A stretch of 63,956 bases of DNA, counting the filler, from Gonapodya sp. JEL0774 (Eukaryota), in assembly GCA_027604505.1 (NCBI GenBank). It is 4 parts of 4 records of this genome, joined end to end, with 100 filler letters (N's around TTAATTAATTAA, not from the genome) between each part and the next. Parts side by side here need not be neighbours in the genome. Positions count along the whole stretch, not along the records: positions 54,538 to 63,956 come from JADIIX010000412.1; 3 more parts are not named here. One strand, given 5' to 3'. The notes beneath the pieces were generated by a model that ran no database searches, was not told the origin of the DNA, and worked only from the letters and a program-made list of their open reading frames with translations. The stretch's first letter is position 1; each line of letters starts with the position of its first letter. Positions 1 to 63,956 of this stretch are shown here, one piece after another. The translations under genes and the position numbers were made by a program.

Positions 1-1859
1 GGGATGTGCAGAAGCCTGTGTCGGTTTGATGGCGAACCGATCGTCACGTCTCCCAACACCACCAAAATGGGCCGAGACGCGAAGCTATCCACTGCGAGGC
101 TTGGGAAAGGAGTCTCTGGTTTGGAGTGGGATTCGACGCCACCAAGGCACGCAATGCGTTGGATCGATATCCGTTCGAGTTTGTTGAGGAGGGATGCGAG
201 GATTGTGGTGCGGACGGCAGTGGGTGTGGGTGTTGGTGCAGGCCTCAGTGCCACTGTGAGATCGTCCATTGTGGTGGTCCCCAACTTCGTATCACTGTCT
301 GACCTGTCCGACACGTTGGCCATCTGCGTCAACGCCCACCTGTTTCAAACTACGGAGCTGCTGCTGCGGTGTCGGTCCTCCACCGTCTACGACGACACGA
401 TCCACACCAGCCATCCCATCACACTCCCCGCTCACAGTGGTGACCACGTGGGCCGCCACGGGCAACCGAGGCCCATGATCGTCTCTGTGCGACATTCCTG
501 ACAACAATCCGGAGGACATAGCAGAGGACGCTGAGGCCATGGTGGAGAGCGAGGTGAGTGAGTGGGACAGATGAGGGAAACGGAGCGGGAGCGGATCAAG
601 GTAGTGGCTTGGTTCGGGCACGCCGGATCTGTATCATTCGAGAATGAGGAATTGGTTGGGTGAGTTGTACTCACGCACCACCAACCTAACGCAATCCTCC
701 AACTTACCCGTGGTCGTCCAACTCCACGCCTTGTCCCCCCAATTTCGTGCGCCCCGTTCCTTCCTCCCCCCGTGGGCGGGGGATGTGGGGGTTCGGGTTG
801 GTGGCGGTTGTGGGTGTGGACGAGACGGTGAAGGAGGTGGTGGTGGTGATTAGGGAGGAGACGACGGTGGCGATGATGGATGTCGAGGCCCACAAGACGC
901 AAGGGTTGGGGGAGGTGGTCGGTGAACGGGGCTTCACAAGGTACTGAAGCGGTGAAGCACCACCGCCGTGTTGGACACCAGGAAACCGGACAATCCCGAT
1001 CCCGGGACACGTTGAGCTGGTCAATGTCCCAGACCACCACGACCTCGGCGCCTGCCGGGGTAGACCACAACCTGCCGTGCCATACTCTTTACTATAGGTT
1101 CGGGCAACGATGGAGGGGACGCGAGTGTTTTGAGTGGGGACAGCAGTACGGGAATGCAGTGCGAGGTGGCTCGAGGACAGTGGTGTGGATGGGGGTGAGT
1201 GCGGCATGATCGGGGTGCGAGCGTGCAGGTGACACGCTGTATAATGAACGACGACTGGATCCTGACATGTTGGACATTGAGCGTTGACCGGAGTCGGCCG
1301 AAGTGGTGGTGGCCTTGGTGGCGGTAAGGGACGGAGGGTAGGACGGGTCGGGTGGGACCCGCTGCAACAGCAGATGAGACACGCGACAGTGAGCGAGCTG
1401 ATGACCAGTCCAGATGTGCAGATATCAATCAACTAACTTACCTGAATCGCACCGACGGATGGTTTGAGAACCAGAATAGAATCTAGTTATGGCTGCCCAG
1501 TTGCCGGCCCGTGCACCACTCCTAGTATCATTTTAAGAGTGAGTTTTGATGATATTCAAGCCTCTAAACGACAGTTTACGTGGCCGGTTAAAGTTTTGGG
1601 GGAAGCGGAGTTGTGCCAGCCTGTTCGGGTCCGGGTGGAATAATGCCCGGTTGCAGGCTGGGAACCCCGGTCTAAATGGATGGATGGATGCGGTCATTCA
1701 GTCCGAATTCGGTTGTCGCGAACTGTGCAGCGATGTGCGCGGCAAAGGCTGCCCGAAGGTGGCATGGAGTCTCCTCCTAAAATGGAATCAAAACGCAACC
1801 CCCACATTTGGGATTTGGAATGGAATGCGGGATACATTTTATGTTCTTTGAAACTCGGT

Positions 1860-2420
1860 TTCCTCCTCACTCCCTTCATGGATCTCAACCCCCGTCCGTT
1901 TCGTTTGCACTCACTCTTCAAACGAACACCGTCTGGGCCGGCAAAGGAGAATGGGCAGGAAAAACGGACCAAATCACGGCGCAAAGTAGAATGAGCGAAG
2001 AATTTCCAGTGGATTGGACTGTGATAGGTCAATTTTTACCTTCAAATCAACTTCAGCTGGTTGGTCCAATTTCCGTCCGTTTGAGAGACACACTTCGTCC
2101 TTCCCATCGTCGCCACGTTATATCACTCGAACGAAAGTGAGGAGAAATCCGTCTCTTTGGACTGGAGTCTCCTCTTCTCTCCATTGTCCCATCGCCAGCC
2201 TCACTTCGACACAACACTTTCTGGGCCGGTAACGGAGGAGAAACGGGAAAACGGACCGAATTGTGGTGAGAAATGGAGCGAGCGAAGGATTGCCGGTGAA
2301 TTGGACGGCAATAGGTGAGTTTCCATAACGAACCAGTGTGTCTGCTCGATTGTCATTCCGTCCGTTTCAGAGACCCCGTCGTCCTTCCCATCGTAGCAAC
2401 GTTATCTCAATTGAGTGAAA
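1860..2420. repeat. Degenerate two-copy tandem repeat, period ~288 bp
   Basis: CTGGGCCGG at 1933 and 2221; downstream blocks AAAACGGACC, TTCCGTCCGTTT and CGTCCTTCCCATCGT recur at a similar offset. Confidence 0.6.
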
Positions 2421-3297
2421 CAACTCAATAATGAAGGCTGTGAAGAACAACCTTCTCACCAAGTCAAACTCAGTGAAGCGGCTTCAAACCAGAATACTCG
2501 GGGCTCGTGCGGGACGCTCAAACAACACCAAAGCAGCGGAGGACGTGGCCAAGCAGAACGGTCAACGGACAACTCCTTCGAGAGGCTCGGGAGTCGGCAG
2601 AGAAGTGGGCGCCTTAGAGCCGGACCCGGAAATGGAGGAGACAGAACCGGAGTCAGAGGACTCGGACGATGAAAGGAGTCTCATGGAAGCGGACACCGTG
2701 GTTTCGGACGACGAGGTATCGGATGTGGACGAGGCGGTCTAAAGGACAACAGAACGGCCAGTAGGATGAAAGGGAACAGGAATGGATATGGACAGCAGAA
2801 CTACATTGTACGTTATTTTACAGACTTTTCAATGCAGTACAGAGTATCGGGTGGCCGAGAGGCAAGGGTGGGGTGGTCCAAAATAAACTCCGATATAATC
2901 CAGATGTGCACCATAGGTGCGGCGGACTGGCAGAGTCGTCAAGGTGCTCCGTTCGCTCCGGCCGCTCTGGAGCAGGTCGGATTGTGGCCGGAGCGGGTTT
3001 CTGATTTCCGCACCGCGGTGGCAAGCCCACTTCATGCAAGACGAGCAAAATAAGTTTCTCAATAGACGACAAGCTGCTGTCTTCATGGGAGTCAAATATA
3101 ATGCAAGCTATGCCTGTATTTGGATAGTGATATGCGAGGTCCTGAATTGCTCAGGGTAACGTAAAATTTAGTTCCAGAAACAGAAACGCCGGTGCTCCAG
3201 ATCCATACGTACAGCTGGCGCTTCGGTGCAATCAACCATCACTCTCCGTTTTCCCTTTCCAGCTCGTGAACTGCCGGGGAAAATGTTCAGAAACGCG

Positions 3298-6200
3298 ATG
3301 CCGTCAAGCGGCCTCGGCTTCTTGACGCTCGTGGTGCTCGTGCTGTCTGTGACCGCCCAAACTAAACTACCAAAGGGCTCTCTCTGCAAGGCGGATTCGG
3401 ACTGTAGAAACGGCAACTGTAAGTCTTCGTTCCTTAGTACTCGGTGAATGCGCTTTGCATGAGGGCTGATGTGGTGTCTATCTGCAACGTTACCGCGAAA
3501 TGCCCCCTGACGCTTTTGCCGAACGGCTCTCTAGGCCAATCGAGTCCAGATGTCAATGGACAGGGTATTTGTTTTTGCAACGCCGGTGGCCAGTGGACGT
3601 GGGGCACGAGTTCGTACCGTTTCTTTCTGCCACCTTTGATTGTTCTGATTGCTGAGGGAGGACATTTGAAATATTTCTCGCAGATTTGAAATGTGGCACT
3701 AGTGGAGTTGAATTCCGCTGCGGGTTGGCTGGTTGGTCTGCCGTCAACCCTACTTTGCCGTGCCCAACTACGACAACGACGACAACTACGACAACCGTCT
3801 TGTGAGAACTGCAAGTGTGCCAGGCTGGAGAGAGTTGCATCTTGTTTCATGCGTTCCCAAATTTCTCAAACAATCAGGACCGTTAAGACTACCGAATTAC
3901 CAATGTGAGTCGCAGGACATGTTGCCGTAGCCTCATTCGCAAATTGACATAAAACTTTCACCGAAATATCTCACAGGTTCTCATCCCAGTCGCTCTCTAC
4001 CACCAAGGATTTTACAACAAGTGATAATCCATCCACTACGACTGTAGTACCGACGTGAGTTTGTCTTGAGTGCACTGTACCGTCAGCTCATTCCATGTAC
4101 ATTTGCATCCTCGATCTTGTTCGGCTGCAGATCCACCACCACAGAAATCACGACCAGTCAGACACCTTCTTCCACCACTGAAGAGACGACGTGAGTTTCT
4201 CAAAGTGATGCAATCTCGTTGCTTCAGCTCAATATATGTCCTCCCACCAATAGATCCACTACCGAGAATCCCTCTTCCACCGCGGAGAGTACGACGAGTG
4301 AAGCGCCTTCTTCCACGACTGAAATGACGACGTAAGTTGATTTGATGCATAGCGAGTGAGCGGCTCAAGCCAAAAATCCGATTCTCACTTGGTTCGAGAA
4401 CAGATCCACCACAACAGAGAGCTTGACCAGCGAGACACCTTCTTCCACTACTGAAAAGACGACGTGAGTTCATCGAAAGGATGCTGCCTCATTGCTTCAA
4501 CTCACTGTAGTTCGTCCAACCAACAGGTCCACTNNNNNNNNNNNNNNNNNNNNNNNNNNNNNNNNNNNNNNNNNNNNNNNNNNNNNNNNNNNNNNNNNNN
4601 NNNNNNNNNNNNNNNNNNNNNNNNNNNNNNNNAAGACGACGTGAGCTCATCGAAAGGATGCTGCCTCATTGCTTCAACTCACTGTAGTTCGTCCAACCAA
4701 CAGGTCCACTACCGAGTCCACCACGGAGAGCACGACGAGTGAAACGCCATCCTCCACGACTGAAGCCACAACGTGAGTCGGTGGGATGTATCATGCCAGC
4801 ATCTGCAGTACGTGTTTGAATCTCGAACATCATTGGCAACAGACCTACCTCAGCAGAGAGCTCTTCTAGTGGTACCACCACCGATGCTATGACGTGAGTC
4901 GTTAAGCCCACCTGGTGCTACAAGGGAAAGATCCCAGTCTGATTTGGTCATGAATTCGAGCAGATCTCCCACCACCACGCGCTCCGAAAATACGACGAAC
5001 ACAAGGCGTAGGCACAGAACAACGCGCACAAGGAGGACTCGAAGACGAACGAGAACCACTTCCATTGAGGCCACAAGCACTGTTACTTCCTTGGCTAAAC
5101 CAACTACAACTTCTGAGTATCTCACTTCATTTAGCGAAAGTACGCGCACACTCGCTACCTCAACTGAAACCATAACTGCGGAATCTGCAACGTGAGATGA
5201 TCGTGCAATCGTTTGTGCACGCCCCAATCGAACAATTCGACTTCGTTGGACAAAGGTTGGCTTCCACCACGGAGAATGCGACAAGTGAAACGTCTTTGTT
5301 TGAGACAGCGAGGCAAGTTGCTTTTTTCCAACGACGCCGTTACCTCAACTACAAATCTCATACGCCTTGTCGCATAATGCAGCTCCGCTACGTCCGACGT
5401 GGCCTCATTTACCACAGAGAGCGCGACAACGGATCCGGCATCTTCGAGCAGTGAAGCCGCCACGTAAGTCGCTTGAATTGCATGGGATTATCCGTCTCAA
5501 TCAAACGCACTCACCACATCCGTCGACAACTCTTTTCAGTTCCTCTTCCGAGATCACAAGCACCCCCACTTCCTTCACCGAGACGACAGCGTCTGAAACC
5601 ACCTGGACTCAAATTTTGACCCAGACGTACGTAACTGAGTACCCTCGTTGTTCAGGGTCCCGCGGTCCTATCACATATTTGTGCTGTCAGAACAACTTCC
5701 GCTGCTGGTGGTCCATTTGTGGCAGGTTCAGGCGATACAACCACGTCCACCACCGACACTAGCATCGGCACATCAACCGAAACTACTTCGTCCGAAGCAA
5801 GCTCTACTGAGTCTTTCGAAAGCACACAGACCTCAACTACGACCGCTATGTCCGTCAAGACGTCAACTACTGAAAGCACAAGCACTCTTAGCTCATCCAC
5901 TGACACCAGCTCTGCGGAAACAACCTCGACTGAAATCTCAGGGCTCTCTGTTACATCGACGGAGAGTACGAGCATCTTCAGCCCACCTACCGAGACCACC
6001 ACATCGGAAACACTCAAGACTGAAACTTCAGAGATCACCACTACAACTGTTGACATCACGAGCACTCTGATTTCATATTCGTATTCTGAGACCAGCACCT
6101 CGGAAACAACATCGACTGGAATCTCAGAGACTTCCACGAAATCCTTTGAGAGCACAAGTATCCCCACGTCATCCATCGAGACAACCATCTCTGAAGTCAC

Positions 6201-9181
6201 GTCGACGGAAACTTTCACTCAAATGTAGGTCAGAGTGTTCTCTTGCCGCTACCCTTCCCGCATTAAAATCCTATGGAAATCTGGATACATGTTATTGCAG
6301 GACATCTACTCCTGCTGGTGGGCCGTTTGTTGCAGGATCAGGCGATACCACCACGTCCACAGAGACTAGCATGAGTACACCCATCTCCTCGACCGAAATA
6401 ACTTCCTCCCAAACAACTTCCGCTGGGACATCAGAAAACTCATCGGCCACCTCAACGATCGAAAGTTCGCGTACTGTTCCTTTGTCCACCGAAACAACGG
6501 CTTCGGGATCCACATCCATTGAGATATCAGTCGAGACGTCAGCCTCAACCACCGAGCGCACTAGCACTCTTGGCTTATCCACCGAGACCAGCTCTATGGA
6601 GATAACCTCGACCACCACCTCAGAGCTCCCGTCATCCACCCACAGCACGGGCTCCTTCAGTCCATCAGCTGAGACCACCACATCAGAAATAACTACGACT
6701 GAAAGCTCAGAGATCCCCACTACGACTGTTGACATCACGAGCACTCCGATTTCATATTCGTATTCTGAGACCAGCACCTTGGAAGCAACATCGACTGAAA
6801 CCTCAGAGACTTCCACGACAATCTTCAGTATCACAAGTATCCCCACGTCGTCCACCGAGACAAGCGTCTCTGAATATAGCTCAACTGAGACTTCGACCCA
6901 GACGTACGTAACTGAGCCCACTTGTTGTTCACTTTCCCATTTGAGACCTATCTGTATGCGGATGTTTCTACTTGCAGACAAACACCGTTCGTGGCAGGAT
7001 CAGGCGATACCACCACAGAAAGTACAAGTACACTCGTCTTGTCAACTGAAACCCCTTCCTCCGAAGTGACTTCTACAGAGACGTCCGAAGGCACACCGAC
7101 CTTGACTACCACCGAACTGTCAGTTGAGACGTCAACAGCGACCACCGACAGCGCGAGCACTTTTAGCTCTTCCACTGAGACTAGCTCCTCGCAAGTGACC
7201 TGGACTGAAACCTCAGAGTTCTCCATGACATCCACTGATAACACAAGTACCCTCGGCCCGTCTACTGAGACATCCGTAGCTGAAGCAACTTCAACTGAAG
7301 TTTCGGAGATCCCCACAACAACCGATGAAATCACAAGCACTGATTCTGCGACCAGCGTTTTGGAAACACCCACTGAAACTTTAGAGTCCCCCACCACAAC
7401 TATTGAAAGCACTACTACTTGGATTTCATCTACCGAGACGGAAACTGCTTCGATGGGAAATTCAGAGACCTCCACTATTACGACTGAAAGCACAAGTACT
7501 CTCACAACCTCCGGTGAACGAACCTTAACTGAATATTCGACGTCATCTGTCACTACATCTACCGAAATGAAATCGACCAGTGAGGTCACGACGACTGAAA
7601 CTATTACCACAACACGAACTAGCTCGATGCAAGTATTCGCTTAAGCATCATCCACTTTCCTTTACCTCCCGCATCTACAATTCCCGTTTATATATCTTCA
7701 CAGGACGACCACAACCGCTGGGTCAGTTCGCAGCTGCGATACAATCCACCAGAATTATCTGAATGGCGTCACAATGAATGCTCAAGATTACAGCGACTGG
7801 ACAGCATGGTAAGGTAATCTGAACAGAATTCAAATCATCACTATGACATGTACCTGGCGGATGCCTTTTCTTCCCTTCAAACTGCAGGTGCTGCAATACC
7901 TGTAAGTCCGACTCTTGTGTTCACTTGTTACGTGTGTGGCTGAACATTTTGGTTTGTACCGCAGGGTTCCCCGACGGTATAGGAGGCAGTACGAACACTC
8001 GAAGCTGCGATACCATCCACCAAAAGTATGTGAACGGTGTTTCAATGAGCGCTCAAGACTTCAATGACTGGGAGACATGGTATGACGCAAACTTTCGAAA
8101 TAATGCGACTGCTTGGAGCTGACTCTATATCTCTCCTGCTCATATGCTCTAGGAAATGTTCTACTTGTGAGTGGACTTGGTGCGTTTTGTTTTTGGTAGG
8201 ATCAGCCAGCTCACATGCCGTTGGACTTTTGTAGGGTTCCCCGGCGGTATCGGATCAACCAACACCAATAATCGGAGCTGCGACACGATTCACTTGAATT
8301 ATCTCAATGGAATCATAATGACTGCTCAGGACTACAACGACTGGGCTGCATGGTACTTCCGTGGTTATTGTATTCTGCTATTCGCCGAGTTGATTGAACA
8401 TGTGCTATCTTTTGTTTCCTGTCGCATCCAGGACTTGTAATACTTGTACGTCTACGCCTCCGCCCTCACCGCGAGTGATACGTTATGAAGTTCTCTTGTA
8501 TCTTCCTCAGGGTTCCCGAACGGAATTGGTGCTGGAACCGCCACCCCCCGGAGCTGCGACACAATTTACAAGGCGTATGTTGACGGAATTTCCATGAAAC
8601 CTCGAGACTTCAGTGACTGGGCGTCGTGGTATGTGGCGTCCTTTTTTGTTTTCGGTGGTGGTTTGGCCAGCGAATTTGAACACACCCACCCTGTATCCGC
8701 CTCTTTGCATTCACCCCACTATCTCAGGAATTGCAATACTTGTAAGTTGCTATCAGATTCAGCACTTTGACCTCAATTCTCTAATGCCGAGTGTAACTTG
8801 CAGGGTTCCCTGGTGGTATCGGGGGTGTCACCTCCACGACACGGAGCTGCGACACGATCTACCAGAGGTACCGAAACGGAGAGAGGATGACCGTTCGAGA
8901 CTACCGCGATTGGGCGGCTTGGTGAGAAGCTTTGCTAGGTAACGCCGATCTTCTCGTCGTGATCTTGATCCCTGGCATTCCCGCACACCGTTGTTCCCTC
9001 TCTTGACCAACGTTCGTTCCCTCGCCGAACGTTTTCAGGGCGTGCAACACCTGTGAGTACAAACTCAACTGGCGTTAATGTCAGTTTGAATACACTAACA
9101 CGTCTTTATCAATTGCCAGGGTTCCCGGGCGGTATCGGTGCTCGCCGCAACAGGCGCCCGGTTTTCAACCGATCTCTCTAA
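3298..9181 (+). CDS. Multi-exon secreted mucin-like protein: signal peptide, Cys-rich N-terminus, long Ser/Thr-rich stalk, five C-terminal Cys/Trp repeats
   Basis: MPSSGLGFLTLVVLVLSVTAQ signal-like start followed by CKADSDCRNGNC and a GTAAGT donor; S/T-rich ORFs 5719-7644; the exon chain from 7703 to 9181 splices in frame to TAA at 9179-9181. Internal gap at 4534-4632. That the whole span is one gene is inferred. Confidence 0.75.
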
Positions 9182-9445
9182 TACCACTCGTGTCATTTTG
9201 TTTAATCGGTCATCGTTACTCTTTGCACTAATACATACTTTCGTGATTTTCAAGGACTTGAGACAGCGGGGCAGGGTTTTGTAGGATGGACGTGGATTAC
9301 GATTCTCGCTTGTAAAACTACATCGCGTCGGCTACCTAGTACTTTGGAATACATACACACTGCTTTGTGTTCATGCTTTGGTGCACCTCCCGCCGGCCCT
9401 GGTATGCGAGGCTCGTGATTCCAGTGACGATCACGCGAGCTCGTT

Positions 9446-9535
9446 AATTTTTGATTGGAACGTCACCCACTTCCAGAACTTGAGGATACAATTTTTGATT
9501 GGAACGTCACCCACTTCCAGAACCTGAGGATACAA
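9446..9535. repeat. 44-bp tandem duplication
   Basis: AATTTTTGATTGGAACGTCACCCACTTCCAGAAC(T/C)TGAGGATAC at 9446 and 9490. Confidence 0.9.
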
Positions 9536-10914
9536 TATATCCCATCAAGCCTCCACCCTAAGAGCTACTCTAATAACTGCGTTGCCGCGATAGGAAGAGT
9601 GTGGCGTGAGAAGCCCACTCTCGCAAAATACTGGCAGCCCAAGGGGGATCATTGGCACCAAACTGAGCTGAAAATCTCCCAGACAGATCCAGCTCAGTCG
9701 AGCTTGGCCGCCTGCACAAGAAAACTCTCACCCAATGTGCCTCGCCGGGGCTCTTGCACAAATCACCCAAGAAGGGTGTGTGCAGTGGATCACTTTGCAT
9801 GACGCACAAGTAGAGATTAAAAAACGAAGTGTATACTAAGCTTTGTAAAGAATAAGCAGAAAAGAGATCTAACTCACCAGTGGTCAGCGGATCCATTGTG
9901 TCAGCCACCACCACCTCCTTCATCTGCACGTCGCCCCTTCCCACGACCTTTCTTGCCACGCCCACCCAAATTCCTTGGAGATTGCCTCGACGGGGGGGTT
10001 GTCTCGAGACAGGTGGCAGGAACACCATAACCACCAGAACCAGGACTCACTGCAGTAGTAGCACCCTTTTGCTCTTGAGTTGTTGGTTGTCCGGATGATT
10101 CAGAAGCTTCTCAAGTAAAATTGAATATGTCGCATTGCTGATAAATCAATAGAGAGTCATGGACGAAAAGGATAAAAGCACCTACCCACGGCAGGTATTC
10201 TAACATTTGGATGAAACTTTGTTCGACCACCAGTCTGCCCTCTTGATTGGTCACCAAGCTGCCCCCGCTTCCCACTCCCACCATTGCCTCCCGTGTCATC
10301 ATCATTCCCATGGTCACCTCCATTGACATCATTGTGGTCCCCGTCTTCCGCCTTGTCGCTCTCTCTATCTGGGACCCCACCTGGTGTCATGGCTGCTTCA
10401 AGAAAGTGTGATGATGGCGTGATGATGGTGCAATTGTGAGGGTCTGGAGCCACTGAACAGCACAAGGTGGGGACAAGAGGTGATGAAACCAGAAGAGGGA
10501 TTGATAGAGAGTGAGATGAAATAGGGCAAAAAGGCGACACCATGGAGAATCAGGACAGAGTTGCACTGTGAAACCAACGCCCATTCACTCACCTTTGTTC
10601 AGTGAACTGGATGTGCCCCCTTCTGTGACTTGCTTCAGAGGATACGTAATCGTCTACATGGCTTTTAGATACCTGTTGTCCGCACGTTATATCTCAGCCA
10701 TAAGCATTGGTTGGATACAACAATCACTGGTCACTTCGCAGCCAGAGTAGTCGAACCGTGGCCATGAGAGCTGTCAGCAGCAAAGTGGACCCTCGTCCAT
10801 CCTTCAAACTTCCGGTCTGTATTCCATCTGCACTTTGTAGCCACTTGATATTGATGCTATATACATATAAAATATACGCAGCAATAAGTTACGCTCAGCA
10901 ACTACCTCTTACGT

Positions 10915-12814
10915 TTAGTGGAATAAAGAGTTGTCCAAGACCTGGTCGATCGAGGGACGCTTCGATGGATCTATGTCCAGCATGAGGAGCAGAAGCTGAA
11001 CAACTATTGAGATTAATTCATCAAGATAAGCCATCACAGAACTTGTGAACCGCAGAACGATCAACACTACCCACTGCGGCGGTCAACACGGCGCCAGCCA
11101 TCTCCCCACACGATCCCCCCGCGGAGTTGCGCAACATATTTCACGGACTGCTCATCCCACGAGTCTGAAGCGCAGAGACAACCGAAAGGAAGCGACCCTG
11201 ATATGCTGGATGTAATTTTTAGTCATTCTGGTGTTGAGGAACATACCAAAAGAAATTGAACACGTGACATGCAACAAACTTACAACGAGAAGCCGATCAC
11301 CCCAGCGGCGAACACATCAGCCGCGTAGCTCCCGAAAAAGTTCGGCGCATACGCTCCAATCTGCTCCGGGGCGGCGTACCCGGGGGTCCCGCAAGCAGTG
11401 CCAATGGCCGACATACTTTGCACCTCCTAAGTTGTAGAGGATATCTGAGATTCACCACACATATAACACTCATATGACCCCCCAAAAAGCTTACTGGAAA
11501 TGTTGCATCTGCAGGGTCTATGACCCACTGGTAATCTGGGTCTCCACTTTGATCCGCCAACATGATGTTGGCCAGCTTGAGGTCGCGATGAGCAACTCGG
11601 AGTCTGTGCAGGTGTTGTATGCCCAGCAAGACTCGTCTAAAGATTGCCATGGATTGGGCCACGTCGAATTGTCCTAGACCATACTCCTGGCCGAATACGG
11701 CATCCAAGAGGGTCCCACCAGAGTAGTATTGGGTCACTGCCATCGGAGAACATCGGGATGTCAAGATTAGGACAGAAAAGGCATACAGAAGACAATGTTT
11801 TGCACCAAGACTACGTACCCAGAAGTCCTCCTCTTCGAATTCGGGTGAAGAATAGAATAGACAGAAGATATGGGTGGGGATGGCGTTGAAGTAATTCGAA
11901 GATCTCAAACTCCGCGACTCCAAAACCATGAGTGAGTCTGAAAATTAGCTCCACGTTACTTTGCGAATTTCAGAGAAGGCGGGGATCGCGTACATTAGAT
12001 GTCGAGCGGTTCATTCTCACTGAATCAATGTACGTACTACTTCCCCGAGAAAGATGCGCGCGGAGCAATCTTTCACTTTCAGCTCACGGAACACGTGGAT
12101 TTCTCCTTGCTGACTGAGCTGGCGGTGTTGCCTCAAGCGTACTTGCAGGCACTCGGACGTTGCATTCTGTGTGGCCTTCAAGGACCATACCCGCAATCCT
12201 CGCAGAGTCTTCCTGTGCGTCAGTCAGGTTGTTGGAGAATTGGTCGAATTGCATCTGGAGGTGTGCCGCATGCGGCTGCAAGAATCACTGACTCGGAGTA
12301 GGCGAGCCGACCCATCAATTCTCTTCGCTGCTCTTCAGCGATTCCCCGAGTCACGATGTGAAGACTCTCCTTCACAAGACCGTCAGCGATTGCATCCTCT
12401 ACCGTCTCGGAAAGTACCACCACTGTCAATTCGAGCTTGCCGCATGCGGCTCGCAGAGCCTGCATCTCCTCCTTGGTGTGGACAGCGCTATTGCAAAGTT
12501 GGACGATAGTTCCGCTGGCGGAGTCCAAAGCACTTCTCAGCTCGACTCCTGAACTGCGCATCGTCTCCTCCTCTCGCCTCAGCTCTCCGAGCGTGCTCCT
12601 GCACTCCCGCAGCTCCAATAGAAGCTGCTTCTTTGTGGATTTCTTTCCGGACGACTTCCCCGAGATTTTCTTTGCGAATCTTGAGAGTGATGGGAACTAG
12701 AATTATGCGATTCAAAAGCAATCACTGGATTTGATGCGGATGATTGAAGACGATCGATGTAATTACCGAGAACCATCTCTTGAGGAGGTTTTTGCGCTCG
12801 GTAGATTTGTCCAT
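10915..12814 (-). pseudogene. Degenerate spliced Ser/Thr protein kinase with N-terminal coiled coil
   Basis: HRDLKLANIML, GTACGTPGYAAPE, DVFAAGV and DPSKRPS motifs across exons; DFG position reads DPA; apparent frameshifts near 12220 and 11850. Confidence 0.6.
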
Positions 12815-13572
12815 TGTCTGGGTGATCGGGATATCGATTGTGAGGGAGGATTCGTTTGCGAATGGATAGAACAAGTTACGCGCCGATACCGGATGTAGAT
12901 TGAGAACAAGAGATGACTGGTGGTGGAAGTCTGCTGTATGATTCTAAGGCGCCATCAGAGATGCACCAACCTGATTGGTTGACGACCCAAAACAACCTGG
13001 CCCTGATTGCTTTGTGGTTGAACTCCACTCAGTCAGTCATTCATATGGCCAATGTATTCCACGGAGAAATTCCTGGCGCCACAGCCTCTCCACAACCTCT
13101 CTGCCACCTCTCCACCACATTCCACCCCATTCCAACCAAGGTCAGTCGAGAGAGAACCCTAATCTCGCACTCTATTACACAGATTTCTTCTACAGGGGTG
13201 ACTTGACGTACTAAGTGTAAAAATGGTTGAGTCACCAGACCTGCTTGGTTAATATATTGCCAATATATTGCACTGGCACCGGCCACTGGTCTTCGCGGGG
13301 GAGCGCGGGGGAGCACGGTGAAAAAGTATTTGTGAAAAGAATTTTGTTGGTACTCGATTTGAACTTTGTGTTTTTCTGCTGGTTACGAATCGCCAGTTGA
13401 ATTCGTCAACAATGTAGTGGGTGTTTGTTTCCTTCGACATGGCCAGGGACCCTGCTAGCCACAGTCCAGCCCTATCCTTCACCCGTCTTTGTTCCTTACT
13501 ACCATGTTGGGCGATGCTGCTACTGCTACTACACATCCACAGTTTCCAAGTCTGCTTGCAGGAACGGGTAAC

Positions 13573-15796
13573 ATGACCCATACAATAGGGTCCCTGGACA
13601 TCGACGGCAATGCTCGCGTTCAAATTGGACACACTATCAACTACAACGTCTCGAGGTAAGCCCCACCTTTCTTTCGAAGCCACAGGAAGAACGCTTGTTG
13701 CCTCTCACTCTGTCGAGGTCAGACCCGCGATCGAAGATGTGTCTCCAAAATTTAATGCAGGACCGAAACATTACATCCCGTATCTGAAGAACGGGAAGTT
13801 CGTAGGGCGCACAGGTGCACTCGAAGCTCTGGAAAAGAAGCTGTTTGACATCAATACCAGCCGAAAGGTTGCTATCGTGGGACTGGGCGGGGTTGGAAAA
13901 ACACAGCTTGCATTGGAGTTCGCCCACCGGATGAAAGAAACGCATAAGGACTACTGCATATTCTGGTTGTCAGCAGTCAGTATGGAAGGCTTTGAGAAGG
14001 AATGCGGGGAGATTGCGAAGCAATTGGGAATACTGCAGGGTGCAGGAGGCAAGGACGATGCGAAAGATGCGGTCAAACGGTATTTGAGTAGAGAAGAAGC
14101 AGGGAGATGGCTCCTAATTCTTGACAACGCGGACAATATGGACATAGTAATGGGAGCTGGGCATACTCCTGGAATACACAACTACCTTCCCCAGAGTATG
14201 GAAGGCCGGCTAGTTTTTACAACTCGCAGTCTGGACATCGCGCACGCGCTCACACAGGGACAAACAGTTACTCTCACATCTATGAGCCCACAGGAAGCGG
14301 CGGACCTTCTCAACATGTCACTAAATGAGGAGCGAAAGCATTTACTCAGCGAAGAGTCCAACACCACTGAACTTCTTGAGGAACTCACTTACCTACCATT
14401 GGCTATCACCCAAGCCTGCGCATACCTCAACAGGAACCAGACGACAACAATACAAAAGTATATGGAGTTTTTGAGAAACAAAGAGCTCAAAGGACCTTGG
14501 CTGTGGGATTTCTACGACCACGCAGGGAACCGCAAGGACCCTGTAGCAAAAACGTGGTTGATATCGTTCGACCAGATCCGTACGCAAGATCGAAACGCCG
14601 CAGATCTCTTGGGCTTCATGGCGTGCATTGAACCAAAAGCGATCCCTCGAACCATATTACCCACGATAGGTGACGAAAATGACATGGAAATTGCCATCAA
14701 TACCCTGGTGGGGTACGCATTCGTGACACATCGTTTGGACAAGGACTCAGGAAAGGACTTTTACGATCTCCACCGGCTCGTGCACTTGGCAGCCGGCGTG
14801 TGGCTCCGCGAGCTTGGTGATGCGCCACGGAAGACAAGAGAGGCGATCCGCCACATCGCGACGGTGTTTCCGACCGACGACTGGGCGAACCGGGAGCAAT
14901 GGAGGGCGTACCTGCCGCACGCCACGAAGGTGCTCGAAGGCGGCGAAGGTAAGGAGCTGGCAGAGAGGTACGACCTGTGTTTTCGAGTCGGAGGATGCTT
15001 GCAGGTCGACGGACGCGTGCGAGAGGCGGTGCAGTGGCTTGAGCGATGCGAGAGCGGCAGGCGGGACGTGCTGATACTGGCAGAGGACCACCCCAGCTTG
15101 TTGACGACGCAGAACGACCTGGCCTGGGCGTACCTCTCCGACGGGCAGGTCAAGAAGGCCGTGCAGCTGTACGAGCGCGTGCTGGTGACGTGGGAGACAA
15201 CACTGGCAGGGGACCACCCCAGCTTGTTGACGACGCAGAACAACCTGGCCGGGGCGTACCTCTCCGACGGGCAGGTCAAGAAGGCCGTGCAGCTGTACGA
15301 GCGCGTGCTGGCTGTTTGCGAGCGGATATTGGCGGAGGACCACCCCGATCGGTTGGGGACGCAAAACAACCTGGCCGTGGCGTACCTTTCCGACGGGCAG
15401 GTCAAAAGGGCCGTGCAGCTGCTGCAGCATGTCGTCGCTGTCCGTCGGCGAACACAGCGCGAGGACCACCCGGACCGAGTGGGCTCGGAATGGTGGCTCG
15501 CACACGCGCTCGAGGAGGACCGCGCGAGCCTGGGCGGCGTGGGCGTGGGCGTGGGCGTGGGCGTGAGTGTGGGCGTGGGCGTCGGCGTGGGAGTGGGCAC
15601 GATTGTAGGCGAGGGCGAGGTGAGCGACGAGGGCGGCGGACAACGCCAGGCCGACGGACGACACCAGCGTGCAGCAGCAGCAGCAGCCGTGTCGGCAGAG
15701 GAGGTCGGGCACGCACGTGCAGGGAGTGTGAGAACACGTGGTGGCCGCGGGGGTGGCGTGCTGCGGAAACTGTGGAACACGCTCACTAGGACATAG
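13573..15796 (+). CDS. Fungal NLR (NB-ARC + TPR) with N-terminal HET-s-related amyloid motif; exons 13573-13655 and 13723-15796
   Basis: FVGR, P-loop GLGGVGKT, Walker B LLILDNAD, LPLAITQA, LHRLVH, and 42-aa EDHPxxLxTQNNLAxAY TPR repeats. The GTAAGC...TCAG intron 13656-13722 joins MTHTIGSLDIDGNARVQIGHTINYNVS in frame to RPAIEDVSP. Confidence 0.9.
15083..15490 (+). repeat. 126-bp near-identical tandem TPR-coding repeats (~3.2 copies)
   Basis: G(A/G)GGACCACCC starts at 15083, 15209, 15335 and 15461. Confidence 0.95.
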
Positions 15797-16305
15797 TGCG
15801 GGGGGCGAGGGGAGTGTGGTCGGTGGTGTGTGTGTGGTGAATTATATTATTATTAAATTAATATGTTTACTTTTTGGTTTCTATTACTTCCCACTACCGA
15901 TACGAAGTATAAGAAATGTCATACATCACCTTCTCTCTCTCTCTCCTCTCTCTCTCCTCTCTCTTACATAAAGAAGAATAGGATATAGGATACTAGGATA
16001 ACGAGATAACGTTCAATGGAGCTCACCCTTCATTAATATATACACAGGAGGCAGTACACGTACACACATACGACGTCTGTCATAGAGAAGAAGAGAAGAG
16101 AGAAGAGAGAGCGGATGTTAGAACCGTATCCTAACTGTCATATCTATCCTGAAAGACAAGTAGTCAAGAGGGGACGTCAGACCCCATGAAAAGGTCTAAT
16201 CCTGCTACGGTGCACGCCGCAAAATTACGAAGACACCCTCCCAAACCTATCTCTTCCTGCAAAACGACTCTAATAATTATTCCCCCCGCAAAATAAGCTC
16301 AGAAA

Positions 16306-17935
16306 ATGGAGCTTCATTGATTGTGCGGACGGAATTGGCGGGCGGGGCATGGTTGGGGAGGAAATGGATATGGGCACTTTCCACCATGTCCGAAAGGCGT
16401 CGGCTAAAAGCGGTTAATCTTCGGATAAACACGGCTAATCTAAAAAGGCGTTCTAGAGTGTCTGGGGAGCGACGGATTGTTGTGGGATTGTATGAAGAGC
16501 ATTGTAATTTTGTTTCGAACATATCTCTGGCCTGCGCAGAGGGCAGAGGTTGGCAAATTCCATTCCCTTCATTCTTCCGCCTCACACATGCCGCAAGCCA
16601 ATCGCAAATCCGCCAAAGCAAAGCTTCAAAAGCTTCAAACAGGCGGCGGAAAGTTTGGATCTTTGGAGCGCTTCCCAATCGATCTCGTGCCAGTCGCAGT
16701 TGCGGTGCCGCCGTTGGTCATTGCGCCAGAGGTGGAATCTGGCAGATCCGCGATATGCTCTCAATCACCGACGAGCCCTTTAAAAAGGCCTGCGCCAGAC
16801 GATGATGCAAATGATGTTTTTACTGTGCCCGATTCCCCTGTCCTGGCTGACCCAGGTGATTTGTGCAATTGGATTTGAGTTCTGCGAACATTAACTGTCA
16901 CACCATTCTGAATCGCAAATCTCAGAGGATTCCGAGTGTGATGATGAATTGTATGATGCGTTAACTCAAACTGCGGATACCGAACACTTGGAGGATGATG
17001 ATGATGAAAGTGCGGACTGGGATTCTGACATTGAGGAAGAACCGAACTTGCAGCGGATCCTCGTTGAGGAGCTGGATGTTGATGCGGAAGCAATAGATGT
17101 GGACGCAATTGACAATGAGCACGATTAAGAGGATACAATAGCCAGGAGTGGGGCCAGAGGTCCTGTTTCATTGACAGAGTGGTTGGGTGCAGTGCCGCCA
17201 GCGGAGAAAGGCATCACACCGCAGGTGATAGGGAAGGCGTCGGGCCTGAAGAGATTTTTCAACAGGAATAGTGGACGTACCCAAAGGCGAGATGCTGCAA
17301 ACCGGAGAGCTTTGGCAGTTGCTGCCGGCGATGTCTCGATCATCGGAATGTTCCAGAAAAACATTGATTGTAGACCAATACCAGAGTACAACATTCAGAG
17401 TGAAGGGACGCAAGATGACCCCATTGATATTGACGCAATGACAGTAATTGACATGCCATTGCATGCTTGGGCTGCTACAAGCACTGATCCAAAATCCCCG
17501 CCCGAACCCATCGCTCAAGACAATACCAGTCCTGCTCACCCACGTAACGCAAAAAGCAAAGTGCCTGCTAGAAAAGCTGGCCGTAAGAGGATACGGGGAA
17601 TGCTTGCAATTGAAGCAGCAACTTCGAAGCGACATGAACATGCTGGAGAGACGGGTGATATATTGAGGCAAAACCCACTGTTACAAAAACCTATCAAGGA
17701 ACGTTACGCTATTCTTCGAAGGCTATTTGAGAGGTCAAACTTCGCGGAGCTCGGGAATGATGGAAGAGGGAAGCGGCCAAAACTCACTCCATTCCTTCGA
17801 AAATATGCCATTCTCCGTCTGCATGAACTTACAAATGGGCCAGATAGCATGGGCAGGATTGCCGCAGCTGATATGCTTGCGAATTCAATTTTTGACAGAC
17901 CAGCGGGTGGATACATTTCTCAGCAGATACGAAAG
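16306..17935 (+). pseudogene. Broken hypothetical ORF, possibly a DNA-transposon-derived remnant, truncated by an LTR-like insertion
   Basis: Fragmented ORFs 16477-16878 and 17171-18025 with stops; the reading frame loses plausibility at ~17936. No catalytic motif seen. Confidence 0.3.
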
Positions 17936-18323
17936 TGTGTGGAGGACTGCACGGGATGGATCGAAGGGGCGGGAGTGTATGATGATGTTCGAGGTGTAGA
18001 ATATATTTGCTATACACGCGGCTAAACCCTCACACATAGACCCGTTCCGTCACACTCCCCCCATCACATCAAGCTGATGTCCTCATCAGCTGGGCCCTAC
18101 ATCAGGCGATTGACTAAACATGTGTGAACGTCACTCAGTCATTGCCGCTTCAAACAACACAAGCTCTCCCAAGAAGGAAACGGATCTTGGATTCATTTAC
18201 CGCACCTTCCTTTCATCCATGGGGCAACCTGGTACATTGTGCAGGGGAATCCTTTGATTAGGACGAAGAGAAGGTCGTCATGCGAGCTGCTCGGCAAAGG
18301 TTGCCGGGCCCCACTCGGGTCGG
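17936..18323 (-). mobile_element. Possible 3' end of an LTR retrotransposon (polypurine tract plus short LTR)
   Basis: The minus strand reads GGGGGGAG directly followed by TGTGACGG (from 18054 down), with a TG..CA boundary near 17936. Confidence 0.35.
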
Positions 18324-18423
18324 NNNNNNNNNNNNNNNNNNNNNNNNNNNNNNNNNNNNNNNNNNNNTTAATTAATTAANNNNNNNNNNNNNNNNNNNNN
18401 NNNNNNNNNNNNNNNNNNNNNNN
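18324..18423. other. Artificial contig linker
   Basis: N44-TTAATTAATTAA-N44, with stop codons in all six frames. Confidence 0.95.
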
Positions 18424-19450
18424 TCTTTGCTCTTCAGAAAATATGGCATGAAGACATGGGTTGCTTCATCCACAACAAGTAGCATGTACCTTTCATGGTG
18501 GATGCTTTCAGTCCTCACAGGTCCAAAGATGTCTGCATGTACCCTACCACCAGGTCTTGTTGCTTTCTGCCTTGGTGGCAAGTTGAATGGGAGCTTTGAA
18601 GCTTTCCCCATAAGGCATCCTTCACATACAAGTGGGTGATAACTCCCCCTGGGATCACATCCCTCCACTTTGCCAGCTCTAATTAGCTTAATAAGGTCCT
18701 TGAAATTCAAATGTGCATATCTGACATGTGCCATTGCAAGATTGTGACTTGACTTTAGATCTGACTTGGCCACCGCATGATTGTCAGACTTGCTGTTAGT
18801 CTTCCACTTGGACTCGGTTCTCTTTACTTCTGCTTTGCGAGCGGTTTTAAGTGGCTCTTCCAGCACCAACTTTGACTTGTCTTGCATTACAGGTTCAAGG
18901 TCCCCTTCTCCTTCAACATCTTGCTCCTCCAGCATCAGAGTTGTGTGTTGACTTAAAGCAGTTGTCTTTGAGACAATAGAAATAGGCATGTCATACAAAT
19001 GTTGGCCACGAGACATTCCTCTGCACAGTTCATGTCCATTGCTGTCAAAGAAAACACATTCATTTGTGAAACCAGGAAAAGTTGCAGTTATGCCAAGTTT
19101 CTGCAAGGACTTTCAGCAAAGTAGATCTAGCTTTAGGATCAAGAATGACAATGGGAATATCCCAATCAGAATAAGAATCAGTGCTGTGAAATCTCAATGT
19201 TAAAGTTCCCCTTCCAAGGGGATTTGGAGGTCTGACCCTCTGCAGCCATTCTAATAGTGATAGTTTCTGAGACAAAATCCTTGAGAGCAGAATGCTCAGA
19301 AGTGATGCAATCAGTTGCACCAGAATCAACTAAAACTCTGCCAGATCTGCTGGTTGTTGCAGGAAAAGCATGTGCATTCAGAGCCATTGGCTCACCATTT
19401 GGATCAAGAGTAGAGACATAAGCAAGCAACCCAACTGGGATCTTATCTGC
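18424..19450 (-). mobile_element. Ty1/copia pol fragment (protease, GAG-pre-integrase, integrase N-terminus), frameshifted
   Basis: LVDSGATDCIT protease motif; HVRYAHLN...CEGCLMGK; VHADIFGP; YMLLVVDEAT. Confidence 0.9.
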
Positions 19451-19949
19451 ATCAAATATCTGTAAAGTTTGAGACCTAGATGATTGATTGTCCCCTCCCC
19501 AACAGACCCACGAGCCAAACTCTAATGGGGTTGTGGTCCCCCCCTGTGACTTTGCGCAGTGGGGCTGGAGGGGAGGGGAGGGAGCCCCACGCAGCAGGTT
19601 CTTGTAGCAATGCTGCACCACAGTGCTGCACAGACTCAAATCTGCAGACAGGGCCTCTCATCCACTCATCATATGGCACGACATGATCCACAAAATTGGA
19701 CTTCTGACTCAAATACCCGAAAGTGTCCTGTGCACACAACTGAGCTTACAAAATATGCCATTCATCACACCCAGATTGACATACAAGCCTTTTCCCACAC
19801 TCTTTATACTCCTGAGAACAACCAAACTTGACAGGTTACTGTTGGATACATGTGATGTGTCTGTGTGTGTGTGTGCGATGTATGTAGTATATATTTGTAT
19901 GATGGACCGCTACACATAGATGAGTGCGCTGGCTTGTAATATACTAAGT

Positions 19950-21820
19950 TCCGCACACAAGAACATACCTGTATTCTGACACAAAACCTGCTCCTGCTGA
20001 ATCTGCTAGTTCTGGTAAACAAAAATCTGTGACCTTTAAGACAGATTCACATGGTGGGAATGCAAGATCTAGTTCAGGACCTGCAGAAGCATCTAAGGGC
20101 AAGGCAAAGGCACCTGTAAATCTCAAGATAAATTCCGAATCAGCAGGTGGCCCCTCTAGATTGGAACCAGGAGCTCAACGAAGGGATGTTGCACCAAATG
20201 AATTGACTGACCCAGCCTTCAATCCTCCAGAATTCATTTATGCTAAGCAAACAAGTGTTGAAGATGGCAATGGCACCAGGGGGAGTGATGCAGAGAAAAT
20301 TGATGGTTCTCCTGAAGCCAACCTGGTTATTGTGGAAAGCACAGAGCTGATACCAGTCCCAACATCCCACAGAGAGGCCATACAAAGCTTCAACTCAGAC
20401 TCTTGGAGACAAGCATGGCTGTAGGACATGGGTACATGGGAGCTTGTAGATCATCCAAAACATCAAGCTGTTCTCTCTGTGAAGCCTATACCAAATGTTA
20501 AGGCTAGATTGAAATTTGGATGCCCTTTGTTCATGGAGAGCCACAGGAGGAAGTTTACATGGAGCAACCACATGGGCTTGAAGAAGTACCAGGCAAATTA
20601 TGCCTTCTCTTCAAATCTCTGTATGGACTGAAGCAATCAGCAATGTGTGGTTTAAGAAATGGAGGAGTATTCTACTGTCAATGGGGTTCACTCAGTTGCA
20701 GTCTGATCATGTGGTCTTTGTCAAGAAAGATGAGAATGGAAAGCCACTTATTGTTGTTGGTGGGCATGTTGATGATTTATTGGCAGCAGCTGTCTCAGAT
20801 GCCCTTCTAGATGAATTTTCTTTGACACAGCACTTGAAAGTGAAATCTGGAAAGCTGGAAGTTTTCCTTGGAGTTCAAACGCACCAGAACCCTGTGACTG
20901 GTACCATCTTCATCCACCATCATAGCAAAATTATTGACCTTTTGGAGGAAGTTGGAATGTTGAACGTACAACCTGTTGGCACACCTTTGCAAGCTGGTGT
21001 AAGACTTACGAGAGCTGATTGTCCCAAGACTGATGCTGAGAGGCAGGATATTGACCATGCACAATTCAGACATCTTGTTGGAATATGTTTGCACATTATG
21101 GTTATGACAAGACCAGACATATGTCCTGCTGTAAAAATATGAACTGAGGTTTTAGACAATCCAAGCCATAAGCATTTGGATGCATTGAAATGGCTCCTGA
21201 GATATTTGGCTTGCACAAAGGACTTGGGAATTTGATACCTAGGCCACAAGGAACCTGAGAAACAACATGTAGCAACCTCTTTACATGGTGACTATGATGC
21301 AGACTTTGTCACAGATGTGCATGCCAGAAAATCACACAGTGGCTATGTTTTCCTGATGACTGGAGGTGCAGTGAGTTTGTCCAGCAGGAAACAGGAACTA
21401 GTGGCCACCTCACCTACACATGCAGAGTATGTTGGTCAAGACCATGCTACCAGGGAGCTCTTGTGGATTACCAAGTTTGTCAAGGAGCTTGGACTTAGTT
21501 GCTCAGGTGCAATTAATGTTTATGGTGGAAGAGATCCAGAATGCCCCACCTTCATAGGAGACAATCAGGGAGCAATAGCACTGGCCAAGAACCCTGTTTG
21601 CCACAAGCTTTCTGAACACTTTGACCTTAAATCCCACTTTCTCCATGAACAGCTTGAGAAGGGGATTCTTACTGCCCCGCCCATGTTAATGTTGCTGACA
21701 TTATGACTTAGCCAGTACTAAAGCAGTCTTTTTAGCAACATCAAGCATCAATAGGGGTGTATTCTATTGCTACGTGAGATGATGGTAAACTTCACACTGA
21801 AGTGTTTGTTTCAGGGGGAG
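19950..21820 (+). mobile_element. Decayed Ty1/copia reverse transcriptase-RNase H region with polypurine tract
   Basis: GTWELVD, EEVYMEQPHG, KSLYGLKQS, HVDDLL, TRPDI, SSRKQELVATS, DNQGAIALAKNP; several stops and frameshifts; PPT AGGGGGAG ends at 21820. Confidence 0.92.
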
Positions 21821-22094
21821 TGTTGAGATATGGGTGTTTTGACATTTCAGATGGCCTAGCACCACAGGGAGTTGGAATTCCAGAATAACTAATGGAGGAA
21901 AGTCATTTGCTGTACAATTCTCTACAAGTTTGTCCTTCACAGTTTTGTTGTAGCATTATGGGTTAGTGAGCTACACTAGGGAACCTGGGTAATGTAGTGC
22001 ATACTTTTGGGGATGGTGCTATGGTCGTCCAATAAAATAAATTTAGCTTTTTCCGTATGACATGTTCGAATAAGTGAATCATAACCGCTCAACA
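21821..22094 (+). repeat. Copia 3' LTR (~274 bp)
   Basis: Starts TGTTGAG right after the PPT, ends CTCAACA (7-bp terminal inverted repeat), and contains AATAAA. Confidence 0.8.
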
Positions 22095-22199
22095 AAAAGT
22101 TATCCATTTATTGATGGTGTCACATACATAACTTGCTAACTGTTAGTTGCCCAACCCAAATATGACATTGTTAATTCCAAGTGGCAGGATTCCACCCTG

Positions 22200-23330
22200 G
22201 CAAGTGAGTTGATGGTTTGTCTTGAGCAAACTTGTTCCTATTGAGACATCTACTCACCAACATTTTTATTTGCATCCCAACTGTTGATCTCCTGCATATC
22301 CTCTGTTGACAGTTGAAAGTCAAATAAGTTTGCGTTTTCAATAATTCTTTCCTTCTTCACTGATTTTGGTATTATCACATAACTGAACACCGATTGTTGT
22401 TAAGCAATTCAACATTCAATAAACACCAAACTTGATTTGTGACTCACTGTTCCTGCAGTGCCCATCTAAGAAGAATTTGTGCTGGACTTCTATTGTGTTT
22501 TGAAGCAAGATTTTGCAATTCACTATGAAGAAAATGTTGACCTCTAGTAATAGAACCCCATGCTTCAACAACAATGTCTCTCTGAATGCATTCTGACACA
22601 ATTTCTTTTCTTTGGAAAAATGGATGAAGCTCCAGCTGATTCACTGCAGGCTTTATCGATGCATAATTGTCCATTTCTTTTATGTGCTGGGTGCCGTAGT
22701 TTGAAATTCCTGGGGTTAGCTAATGGTGGTAAGGCGTTGTTTATGATTCACAATGAAGGAACAACCGAAACACACCTATAGACTTTGCTTGACCTGTCTT
22801 CCTCAGGTGCTCCAAGGCAAGCCACGCTAAAAGTAAAGAGTCAAAACAAGCTTGAACAATACTTAAGATTGGTGACAAACTCAACTATCTTTACGAGTGC
22901 CCTCTTGTGGCGCGTGAATGAGATACAAATCAACATAGGTTGTCCCAAGCTTCCTCAAAGAATCTTGGAATGCTTGAATCGTTTTATCATATCCCTGGTG
23001 TGAGTTCCAGACCTATTTCAATCATCGCAAGATCAGGAAGTGTTCGCATAAGAAGAGAAAAAACGGGGAAGATTGCCTTCGTCGTGATAAAGATATCCTC
23101 TCGGGGAACACCGCTTGCATGAATACCTGTGGCGACTTCTGTTTCATTCCCATCTATCATCCAAAAAAGCGTCATGATGTCAAAAGGTAACAGCTTCCAA
23201 TCGAATGAGCTTACAAAGCTGGGCTGTATCGATGTGCCTGTATCCAGCCTCCAAAGCCCATCGAACGGCATCTACGCATTCCTGGCCTTTAGATTGATAA
23301 ACTCCGAGTCCGAGTTGGGGCATGAAGTTC
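22200..23330 (-). CDS. Aldo-keto reductase (spliced; ends approximate; intactness uncertain)
   Basis: [72 protein letters not shown]. Confidence 0.8.
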
Positions 23331-23577
23331 TGGTGAGATGAGCCAAATCACCTTTCAATAGCTTCGAGAGAATGTCCACCAGCTGCTGTGTCTCACCCCA
23401 TCGTTCAATTTTACTCGATCGAAGGGCAGTGCTGACATCACTTGTGTTCAGACGAAATTTTGTTTTTGCCGAGTCCGGGACAGGATCTAAAGTAGTGTTG
23501 GTTGTTCCCTGGAGTTCGAATTTATTTGGGGGACACGGGTACCTGTGCGTTCACGATACTCATCTAGAAACTTCAAA

Positions 23578-24531
23578 ATGGCGATGAATCGAAACGCTGT
23601 GGCGCCCAATGACAACAAGAGACTGAGCATATTCGGTTGGAAAGAGTATCATCAGACTGGAAGCGTGGAAACGCTCGTGGAGCAGGGAAAGGTCGAGGAA
23701 ATTTCGCAGCCAGTTCACAAAAAGCTCGGTAAGAACTCAAAGTTGTCGCACTTCTTTTGCACTTATATGACGAATGATGCAAGAATATCTCCATTTCTCA
23801 TAGTTATTGTCGGGGATGGCAGCGCAGGGAAAACCAGTCTTCTGATTGTCGCTTGTCAAGGAGCGCAGAATTTCCCACACAAATACACTCCCACGGTGCG
23901 TAACAAGCGTCACGCAAATCAGTCGTTATGGTGCCTCAGAATAAGTCTACTTGATTTGCTGCATCAGGTGTTTGACAATCATTTACTGCTTGTCAAGAAT
24001 GCATCGGGGAGGATGGACGTTGAACTAGGACTTTGGGACACTGCTGGACAAGAGGACTATGATCGGCTTCGCCCCCTCTCATATCCTGACACAAATGTCG
24101 TTATTATTGTGTTTGACCTCTCTTCAATAGAAAGTTTAGCGAGCATTAAGGAGAAGGTACCACAATTGCTACATAGTCTGAAGCAAGTCTCACCAGCGCA
24201 AATTGCCTAATCCTAGTGGTACCCAGAAGTTAGACACTTTTGCCCAGGAGTTCCGATAATCTTGGTGGGGACTAAAGCAGATGTGGTCTTGGGTCATCGT
24301 GTTTACACGGAAGAAGAAGTGAGTGAGCTCTTGATGGTCGTTCGATGAATCGATCCATTTATTCGAACTTTGTAGATTGCCGCAGTCAAAAGGTATACCC
24401 GCGCAAGTGCATACTTTGAAACATCTGCAAAAACAGGTCACGGTGTGGCCGAGCTGTTCCGACGGGCAGCAGAGCTCTCGTTCGTCGATCGGCGGAAAAG
24501 AAGAAGGGGCGACGGTTGCGCCGTCATGTGA
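23578..24531 (+). CDS. Rho-family small GTPase (spliced)
   Basis: [47 protein letters not shown], and a polybasic tail with CAAX CAVM*. Confidence 0.95.
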
Positions 24532-24592
24532 TTCACATCAACCGTATAGATCTTAGCTTTAGTGTCACTACAACGATAAATGCATTGCCACC

Positions 24593-27500
24593 TCAGGTAC
24601 CACACGAGCCCCACCTACCACAGCTTGTTGCGTGAAGTCCTTTTAGGAAAATGTCATAAGTTCTCACGAACGCGGATAACAACGAACACCTCACTACCAC
24701 CTTTACTCTGTGGCGTGTCAGCACTATTGGCTCTGTGACGATTGATCGAGTGGCATTTGTTGTAGATCCGCCGAAATGGACATTAAGTCCCCGAGTGAAC
24801 ACCAAATTTCGATTGGTGCTTTGTAAGCGTTTGTCAACCAATCTTGAAGCATTATTTGTGTGGTGCTGCGAATCTTTCCAAGCTTGCGATCCCCGGACAT
24901 GTGGCTGGTTGCGCGGGTTCGGCATCGGACCTCGCGGTCGAGGAGGACTCAACAGAGCTTCCACGGTTCTGATTTCCTCATCGCCGGAGATGCTTCGGGT
25001 AAATAATCGAGGGTTTAACGTCGCATTCATTGCGTCCTGTTTCTTTCCAACGTTTCGTGGGACTGAGGACGAACGTGTGACTGCAGATCGGATAGGGACT
25101 TTGACCAGCCTTTGCAGTGTGTTCCTTTCGGGCAAACAAGTGACTTGACTATCACAAAAGACCCGACTCAAAGGATGATCTGGTGCTTACTCGTCATTAA
25201 ATCGATTGACCCTCGGCGCTTCTTTGGACTAGCAGAAAGGGATCTCTCAACCTAGGAAACACCACGATGAACATCGTACCCACACTGTAAGGCACAGCAT
25301 CTTGCTGAACTTGAAGTGCCGGGGTGCCTTCCATGTCGAGAGCGCGCCGAAACACCGGTTTTAGATCCCTTTGCATCATCAGATCTGAAGGCAATAGAGT
25401 TGCAGACGATGAGCCGCCACAATCATTTCCGGTGTCGCATTCATACCTCTCATTAATTTGATCTGCTCGCTTGGAATAAAATGAAATATCTTCCCCCTCG
25501 GGCTTCGGTACGTCACAATATCTTCCTCGCCCTCGGAACTATCTCCACCATTGTCAGTGGAAATCATCGTAGATTCGTCTTTCCAAATGCCCCTTCTGCG
25601 CTGACTTTGAAAGGTTTTGGCGTCCAGTGCCATCCGACCTTGACTCCCTGGACCCACCAAATCGCTATCACTATAGTGTTGCAAGTGGAAGCCCTGGTTG
25701 AGCATCCATGATGTAATTTGTTGTCCCGATGCAATCAATGAGTAGAGTACATGGGCACTATAGGACTTTGTCGCGAGGGCACTCAACAGATCGTGGGGAG
25801 AAAACGGTTGCGAAACTACCAGTCGCATTATTTGGCGAGGTTCCAAATGATGCTTGACAATTGATGGAAGGTCAGCGTTCAGATGAATGTGTCGAGGCGA
25901 GAGCATACCTTCCGCATATTTTGCAACAATTGTTTTGCATCAATATCCTTGTATGACTCTTGTTCCAATAGATCGTTCAGAAAAGTAGGCAGAATAAGGC
26001 CGTGCGAGATTAATTTGCGAAGATCTTGAAGGTTTAAGGCTGTGTAGGAATATGGTATCTTGTTGTTTGTCCCGAGGTTTCACGTGCATTGGACAACAAA
26101 GTACCTTGTCTTTCGTTCTTTCGAGCGATTGCACTCTGTGGGTTGGAACGACCTGGCAAAGTTTTTACCAGTGTATCAAATGGAGATTCCGTGGATGCAT
26201 CCTGCTGGTGATCAATGTCTTGTACGAAGCTGGGTTGGACGATAACAACTTCCACTTCCCCATCAGGACTGCCATCAGGAAGTGGAGGCAGCGCACTGCG
26301 GTGCGAATATTCTTCATTTGGGTTCAGTTGTGGAACTACCTCTGTGGTCGACTGCAAATTCATCTGATTCATTCCGTGAGGTCGGGTACTAAAGGGCAAA
26401 TCCCCTCTAAAACCAGACGGAATTGGCTGTACCGCAGAGTCTGAAGTGACATCAAATTCTTTGTCTTTGGTGAGAGCTGCTATCCCGACCACCAAGATTC
26501 GATTTCCACAGGCTATCACTGCTTCCTCCTCGTCCGGAGCAAGAAGTATATTCTCGCCCAAGAGACTGTCATGGCGGTCACCCTCATTTGGAACTACCGC
26601 GAACTGCGGTTGCGTGTAGTTGTAGTACTGTGAATATGGCACGGATGTCCATAAAGCAGTGACTGGAGCTGGTGTGTTGATTTGAAAGAGGAGCTCTCCC
26701 CGGCGTGCAGACCAAAGGCGCAAAGTGGAGTCCAATGACCCAGAAAAGACAATGCTGATAACATTGACATCGGTTAGAGCAACATACGAGCGCGAAACTT
26801 TTGGGGAAACTTGCTCGGAAGTGCGGTTGATTGAACAGCACAGAACAGGTGCATCATGTCTGAGAGTAAACATTAGGTCCCCATGAAAACCGGGAACAAT
26901 ATCGACCTCTCCACTGCGAAACTCATTCCTAACGTCCCTTGAAGAGGTGTTGACGACATTACTTCCATGAAAGTAGGTTGGATCCGCGTCATCGAGAGCG
27001 GCAGTTGAAAACGTGGACGGAAATGAAGCTTGAAACGATTCTGAAGCCACAGATATGAGGGCTGAGCACTCCACCGTCGCATTCTTACACACAAAACCAA
27101 AATCGGTGGCCCCACCAAATGGAAGTTAATGACATCCTATTTGCGCTGCTGAGATAAAAACAAGACAACAACAGACCTTCTCATTGTGTTCGACTTCGGC
27201 AAGATCTTTATTCCAACTTGTGACGTTCCACACCTTGCAAGTGCAATCCATCGACCCCGTGACGAGGAGGCGGCCATTCGGGCTCAGCCGAGCACAGAGG
27301 ATGGACGCGGTATGATGTTTATAAGGGTCATACCACCCGACAAGTGGGGAGTGAGGATCACTGTGAGCGTAACACCAAAACAGGTGTGAGAAATCGGTGA
27401 TTCCTTCGCAGAGTCAATGTGTTCAAACTTTACAGGTATTGGGCAGCTTGCCAAAGTGTCATGCATGGAAGCGCTTCTCCCTTGGCAATGGGTCAAGAGG

Positions 27501-28366
27501 ACAGACAGAGAAGCTACTTGCCTTTCAGGGTCACATGCAATGTGATCAACTACCGTCCCGGAATGTACATCCCAGCAGCTAATGGATCCATCCGTGCGAG
27601 CAGCGATGAGCCGCTCTCGCTCCATCCCCATAAAGTTCGATGCGGTGTTGAGTGTCATTGAGCGAATCGAGCAGGGATGTCGCATAATCGATGATGTGAT
27701 GATACCTGAGAATCGCCAGACGCCAGGGACAACATATTAGGTGGAACAGATCAATAGACCATGCCGAACGACAATAATTGGAATGTTCGTCGAACGCGTA
27801 CCTTTCCTCCAATTCCACACGAGAATCACCCCGTCATCAGCGCAGGAGAAGAGACGCTCACCATCCTGCGAAAATTTCACTTCATACACAGCACCTGTTC
27901 GGTCCGTGGTGGATGCTGCAGCACCACCACTACGGCTTTGGGGTCGATGTAGCTGACCTCTTTCCATCGAGGAACCCGAAGATCCTTCAAAGACTCGCTC
28001 AGTGGATTGTTGTCTTATGTTCCAAACCACAATTTTGCCAGTAGCATCGCAGGTAGCAAGGTATATGCCAAGCTGGGCGTGACAGAAAGCTGCTCCGAGG
28101 ACATTCGCTCGGTGGATGCCACCAGACGGTCTCCCCAGTCGGGCAATTATAGAGCAGCTCGAAAGACTCCAAACAATCGTAAGTGTCCCCGTGCAAGTAG
28201 CGAGAGTTGGATATGGACGAGCACGCATACAGACATCGAGAGCGGTAATGGAGGGGGTCTCTTCGTTTTCGAGGGTGAGACATTGCTTCAGGGAGGCCAC
28301 AATGTTACGACGCCCAGCAATGCGAACATTGGTTCCGGATTTCGAGGAGTCAGCGACTATCACCAA
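24593..28366 (-). CDS. Multi-exon WD40-repeat protein (ends approximate)
   Basis: LATCDATGKIVVWN, LFSCADDGVILVWN, DGSISCWD, FSGSLDSTLRLWS. Confidence 0.7.
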
Positions 28367-28631
28367 ACATTGTAAAACAGACTGAGAAGACTTTCATTGT
28401 GCAACGAACTCAGCAAATCAATATGTCACCTCGCAGTCCCATGTTTCGATTATTACCGGCACTCAGACCATCCCCACTCTGAATGTTTTGTATCTTTCTC
28501 TGAAAGCTGGTGTGGCTGCGGATCGTGGAGCGCATTTAATGCTGTATTTGGGATCCACAGACCAACTGGGACAGGGCTGCTGTGGTCTGTAGTCAACCAG
28601 GACACCGCTAAGATCTGTTCTGTGTGCTTCA

Positions 28632-31600
28632 ATGGACGGGCTTGGATCAAAGGCGGATTCGGAGCTTCTTCACCAGCTATTCAGAGAGAATAATGAGCTG
28701 CGGGCCCAGTTTAACGTGCTATCAAGGGAAGTGAGTGGCCCAGAGCGCAGAGTTTTCCTTACTCCCATAATGTCAGTCCCCCATTTTATAGCTATACAAC
28801 AAGTCAGTGTTGTACGACGACACTCTCGAGGAGTTGAGAGTTCTCAAGCAGAAACTAGAGCAACAGGGTAGCACCGATCAAGCGAGACCGATTACCTCGG
28901 CGTCGGTGAGTGTTGAAGAAATAGAAGTCCACAAATCAGCGTCATCTGTTGCTAAATGATGTAGTATCTGGGAGCAATGGTGAATGCTACGCCAAATATT
29001 GTTGCGAGCAAACTGGTTAAGGGAATGGTTGAAACCTGTGTGATTTGATCCCTGGAACTGCTCTCTCAGTTGACGTTCCAATATCCAGGAACGATTTTCA
29101 AAACGACTTTTGATGTGAAATTTACTTCTTCCGATGGCATAGGAAAAGCCATCAAAGAGGCCCACCAGCACATCGGCGAACAGTAACCTTGGGCTTGCAT
29201 CACTGTCCAAACAGCTTGAAGAAGCTCTCCTTATCCTCGACCGCCGAAATAATGAAATTAGTCAGCTTCGGGATGAATTGGACGCATCCAAGGCTGTAGT
29301 CCTTCAACATCAACTAAATTCCGACCAGGCTGAACGTGAGATTCGGGATTTAGAGGAACAGGTGGCAACTCTGAAACGCGAACAAGGAGAGATGATGGTG
29401 ATACGCGCGATGAACGAAACTGAATCTGAAGAGGATGAAATGTTTGTGGGACAAAATGGAGAACACCGAGACAGTGTAGGAATTGTTCACAAAAAGAAAT
29501 TGTTGAAGTCTAAGCCTCAATCAGACGATCAGGCCGCCGCACTGACGAAGCTTAGAGCAGAGCTGAGCGAGAGTGAAGAGACAATTCGTATCCTTCGAAA
29601 GCAAGTGGTTGAAGTAGTCTCGGATGCAAACACTCGACATAACGAACTGCAAGGGGAACTACAAGGCATGGAAGCTGTACGTCGTAGTCTCTTGTATCAT
29701 TCCTTGGGATTTTCCTTACGAACCACGACCATGTTTACTATCTTCATCAAGCTTATTGACTCCGTCCGCAACGATTATGCGGCGTTCATTAATACGACTC
29801 GCTTGGAGCATGAAACGTACAAGTCAACACAGGCCGCACAATACGCCGGCCTCAAATCCCAACTCGAAGCACACCGGGCTGCGGACTTTGCGGAGAGAAA
29901 ACGCTTGACAAAAGAATATGAAGGGGTTCTGTACAGCATACAGGCAGAGTTCGAGGAGTATCGAACGATTTCCGAGTTTCTTTTCAACACTGAGATCGCC
30001 AAATTGGAAGAGGAAATCTCGTCTCAGGCGTCGAGATACGAGCAGGAAATCTTGTACGTCCTCCGTACCCCGAAATTTAATTTCTAGATTTCAATTCGAT
30101 CTGATTATCAGATACGTGATTCAGGCGAAGGACAAGTTTTACGCCGATATGATGGTCGCAAAGGACGCCAAGATCATGAACTTAATTGAAGGCTCGGATT
30201 TGCAAACGCTGATGCAAAAGCATGAAGTGGTGAGATAGTTTACTATGGCTATATGAAACTGAAAATGCAACTTTCGGTCCTGGGAACGAACCAGGACATG
30301 GACAATCTTCGTCGCGACCACATACGAGAACTCGAACGTTTGAAGTCGGATCAGGAGTCTGAGGCCAAGTCTCTCATACAACTTCTACAGCGACAAAATT
30401 CGTCCCTTGAAAACAAGTGTGAGAAACTCCAAGCGCACATCAAGAACCTTGAGACACGGATAAAGGAATCGCAGAACCTCCTCGAAATCAAAGCGAAACA
30501 TTTTGCGGAGCGAGAAGAGAACTGGGTTAAGCGAGAGAGAGAATATGAGGGGAAAGTCTCGGAGTTATTGGAAAGAAACATCGCTCTTGTGCGAGAGAAG
30601 GAACACCTCCGCCATAAGGTGATCCGCTTAAATTTGGATGCAAAGGGAGAGGCTGGTAATGGCATCGATAGCATGTTAAAGAGGATATCTAGGGTGAGTG
30701 TTAGTGTTTACATCCATTTTGCCACAGAGAACTTAATCCGACCAACCTCAATCGCCGTAGGACACAATTGATTTACAGTCTCAATATACAGAGCTCTCCA
30801 TCAAATACGAAGATGCCACAAAAGAGTTGCTAGATGTGTCAAAGAAAGTCAAGGAGAAAGAGCGGTTCATAACGTATCTGGAGAAAGAAGTTGCAAGACG
30901 GAATGATGAATATGTCAACATGGTGAGACTATCGTGTTCCAGCTCGTCATGATCGTGGCAAAGACGTTTCTCTCTTTTAGACGCAAACTTTTGAGCACTT
31001 TTTGTCGAGTCGCGCTCGTGCTGCCCGGCGGGACAGGGCGAAACACCTTCAGGCATTGCAACACAGCAATCACTCCGCAGCATCAAGCACCCGTGAAACT
31101 TTATACCCAGGGCCCGGTCAGACTTCTCCCCTGACTAATGTAGTCCGTAATCCACGAGATCCCAAACTCGATCTATTTAATCAAGGGAAAGTGGTTAAGA
31201 TTCATGTCCCGGAAGTCAGTGATGGAAAATCACTACTTGGTCCCCTGGAAGTATCGGAGATCTCGCCTACGACACCAAAATTCAGACGCTCGAGCTCAGT
31301 TGGCAACCAAAAGTCGATGGTTGGGGTTTCTGGAGTCAACGGTATTGACAAGAAGCAAGCGGAAGTGGAAGAAATGGAGAGAATGGAGCTAGAAAGAGGA
31401 TTCGCGTAAGTGTAGCGGCAGTTACCATACTCTACGTTTCGTGACTGCGGTAATTTGCCTTTGTTTACCTCAAAGATATCTTCGGCGGTTCAAGACTCTG
31501 AGCCGTGCGTTCACCACCGGAGAGTTCCGCCGTGTGAACTACATGTCCGAGCTCGATGGGACTGGTGTCACCTCAGCCGATGCTCCAGGCCCCTGGACGA

Positions 31601-32200
31601 TGATCTCCCTTTATTCAAAACTGAGAGAAACAGCGAATCATGAAACTGCGGAGGGGAGTCACTTGTACGGAGAATCACCACAGGAACAGAGATTCAGGAA
31701 TATGACCGCTCTGGCATCCGGTGCTGTCAACGAAAGTAATCGTGGTCCGCAACTTCAATCCCATTCCGGGGGAAAAGACGCATTTGGGGTGCTTGTCAAG
31801 CCGACATTGTATGTGCCAGGAGAAAAGCAGTCCCGACGCGAAGGATCAGCACCCGTGGGTTTTGCGTATTGTGGCGCGTTGATTCTAGCGTCATCATAAC
31901 CGGCCGATGATAATTTAGAGAAAGAGTGATTTCGTGTTGGGGCAAGTGCGGGTATACCCAAATGACCCTGATGGACGCCAGAACCTCGCAACATTCGTCC
32001 CTGCAACTAACCCAACCAAAACATTACATACAGTGCGAAGAGTAAGTTTTGAGCTTGTCTTTGGTTTGAGTTGTTGCACGGCCAACCTGCAGTTTATTAT
32101 CGAAAGGCGCGTGCTATACAAAATGCAGGAAAACCCCAGGATCTTGTTGCTATCGGCATGTCCACAAAAGCACCACCTCTCCCAGTACCAGTCGGTGTAA
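28632..32200 (+). CDS. Multi-exon long coiled-coil protein of unknown function (3' end approximate)
   Basis: Heptad-rich E/K/L/Q ORFs at 28632, 29278, 30253 and 31002 separated by GT-AG introns. Confidence 0.7.
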
Positions 32201-32263
32201 CTGAGTCTAGTAGTCCACGGTGATTGAATCAATGTTGCAAATGTGTCAATGCTTCCCATAGTC

Positions 32264-33450
32264 CTACCAACCCAAGCGAGCCTCCAATGCCCAATATCGT
32301 TTGCCGCCTTTCACTTCGGCACTACCAAGAGATCCGTCTTCGTCAATCCAAAAGGACTCTTCTGGAATTTCGTGTCGTCGCAACGCAACACCGGCTTCCC
32401 TGAACAAAGTCCGAGTCATCTCGTCCATTTTGTACTCTTGAGCATAAACCACTTCGTTTACCCCAACTTGTACAATTTTCTTAGCACATCCCAAACACGG
32501 ACACGTATTACAGTACAGGGTTGTACCTGCATCACCCGAGGGTCTAGACTCAGTCCGCTCTCTGCCTGCTTCCAGGAGGGCATTCTCTTCAGCGTGCAGG
32601 CAAAGACATGTATCCAGTCCTGCTCCGGATTCCATGTTAGAGCTATTGCAACGTGCGCATCCACCTTCATTGCAATTTCGAACTCCTCGGGGCGTACCGT
32701 TGTAACCAGTTGCGATAACACGTTGGTTGCGCACGACGATGCATCCGACACGACGTTTCATGCAGTTAGATCTTCGAGCAGCCAGGTAAGACAAAAGCAT
32801 AAAGTACGTGTCCCAACCAGGGCGCAGGCGGTCAGGATCTGATACACCGAGGTTCATCTTCAGCAGTCAAACCCCAATGGAAAAGGAACCACCCACTCAC
32901 TGGCTATATTCAACTCCTGGAGATGATTAATGAAAGCATCACTGCTCGAAGTTGTATTGAGAATACGTAAATCGGCTCCATGGAGAATCCTGTGTATGTT
33001 GACAAACTCTCGATCGTCCCATTTGACAAAGTCCTCCAAAGAAAATTCATCGCTGTTCTGAACCCTCCTACTGAATCGAATATAGCGTAAGCCCACTGGA
33101 GCGTCCACACCAACGAGGAGGAAAAAGGGTCTTCTCCGAAAAGCATCGAGTTCGTCAACATTTCGTATCGAATCCAGCACGAAGTTTCGCTTCCAATTGT
33201 CATCGGCCATCACATAATTTATGACGTCAGACGCTGTACGAAATACTTGGTACGATGCTTGGCCGCCGCCATCTCCGGGTTGATTGGCTTGGTAACGATC
33301 ATTCGCTACCGCTGCTGATTCTGAATGACCACCGTCGTTCGCTGACACAGAGGGCCTCAACACGAGCCGCTCGAATCTGAATCGATCGACGAGGAATTCG
33401 GTGATGGTCGTTTTTCCAGAACAGATAGGCCCACAAATGGCAATCAACAT
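32264..33450 (-). CDS. DCD1: dCMP deaminase with N-terminal P-loop domain (one intron ~32839-32897)
   Basis: GPICSGKTT; RLRPGWDTYFM, RSNCMKRRVG, CLHAEENALLEAG, TCPCLGC. Confidence 0.95.
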
Positions 33451-33549
33451 TGATGAGAGTAAAATACATGATACCACTCTTCCCACATGAGCCAGAAAAT
33501 GTAGGGTAGAATGTATTCAGTTCCTCACCCCATAACATGCATACATCAA

Positions 33550-36410
33550 TCAATCTTCATCCGAGGAATCGTCTTCGTCGTCCTCTTCAGGCTTTGCACC
33601 CCCAACAATCTCTCGCTTCATCTGCGCCAGCTCCTTCTTGGCAGCGGTAAAAGCACCAGCAAGCGTGTCCTCATCAGGTTCGCTGTGGAGGAATATGCAG
33701 AATCAGGATACGACGCTATGAAATACAAAAGGAGAGACAACAAACCTGATGTCGTCATCATCTGGGTCGTCCAAATCCGGAAGCGGCTCCTGCACAACGA
33801 GCTGCAACGACATCGTCGAAATAGTTATGTACTCGGAGACAACGCTTTTCGATGATCAACTCATACCTTCACGTCCTTGAATACATCTGCGCCGACCCAG
33901 CTATCTGACTTAATCCACATGACGAACTGGTACACGCCGACCTTGGGCGGTGCTCGAAACTGAATTTTCACAACTTTTGGCTTTCCTTCGACAACATCTG
34001 TTACTTTGGAGACAGTGAGGAGGGGTATTTGATTGTTTGCTCCCCGAAATCCAAAGACAATCCACCAGCCAGGCCGCTTTTCCTGTAACCAATCACATGT
34101 TGGTTGGCTTAAACGCGCGACAAAAGGAGACCGCTTAAGCTTCGCAGCAAGTGAGCGTTCTTACTCACTGCAGGATAAAATGGCGCGTGGACTGGTTCAG
34201 ACGAGTTTTTGTTGGACTCCCACCACTTCCGCGCCCTATCCGCTTCCTCTTCCTCTTCGGACAATTTGGAAGCATGACCTGGGGAACTTTCCCCGTCCTT
34301 TTTCTCCTCCGCCTTGTCTCCGTTCTTCGCCGACTCCGCTGCAGCGGCCGCAGCGGCTGCCGCAGCCTTGTTCTTCTTATTCTTACGATCTTGCGCACCA
34401 CTCGTCTTGCTCACCGCCGGAGCCTTGTCTTCGGAAGAAGATTTCGCGTCCTCGGGTGTCGCCGCTTCACCATCTCCGTGCGCTTGAGTGACCTCACCGC
34501 TGCTCCCAGAGGTCTCCAACGTAGAAATCTCTGGCTTCTGGGCGATGGCAGACAAGTTCTCTCCCTCAGCTTTGCGCGTAGTGTAGTTGATTCGCACAAA
34601 CAGTGTCACAAAACTTTCCGGCATGACACGCTCCTCGTTGATGACCTTGGCCTCCGCGGAAAGCACCTCGAGCACGGGGAACGTCTGGGCGACCAACATG
34701 GAGCACCGGTATTGCTCCGGAGTAAGTGACCGAAGGATAGACTGTCGATCGTCAGCACGTATTTCCAACAGCTGGGTGATGGTTCTCACGTCACGCTGAG
34801 GCAGGCAACGGCAGGTGACACAACAGCGTTAATAATCTTCAAGAAACGGGGATTGAGAACCCCTACGATTAACCGTAACCCACCTTCTTCGTTTTTGTAT
34901 GCTTGAGCACCTCCCGATCCACATACGGCAATTGCAAGAGCGGACTCTGGTGTATCCACATCGCCTGCACCACACACTGTCCCAGCTCTATAATCGCAAT
35001 CACGTTCCCCGTCAAGGGATAATTCGCCGCCGTAATCTGCAACATAGCGCCCAGCAAGTGCAACGACTTCTCCACCACGAGCCTCCTCTCGACCTCCCAC
35101 CGCTGCTCCATCGCACTGTCGGAAAACTTGACGCGGGCGAAATGCGCGTACATGAGCAGTAACACCTTCCACCACGTGGTGTCCTCCAGTGGCGCGTTGA
35201 AGGGGAGCTTCTTGGGCTTCTCCAGACGCTCCCCTGTGCGGTCGTCGAACCCGTCCCTGACCACCGTGTACAGCTTGGAAAGCTCCTCGGGTGTGCTGGG
35301 CGAGAGGCCCTTGACGATGGTGCCGTCGGGCATGGGGAACTCAGGCAGCTTCCACTCGAAAGCGAGCGAGAGGATCTCCAGGAGGAGGGTGATCTTGGGG
35401 TTCTCGACCCGTAGGGCGGCTTTGAAAAAGTCGTTGGTTTTGTGGAGGACGCGGGTCGGCGCATAATCTTTGGCGGAACTCCACCAGCGGGACTTTTTTG
35501 CGTCGAGGTTCGAGCAGATGTGTATGATGACGCAGGGGGGGGGGGGGGGGGGGGGGGTGTGNNNNNNNNNNTCCCGGAGTTGGCCGCCCGCGCGCCCCCC
35601 CCCCCCCCCCCCGGGGGCGCCGGGCCGGCCGGGCGCGCGCCCCCCGCCGGGGGGGCCCCGCCCGCCGCCCGCCCCCGCCCCCGGCCCGTGGATGGCGCAA
35701 CATGTGAACAAGGCATTGATGACGATCGTTTGCATTGTCCAAATCACAACGTGAACGTTCGGTCCCCCGCATTCCCGTCGATCATTGCTGTGCCCTGGGC
35801 CTGGGACTTGCTTTTCAACGCACACGTGAACCACGTCCGTGATCACGATAGCCACGGAACTCCGTCCCCGGCAACCCCCCTGTCGCCCCTCTCTGGCCTC
35901 CGCCAACGCGCCGTCCACTCCAGGCCCCGGAAGCATCCACATCCACACCCGCGACCTCTCGATCCGCAACCATTGCACCACATCCCCCTTTCCCAACTCT
36001 CCTTCCCCCGTCCCGCTCCCCAACCCCACCCCACCCCCCTCCCCCGCCACCCACCACAAAAATCGGCAACCCCAGTCCCAACACGACCACATAAAACGCC
36101 AGCACCTTGTTCTTCCCGCCGGCCGCGACCATCCACGCGGGGAGGGCGATGCCGACCGAGACGGCTGGGTGGGAGAGGGGGGGGGGCGCGCAAAGGGCGT
36201 GAGGTACGTACAAGATGGCGGTTACATGGCCGCAGCGAACCGAGCGGGCCCGGTACGGCACGGCAATGCACGGCAAGGGCAGCTTGGGGACCGAGCCGGA
36301 GACCGAGCCGCGAGCTGCGACGCCAACCCTCCAACTCACTCTGTTTCCCGTCCGGGTTTCCGAACTCTTCCCAGTTCTTGCGGATGTCTTCGTCGGTGAG
36401 GCTTTTTTGT
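33550..36410 (-). CDS. SEC63: ER translocation protein Sec63 (5' partial, spliced)
   Basis: End of J domain LTDEDIRKNWEEFGNPDG, then GIALPAW plus a TM segment, Sec63/Brl motifs SPLLQLP and VHAPFYP, and an acidic C-terminus. Confidence 0.9.
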
Positions 36411-36467
36411 TTTTGGGGCCGGGGGGGGGGGGGGGACCGAACCCGATGGGAACACCAGCCACCACCC

Positions 36468-36567
36468 NNNNNNNNNNNNNNNNNNNNNNNNNNNNNNNNN
36501 NNNNNNNNNNNTTAATTAATTAANNNNNNNNNNNNNNNNNNNNNNNNNNNNNNNNNNNNNNNNNNNN
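36468..36567. other. Artificial contig linker
   Basis: N-flanked TTAATTAATTAA at 36512-36523. Confidence 0.95.
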
Positions 36568-37023
36568 AAAAAAAAGGCCATTTCATTGCCTATCTTGCTT
36601 TTCGGAGCCTGCTCTTGTTATCTATCCGCCAAAACATACGTTGAGAAATTTTAGGAGGTGCTGGCACCGCTCGACCGAAACCACGATCGGTAGCACTGAT
36701 GCCCATTTCCTGAGATCCCCGACAGCATATCGCACTCGCGTGGACGTGCGGGCAAGTCTAGCTGCTGAGGTGTAGTCCAAGAACTTCACTAGGTTGGTTG
36801 GAATGACGTGGAGGACGCCCGGATGATCCAAGAAAGGTGATCTTCCCGCGATTGCGAGCGGTGTCTGGGCAGTTGCACGACAGTCAATTGCGAGCAAAGT
36901 ACGACTAGCGTCGTCCATTGTGGGGCGGTGAGCAAGTACATAATACTGTACCAGCGGAACAGAATATTTACACGCAGTACGAACATTATCATTTCACCAC
37001 AGCTACGAGTTGGTTCTTTAAGT

Positions 37024-38858
37024 TTACAATTTTCCCTTAATCTCTAGAGCTTTTGCACGATCCATATGCAAGAGTGTCGTGTTGTTCACCGCCTTATGCC
37101 CCTCAACCATTGCCTTGGCATTCTGCGATGACGCTTGCCGCTGAGCGTAGCGAGCGGCAATTCCTTGAGCGATGACAGAGAGTCGAAAGAATGCGAACAC
37201 GATACAAAACGACCAAGAAGGTATGGGAAAGGGTCGCTTCATCTGATCAATCATCGCCTGCTCGTTTAAAGCGAAATCGCAACTGGGGCAATAAATGCAA
37301 CAAATACTCACCGCTTCACAATACCATTGTATGAGCTCTTCAGGTTCCGGGATTGGCAACGGCCTGGCGACGTATGATGCGATGAGGATCGTGCAGTATA
37401 ACTGTCATGTGAGGTCGGCAAGATGCCCACCTGGGTTGTCCTACTGTTCCTTGCATCTGTCCAAGAGAAGTACCGTTCGGATCGTACTTGGCGTACTAAA
37501 ATAGTCACAACACAAATTTTGGTTCAGCCAGAATGGGAAGCTCAAAGCACCACCAACACGTCTGTGAGAAGACCGAGATGCAAACCTGGAACTGTATGCA
37601 GTTGGCTAGATCACTGAGAGGATGGCCAATCGTGGACAGCTCCCTAGAATAGAATGAACCGGTTCTTTGTATGAGACTCCGGAACAATAAAGAGACATGA
37701 CTCACCAGTCAATGACACCAATTACTCGTGGCTCGGTGGGATGGAAAATGAGGTTATCGAGCTCTAAAAATCGTGCAAAACGAGCACGTTTCGAATGTTG
37801 CAACCACGGACACACTTTACAGCACTCACTGAAATCGCCGTGGCACAGCACCACCTCATCCTTGGGCATGTTCGCCTCCATCCACGCAACCTGCTCGTCC
37901 AATCGCTCCAGTTGCCCTGTCGTTTTCCCTGTTTCGACGTCTTTCACTGCGCCCTGAGTCTTGGAGAGTTTTGCAAGGTTCCGAATTTGGCGGTCGTAGT
38001 ATCCCCCTGCACGGCCAAACTTTGCCAGGCCGATATCGGTATAAGATATGGAGTGGAGGTGGGCAAGTGTGGAAATGCACGATTTCCAGCTACGGGAACA
38101 GTGAATCTAAAGTGTGCTCAGACCCTGGCTTGTTCAAACTCTGCAGTGAACGCACATTGCCCTTCTCTCCTCGTCAGAGTACTCGCCCGGGATAAAGTTC
38201 GACGCGAAGATGCGCCCCTCAATAAATTCCATGATCTAGGTGCAGTGACGGTTTGGAGTAGTAAATTGGCGGGGGCTTGGAAAGCTCATCGTTTCATCCC
38301 ACGAGCTCACATAGAAGGGTGTTCCTAATACGTTTGAATCCATACAGAGACAATACATCTGTGGGACAGGAAAGTTTGAGTTCTTTCTCAGAGCGTCCAT
38401 CGCACGGTATCTGACCGAGACATGGGGTCATGACAGTCCGTTACGATTACCAAAACTTCAGATGATACGGATTGTCACTCACTCCCGGTCGATTTGATGC
38501 GCTGTCGCCGAGACGAGTTTTCCAGGTGGCTTTTTACGCATAACATAGCGCTTTCCGGCCGCGTCCTTTGATGGTGAATGGTGATGAACAAAGACACGTT
38601 TTTGAAGATACGATGGGAAACTGAACATACCTTGAGGAAATAGGTGGGATTCGACTGACCAAATCCAAATTGTTTTACCTCAAGAGCGCCATCTTCCGCC
38701 TCGGAGCTAAGCGTCACCCCCACAACGTGACGTTTCATGTAGTTTGCAAGAGCTCGTATGTCGATGGACTGGCGGACAGCGGTCACGGAGGTGCCTAGAT
38801 TCGTGGGCGATCCGCCTTCTGAAGATGTAGAGTTCATTGACAGTGAGTTCGGCGTCAT
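37024..38858 (-). CDS. APH-family phosphotransferase (like the ACAD10/11 N-terminal domain), spliced
   Basis: KQFGFGQSNPTYFL, HGDF, LDNLIFHPTEPRVIGVIDW|ELSTIGHPLSDLAN, FFRLSVIAQGIAAR. Confidence 0.9.
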
Positions 38859-38989
38859 GGTTCGTCTAAATGTGTGGAAGGAGGTGAATCATAATATTCA
38901 AAATACACGGGCAGGCATTCAAATGATGCATTCAATGGAACGCTATTTTCAACACAATAGATTCTGCAAGATTCAATTTGCTAAAATGT

Positions 38990-41461
38990 TCATCGGTCAA
39001 AGTCATATTCGTCTCCCGTTTCGGGGTCTGACTGCAGATCATCGTCGGGTGCCTCGTCCGAGTCTCCTTCATCGTCACCAAACACCTGATCATAGTAATC
39101 ACCGCTGTCTTCTTCACCGGGCCACGCAGATGAACTCCCCGGCTCTCCCCCCTGCCATGAAGGCGTAGCTGCTGCCTTCTCGAGATCTTCCGCTGCTCGC
39201 AACGCTCTCGCATCCGGAAGTTCTTGTTCTGAGTGAAGGTGGTCTGAGTTCACATGATAGGGTTTGTCTTTAACCCTCCTGTACCCATGCTTTTTGGCAT
39301 TTCGCCTTTTCCGCACTCGATGTTCAAGATCCACATTGATGGGCTCTTCGACGTCTGACTCGTCAGGATCTAACGCTGCGGTAGCGTCTGCGGGTAAAGT
39401 GCGGTCAGGAGCACCCGTGGCTTGAATGACTTTACTCTTGAGGGTTTGTCGGATGCGGTCAAAGTGTGTATCCAAGTACCATCCGTTCTGTTGGAATCAA
39501 CGACCATGAGATGATGTAGTGCACAGTTGCTTGGAATAAACAATCGATACACCATACTCACATCACAGAACGGCTTCACTTTTGTATCATCTATCACTAA
39601 CGACCGAAGCCCCTCCTCCTCCAAGTCGCACAACTGAAAAGTTGCTGTTCCTATCTTCCCGTCTCTTGTTGTCCCGTCAAAAATATGATCCCTCAGCGGT
39701 TTCAAAGGTTGATCTTCTGCATCAACGTCGACGGGAATGACAGATCCTTCTCTGTTTGATCCATGCTGAACAACACCTACAAATCGTGCGCCACGAATGC
39801 GTCCCATAAGGCTCGTTGCTGCCGCGCCGAGTCTGAGCTCAACGGTCTGCCAGACCCGTGCTTCTCTGTGCTGCCTCGGGTCGTAACCGTAACGTACCCA
39901 GCAACCATTCCAGGGTCCAGTTTGCATGTAATACGCAACAATGGGCAGCAGAATCTTGAGTTTTCGGCGGTGATCTTCTTTAGGCTTCCAGGAAGTGGCG
40001 GGGTAATCCACAGGAGGAACGGTGCCGAGCAGACTGCGAACGACCATGCGGGTGCACACAGGACGAACATCGAAGACAGCTCGTATAGAGCGCAGTGCCT
40101 CCGGAGGGACTTCGACACGGTTTGCACGAGCGACCTGTAACAATTTTTCGGGGGGTGCATCAGGAACTTCCCCAAGTGGCGAGGTCGGATCGAAACTTCG
40201 TGCGTTGATTCGAGGGGGGAGGGCTTTGTTGACGAGGCGGACTTCCTTTGTCTAGTTTATGAGTGCAGCAATGAGAAGCTGTATGGCGTCACTTGAACCA
40301 AGATCTGGTGTCTGAGACCCACCCCATCTTCTTTGATAACCTCCTTCATTTGTGCGGCACCTGAGTGCTTGTACCCGTATGGGAGTGGCACTTTGGTCCA
40401 TGAAAATATGGGCGGGGGATACTGGCGGAGCACTTCAGCTGGGTTTATTGGGAGATCTCCATGAGCCTCTCCCGGAGGCCAAGGCTCGGGAGGACTGGGA
40501 CGACCAGGTATAACAGGGGAGACATTTGTTGGATAGGACGAGGCAAAATGCATGTTGAGGGAGTCAGACAAATTCCCGAGGCTCTCAATGGATACAACTG
40601 TATAATTGTGAATAGTCCTTCAGTAAGATAACCCGGTCGAATTATGGGAGCAGGGACATCCTCCTTACCATCTAAATTCCGCATTGCTTTGTTTAAGGCG
40701 GCGATGTTCCAACCGAGATCAGGCGAGTACTGGAAATCAGCCATCTCTTAGTTTGTCGGGAAATACCTTGATCATAAGAATTTGGGCCATTGCGGAAGGC
40801 ACACAACAGGATTACCTCGAAATCGCACTGTCCGAGGAACGAAGCTAACGATTCTAGATGATGTCACCCAAGGATTCCGTTCCTCTGATTTGTCTCCCAT
40901 ATTTTGCGCGACATGCACTTCCCTAGCTCTCCGCTTCCTCCTCTTTCGCTTTACTTCGACCAGAAGAGTGCAAGTGTCTCGGAAATCTCCGTTAATGGGA
41001 TGGCAGAATGGGTCTTGAGGGCGAAATCGGAGCTCCAAGGAAGGTTGAATTGCCGGTTGTGCGTTTGGCGTAACATTTGGTGACTTTTTGTTTGGCAGCA
41101 ACTTTGGATAAGTCGCCACGATGTCTGCTACTAGTTGCTGCACGCCCAAATTACAATTGTCCCGGCAATGAAAATGAACAGTTGAGTGGAAGTGCCTGAC
41201 GTCCATGTAGAACGATACATCCCAAGTACCCACCTTTGAGATACTCCCGATTCCACCCAAGGTCTCCAGGGCCCGATCCATACTTTGAACCTTCGCAGGG
41301 TATTCAATATCGTACAGCGGTAATGGGCCACCGGGGGGACGGTGATGGGGAGTTGGTGGTGAATCCGGTATCTGGTCTGAAGCCGGAATTGTCCACACGG
41401 GGAAAGGAAAGGTTGGGGCCGCTTTTACATCGTCTCCTGACAAAGAGACGGGATTGGACAT
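38990..41461 (-). CDS. TFC1: RNA polymerase III transcription factor TFIIIC subunit Tau95 (GTF3C5-like), spliced
   Basis: IEYPAKV..ALETLGG, LELRFRPQDPFCHPI, RFR|MADFQY, GPWNGCWVRYGYDPR, acidic tail. Confidence 0.88.
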
Positions 41462-41770
41462 TGTTTCATGGATTTCACTCCTGAGTTGCAAAGTCCAAAT
41501 GTCGTATTTTTGGTGTAACTTGCGTAATCGTGCTTCACCCAAAGCTATTAAAGTTTCCGACGTGACTTATGTAAGCAAAGTCTTTAAGATTGCAAGCAGA
41601 TACCACTATCTCTGGAATTTTGAAAGCGCTCGACGCTCAATGTGCTTACGTAACGTAGAATCTTGATCCTCAATCTAACTTCATGCATGGTTCCCTGTCA
41701 ATTCCATTGACTCATCGAACAACTTAGTTTTCTCTGCCCGTAAGCTTGAGCTCCATTTAAATGTAGCGAC

Positions 41771-44290
41771 CTAGAAACCAACAGCCATTCCGTCCCCCCT
41801 CAAATCGCTTCCACCTATCAACACTCTCTGCCCTGTCCGCTTGTCGGTATGAGTTTCAATGACTTGTCCTCGGCCCATTGTCTGTGGAGATATTTAGCAC
41901 TTGTTAGATCTGTGGCCTCCATACACTAGCTCCCACCACAGGGCGTTTCTTTGCAAAAGAGGGACACTCACCCCCCTTTCCCATCCCTTTTGAACAACAA
42001 CAACATGCCCCATCTTCCTCAGTTGCTCTATCGCTCTCATATCCATGCTTTCGTCAACATAAACGGGATAGTCAGGAACCTCGGTGGGATCCAAGCAGAA
42101 CCGTGGAACGTCGAGAGCAGTTTGCGGGTCCATTCCACGCAGAAGGTTCAAGAGCACTTGCACATGGCCCTGCGGCTGGTTGAAACCGCCTGCCAGAAAA
42201 TGTGCGGGAAGATAAAGCAAATTTGCGGCGTCAAGGGGTGCCGTTCTCGGACGGGTGCATTGGTTAGAAAGAACCTACCCATCACACCGTAGCTGAGCCA
42301 CAAATCCCCGGTTGCCTCCCAAGTGGCCATAGCCGGGATAATGGTATGATCTGCGGTGTTGTAACATTTCGAGGTCACCCCAATATTCCCTCTGCAATTC
42401 CGTCGCTTTCAGCGCTTACATGGTCTCTTGCCTCCTTCGAGCACATTGACATGTCCTGCCTCAAGTGAAAAGTTGGCTCCACGGTTCTGGAGGATGATAC
42501 CTGTGTTAGGCACGACGATTCCCTGAGGATATATTACATTGGTGGTGGTTCGTGACGAAATAGTCAGAAAGTGCCGAAAACGTCCATACTGCTATCCTTT
42601 CACTTACGCTGCCGAATCCCATGTATGTGGAATTAATGAAGCTACAGGCGTTCCCCTCAGCATCTACCACAGAAAAGTACACGGTGTCTGACCCTTTTCC
42701 GAATCCCTGCATACCCGCTTTGACATCCTTATTACACCTTTCCTTATCAAAAATTTCGCAACGCTTGGCGATGTACTCGTCCGACAGAAGCTCCTCGACG
42801 GGAACATTTGAAAACGCTGGATCGGCAATGTGAGTCCGCGCATCGGCAAACGCCATTCGAAGGGATTCGATGAGGGCGTGGAGGTAGACGGGGTCGTTGG
42901 GTGCGAGGCTTGAGAGTGATGGAACACGGCCAGATGATTGGAGGTGATGGAGGATGCGGAGCGCGATGAGAGCAGTGAGTCTTGTTGGTGATCAGTCAAA
43001 TTGTTCAGGAGGAAAATGATATCACGCCAGTACACAGTGAGATCACGATCAAAGAACAACAAAGATATTCATTTCTCACCCTTGTCCGTTTGGTGCGTGT
43101 TCCCATAATCGCACTCCCTCATACACAGTGGAAATCGGCTCAGTCAAGGTGCTCTCGTGCCCCTTCAAGTCCTCTTCAGTCATAACTCCTCCTGCCTTCT
43201 TCACCGTATCCAGAATTGCCGCGGCGATTCGTCCTTCGTAAAATCCCCTTTTCCCCTGCTCGACGAGAGTACGGAATGTGCTTGCCAACGTTGGAATCGC
43301 CATGATTTCTCCGGGGTGAGGACCACGGAAACCGGTTTTAGAGCGACTGTCCGCGATGAGATACTCGTGTGGAGCTGAATAGGATGTCGAATGGCTCGTG
43401 AGCCGGTCTGCCGTACGCGACCACTATCGAGATATCGAAGGAGATTCGTCAGTGATTAAAGAAATCCAATTGTGAATAAAAAAAGCTACCGTGAAGTTCA
43501 GTCGTGAGACCAGAGAGCCTGATAAACTCACCATAAACGACGCAATAGGTTCGACTGGGAATCCATTCTCTGCAAGATCGATGGCAGGGGAAAGAATGTC
43601 GTGTATTGTGAGCTTGCCGCTGCCAAAATGAGTGATCGCATCAATCCATCCAGCTGCTGCACCAGGGACTGAACAGACGCAAAAGAGTTCAGACGAAAAT
43701 ATTGTAATTTAATGGCATGAATCTCACCGGTCACGGCATTAACGTTGGTTTCGGGGATGGTCGCTTCAGGTTCGCCAGTCACCCACCCTTGCGCCTTTGC
43801 AAAATCCAAATTGAGAGCTTTAGGACTTCTCCCACTCCCGTTAAGAGCCTTCACTTTTTTGGACTTTGCGTCGTAAAAGAGCACGAACAAGTCACCACCG
43901 ATGCCAGTTGAAGTTGGTTCCGTGACCGTTAAACAAGCGGCAACGGCAACAGCGGCATCTACCGCGTTTCCACCCTTCTTGAGTATGTCATAGCCTGCAG
44001 TTGCGGCGAGTGGTTGGCTGCAGGCGACCTGGGATGGTTGCAAGACATCGGAATCAGAAACGAGAACTCCCCGAGAATGCCCCATCACGGTCTCGAAACG
44101 AATGAATTCAAGAGCAAAAACACACCATCGCGTGTCTAGCCATCACAGGACTTCTCCTAGCCATCGTATTGTAGGTGTATACTCTGGGAATTTCCTTAGA
44201 GGAAGTGGCATTGGAAACTTTGTGATCATCTTTGTGGGGGTGTGTGAGCTGAGAAGGGAACGGATGTCCGTGCTCGGAAGAGATCGGCAT
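41771..44290 (-). CDS. Gamma-glutamyltranspeptidase family protein, spliced
   Basis: [30 protein letters not shown], catalytic [32 protein letters not shown]. Confidence 0.93.
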
Positions 44291-44694
44291 TTTGATTGAA
44301 GAAAAAAGGAAGTCGGGTCTCAGTATGTAAATAACGCGATTCGTTTCGCCCAGCTCGGCGAGCTGTTGAGGGTATCGAACACCCAGAACACGGCCCGCCA
44401 AATCGGGCGTCCTCAGGTACTAAACAATTGAATCTGATGAGAGAAACTATTCCTCCACATTCTGATGGTGCGAGACATGCAAACTTCACTGGAGAACTAC
44501 TCTATGCTGGATTGGGAGAATTCCCCGCTGAGAACAGACCCCACTTCTTGAAATTTGCTTTTTGATCCCCAGTCGTAAGTTTAAGTAGGACTTACAATTC
44601 AGACTGAACAGTTTCCCCTGTTTGTACATGGAGTTTCAAGTAATCTTTTCAGTGGTGGGCCAGTCAGATACTCTACATACTAAACGTCACCATC

Positions 44695-46156
44695 ATGGCA
44701 CCAGAAAGCTTTCCGCGCTCCATCCGCACAGTTTCTCCCCCTTTTCCCTCCCTGGCACACGTCCGGAATATTGTTCTGATCCTCTCGGGGAAGGGTGGTG
44801 TGGGAAAATCGTCTGTGACCGCCCAACTTGCCTTGTCTCTCGCTCAAAAGCACGGCAAGCGTGTCGCCGTAGTGGACATAGACTTGACGGGACCTTCGGC
44901 ACCGAGGATGTTTGGCCTATCGGGGAAGCAAGTGAAACAGAGTCGAGCTGGCTGGGTACCCCCGTATGCAGACGAGGAAGCGAGAAATCTGGCGGTGATG
45001 AGCATGCAGTTCTTGCTGCCAAATGAAGACGATCCGGTGGTGTGGAGGGGACCGAAGAAAAACGGTGAGTGATGGTCGTGCTGTTTTGTAATCNNNNNNN
45101 NNNCATGGTAACCACGATAGGAGACCATATTTCCATCGTTAATCTGCCAATCCGACCTATATCAACCCATCAATATATACGAACATACGGGAATACTGTC
45201 CCTGGACTCAGCAATGATCCAACAGTTCCTCAAAGATGTTGTATGGGGCCCCTTGGACTATCTTCTAATCGACACACCCCCGGGCACCTCAGACGAGCAC
45301 ATCTCCGTCGTCGAATACCTTCTCCGCGCAACCCAAACTGCTCTCAATAAAGAGGCCGACGGCGACGCCGAGGGCCTACCAAAACCGAAACACAACGGTC
45401 CAGTCGTGACGAGTGTGCTGGTGACGACACCACAGCAGGTGGCAGTAGCGGATGTGAGAAAGGAAGTCAAGTTTGCAAGGACAGTAGGCGTGCCTGTGTG
45501 TGGCGTGATAGAGAATATGAGCGGGTTTGTTTGCCCGTGCTGTGGGGTGAGTATGGAGAATGCTGAAGGGAGGTTGGCAAAACCCACCTTATGGTGGGAT
45601 CACACAGCTTCAGAGTTCGACAACGGGAGAAGGAAGGAGCCGTCGGTTCGTAATCCTGAACTATTACATTCTAGGCGTGCTAGAAACCTGAGACTGCAAA
45701 TGAGAGAGTGGAAAGGATACTTCGACTCATGAAAGCCATTGTCATCATTTCATCCGAGTTTATTGATTTGTACTGAATCACCCTTCCCCTTTTGCGTCTG
45801 CCGTTAAGGACGTAACGCCACTCTTTTCATCTGGCGGAGGCCAGGCTCTTGCAAAAGAATATGACCTCGAGTTTCTCGGATCTGTCCCTGTAGACCCCAC
45901 TTTGGTATCTAATATGGAGACCACATCGTCGTCTTCCTCTCCAGCTGCAGCGGAAGGTGGAGAAGACTCGGAAGTACTAAACCAGGAAGAATCAGCGGAC
46001 GCGGAAGGAGTGGAGGCAGAGAGAGAACAATCATTTGTGACCAGGTTCCCCAAATCTGCTCTGTACGAAGTGTTTGGTAGCATTGCAGAGAAGGTGATTG
46101 AAGCTGTGGGTGATAAGGGAGGATCATCGGTACTCACTGCAAGAGGAGGCAAGTGA
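44695..46156 (+). CDS. CFD1: Cytosolic Fe-S cluster assembly factor Cfd1/NUBP2, spliced
   Basis: [47 protein letters not shown]; lacks the N-terminal Cys cluster of Nbp35. Confidence 0.92.
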
Positions 46157-46510
46157 TGAGGTCCGAAAATTAGAGCAGGACCCCATGCATTTTATTTGGG
46201 CGAGTACAAGAGAGTTGAGCAATTCAGTTGATGTATAAAAGTTTCGTTGCGAGAGCGCTCGCTTGCGATCCACCCGTTGGATTGACACGCAGCATCTCAA
46301 CTTCATCGGCGAATTTGGGAATCACCCACCAATTGCGACCTTACCACACAATACTCTGACCACATTCTGCAGTATATTTAGAACCGTGGACGGTTACAGC
46401 CTCACTAGTTTCCCTCGGGGAGTTGGCAAAAGGTGAGACGGTGGCGTAGCCATAAGTTCATGAGGTCAGACGAAGGGAAACAAAAATCCAAAATCAATCT
46501 TTCAACCGAA

Positions 46511-48360
46511 ATGACCGCACTCGTCGAGAACACAGCCTTCCTAGAGCGTCTCCTCTCTGACCGCTCTCCGCAGATGCACTCGTCCGACCGCCTTCCTTCG
46601 TCCCCGTCCGAGCTGCATCTCCAACGCATTCTCCAGGGTGCTGGTCTCGACTCCTACGGCACCGCGCCCGCTTCTCCGCCACCGGCAAGCTCGTCTAGTG
46701 GACAGCAAACCCCACCAGATGGGTACAAAGGGTCGTATCCGGTCCACCAGGGGTCGCCGTTTGGGATGAGGTTCGGAGACGGCTCGTCGGATCAACAGGC
46801 TATGGCACATCTGGAACAGCGAATGGCGGGTCTGGATATGGACGCTGTAAGAGACGAAGAAGAGATGATTGTGAGGATGCAGAGAGACGAGATGATGAGG
46901 CGGGACGGTGAGTTGTTGGGTGGCCATCCTTCCGGAAAGATTTGGGTTTGTGGACGCGCGAGTTAATTTGACAACGGTTGGAGAGTACTCAGTCACCAAA
47001 GACAACGCTCAGCGAACAGACAATTGAACTCCATCGTGGTCTCTTATATGCTTTGTAGAACAGATGGTCTCCAGGGATGGATATGATTTCCCCGCCGTCG
47101 GACCCTGCCTTGACGTGGCCGGAACCAGTTCGCGGAAATTTATGACCGAGGATCGAAACATATTTCAGATTTATTCTACACACACAGGGTGAATTGAGAT
47201 GCATACCCGCCACCGCAGATGATTGTTGTCCGCGATGTCATTTTTCGGTGTTTTGCCGTTTCACCGTGCACCGCTTTTTCTGACACACTCTCCCACAACG
47301 ACCGTATTCCACACATTTCGACACACCTTTTACTCGTAAAGCACAATTACGATCATTCAGTAACAATGCCCTTCGAAACCTGCCTTCTCACGAGGCCTTT
47401 GCCATTCTTCAATCCGACGCCTTCTCTACCGCTCAACTCGGCCTCGACATGCGCCAGCTGTCCGCTCTTTCTCAAAGTCGCTCGTCCTACCCACCCGCAT
47501 TCGCAGACTCGGAATCTCAGGGTGGAATGACATCGCACAATGGCCAAGGGCAAACGTTTTCCAGGCGATCCGCTTTCTTTCACCGGGACTTGCCCAACGT
47601 GACGCCACCAGATGGCTATGTGTGCAAGCTTTGCTTTGTGCCAGGGCACTTTATGAAACACTGTGCATTGTACAGGGAGAGACCACGATTTGAGCCTCGC
47701 GAACAAGCATTTAGGAAGGGGGGACCATACACTGCTGATGTGCCACCTGAAAACTACTTGTGCAAGGTGATTTTAGCTTCCCATTCGCTCTTGGCATTCT
47801 CATGTTATAACCCTGTGTGTTGTATCCATCAACATCTCAGTTGTGCTTCATCCCCGGCCACTTCATGAAGAACTGCTCATTGTACAAAGAGCGTACCCCC
47901 GCTCCTTTCTCCTCCAATGGGCAGGCCCTCAACAACAACACCAATGGGTACCACAAAGACGGTGCGATCTCTGTGAACGGTGGAGGTAGCCCACCTCCTG
48001 GTCTTTACTCGCCCGCGATTCAGAGGGCAGCCCACCTGCGCGCAGTGGGAATGCAGATGCATTCGAATCCAGTGAGGAAATCGTTCACCACTGTGCCCCC
48101 CGACGGCTATGTTTGCAAAATTTGCACAGTCCCTGGTCACTGGTGAGTGGTTTGAGATCACCACGCATCGCGCACTGGCAGGGGTTTAACCTTCGATTAT
48201 TGTAAATCGCTGCTTCCAACTTTACAGGATCCAGCAGTGCCCAATCCGCAACATGCAGTCTGCTCCCACTCAGCAGCAGAACATCATGGGAGGAGCTTAC
48301 GGGTACGGCACCAACGGCTTTCAGCAACAATACGATGGTCAATGGGATCGTGGATACTAG
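46511..48360 (+). CDS. Protein with three PPxxYxCxxCxxPGHxxxxC zinc knuckles, spliced
   Basis: PPDGYVCKLCFVPGHFMKHC, PPENYLCK|LCFIPGHFMKNC, PPDGYVCKICTVPGHW|IQQC; stop TAG at 48358-48360. Confidence 0.8.
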
Positions 48361-48839
48361 TAACGCTCATGCACATCATTATTTTTATCGCACTGGGGGA
48401 TTTTTTGACGGGAGATTCATCTGGTATTTGACGGTGGTATGTAGTCGACGGGATTGAGTGGCAATAATGGTCATCTGGATACGCACGATTCAAGCGCATG
48501 CACCTTTTTTATTGTGGGTGCTTTATGCGGACTGGTGGAAAAAGCGGATCATTCTGTGTTTGAGAGGGGAGAGGATATGTTTACTGAATCAGCTATTATA
48601 TTTGAATGTGTCTCGATTCCACAGTCCATCTTGTCTAGCTGTTAGTTTTCTTCTTGTCTTCTGGGGTAGTGTTTAGAAGTGTATCGCATTTGCAAATCAA
48701 AGAGATATTCTATCTTTATGCACATGGTTCAATTGTTCTATTTCTACTACAGCTGGTTCCAGAGACGGAGTGCATACGTGGAAACTTGTACCAGTGACGA
48801 TGAGTTGGATGCAGTGGTGATGTTCCCCAAGCACCTCGG

Positions 48840-50812
48840 CTATGATGGACTTTCCCGGAATATGTGGTTCGCCAAGTCCCCGCCATCACGCTTCACCTGG
48901 TCGATCCACCTCCTCACGTCTCTCGCCCCATCCTCCATTATCGCCGCCAGCTCTTCCCTGTTTCTTGGGGGGAACAGCCTGTAGATTCCAGGATACCGGG
49001 GCAGGGATTCTGGTGGGGAAATGTCCGCCTCACCAGAATATGGAGACACGGTCAGAGTACGAGCGTCGAGCATGGGTTGGTGGCCAGACGGAGAAAAGCA
49101 GCCATCGATGAAGAGGCGACCCTGCATGAGACGGGGTGGTCTTTCGTGCTACATACAAGTTGGGGTTGGTGGTCATATTGTGGTGTTTGTGAGCCGCAGC
49201 GATGCCTGAAAACGCCGATTTAAAAGAGAGAATCAACGTACGTAAATGGGTATGTACGAGGAGGCGTGGATCACGTTAATAAGGTGATCGTTAGATTCGA
49301 ACTGGGATACCTGGGAATGTGCAGATGACAACATCGGTCGTTATGATGGCCGTCTTCCTGTAGCTCCAAATCGTGTGCTTGGGATATTCTCACTCACTAA
49401 GACGTTGCTCATGTCCGGGAACGACGTTAGACTGAGGAACAACCTCCCTGAGAGCTCCTCGTAAGCCTTCTTTCCATTGGAACTTCGGCCTTCCCATTCC
49501 TCCAGAACACTCTTGAGGTCTGCCGTTAGGACTTTGGTGACTCTCCCTACTGGCCCCGCAAATCCATTGGTACGCCGGTGCTCAAGAAAATTGAAATAGT
49601 ATTCCTGAATGCGGTCGGTGGGTAGGTCGAGGGCGCAAAAGAGTGCAATTATCGAGCCAGTGGAGGACCCGAGGTAGGGAATGGCGGAGAGTGTTTTGGA
49701 GGAGAGGTGATTGCGGAGGGCTGCAACGACTCCTGGGATGAGTGGGACAATTGCATCAGCTCATCAGACTTAGTCATACTCTATACTTTTCACGCCCGGC
49801 AGTCAGTCTCGGGTCTTACCAATGTGGTAAATTTTAAGCCACCCACAGCCACAAAACCCGACTGAAAACGGATGGGGAGACACTGGTAATTGGGCCGTGT
49901 CTTGTATGCTCGAGAGGGAGGCCTGTACCGGTTTAATCACTGTTGATACTGATCCTCGACCGTGGTCCGAAATTACTCTTCGGAGTGTTGGGCCTCCTAG
50001 CGAGCCCGCCATCATTCTCATATTGCCTACGTATGTTCGATGAGGGAGCTCAAAAGCTTTGCGGTATAAGACTTTGAGTCGGGGGTGATTCTCCAACAAG
50101 GCGAGGAGAGCAGTGAGGTATCGATCTTCGGGCAATTATCTCCACGTGAGACTCTGTCCGCCCAGACAGAAGAGTTTGCGCATGGTATCAACGAACCTCG
50201 TCTTGAGTACCAATGGCTAGGGTGACCCCGTCGAGTCTGGGGAAAGAGGGCTTCCTGCAGGGCCGTTAGCCCTTCGAACGCCAACGCCATTCCATTCGTC
50301 AGCTTCGAAGCCATGAGAAGACTTAGTGAAGCGAGTCTGCATTGGATACTCTGAAACAGGCCCGTTGGTAAAGAGGTTGTGGTCGAAGGTCTAAGTCTTC
50401 GTTTCGAGTATTGAGAGACGGAGCGGACATAGAGTCGGAAAAGCTCAGAGCCATTAATCACAGAACTAGTATTCCATTTCCCATTTCTCCAGGTGACGAT
50501 GTCGCGCGAATGTTCACAATTTGTGCACTTTTCTGCCGATAACCGCGGCAGTGACGTCGGCGACCAGGAGCCGGGAATGCATCCACGAGCCAGATGTGCA
50601 CGAGACCACACTCTACGCTTGATAAACAGTGTGCCCATATGGCCAATCAACAGTTTCCAAGAATCTCTTGGTCGAGCTTGCGGATCTGAAACTGTGCCAC
50701 ACTGGCCGAGACCGGGAGCTCCCAACGTGGGGCACGTGCGATCAACGCGAAGGGTGGTACTGGAGAATAAGGAACCATTCCTACATCTGGTCGTGAAGTA
50801 TTTCCATGTCAT
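48840..50812 (-). CDS. Patatin-like phospholipase, spliced (5' end uncertain)
   Basis: GFCGCGWLKIYHIG oxyanion region, GSSTG nucleophile elbow, FIDGCFS. Confidence 0.8.
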
Positions 50813-51838
50813 GCCCATCTGCGTTCATGTTTGCCGGGTGAGAATGCCGATTGCGACGGATCACTTCCAGTGGCATGCGCAGTACAGTTGAGATGACAAC
50901 GTTTTGCGCTCGACAGGCGATGGCATTTGGGCCGAGATCAAGCAGATTTGATGGATAGTGTTTTGAAAGCTCAGGGTGAGATGCTTTCTCGTCCCGGATT
51001 GAAGGAACCTCTCAGCTGTGATGTTGCATCAGGTGTGGGATGGTTCCACCGAGAGCTCCTCCTCCGCGCTCCCACCCCGACGCTTGAAGTTTCAGTCAGC
51101 CGGTCTGATGACATTCAAGTCGATACATTGACTCTCACACAACGGAGTACGTCGAATGCAATTCCCAGTTGAGGGCTCTTGACATGGTCATGTCGTACTT
51201 CAACAGCACCTATGCTCCAACCATACACCAACAGATTTGCAGTGGATGGGAAACCAAGTCTTATAGTAGACCGACTCTATGGACCACTTACTGTGACGTT
51301 TTCATGGTTTAATGGGCGGCTGGTGCAGGTGAGAATCGGATCATCCAAATGAATTATTACGTATCGTCACACGGTACTTTGCAGAGAACAGAATCGGAAA
51401 ATCCTCCGTGGAGAAATGTTGCAACATGGTCGATAGAAGATGGTGGGACGAAGTACGTGCGAATGAATGAGTTTACGGTGAGTTCCGCAAGTCCTCGTCC
51501 GCGTGTAAACGCCGGCGCCAAGAAGTTCCAACCCCACCCAGTCCCCTAACTTCACCACCACCTTCAAAATGATTTATACTCGCCATAGCGAAGCAGTTGC
51601 CATGGCAAAGCGACCTCCAGTGCTCGCGGCGCATTCGCCACCACTTGAAATAGGCGCCTAACATGTAGGAGTGCCTATCGGATGTGGTAAATCTCTGGAG
51701 TTCCTTGACTCATCTTGAATTAGCATTTAATCATTGCGATTGGGTCGTATTGCGAGCCAAACTATACAGTCTCATTATCAGTTATCGAATTTTTCGGTGC
51801 ACGTGTAATAAAAGTGATCAAATCTGAATCGAATGGTA

Positions 51839-52483
51839 TCACATGGTGAACCCCAGCTCTGCGAGTCTTGTCCTAATACCCTCCACAATTAAGCTATGCT
51901 CTGTTTGGTGAATTCGAGTCTGCAAGTCCTCGAGTGTGTCTGTTTCTTCAATCGGCACCTCCCGCTTGCAAATGACTTCGCCTCTGTCCACTTCAGGGAC
52001 GACACGGTGGATCATGACACCAGTCCGGGTGATCTTGCCTTCCTTGTACGCCGCGTACGCTCTTTCGATCGCCTCAGCGCCGTCGAATTCTCCGGGGAGC
52101 GCGGGGTGGAGGTTCAACACGATTCCCTCCGCGAAGTGCGCTAGGAATCGAGGGGACAGGATATGCATCCACCCTGCGAGCATAATCAAATCCGGTTTGT
52201 GCTCTGTGGCGATGCGTCTCCCCAGATCGTCGTCGAAATCCTCCCGGGTCTTTCCAGCGTCTTTGAAAGCCTTGAGCGAGGTCACCAGGGTCGGTATACC
52301 GGCCTTGCGAGCACGCTCGAGGCCATATGCTTTGGAGCGATTTGAGATGACGAGAATGATTTCAGCAGGCAGCTTTGGAGGGGATGAATCGGTGCAAGAA
52401 GTTGCATCGATGATTGCCTGCAAGTTTGAACCGTTTCCAGAAATGAGAACCGCGATTCGAGGTTTTCGCGTGGGGGCAGCCAT
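51839..52483 (-). CDS. ADE8: Phosphoribosylglycinamide formyltransferase
   Basis: VLISGNGSNLQA, LAGWMHILS, NLHPALPG, GVMIHRV..EVDRG; intronless. Confidence 0.95.
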   Translation of the reverse strand: MAAPTRKPRIAVLISGNGSNLQAIIDATSCTDSSPPKLPAEIILVISNRSKAYGLERARKAGIPTLVTSLKAFKDAGKTREDFDDDLGRRIATEHKPDLIMLAGWMHILSPRFLAHFAEGIVLNLHPALPGEFDGAEAIERAYAAYKEGKITRTGVMIHRVVPEVDRGEVICKREVPIEETDTLEDLQTRIHQTEHSLIVEGIRTRLAELGFTM

Positions 52484-52953
52484 ATGGATATAGGTGATGA
52501 GTATTAGGGATGTGAATGAGATGGAGGGAAGGAAGTGACGGGAAAGAGGAGAAGTTTTGTGACCACAGCCGATCCATAATACAAAGAAATATTGCACATC
52601 GTCCGTTCGTTTTGCGAACGCTGTTTCAACGATATCACGTATTGAATTATGTAGTCGGACAACTTAAAAGAAAAGATGGTTGAGTCAAGTCTTGTAGGCC
52701 ACTGGCACGGCCGAGCGCCAGACTCCGCTGCAGGCATCCAATTACCCTTGGAAAACTGTGAACATCTTACTCTCCTATCACAGATTGGTTTTGTATGAAG
52801 TTCTGTATCCTGTGGTGTGGACTGAGTGAGGGTGCTGCATGGTGCTCACGGCAGATCATTCCCGCTTGCTGCCACCTTCCCAACACCAATCCCATCACTC
52901 CCCTGTCGAATATGTCGCGATACGACGTCCGAGGAAAGGTGAGAATTTGGGAG

Positions 52954-54437
52954 ATGGCTTATGCGTGAGCCCACGACTGAAAATTGCTTCCGATTATCCG
53001 ATGGGGTTCTGGGTTCAAAGGTGGCAATCATCACCGGAGCAGCCAGTGGATTCGGCGAAGGACTTGCTTGGCGGTAAGTACCTATACGGACCTGGCTCAT
53101 ATGAAGTCGCCATGACGGAATCGTCCTCTTTTATTCTGTATTATATGACAGACTCGCGGAACAAGGTGCAAAAGTTGTCCTCGGTGACACCAACAATGCC
53201 GGCCACCAACTTGCAAAGATGATCAATGACAAGTGCGTTATTATGAGGCGCTTGGAGAGTGGACCATTGGGGACAATAGAAGTTGCTCATCATATCCTCA
53301 ACAACTTCGGTCGTTGCAGGATGGGTTTGAAAGCCGCTGTCTTTGCAATCTGCAACGTCACAGTTTCTACGGATATGAAAAATCTGTTTGATCTTGCCAA
53401 GGCATCTTTTGGACGGGTGGATGTACGTCGCTTTTCGTCAATCGATGGGTTCAATGTTTTCGACACTCTGATTTCTTCCCCGCCAATCAAGATATTCGTC
53501 GGTAACGCCGGTATCCCCGAGCGAAGGCTCTTTGCAGAAGATGTGGATGATACCTGGCATACAGTTGTGGCGGTTGATTTGATCGCCGTTGTTCAAGGGA
53601 CACGGATGGCCATCACCGAGTTCAAGAAGGCTGGCAAGCCTGGAGTGATTGTGAACACGGCAAGCATGGGTACGTCATGCACCTAGAAGTGCTTCTCGTG
53701 GTGCTGGTGTGAATCAACTCGTCTCTCTTCGCGTGTAGCCGGTCTCATTCCTGTGCCGGAGATGCCGGTTTGTGAGTCGATTTTGTTTGTTTCGGGCAAC
53801 TACACTGCTTTTATTTCACATTGCTTCTCGTCTTAAACGGTTCTCAGACTCCGCCGCCAAAGGAGGGGTGTGTAAAATCCAGTAGATGGTCACGACAGAT
53901 CGCAACACTCACCACACATTGTGGGAATCATACAATTATCTTACAGCTCGTCCACTTCACGAGATCTCTTGGTCGGCTGAACTCCCAGCTTGGCATTCGA
54001 GTGAACTGTGGGTACCCTTTTCCAGCCATTCAATCTGCGGGAAGTGTAAACTGCAAGCTCCCCACATTTTGTACACTCATGTCAGGCGTTTGCCCTGGCG
54101 GTGCCGCGACCAATATTTTCAATCACCCCTTGGAGAAGGTTATGGATGACGGCACTGTTGTTCGACTGGAACGATCCAAGATCAGTCACGGGTCGTGGTT
54201 GAGCATCGGGCAAGGTGGGCAACACTGTGGTCTTGGACCAGCCGGTGCACTTGGATTTACGTCGTTTTGAAATCTATCTGTAGTCGTAGACGCTCTGATG
54301 CATGCCATTGAAGATGAATCAATTTACGGTGAGTGATGTTCACTGCTATGATATTTTCAATGCAGCACTTTAACCCCAAAACAGGGCAAGCACTTGCAGT
54401 GACGATTGAAAAAGGTATTCAAATTAGGTACCATAAT
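52954..54437 (+). CDS. Short-chain dehydrogenase/reductase (15-hydroxyprostaglandin dehydrogenase-like), many introns, runs to the contig end
   Basis: KVAIITGAASGFG, GNAGI, IVNTASM, SAAKGG, GIRVNC. Confidence 0.85.
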
Positions 54438-54537
54438 NNNNNNNNNNNNNNNNNNNNNNNNNNNNNNNNNNNNNNNNNNNNTTAATTAATTAANNNNNNN
54501 NNNNNNNNNNNNNNNNNNNNNNNNNNNNNNNNNNNNN
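54438..54537. other. Artificial contig linker
   Basis: N-flanked TTAATTAATTAA at 54482-54493. Confidence 0.95.
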
Positions 54538-54802
54538 CTCCATCATGACATCGGCGGGACATTTCACCAGCCACGCTCACAAAAATATACTGTTTGTTTC
54601 CTTTATGTGGTGCTTTCTTGAAACAACAGTCCAGCACGTTGGTCGACGCTGCATAACCCGTTCCGTCACCAAGCCATTTGGTGCCACCAACATTTCCTGG
54701 CATGATGGCGTAAAACTCTGCGATGAAATCTTTCACTTTATCAGGCGTGCTCACAGAAACCGGTCCATCCACCTCCCAGTATAGGTCGAGATTGGCCTGC
54801 AT
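54538..54802 (-). CDS. Paralog of the primase-helicase lacking the Prim-Pol domain (3' truncated by the contig end)
   Basis: MQANLDLYW|EVDGPVSVSTPDKVKDF...HKGNKQYIFVSVAGEMSRRCHDG aligns to the start and then the Zn-finger region of 55892-58750. Confidence 0.85.
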
Positions 54803-54877
54803 TGCAAAAGATCGTAACAAAATCTTTAATTTTTAAAATGGTGGTGATGGGATGAGATCTGAAACTTTTCGAAACCA

Positions 54878-55035
54878 TTACAGGATGGGGATGGGGATGG
54901 GGATGGGGATGGGATGGAAATCTTCAACTATCACAGGATGGGGATGGGATGGGATGGAAATCTTCAACTATCACAGGATGGGGATGGGATGGGATGGAAA
55001 TCTTCAACTATCACAGGATGGGGATGGGATGGGGA
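54878..55035. repeat. 40-bp GGGAT-rich tandem repeat (~3.5 copies)
   Basis: TCACAGGATGGGGATGGGATGGGATGGAAATCTTCAACTA at 54931 and 54971, partial at 55011, and a longer variant at 54878. Confidence 0.95.
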
Positions 55036-55098
55036 GTCTGAAACTTTCGAAAACTCTATTAGGATCCGTGATTGCAACTTTCGCTTTTGCACAATCCA

Positions 55099-55810
55099 GT
55101 AAAGGTGTAAAGTAGACTTTGAAACTCAACTGTAGTTGCAGAGTTGTGTTCCAATCTGTACATTTTTTACGCTCCGTAGTGTTAACTTTTCTATATCATC
55201 TTTACACCTTTACATCTTTACATGTAGGCAACTACTGTCAACCTGCCTGTACAAAAGGTGTAAAAACGTGTAAAGATGTAAAGATGTAAAGGTTGTGCAC
55301 CACTGTGAATTTAATGTACATATGTAAAGGTGTAAAGGTGTAAAGTAGACTTTGAACTCAAATGTAAGTTGCAGAGTGTATTTTTACTCTGTATACATTT
55401 GTTTATGCTCCGTAGTGTTAACTTTTCTAAATCATCTTTACACCTTTACATCTTTACATATAGGCAATTACTGTCAAACAGCCTGTGCGAAAGGTGTAAA
55501 AACGTGTAATGATGTAAAGATGTAAAGGTTGTGCACCACTGTGAAGTTTAATGCATATATGTAAAGGTGTAAAGGTGTAAAGTAGACTTTGAACTCAAAT
55601 GTAGTTGCAGAGTTGTATTGCACTCTGTACATTTTTTTTTTGTTACGCTCCGTAGTGTTAACTTTTCTATATCATCTTTACACCTTTACATCTTTACATA
55701 TAGGCAATTACCGTCAAACTGCCTGTACAAAAGTTGTAAAAACGAGTAAAGATGTAAAGGTTGTGCACCATTGTGAAGCCCGGTGTATATGTTAAGGTGG
55801 AAAGGTGGTG
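55099..55810. repeat. Three ~235-bp AT-rich tandem units with inverted 8-bp iterons (putative replication origin)
   Basis: GTAAAGGTGTAAAGTAGAC at 55099, 55332 and 55569; each unit has TTTACACC/TTTACATC runs facing TGTAAAGA/TGTAAAGG runs. The repeat is certain; the origin role is inferred. Confidence 0.9.
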
Positions 55811-55891
55811 TAAGGGTGATGAAATAAAAATGTTGTGTCGTTTTCTAATCTGGTGTTTGTAGCTTTTATTTTTTATTCTCTTTTCACATTC

Positions 55892-58750
55892 TTACAGTGT
55901 TATCGCGTCGCTCTGAGCCCACGCATGCCCAAGAACACATGTGTTCTTACCGCGAATCAGACCGACATTCTTTCCCATTTGCCTGAGTTTGCCGCCAATA
56001 TCGCGAATTGCTTTCAGCCTTCCACCTCTTCTTTGAGAGTTAGACTCCACAAATTCAGGGTAGTGTACTTGCAGTGCCGCTTCACCATGCCTCGATATAT
56101 ACCACCTGCGGAATAGTATGAGGATTTCGTCAAGAGGTATATCACTCTCTCTATCGGCCACAATCGATTCTTGAAGATAGTCCCACAAGGGATTGTTGCT
56201 GGCAATGTAGTCTTCACGCCTTTCTTGCACCTCCGCAGGTCTCTCCAGTCCCTCCGTTCGGAACTTTTTGTAGTAGTCAAGGAGCACTCCCAGGAAAGCG
56301 TTTCGCCACTCTCTACCGAATCGGTCAGCCATCTTTGCGTCAGCGCGGTACACGTGATTTGCACTGTCAGTGATACCACTGACAACAAATGAAGAAGTGA
56401 AGGGCAGAATATCGATTCTACGCGTTGCCCCATCAGATGTATCGTCAGCGAAGCTTGGGGCGTGGTTGACACAAATTGCAAAGTGCCATTGTGGCTCAAT
56501 TGTCACCTCTTCACGTGCATACACCGCGCGGTTTGAGATTTTGTTAGCTCCTGTGAGTTCCTTTATGACCTTGGTATTGATTTTTGCACCAACTTCAATC
56601 TCCTCACAGAACACTCCGCGTGCCCTTGCGATTTTTGCAATCGCTGAGTTGGGCGCGCGAGCGTCAGTACCCGCCTTCTGGGTAAATAACTCTGTTTTCG
56701 CCATTGCCCCATAGTCTCCGAGGACTGCCAGTACCGCTTTAGTGAGCATACTCTTGCCATTGGCACCACTTCCTTCAAAAAACATGAGCTTGGCATCTTT
56801 GATCTCCCCAGAGAGCATTGACGCAAGGAACTTCAGAAGATAATCACGGTTCTCAACGTCTGGCTGAATTTGAGTCAGCACCTCCATAATGCAACCCTTC
56901 ACGGCCTCATCGCGTGCCTCAGTAGCGTTGAAAGCATAACCAGTGCTCATAGTAACGTAGTCAGCTGGCTGAGCATCTCTGAAGTACATGGGACTTCCGG
57001 CCACGAATGCATCCAAGTCAAGAACGCCGTTCTCAAAGCCCAAAAGATTGCGCCTCGCGTCTCTGAGTCTCTGAAACTCAGCGCTCTTCTTACCAAAAAA
57101 GTTCTCGGTGAGTCCCATATAGCCTTTTAGCTTGTAAGGTTCACCAATTGCAGTGAGTGTGTCGCTGATCTTCTTCGCCTTGCGTGGTTCGTTGAGATCG
57201 GCGTAGTGATTCCATGCGCGGTTATAGTGTCCGCGGAAGTCACTCGCACTCAATAAGAGCCTCGCGATATTCGTGAGACTCATTGGCGTCCACTTGCCAT
57301 CAGTGAAGGCGACCCATGTTTTGCTTCTTTCAGCGTCGTCAACATGAACGACATCCGCATCAGCGTAGTACTCCTCTATAAAATCCGCAATGAGCACCCC
57401 ATCGCCTGTCAACGAGAGAAGGAATGCATTGTTGAGTCGGTCCGACTCAAAGAATTGAACATTGTCCTTGACAAATTCGTTCGGCCCAATGTCAGTGTCG
57501 CTGATATTGTTGTTGATGGTAATGTTTGTAACATTAAATTGCTGTATGACAACAAAGAATTTTCCAAGATTGGCATACTTGTCCGTTGGAACGGCAATGC
57601 CACCGTTGGCTGGAACTTTGAACAAGCAACCTGCAGTGTCGCAGGATATGACTAGTCCCGTACTGCTTGTAGTTGCACTTAAAGAACCTTTCCCACACAA
57701 AATACATCGGTCTTGTCCATAGCATTTCGTCAAAGTACCTTCGAATCCCTTCGAGTCGGGTTTCAAGACCATCGTTATGGCATCGTTGCCCGGAACCGCG
57801 TAGTTCACATGTTCAGCAGCTTCCTTACGAGCGAGCTCTACGAGCTCCGGATTGACAAAGGGCTTCACAGGGAATAGCTCCCGGAGCACCTGAGCAATTT
57901 CCTGAGTGATCTTTCGAGTGCCCCACTTCTTATCTCTACACTCTCCATCATGACATCGGCGGGACATTTCACCAGCCACGCTCACAAAAATATACTGTTT
58001 GTTTCCTTTATGTGGTGCTCTCTTGAAAAAGCAGTCCAGCGTGTTGGTCGACACTGCATAACCCGTTCCGTCGCCAAGCCATTTGGTGCCACCGACGTTT
58101 CCCGGCAAAATGGCAAAGAAGTCTGCGATGAATTCCTTCACGACATTAGGCGTGCTCGCCGAATCCGGCACATCCACCTGCATGTGTGGACGATGACCGA
58201 TACGTTTGCTACCACCTGCACTTTCACGCAGCGCCTTTGCCAGCCATTCTGGCATTTCCTCAAGTTCGCGCTCCCACGGTGAGAAGCCATCCAGCCATGT
58301 GTATCGCCGTAGGTCTGGCTCTCCCGGAACCTGAAACGAGCTCGGTGGAGCTATGATCATCCCACCGTGACTTCGCACATCTGCACAACCGCCGAGAAGG
58401 TCGGATGTGGACTTGATGTCCGCGAGGGCTTCGCTCCATCGAAAGTAGAGATGGCGGCCACCTCGTTGCGATCGAGCGGTGACTGTGTCCGGTTGACTTT
58501 GGCCGACATCCTCGAGGAATCGTTCCCAGCCGCTGACGTCGTCAATGTCTAAAACGACTATACCAGAAGCAGGGCCAGTCTGGATCGCGACGGCGTTTTT
58601 GAGAGGTACGTTCTTCGCTGTGTCCAGATCAAGGTTTTGCCAGTTTCGCGGAGGTTGCAGGTCTTTCTTGTTACGCTGTTCATTCCAGGAAAGAGATATT
58701 GGGAATGCAACCCATTTCAGCTGCCAGTACGGGTTGAGATTGGTCTGCAT
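55892..58750 (-). CDS. Intronless 952-aa Prim-Pol primase/polymerase + Zn finger + D5_N + SF3 helicase (viral/mobile-element D5-like)
   Basis: AIQTG..IVVLDIDD, SQRGGRHLYF, DVRSHGGMIIAPPS; C..H..N...CHDGEC; LLGFENGVLDL, YVTMSTGY; Walker A GSGANGKS, VFCEE, IKELTG, CVNHAP. The start at MQTNLNPYW is supported by the paralog. Confidence 0.93.
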   Translation of the reverse strand: MQTNLNPYWQLKWVAFPISLSWNEQRNKKDLQPPRNWQNLDLDTAKNVPLKNAVAIQTGPASGIVVLDIDDVSGWERFLEDVGQSQPDTVTARSQRGGRHLYFRWSEALADIKSTSDLLGGCADVRSHGGMIIAPPSSFQVPGEPDLRRYTWLDGFSPWERELEEMPEWLAKALRESAGGSKRIGHRPHMQVDVPDSASTPNVVKEFIADFFAILPGNVGGTKWLGDGTGYAVSTNTLDCFFKRAPHKGNKQYIFVSVAGEMSRRCHDGECRDKKWGTRKITQEIAQVLRELFPVKPFVNPELVELARKEAAEHVNYAVPGNDAITMVLKPDSKGFEGTLTKCYGQDRCILCGKGSLSATTSSTGLVISCDTAGCLFKVPANGGIAVPTDKYANLGKFFVVIQQFNVTNITINNNISDTDIGPNEFVKDNVQFFESDRLNNAFLLSLTGDGVLIADFIEEYYADADVVHVDDAERSKTWVAFTDGKWTPMSLTNIARLLLSASDFRGHYNRAWNHYADLNEPRKAKKISDTLTAIGEPYKLKGYMGLTENFFGKKSAEFQRLRDARRNLLGFENGVLDLDAFVAGSPMYFRDAQPADYVTMSTGYAFNATEARDEAVKGCIMEVLTQIQPDVENRDYLLKFLASMLSGEIKDAKLMFFEGSGANGKSMLTKAVLAVLGDYGAMAKTELFTQKAGTDARAPNSAIAKIARARGVFCEEIEVGAKINTKVIKELTGANKISNRAVYAREEVTIEPQWHFAICVNHAPSFADDTSDGATRRIDILPFTSSFVVSGITDSANHVYRADAKMADRFGREWRNAFLGVLLDYYKKFRTEGLERPAEVQERREDYIASNNPLWDYLQESIVADRESDIPLDEILILFRRWYISRHGEAALQVHYPEFVESNSQRRGGRLKAIRDIGGKLRQMGKNVGLIRGKNTCVLGHAWAQSDAITL

Positions 58751-58785
58751 TGCAAAAAATCGTAACAATATTTTAAGTTTTAAGT

Positions 58786-58830
58786 TGGGATGGGGATGGG
58801 GATGGGGATGGGATCGGATGGGATGGGATG
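58786..58830 (+). repeat. (GGGAT/GGGGAT)n tract upstream of the primase-helicase start, G-quadruplex-like
   Basis: TGGGATGGGGATGGGGATGGGGATGGGATCGGATGGGATGGGATG. Confidence 0.8.
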
Positions 58831-58980
58831 CCACAAGAGGATTTGGAAGCCTGTTACTGCTGATGGGAAATTTGGAATCAACGCTAGACGCATAGTTACA
58901 CGATGGGTACTCGTTTATTATGACCCTTGCTGTATTATTAACACCACCTGACCCAAACACTGTATAAAAACTCATACGAA

Positions 58981-61591
58981 TTACTCATATTCACAAGGTT
59001 CAGACGAATCCGAATCCAAATCCGAATCCGAGTCTGGTGTCGGGTCAGGTGTCGAGTACTTTGAGGTTGTCCTAGACGATACGTTGGCCTTGACACCTTC
59101 CATCATGGTAAAATTCACACGTCGCTGCCCCACATGGCAGACAATGGATTTTCTACCATTCCCAGGGAATGCCACCCATGGAAGACCACATGAAAGCGCG
59201 GTCCGAACAATTGGTGTATCGGTGACGAGGAAGTCCGTGGTGATCGGGGCCCCCTTACGGTGGATGAGTGATGTGGTTGTCACATGGAGTTTGTCTCGCT
59301 TGCCACTATCGACAGCCCAAGACACCGTCTTACTTGTGAAACGGTTTTCGGTACATGCGGGCTGGGTTCAAGAAACGATCAATATGCGCATTTCAACGAG
59401 CAAAACCAAATGTGACAACGTACAAAGTTTGACACATATGATCCGAAAATGCGGTTCAATTCCTTAGTCGGAATACTTGTCTTGCTTTCGCTGCTACCGG
59501 ATGTAACGATGGGCTGTTGTACGAGATACTTTTTCACTCGAGCCAAAAAAGCGTTCGCATCTTCTCCTGCAATCACAGCTGCAGTCGAGTCGCGAGGTCA
59601 ATGAAGAGAATGCATCTGTTCTTACATGCGAACAGGCACTCACGGAGCTGTTCCCCTTCATCGTGAAAGGACCGCGCAACCGTTCCGACAGCGTCCGCCT
59701 CACTCGCCTGATGCTCCTCGAGTGTATCTGCAGATACGCTACCACCCGATATCTCCGCAATGGGGTCGTCGCGTCTGTTTCGTGCTGCACTAGCCTCCGT
59801 CTCAACGTCGGACAGAATGAACAGCGTTGCCGCGAGGTTGTCCGATGTGTTCTCGAGCACAAACGGTACCGTTGAATGAATCACTGAATTCATATTTAAC
59901 GCGTACACCAGGGAGTCCTTGATGAGGCGTAGGGTAGGCGAGGTGATAATTGCAAGCAGCTAAGTAGTGCAAGGGCACAATGTGAATCGAAGATTAGGTC
60001 CTTTTCTATGGCCTGCAAAGAAACACATACATGACGACTGGAACCAACGTCGACGGCCCAACGATCGCCGGGGGCGATACATTTCGACGTCAGCCGGGTC
60101 ATCGTCACCGAGAGACCACCGTCGACGTTGTCGTATATTTCTGCATATGAGAATGGTCCATTGAATAGTGTGTTCAAAATAAACAGAATACGACAGCGAC
60201 TCACTCAGCCCCGAAAGTGACAGACATGGTGAAGAGTCCTTTCCAGAGCCCGTACCCTCGTTGGTATGGGCAATGGGCTGCGCTCTTACACCGACATCCC
60301 GTGACGGGGGTTCCACCCGATGTATGTTGTCGATGACTTTCCCCTTGCCCTTAGATCGGTTCGGAGATGGCAAGGATGGTTGCGAGGGTGGCGGCGACGA
60401 TGGCGGCAGGTGTGATGGTACCGATGGTGCCGATGGGGTCGTGTGTTCGTGTCGACCAAAAGAGTCGCCGCCACTCGCCTCCTCTTCTCCATACCCTGTG
60501 ACTTCAAAGTCCACACCATCGCCACCGACTCCGTCAAAGTTCACGTCCGCCTCCGCACCGCTCTCCTCCTTATGCTCCTCCACATCGCCCCCCTCCTCCT
60601 CATCCTCCCGGTCCTCATCCTCGTCCCCTTCTTCGCCGCCCTCCTCATCCTCATCCTCATCCTCATCCGCCTCGTCCCCCTCTTCGCCGCCTTCCTCCTC
60701 GACCTCCTCCTCGGCATCAACCTCATGTACCTCTATTGTGGATGATGGGGGCTGTGATGTGGGTGGTGGTTCGCGTGTCGATTCGGCGAGGAGAGCAGCC
60801 TCCTGACTTTGCGCTGCTCGTTCTGCTTCTCGCTTTTCCGCCCTCCGTTTTTCGACATCGAGCAGTTGAGCCACTCGCACTTCATCCTCACGCCTCGCCA
60901 ACTCTCGCTTATCCTCCCTCAGCTTTTCCGCCTCACGAATCTTCTCCGCTCGATACTCAGCTTCTCTCCTTACTTCCTCGCGACTCTTCGCATCTCGCTC
61001 TTCAGCTTCTTGCCTTGCTGCCTCTCGCCTCGCCACTTCGACCTTCCTTTCCTCCTCCTGTTTCTCGCACGCTGCCCAAAAATATGCAGGGTTGGCTGTT
61101 CCGTGGGAAGTTGATGGGACATCGACGGGGGCACGAAGACCTGTTCTTCTGTAAATCACACATACGCATGTACTTGAGAGACTTGGAAAGCCCAGAGTCG
61201 ATACGGAGTGACATACGCACCTTCCTCTGACCCCCGGTTCGTACACAATCGTGCCTCGTTCGCGTCGATTCGCTCGCCTCAATGCTACATCTTCTGGAAC
61301 TACCCCGCTCGCGTTCCCTGATAGTTCAGTCAATGCTGGACGCGAAGGTTCCTGATTGACTCTGGGTGCGAGTTCAGTATCGGAGCAGAAGAGTTCCCCT
61401 CCGTGAGATGCGCTGGGATTGAAGTAAAATCGGGGGGCAGAAGAAGTTTTTGTCGAAGAGGCGGAGCGTGAGGAAGAAGGGGTGATGGTGGAAGCAGATG
61501 AACGGGAGGAAGAAGGGATGGTAGAAGAGGCGGAACGGGAGGAAGCAGAGGAGCGGGCGGGAGGAGCGAGAGACGATGCAGGTTGAGACAT
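58981..61591 (-). CDS. Hypothetical spliced gene, possibly disrupted (Ser-rich N-terminus, coiled coil, acidic tract)
   Basis: Long ORF 59960-61591 with a GTGCGT..TACAG intron near 61151-61220 and GTGAGT..GCAG near 60141-60206; downstream ORF pieces continue to 58981 with a break at ~59575. Confidence 0.5.
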
Positions 61592-61774
61592 TTGGTGGCG
61601 ATTGTTTGGCGATCGCGATTCCTTGCGGCTGTCGAAAGTGGCCGCTGGTGCTTGGAATGGTTGCGTGTCCCTCCGCCAGACTTATTTGTGTGCTCAGTCC
61701 AGCTGCACCAGGAACAAAATTTATGACCTTTGCTTAAGTTTACTTTTTGTCAAACCATGAACGATACATAAAGA

Positions 61775-62815
61775 ATGGCTTCACGAATTAGGAGTCGACG
61801 CTCAAAAAAACGCGCATTGGTCAGGCGAGGTGGAAGCCCAGGTAAAGTCGAGCCCAAAAGGATAGGTGAAGGTTCGTTCGGATGCGTGTATTCACCTGCC
61901 TTCGATTGCCTCAACAACGTATATAACACCGACAAACCTGACCAATATGTCACACGAATTGGTCGTAGGAGCGACGTGCTCGCAAGACTAGAACAAGAAG
62001 AACGTGTCAGATGGATTGATCCGGACGGAGAGTTCACTTTGATACACGAGAGATACTGTGAAAACACCACAGGAAAAGTGAATGAATCATGTAAGGTATG
62101 TCGAAAGGGGAATTGTTTTGCAATGATATATCGCAACGGAGGGAAGTCACTGCATGATTTGATGAAAGAACGGACACTCACATTTGAGAATATTTGTAGA
62201 ATCTACAGTCTTTGGGCTCAGGCATTGTCCCGCTTTCATGAGAAGAGATACATGCATGGGGATGTTCATCGTGGTAACGTTCTTGTAACAGAGAGCGATC
62301 ATGGGGATTTCAAGGTTCGCGTGATTGATTACGATTTTACACAAAGCTACCAAATGTACTACGACCATATTGGCAGAGTGCTTAATCAACATGTAAAACC
62401 TCTGGTCGCGGATTTTTCACCTCCTGACGAGGTACTGTGGGAGTATATTTTAGATTACAAGAGAGAACCTTTCAACACATCTAACTTCGACCATTTATTC
62501 CCACACGAGAATCTTGAACCATATTGGGAGACGATGGACTTGAATACAGAGAGGCAAAGACACTATAAGTATCTGTTTTCCAAATGGGGTTGGGATTATA
62601 TGGTGAAACTCCTAAACAATAGAGATGCGAGGAAGAAATTTCCGATGGCGAGAGATGTGTATATGTTGGGATTTGATTTTGCAACAACTCTGAATATAAT
62701 GCGTATGGCTCACAAAGTAGATGTCAAATATGTAAATCTCATCCAAAGTATGACACGGTTCGATCCAATGAAGAGAATTAGCCTATCAGAGGCCGCGGAA
62801 AAGTTCTTGGCTTGA
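61775..62815 (+). CDS. Intronless Ser/Thr protein kinase of giant-virus style
   Basis: Basic N-terminus ending RRGG, IGEGSFGCVYSPAFDC, HGDVHRGNVL, VIDYD, DVYMLG, DPMKR. Confidence 0.85.
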   Translation: MASRIRSRRSKKRALVRRGGSPGKVEPKRIGEGSFGCVYSPAFDCLNNVYNTDKPDQYVTRIGRRSDVLARLEQEERVRWIDPDGEFTLIHERYCENTTGKVNESCKVCRKGNCFAMIYRNGGKSLHDLMKERTLTFENICRIYSLWAQALSRFHEKRYMHGDVHRGNVLVTESDHGDFKVRVIDYDFTQSYQMYYDHIGRVLNQHVKPLVADFSPPDEVLWEYILDYKREPFNTSNFDHLFPHENLEPYWETMDLNTERQRHYKYLFSKWGWDYMVKLLNNRDARKKFPMARDVYMLGFDFATTLNIMRMAHKVDVKYVNLIQSMTRFDPMKRISLSEAAEKFLA

Positions 62816-63078
62816 ATTCGCTACACTGTGCAGGATGTTTGATGCAGAGGAGCGGGTGCACCAGGTGAAGTCCACACACAAAATGTCTGGCGAAGGGACA
62901 CGCAACCATCCCAAGCACCAGCGGCCACTTTCAACAGTCGTGACAGCCGCAAGGAATATCAATCGCCAAACAGTGGCCACCAAATGTCTCAATTCGCATC
63001 GTCCATCTCTCATTCCTGTACAAATCAAAATCGAGCACTCCTCGGAGTACGAGTTTTTTTTTCAGTACGAAGCATACT

Positions 63079-63383
63079 TCATGAACAATAAACGTGTTCT
63101 ACTACGGAAGAAATTGTGTGAGATCGTCAATGGAAATACTGGATTGAAGGCAGTCGATTTGATTGTGAAACTTTGCGGCGAGTCGATTCCAAATTGCGAT
63201 CAGTCTGACATACATGATGTGCTGGATGAATGCGTGAAGCATGGAGATGTAGTTGAGATCTCTTACGTTCTTCCGTCAATGTCATATCGAGAGAAATCAA
63301 TGTACTTCCCAGGTGGAACATCTTTCACCAAACTCAGACCGGCTCACTGCATGCACCCTGGTACTCCACTGGAGCGGACATAA
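63079..63383 (+). CDS. Small intronless hypothetical protein
   Basis: C-terminal part of ORF 62835-63383 from MNNKRVLL; globular-looking sequence (GDVVEISYVLPSMSYREKSMYFPGGT). Confidence 0.5.
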
Positions 63384-63611
63384 AAGGATCAACAACATGT
63401 ATTTCTCCCTATAGTGTCGTCTTTGTAGAGCTAGCAGTACCCAACTTGTGTATTCTTGGGCACTCGCTCGCATGGAGGGTGCAACTGCTTCTCAAAACCA
63501 TGGACATATATAGTCAAATATGGTCAAAACTGGACGTCGACGTCGACGTCAACATCTTCAAAAATTCGAGAAATATTTTTTTTGTGAGTGTAGATGTAAG
63601 AAAAGTATCAG

Positions 63612-63956
63612 ATGCATGTCTCCACATCAGATGCAGCCCATCATTTTGGAGTGTCTGCTCGAACTATCCGCCGATAGTGTGATTCCTCAAAAGCTAACTC
63701 CTTCCGAACGCCAACAGGTGATCGACGCATCCTCATTGACCCATCTCACCAAAAACTCAATCGCTCCGTGGTCACCGGAACTAATCGGGAAAGTGTCGCG
63801 TATGTGCGAGTCTCTACACAAAAACAGAGAGATGATCTACAGCGACGACAAGATTTCATGGCTGACAAGTTCCCCAGATACAGAATTGTCGCCGACATTG
63901 GATCAGGACTCAACTTCAAAAGACGCGGACTATTATCCCTTCTGGAACTCGCGAAG
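63612..63956 (+). mobile_element. tnpA: IS607-family TnpA serine transposase, inactivated by an in-frame stop, 3' truncated by the window end
   Basis: MHVSTSDAAHHFGVSARTIRR*CDS..RTPTGDRR (MerR-like HTH) followed by YVRVSTQKQRDDLQR and DIGSGLNFKRRGLLSLL; TAG at 63675-63677. Not in the ORF track. Confidence 0.92.

What the first reader, a model, noticed from the sequence alone, without database searches (positions are those of the whole stretch)
55099..58750. Intact Prim-Pol/D5 primase-helicase with an iteron-hairpin array directly downstream: candidate self-replicating DNA module
Seen: a 952-aa uninterrupted, intronless, CpG-retaining ORF. About 80 bp past its stop lie three ~235-bp units, each with 8-bp-period TTTACA iterons facing TGTAAA iterons around an AGGCA...TGCCT imperfect hairpin. 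Known: phage satellites such as P4 and the PICIs use primase-helicase initiators with origins built from inverted short iterons, in PICIs just downstream of rep; D5-like primase-helicases are also core genes of nucleocytoviruses. Inference: this is a compact initiator-plus-origin cassette in a eukaryotic assembly, either an uncharacterised mobile element/plasmid or part of an endogenous large DNA virus.
Basis: partly seen in the sequence, partly recalled or inferred. Interest (0 to 1): 0.8.

Follow-up and report, generated by a model that had tools for sequence, protein, structure and literature searches.

The report
Primase-helicase with triple iteron origin
A virus-like contig in a fungal assembly carries an intact DNA primase-helicase gene followed directly by three copies of a mirror-image repeat cluster that is likely the enzyme's own start site for DNA copying, a layout known from bacterial phage satellites and seen here also behind related giant-virus genes.

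Summary
In detail: a 952-aa Prim-Pol/zinc/D5-type helicase gene with intact motifs, followed 77-133 bp after its stop by 2.8 diverged 236-bp units holding 25 TTTACA/TGTAAA words in both orientations. The window is four joined contigs. A second, primase-deleted copy of the gene follows the array. The 9.4-kb contig also has a giant-virus-type kinase and a broken IS607 transposase. In fetched loci, inverted repeat clusters lie directly behind 8 of 15 helicase genes that share its zinc domain and 22 of 45 mostly phage Prim-Pol genes, against 2 of 93 other D5 genes and 16 of 824 unrelated genes. In one clade the repeat word changes with the helicase's tail. Closest named relatives are nine Gonapodya proteins that keep the primase half but differ in the helicase half. 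Best reading: a mobile SaPI-like initiator-plus-origin module in giant-virus-derived DNA. Binding, replication, integration and an episome are untested. This scan's earlier unchecked notes report the same layout in giant viruses; my literature searches found none.

The parts
55892..58750 (-). Intact 952-aa primase-helicase (P0001): Prim-Pol, two zinc motifs, D5_N, SF3 helicase, probable winged-helix tail
58244..58681 (-). Prim-Pol domain (aa 24-169) with D68-x-D70, H100 and D124
   Evidence: Pfam PF09250 E 2e-19; residues invariant in alignment A4; fold match to Sulfolobus plasmid Prim-Pol 3m1m, Z 14.3, rmsd 3.2, 166 aligned
57626..58033 (-). Middle region with C240/H247/C266/C271 (UL52-like zinc finger, inferred) and a second Cys cluster (aa 349-375)
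   Evidence: C240, H247, C266, C271, C349 and C370 invariant or nearly so; relatives P0039, P0046, P0048 hit PF03121 weakly
56417..57388 (-). D5_N collar and SF3 helicase: Walker A GSGANGKS, Walker B FCEE, motif C N762, arginine R778
   Evidence: fold match to vaccinia D5, Z 29.7, and SaPI5 PriRep5, Z 23.6
55895..56194 (-). C-terminal tail, probable winged-helix origin-binding domain (weakly supported)
   Evidence: 9.2 bits against a profile of 96 D5 tails, best of 200 shuffles 3.0, only 34 residues aligned; helix-helix-helix-strand pattern but pLDDT under 50 after aa 893
55099..55815 (.). Candidate origin: 2.8 units of ~236 bp, each with 6-7 TTTACA-type repeats, a ~36-bp AGGCA/TGCCT core, 3 inverted repeats and a ~95-bp AT-richer spacer
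58786..58830 (-). CATCC-type short repeats upstream of the intact gene
54842..55035 (-). Expanded CATCC-type repeats (40 bp x 3.5) upstream of the second copy; GGGATGGG occurs only at these two upstream sites (8 times) plus once elsewhere in the window
54538..54851 (-). Second, tandem copy of the gene (ATG at 54802): 89% identical, lacks the Prim-Pol domain through an in-frame loss of about 180 codons, open for 88 codons to the contig end
59960..61591 (-). 543-aa low-complexity ORF without family match; followed by short open frames that may be a decayed longer gene
61775..62815 (+). 346-aa protein kinase of giant-virus type, flanked by a ~130-bp inverted repeat (61564-61692 / 62875-63011, 83%)
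   Evidence: Pfam; Atlas score 0.98, all 8 listed clusters viral, commonest phylum Nucleocytoviricota
63612..63956 (+). IS607-family transposase (serine recombinase) with an in-frame stop after codon 21, cut by the contig end
   Evidence: NF033518 E 1.5e-14; PF00239

Best explanation
The gene and the repeats behind it are likely a self-contained replication module, an initiator primase-helicase with its own origin, lying in DNA likely derived from a giant virus of an early-diverging fungus. By analogy with SaPI PriRep5, the C-terminal tail would bind the TTTACA words, two oppositely oriented sets would position hexamers around the AT-richer spacer, the SF3 ring would unwind the DNA, and the Prim-Pol domain would lay primers (all inferred). 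The module appears mobile and recombining. It is duplicated in tandem here, the origin unit is tripled with the same ~11% divergence as the two gene copies, and relatives keep the primase half while the helicase half and tail differ. Shown: gene, motifs, array, tandem copy, neighbours, and the association of such arrays with related helicase genes. Inferred: binding, origin activity, mobility, viral origin of the contig. Unknown: integrated, viral-genomic or episomal state.
For: Domain set and folds match PriRep5, D5 and pRN1-type Prim-Pol. Layout fits the SaPI origin definition: iterons immediately downstream, AT-rich centre, at least two opposed iterons per side (PMC9371898 passages). Test on 450 bp behind each gene (a 6-mer at least 3 times on each strand, beating 40 dinucleotide shuffles): 8 of 15 genes sharing the zinc middle domain, 22 of 45 mostly phage Prim-Pol genes, 2 of 93 other D5 genes; other genes in the same loci 5 of 116, 5 of 207 and 6 of 501; upstream regions 0 of 14, 0 of 45 and 1 of 86 (Fisher p 4e-6 for 8/15 vs 5/116). 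Three of those 5 of 116 are the same kind of array one gene behind the helicase. Among 13 related loci, the 6 pairs with the same repeat word have 78-100% identical tail tips, pairs with different words at most 67% (mean 34%), at similar helicase identity. L140, a Prim-Pol-D5 gene in a giant-virus MAG, is followed by opposed TTTACA words. L318, a phage helicase gene, is followed by three TTTACA, an AT-rich gap and three TGTAAA. Viral context. Mosaicism: identity to Gonapodya P0002/P0003/P0020 is 56-66% in the N-terminal half but 20-37% in D5_N and helicase.
Against: No binding or replication data. The winged helix is only weakly supported. No DNA around any close relative could be fetched, so it is untested whether the Gonapodya or small-contig genes have arrays. 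The supporting loci are only 22-27% identical relatives and are related to each other, so the counts are not independent. The triple TGTAAAG run alone is not specific: 16 of 17 viral loci holding it showed no helicase directly upstream of it, and none hit the D5 profile. Repeat columns are not clearly better conserved between units than the rest (6 of 48 vs 45 of 181 variable, p 0.08). The spacer is only moderately AT-rich. Mpox E5 was inferred to load without strict origin specificity (PMC12137749 passage). No capsid or polymerase gene was found on the contig, and the kinase had no sequence-search hit. The test against one Gonapodya helicase clade is borderline (AU p 0.046).
Confidence: 0.6

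Rival explanations
1. The module is the replicon of a small (about 6-7 kb) plasmid-like or satellite element of eukaryotes that has inserted, here twice in tandem, into giant-virus-derived DNA or persists as an episome.
For: In the helicase tree P0001+P0029 are sister (SH-aLRT 90) to a clade of Gonapodya proteins and 12 unnamed proteins, apart from giant-virus core D5. All 12 lie on contigs under 10 kb, and 8 of them at 5.9-7.3 kb. Seven homologs are named from one Gonapodya assembly.
Against: Unrelated D5 proteins from the same short-contig sources also sit on 3-13 kb contigs, so size is weak evidence. No DNA of these contigs could be read. No terminal repeat or circular overlap on this contig. 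Two G. prolifera homologs lie on 183-kb and 357-kb contigs.
Confidence: 0.2
2. The gene is the replication end module of a Polinton-like virus or the main D5 of a fungal giant virus, with the array as that genome's origin, not a mobile accessory unit.
For: PLVs often use primase-SF3 fusions and occur in chytrid genomes (bioRxiv 2026.06.19.733378 passages). In the metagenome clade L233-L254 the array-linked D5 sits among giant-virus-like genes.
Against: No capsid, packaging ATPase or tyrosine recombinase among the contig's ORFs. The tandem deleted copy and the several divergent paralogs in one Gonapodya assembly fit an accessory, mobile gene better. The kinase points to a nucleocytovirus, not a PLV.
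Confidence: 0.12
3. The array is an ordinary satellite or terminator/promoter region, tripled by slippage, in a decaying viral relic, and is unrelated to the helicase.
For: The contig shows decay (stop in IS607, deleted second copy, fragmented frames). Unidirectional TGTAAAG runs occur without helicases.
Against: Both orientations in a fixed layout, position right behind an intact gene, and the strong enrichment behind related genes.
Confidence: 0.08

Closest known systems
SaPI5 PriRep5 plus ori (staphylococcal pathogenicity island; PMC9371898, passages read)
   Same: Fused primase and SF3 helicase (Z 23.6, rmsd 5.8, 399 aligned to 7ola); short repeats immediately downstream, opposed around an AT-richer centre
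   Different: Fungal assembly with a giant-virus-type kinase; Prim-Pol plus two zinc motifs; three tandem origin units with 25 exact words instead of 6-12; no integrase or helper-phage genes found
Phage P4 alpha primase-helicase with ori and crr (recalled; search found no paper)
   Same: TIGR01613 P4-family primase C-terminus just at the cut-off (108.4 vs 108.7 bits); recalled: crr is a pair of direct repeats each holding iterons in both orientations, as in these units
   Different: Different primase type and host domain; P4 ori is recalled as not adjacent to the gene end
Mobile accessory D5-like helicases of entomopoxviruses and PLV end modules (PMC11296320, passages and section 9 part 1 read)
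   Same: Repeated helicase copies flanked by repeats in nucleocytovirus DNA, domain swaps between primase and helicase, repeats proposed as origins
   Different: That paper has no occurrence of 'iteron' and proposes terminal inverted repeats as origins; no T5orf172 nuclease or tyrosine recombinase was found here
Prim-Pol/D5 accessory genes of Mimiviridae-like viruses (Bodo saltans virus A0A2H4UVF4; loci L023, L095, L140)
   Same: Best BFVD fold hit, E 1e-49; L140 has opposed TTTACA words behind the gene
   Different: They carry PriCT-2 where P0001 has the zinc region; about 25% identity; separate branch
Mycodnaviridae and other giant-virus DNA in zoosporic fungi (PMC13533422 section 6 and passages; PMC5294986 passages)
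   Same: Giant-virus genes in chytrid and monoblepharid assemblies, including a viral DNA polymerase in Gonapodya prolifera
   Different: No capsid or polymerase gene on this contig; the passages read mention no primase-linked origin

Membership tests
SaPI/PICI Rep-ori module | Primase and SF3 helicase, fused or adjacent | tested here: met
SaPI/PICI Rep-ori module | Penta- or hexanucleotide iterons immediately downstream of the gene | tested here: met
   77-133 bp from the stop, 25 exact hexamers; more than the 6-12 described
SaPI/PICI Rep-ori module | AT-rich centre with at least two opposed iterons on each side | tested here: met
   ~95-bp spacer of 64-70% AT vs 52%, three words on each side
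SaPI/PICI Rep-ori module | C-terminal winged-helix domain | tested here: inconclusive
   Beats 200 of 200 shuffles but only 34 residues align; no Pfam hit; low pLDDT
SaPI/PICI Rep-ori module | Specific binding and melting of the cognate origin | not testable with these tools
   needs EMSA and replication assay
SaPI/PICI (the island itself) | Bacterial chromosomal island with integrase, dependent on a helper phage | tested here: not met
   A co-assembled contig encodes a fungal NB-ARC-TPR protein; no integrase hit; giant-virus-type kinase
Nucleocytovirus core D5 | AEP-type primase and placement with core D5 helicases | tested here: not met
   N-terminus is Prim-Pol PF09250; the helicase branches apart from the sampled giant-virus D5 genes, with moderate support
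Endogenous giant virus (Mycodnaviridae-like) | Capsid, PolB or other core genes on the contig | tested here: inconclusive
   None found by Pfam on a 9.4-kb broken contig; kinase and IS607 fit a giant virus
Endogenous giant virus (Mycodnaviridae-like) | Junction with host chromosome | not testable with these tools
   No genome held; both contig ends lie in repeated genes
Polinton-like virus | Capsid, packaging ATPase, integrase or tyrosine recombinase, terminal inverted repeats | tested here: inconclusive
   None found, but the contig is incomplete
Transpoviron | Linear ~7-kb DNA with terminal inverted repeats (PMC11788076 passages) | tested here: inconclusive
   No terminal repeat in the self-comparison, but the ends are broken; contig already 9.4 kb

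The most novel reading that the evidence does not exclude
P0001 belongs to an undescribed family of small (6-7 kb) eukaryotic plasmid-like or giant-virus-satellite replicons that use a SaPI-type primase-helicase and iteron origin, swap helicase-plus-tail and origin as a specificity cassette, and have colonised monoblepharid fungi or their giant viruses in many copies.
Probability: 0.2. Interest if true: 0.85.

Novelty: new variant of a known kind. Interest (0 to 1): 0.6.

Why it matters
Where nucleocytoviruses start copying their DNA is poorly defined, and a poxvirus D5 relative was inferred to load without strict sequence preference (PMC12137749). This locus gives a compact, intact enzyme-and-site pair that can be tested directly. 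The comparison also gives a natural series of giant-virus-like loci in which the repeat word tracks the helicase's tail tip, so specificity can be tested by swaps. If the 6-7 kb relatives are complete, they would be a new class of small eukaryotic replicons.

Tried and rejected
No whole genome is held, so the genome-wide test of arrays versus primase genes could not be run; read depth and circularity also stay open. Close relatives were not found as DNA: viral contigs with P0001 (none), A4 (only Prim-Pol-domain hits), A5 (at most 31% identity); metagenome contigs with A4 (23 loci at 22-27%). The exact convergent pattern has 0 matches in viral contigs. The kinase had no hit in the word-index search. 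The 543-aa ORF had no hit in Pfam, NCBIfam, PHROGs or the Atlas. No Rfam match on the contig. Tetranucleotide and splice-word counts did not separate this contig from the other three. No separate model of the C-terminal tail was obtained, so its fold stays open. Rejected: assembly artefact (units differ by 10-13% plus indels); CpG retention as a sign of foreign DNA; the longer 1027-aa frame from an upstream ATG (the extension runs through the CATCC repeats, and homologs and the second copy start near 58750). Literature searches without a paper describing iteron origins of nucleocytoviruses or this family. Six of the Mycodnaviridae supplementary files could not be read and may name Gonapodya contigs.
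Full report
Setting. The window is four contigs joined by N-TTAATTAATTAA-N spacers. The finding lies on the last one, 54538-63956; its 9,419 bp equal the contig length recorded for the protein, so the whole contig is in view. Another contig encodes an NB-ARC-TPR protein whose species-named relatives among the 120 listed are fungal, so the assembly is fungal. No whole genome is held.

The gene. 55892-58750 on the minus strand gives 952 aa. Pfam finds Prim-Pol, D5_N and DUF5906. The primase residues D68, D70, H100, D124, the helicase Walker A, Walker B, motif C and arginine, and two cysteine-rich motifs are present and conserved in the family alignments. The AlphaFold model (mean pLDDT 76, pTM 0.47) matches vaccinia D5 (Z 29.7), SaPI5 PriRep5 (Z 23.6, model range 420-936) and the Sulfolobus plasmid Prim-Pol (Z 14.3). 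Its best viral hit is a Bodo saltans virus D5-family protein. The tail scores 9.2 bits against a profile of 96 D5 tails, above all 200 shuffles, but only 34 residues align. A winged helix is therefore probable, not shown.

The array. TRF gives 2.8 units of 236 bp at 55099-55759, and degenerate words reach 55815, 77 bp from the stop. Read in the gene's direction, a unit has six to seven TTTACA-type words, a ~36-bp AGGCA/TGCCT core, three inverted words and a ~95-bp spacer. The spacer is 64-70% AT against 52% for the contig. The single-strand fold pairs the arms across this longer spacer (-32.5 kcal/mol, z -5.2), so there are two symmetry axes. In the first 450 bp the score was 5 opposed copies; 0 of 1000 shuffles reached that. 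No other part of the window scored 4 or more. Units differ by 10-13% plus indels, which excludes a collapsed repeat.

Behind the array lies a second copy of the gene's upstream region and start, 82-89% identical. It has lost about 180 codons in frame, the whole Prim-Pol domain, and runs open to the contig end. Both copies are preceded by CATCC-type repeats. Upstream lie a 543-aa low-complexity ORF without a match, a kinase whose 8 listed Atlas clusters are all viral with Nucleocytoviricota commonest (0.96-0.98), and an IS607 transposase with an internal stop, cut by the contig end. IS607 is known from giant viruses (PMC3673617, passages). Both contig ends thus fall in genes of a repeated kind.

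Relatives. The closest named proteins are seven from Gonapodya sp. JEL0774 and two from G. prolifera. Identity to P0002, P0003 and P0020 is 56-66% in the primase and zinc regions but 20-37% in D5_N and helicase; P0030 keeps 64% in the primase and 13% in the helicase. In a 42-row tree of 299 helicase columns, picked from 172 rows, P0001 pairs with P0029 (SH-aLRT 99). That pair is sister (90) to P0003/P0020 plus 12 unnamed proteins and apart from giant-virus D5 genes; one clade for the four Gonapodya-type helicases is borderline rejected (AU p 0.046). The 12 unnamed proteins lie on contigs of 3.2-9.4 kb, 8 of them at 5.9-7.3 kb. Unrelated D5 proteins from such sources show similar sizes, so this is a lead only. 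Giant-virus DNA in these fungi is known: capsid genes in two Monoblephidomycota (PMC13533422, section 6) and a viral DNA polymerase in G. prolifera (PMC5294986, passages).

Is the array tied to the enzyme? I could not fetch DNA of close relatives, so I tested distant ones. Of 254 loci held then, 234 had a complete plus-strand hit, forming 154 clusters at 90% identity; 153 had enough downstream DNA. The test asked for a 6-mer at least three times on each strand within 450 bp, beating 40 dinucleotide shuffles. Positive: 8 of 15 genes sharing the zinc middle region, 22 of 45 Prim-Pol genes (mostly phage; the group includes giant-virus-like L023 and L095, both negative), 2 of 93 other D5 genes. 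Controls: 5 of 116, 5 of 207 and 6 of 501 other genes; 0 of 14, 0 of 45 and 1 of 86 upstream regions. Three of the 5 of 116 are such arrays behind the gene that follows the helicase (L236, L239, L241; in L236 and L239 a T5orf172-type gene). By eye L235, L251 and L254 also show opposed words; L253 shows none. Two of the 15 are labelled giant-virus MAGs; the rest are read as giant-virus-like from their genes. Among 13 of these loci, with words assigned before the comparison, the 6 same-word pairs share 78-100% of an 18-residue tail tip. Different-word pairs share at most 67%, and 9 of the 10 closest helicase pairs have different words. A scan for three tandem TGTAAAG words gave 17 viral loci, none with a hit to the D5 profile. 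L318 has three opposed words on each side of an AT-rich gap directly behind a phage helicase gene; most others are one-way runs, and L316 and L323 have scattered words in both orientations. So the layout, not the word, carries the signal. These loci are related to each other, so the counts overstate independence.

Mechanism. SaPI Reps bind 6-12 short iterons directly behind their gene, opposed around an AT-rich centre, through a C-terminal winged helix, and load themselves (PMC9371898, passages). The same scheme most likely applies here (inferred): the tail reads TTTACA, hexamers assemble at the opposed sets, a spacer opens, the ring unwinds and Prim-Pol primes. Tandem gene copies, a tripled origin of similar divergence and exchanged helicase halves suggest a module that spreads by recombination, like the repeated accessory helicases of entomopoxviruses (PMC11296320, section 9 part 1). 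Against sequence-specific loading in this enzyme family stands the inference for mpox E5 (PMC12137749, passages).

Novelty. It works like a SaPI/P4 initiator-origin pair but is not a SaPI, and it is not a core nucleocytovirus D5. Searches found no paper on iteron origins of nucleocytoviruses, and searches 32, 67 and 101 none on this family; the library lacks most subscription journals. Earlier unchecked notes of this scan describe the same layout in several giant viruses and one protist contig; none concerns this protein. P4 details are recalled. Other papers seen as passages: PMC11788076, PMC5871332, bioRxiv 2026.06.19.733378. Verdict: a real, probably functional module, a new variant of a known kind; interest 0.6.

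Noticed in passing
L234:12195-12500, L245:12047-12250, L239:13240-13460, L236:13310-13570, L241:5815-6020, L248:8105-8385, L250:12025-12215: Very regular origin-like elements (about six words, 80-95 bp AT-rich gap, about six inverted words) behind the D5 gene of a giant-virus-like clade; the word tracks the helicase's tail tip, not the helicase tree.
   Followed up: partly
L245:12400-12700, L248:8400-8860, L239:13480-13800, L241:6080-6300: A second repeat block of TTTTGACA-type words follows the inverted array in several of these loci.
   Followed up: no
L140:8646-9000 and 9658-12276: Prim-Pol-D5 gene in a giant-virus MAG followed by opposed TTTACA words and, 1 kb on, an 872-aa ORF without Pfam match.
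   Followed up: partly
L318:4900-5170: Phage VapE-like helicase gene followed directly by three TTTACA, an AT-rich gap and three TGTAAA: same word and layout as the window.
   Followed up: partly
window 61564-61692 and 62875-63011: An ~130-bp inverted repeat (83%) flanks the kinase; each arm ends in a similar start (MSQ...), long on one side and short on the other.
   Followed up: partly
window 63084-63383: 99-aa ORF with a weak winged-helix hit (SAMD1_WH, E 0.03, below cut-off).
   Followed up: partly
window 13610-15796: Fungal NB-ARC-TPR immune-receptor-like gene with 126-bp TPR repeats.
   Followed up: partly
window 3999-7650: Ser/Thr-rich repetitive gene region with many short repeated exon-like units ending in GTGAGT or GTAAGT.
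   Followed up: no
window 34872-36092: Minus-strand frame with a Sec63/Brl domain hit.
   Followed up: no

Follow-up and report, generated by a model that had tools for sequence, protein, structure and literature searches.

The record JADIIX010000412.1 of the Gonapodya sp. JEL0774 assembly (GCA_027604505.1) ends in the middle of a damaged reading frame for an IS607-family transposase (TnpA), and this raises the question of what element the frame belongs to, whether a Fanzor2 nuclease goes with it, and what kind of DNA carries it. Directly visible at this contig end are homology to tnpA, a stop codon within it, an open +1 frame that closes with a family motif, phased repeats upstream, and the end of the contig itself. 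The answer that we consider probable is that the record preserves the left end and the first third of an IS607-type transposon, that its tnpA carries one nonsense codon, that the overlapping +1 frame is likely the N-terminus of a Fanzor2 nuclease, and that the contig, likely derived from a giant virus, ends inside the element.

The window, that is, the whole stretch of 63,956 nucleotides analysed here, joins four records of 18,323, 18,044, 17,870 and 9,419 nt, which are separated by three artificial 100-nt spacers (18324-18423, 36468-36567 and 54438-54537) of the build N44-TTAATTAATTAA-N44. Gene neighbourhood across these spacers is meaningless. The last record, 9,419 nt long (54538-63956), stops at 63956, inside tnpA. 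The protein database likewise places the helicase of this record on a contig of 9,419 nt, and two other proteins of the window on contigs of 17,870 and 18,323 nt. The intron-bearing eukaryotic genes upstream lie on separate records, and integration of the element into a eukaryotic genome is therefore not demonstrated by those genes. Coordinates of the principal features are collected in Table 1.

Table 1. Features of the last record and the spacer that precedes it (positions along the window)
Feature	Position	Strand	Remarks
Artificial 100-nt spacer	54438..54537	.	last record after spacer, 54538-63956
Prim-Pol + D5-type primase-helicase, intronless	55892..58975	-	Pfam Prim-Pol, D5_N, DUF5906
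Ser/Thr kinase, intronless, giant-virus type	61775..62815	+	Pfam Pkinase; ESM Atlas
Candidate left-end junction, GGG flank then GG-N(2-6)-A[AG]C[AT]G[TC]T	63477..63489	+	motif match
Three direct decamer repeats, 10-bp phase, ~20 bp inside left end	63499..63528	+	likely TnpA-binding motifs
ATG-TAA in tnpA frame	63594..63599	+	probably incidental
IS607 tnpA (HTH + serine recombinase, YxRVS intact)	63612..63956	+	nonsense codon 63675-63677; contig end after 115 codons
Open +1 frame over tnpA, likely Fanzor2 N-terminus	63616..63954	+	ends P-F-W at contig end

The initial annotation had read an IS607-type frame with a helix-turn-helix (HTH) and a serine recombinase at 63594-63956, and translation and profile searches bear this out. 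Pfam Resolvase matches the tnpA frame at E=4.5e-6, together with a weak HTH match, and the NCBIfam IS607 transposase model NF033518 matches at E=1.9e-18 (66.7 bits, model positions 2-113 of 187), a score that the end of the record keeps below the model's cut-off of 110. The residues Y64, R66, V67 and S68 of the Y-x-R-V-S motif are invariant in 11 of 11 aligned rows, and the window copy retains all invariant columns of the alignment. Thus, the HTH and the serine recombinase with Y-x-R-V-S that mark the family are present; an intact autonomous tnpA is not (TAG at 63675). In the plus-strand translation of 63594-63956 there are two in-frame stops, TAA at 63597 and TAG at 63675. Of 223 distinct relatives, 137 have Trp in the column of the latter, 60 have Tyr and 18 have some other residue (8 are unaligned), and the codon is TGG in the five close relatives inspected, so that the placing of this stop at a conserved Trp position was correct. 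TnpA is stopped after 21 codons and this copy consequently cannot move on its own; the TAG weighs against an active element and not against membership of the IS607 family. In the +1 frame the same change swaps one residue and does nothing more.

A second transition (CAA>TAA) had been suspected at 63594. It is unnecessary: the true tnpA start is, on alignment with relatives, likely the ATG at 63612, which yields an N-terminus as long as in the nearest of them, and an ATG followed by a stop occurs within 40 nt upstream of tnpA in 8 of 195 relatives, so that chance probably explains the start-stop pair at 63594. Exact-pattern scans of viral and metagenome contigs with the contig end found no second copy of the element, a single-query search with the related locus P0001 found no related viral locus, and a scan for three promoter or ribosome-site motifs was uninformative.

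Over tnpA, the +1 frame has no stop between 63514 and the end of the contig, a run of 147 codons with ATGs at 63520, 63616, 63631, 63802 and 63832. The initial annotation had predicted a Fanzor2 gene just beyond the window. The partner is supported by this open frame and by the relatives, but its place is not: it would start inside the window, from 63616, and its first 113 codons lie within the 63594-63956 that had been assigned to the transposase. The P-F-W at the record end corresponds to the P[FY]W motif of Fanzor2 and pro-Fanzor N-termini, the W of which is found in 92% of 149 relatives. When the TnpA protein is kept and its synonymous codons are resampled, the probability of an open +1 frame is 0.003 (0.0003 with uniform codon usage), and an open +1 frame together with P[FY]W appears in 1 of 20,000 runs. 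Against a profile of 144 relatives the +1 peptide of the window reaches 68.5 bits, near the low end of the 60-102 bits that the profile members span; all 2000 free and 1000 stop-free resamples fall below it (maximum 64.7), and 15 controls reach at most 60.2. The resamples average 38-44 bits: part of the +1 similarity echoes the conservation of tnpA itself, and the excess over this is what the resamples and controls measure. The peptide is 57% identical to the ORF of the related locus L033 over 53 residues. A second ORF overlapping tnpA, a character of IS607 elements, is present in its N-terminal part as this open frame with the family motif, and comparison with relatives makes it likely that the frame encodes a Fanzor2 N-terminus.

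Searches beyond this peptide yielded little. A word-based search with 60 candidates, which is a weak test, found no longer protein matching it at E 0.01, and it has no PHROG match. The window contains no RuvC, zinc finger, omega-RNA or right end; a six-frame search with a nuclease profile gave no match, nor did a six-frame Pfam scan of the record outside the helicase show a nuclease domain. Since the record ends at 63956, the rest of the nuclease is unreadable past the window. An Rfam scan of the record returned three hairpin matches, all below threshold and all within the tandem array.

What an open +1 frame means can be calibrated on related loci. The collection comprises 272 loci from viral, metagenome and GTDB sets, which reduce to 223 distinct ones on removal of 1 without a usable site and 48 duplicates (loci L273-L350, 78 in number, are left out of the counts); loci were sorted by a nuclease profile built on the C-terminal 330 residues of the +1 ORFs, and Pfam confirms the domain in L001 and L037. 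A TnpB/Fanzor ORF overlaps tnpA in +1 in 30 of the first 32 viral loci; the other two have a separate nuclease and a closed +1 frame. Across the 223 loci, the GSGLN site of tnpA has an open +1 frame in 151 of 162 with a co-oriented nuclease versus 0 of 15 with a separate one, in 12 of 23 without a detected nuclease, and in 18 of 23 that are too short to tell. The nested layout holds in 45 of the 50 GTDB loci with a co-oriented nuclease. From 70 codons upstream on, the +1 stop frequency per codon is at most 0.010 in the co-oriented class and 0.03-0.35 in the separate class. Where open loci extend more than 1,700 nt downstream, a nuclease is present in 110 of 122 and its ORF is continuous in 95; of the 27 that lack a continuous nuclease ORF, 12 are without any nuclease match. 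In the window's clade, the first 58 codons around the GSGLN site thus reveal whether a co-oriented nuclease belongs to the element; because the +1 state at this site is informative, a tnpA fragment that is broken or cut short can be assigned to its class even when the DNA downstream is missing.

The closest relatives indicate what would follow. L033 and L034 run on in the +1 frame via a weak HTH_OrfB match to the DPG motif, and L037 is complete, with DPG and a Cas12f1-like TNB domain. The residues D299, P300, E438 and D473 of the rearranged active site are invariant in the +1 ORFs of 34 of 34 relatives. In L034 (2300-3427) tnpA is stopped 8 codons after GSGLN and the nuclease frame is open for 274 codons. 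Among ten relatives with a broken tnpA the nuclease ORF is continuous in five, and tnpA is lost with the nuclease retained in 5 of 140 relatives. The reverse decay route is exemplified by L071, L073, L074 and GTDB loci labelled Thiomargarita, in which tnpA is intact, no nuclease is detected, and the Trp of P-F-W in the +1 frame is a stop. In two giant-virus loci (L178 and L181, from metagenome-assembled genomes, MAGs), Fanzor2 lies on the opposite strand, off tnpA, and yet keeps P-F-W...L-x-[LM]-P; several other non-overlapping Fanzor2 genes retain S-W-F. Motifs that persist in non-overlapping genes are therefore kept for the nuclease itself. A search for a tnpA vestige in the -1 frame of 16 separated Fanzor2 ORFs found none (best E 0.29), so that overprinting is something that we infer only. 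Just downstream of the IS607 element in L005 and L007 (~5955-7623) lies a second element with a Y1-type tnpA-like and a tnpB-like ORF, its family assigned by eye.

The profile of 34 +1 ORFs also connects the overlapped segment to a known structure. Its best PDB match is the mimivirus Fanzor2 9b0l (ApmFz2/L79; E=1e-80), far above other chains. That match starts at profile position 56, in the part overlapped by tnpA, which corresponds to ApmFz2 residue 76; the other TnpB chains tabulated match only from profile positions 91-108. Residues 53-130 of ApmFz2 constitute a Fanzor2-specific N-terminal domain (PMC11832414). Canonical TnpB lacks the N-terminal extension of Fanzor2; the window covers the stretch as far as P-F-W and differs in ending about 40 codons before the ApmFz2-alignable part. 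The accessible text of the ApmFz2 paper (PMC11832414) contains neither 'overlap' nor 'IS607'. Fanzor2 nucleases combine the RuvC-I DPG with a relocated Glu, six residues ahead of the zinc finger (bioRxiv 10.1101/2023.08.09.552727; PMC13565253).

Upstream of tnpA, a candidate left end of the element can be placed near 63480 from sequence motifs. Of the 16 loci in the window's clade, 9 have the left-end motif ahead of tnpA (shuffling predicts 0.09), as do 4 of 58 GTDB loci; these counts are descriptive because the motif was drawn by eye from the same loci. The record has one match at this place (shuffle p 0.02) and two more on its minus strand. At period 10 the decamers that follow show 22 of 30 pairwise matches, a value reached by none of 3000 shuffled sequences and by one of 93 tiles from the rest of the record; at periods 9 and 11 there is no significant signal. 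Short direct repeats near the left end, another IS607 character, are thus in place at 63499-63528, and the TnpA of IS1535 binds a left end of the same 10-bp-phased layout (PMC6188088). IS607 elements also lack terminal inverted repeats and target-site duplications, and they carry matching motifs at the right end, which is not on this record. Fanzor2 elements have a G-rich motif beside the left end (PMC13565253); the corresponding 3-nt motif here is GGG at 63477-63479, next to an end that is placed by a post hoc motif and not by an empty site.

The start codons of the two frames are close neighbours: the tnpA ATG at 63612 and the +1 ATG at 63616 are 4 nt apart (ATGCATG). When a script sets the tnpA start at whichever in-frame ATG is closest to the beginning of the alignment, a +1 ATG lies at -5 to +10 nt of it in 16 of 16 loci of the window's clade (-5 in 2, +4 in 9, +7 in 4 and +10 in 1), loci that are related and not independent; a +1 ATG within -8 to +13 nt is also found in 5 of 21 control loci. 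A +1 ATG within 30 nt of the tnpA start occurs in 12 of 14 giant-virus MAG loci versus 17 of 48 GTDB loci, and the first +1 ATG is at least 67 nt into tnpA in 30 of 48 bacterial loci. In yeast, two out-of-frame AUGs compete as start sites when they lie within about 17 nt of each other (PMC9743702). These facts allow a larger proposal, which we regard as tentative and on balance doubtful: that in giant-virus IS607-Fanzor2 elements the whole of tnpA is nested in the nuclease ORF with starts 4-10 nt apart, between which scanning ribosomes would split so that a single capped mRNA yields both proteins, that a nonsense mutation in tnpA would leave a nuclease-only homing element, that this copy was carried by a virus into a zoosporic fungus, and that the Fanzor2 N-terminal domain was born by overprinting tnpA. 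Twin starts, if real, would explain how a bacterial two-gene insertion sequence is expressed on eukaryotic ribosomes, and also the long disordered N-terminus of some Fanzor2 proteins, which in NlovFz2 comprises 96 residues (PMC10432273). A literature search, with most subscription journals outside its reach, found no description of full nesting, overprinting, or twin starts and leaky scanning for Fanzor, TnpB or IS607.

A mechanism for the intact ancestor can be sketched by analogy, with TnpA transposition and the guided cutting of empty sites taken from the family literature (bioRxiv 10.1101/2023.08.09.552727; PMC6188088; PMC13565253). Dimers of TnpA would bind the motifs in 10-bp phase, bring the two ends together and transpose the element, with no duplication of the target. 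The nuclease ORF is predicted to continue for ~500 codons past 63956 to a DPG-type RuvC and a zinc finger; its product would take up the omega-RNA of the right end and, beside the G-rich motif, cleave the emptied donor sites, with repair restoring the element. One mRNA could give both proteins via the start codons at 63612 and 63616. The TnpA-dead copy in the window would be non-autonomous and may still make nuclease.

The lineage of the element was examined in a quick maximum-likelihood tree. Its 105 TnpA rows are the window, P0001 and P0003 together with the best-scoring loci of four sets: giant-virus MAGs (28), metagenomes (26), other viruses (26) and GTDB (22). The tree carries SH-aLRT support only, and no starred clade in it contains the window. 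The window tnpA groups with L033, L034, P0001 and L037 (SH-aLRT 94), and the enclosing clade of 19 rows (SH-aLRT 94) holds three giant-virus MAG loci and 0 of the 22 GTDB loci. The best GTDB TnpA is 47% identical to that of the window, compared with 53-58% for the close relatives. Tree and neighbour genes together point to a giant-virus lineage and not to bacteria.

The neighbours are of a piece with this. Look-alikes of the kinase in the ESM Atlas are 100% viral in all 8 of the rows listed, most commonly Nucleocytoviricota, with scores of 0.96-0.98; it has 410 relatives, which are distant (judged on the best 150 of the 410). Among named proteins, the helicase is closest to two that carry the label Gonapodya sp. 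JEL0774 (48% and 41%), followed by matches of at most 34% over short stretches; it is also similar to phage primase families, and as a single query it found no related viral locus. No host gene is recognisable on the 9,419-nt record, and Pfam searches, including a six-frame scan of the non-helicase parts, turned up neither a capsid nor a polymerase gene, nor a join to host sequence. Measured against what is expected of endogenous giant viruses, the 9.4 kb carry a D5-type primase-helicase and a kinase and none of the core genes (capsid, PolB, packaging ATPase). The GC content is 0.48, against 0.49-0.51 in the other three records, and tetranucleotide correlations are uninformative (0.19-0.30 between this record and the host, 0.22-0.46 among host pieces). 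With its kinase type, its primase-helicase and the TnpA tree, the contig is likely giant-virus-derived. Fanzor2 belongs to eukaryotes and their viruses, and the viral-type kinase, the fungal-labelled helicase relatives and the giant-virus MAG clade favour such a host here. The eukaryotic or viral context claimed by the initial annotation is supported, then, as a non-bacterial setting of giant-virus type, judged by kinase and tree; the eukaryotic genes, in contrast, sit on other records.

How far the preferred reading, a truncated IS607-Fanzor2 element with one dead gene, can be pressed depends on what lies past the contig end and on the TAG itself. The same element could have a nuclease that is broken or deleted beyond 63956, the open +1 frame being the leftover of a recently dead copy. 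We think this rather unlikely: the 27 of 122 open relatives without a continuous nuclease ORF, the five of ten broken-tnpA relatives whose nuclease is broken as well, and the deleted helicase copy on the same record argue for it, but 147 visible +1 codons run without a stop next to an intact helicase and kinase, and the stopped tnpA of L034 accompanies a nuclease frame that is still open. It is less probable again that the TAG is a sequencing or assembly error in an intact, possibly active element. The TAG is the sole clear lesion in a copy that keeps all invariant columns and has a left end that looks intact; against an error, stops often arise in nature by transitions in Trp codons, as this one would have done, and relatives that lose tnpA and retain the nuclease (the 5 of 140) show the same outcome. 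That the TAG is read as an amino acid under an alternative genetic code, leaving tnpA intact, is hardly credible. The stop does fall in a Trp column, but across the 2,098 codons of the record's four long ORFs TGG occurs 29 times and TAG never internally, and one of these ORFs has TAG as its terminator, which refutes record-wide TAG recoding.

The remaining alternatives concern the setting. It is possible, though less likely than not, that the record represents a free giant virus, or another extrachromosomal element, co-sequenced with the eukaryote; this touches the setting only and is compatible with the preferred reading. The absence of a recognisable host gene or junction from the 9,419 nt and the intronless, intact state of the long genes fit it, and in zoosporic fungi some giant-virus contigs are found at high titre (PMC13533422); a GC content near that of the other records speaks for the opposite, as do the deleted second helicase copy here and the two diverged paralogues in a fungal assembly, which is what repeated genomic relics would show. 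A bacterial (pro-Fanzor) IS607 on a contaminant contig, an outcome for which the initial annotation had allowed, is very improbable and largely refuted. The nested layout is common in bacteria (the 45 of 50 GTDB loci noted above) and the helicase matches phage primase families too, but the closer TnpA identities lie outside GTDB, the window's clade has no GTDB row, the kinase look-alikes are all viral, and the helicase is closest to fungal-labelled proteins.

The truncated IS607-Fanzor2 copy is real and new, but of a familiar kind. Giant viruses are known to carry IS607-Fanzor2 elements, and IS607 fragments have been reported from eukaryotes (PMC3627910, PMC3673617, PMC10530073, PMC10691335, PMC10432273); to these the present locus adds one truncated, transposase-dead copy, on a contig of giant-virus-like character within a eukaryotic assembly. 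With the IS607-type Fanzor2 elements of giant viruses and amoebae (ACa-1/-2, CRv-1, ISvMimi_1/_2, ISvAR158_1 and ISvNY2A_1; PMC3627910) it shares an HTH and serine-recombinase tnpA, giant-virus-type neighbours and, in its nearest relatives, a DPG nuclease; unlike the ACa-1/CRv-1/ISvMimi group (PMC3627910), it is represented only by its 5' third, has a nonsense codon in tnpA, and lies on a record of a eukaryotic assembly with a helicase closest to fungal-labelled proteins. The cyanobacterial pro-Fanzor IS607 elements (bioRxiv 10.1101/2023.08.09.552727) are similar in nesting tnpA with a +1 nuclease and, in GTDB loci, in P[FY]W-LWLPT; they differ in forming a separate TnpA clade and in that the first bacterial +1 ATG is mostly deeper in tnpA. 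IS607-like sequences with stops and frameshifts have been reported from fungi, oomycetes and amoebae, with viruses proposed as vectors and with overlap of ORFA and ORFB (PMC3673617); as far as its accessible text goes, that survey covers Amoebozoa, Ascomycetes, Basidiomycetes and Stramenopiles only, and its section on the overlap omits the extent. Overlap of IS607 ORFs is also stated, with no extent given in the accessible text, in PMC6188088. The giant-virus DNA of zoosporic fungi (Mycodnaviridae; PMC13533422) resembles this record in its intronless genes on contigs of their own, its occurrence in early-diverging fungi and its D5-like helicase-primases; the present record differs in having no capsid or polymerase gene, and the accessible main text of that paper mentions neither 'Fanzor' nor 'Gonapodya'.

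Other features of the record are noted for what they are. The 5' part of a second, internally deleted primase-helicase occupies 54538-54861 (corresponding to 57943-58179 and 58718-58818), head to tail with the intact gene, with 89% identity over 237 nt, a part that is still open. The left end of the record breaks within this copy. Both record ends fall in repeated DNA, the left one visibly, in the helicase copy, and the right one presumably. Just past the helicase stop lies a 236-bp array of 2.8 copies with many internal inverted repeats (55099-55759), and a GGATG-rich 40-bp array of 3.5 copies is at 54895-55033; as a guess, these two arrays could be a replication origin or a terminal structure of a helicase-bearing element. 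On either side of the kinase gene are the arms of an inverted repeat of ~130 bp (83-90%; 61559-61686 and 62880-63016), each of which contains an ATG-TCT-CAA start, one opening a minus-strand ORF of 543 codons; the arms are possibly a duplicated leader or an invertible cassette. That ORF (59960-61591, minus strand) encodes an acidic, coiled-coil-like protein of 543 residues and, like the 182-codon ORF at 62835-63383 (plus strand), is without a Pfam, NCBIfam or PHROG match. The last 100 residues of the latter (63081-63380) score as protein-like, with weak Atlas matches, all below 0.9. On the other records, positions 18372-21142 (second record) hold fragments of a copia-type LTR retrotransposon with GAG-pre-integrase and RVT_2 matches on opposite strands, and 13610-15796 holds an intronless NB-ARC and TPR gene with a 126-bp repeat, the architecture of which we take to be NLR-like.
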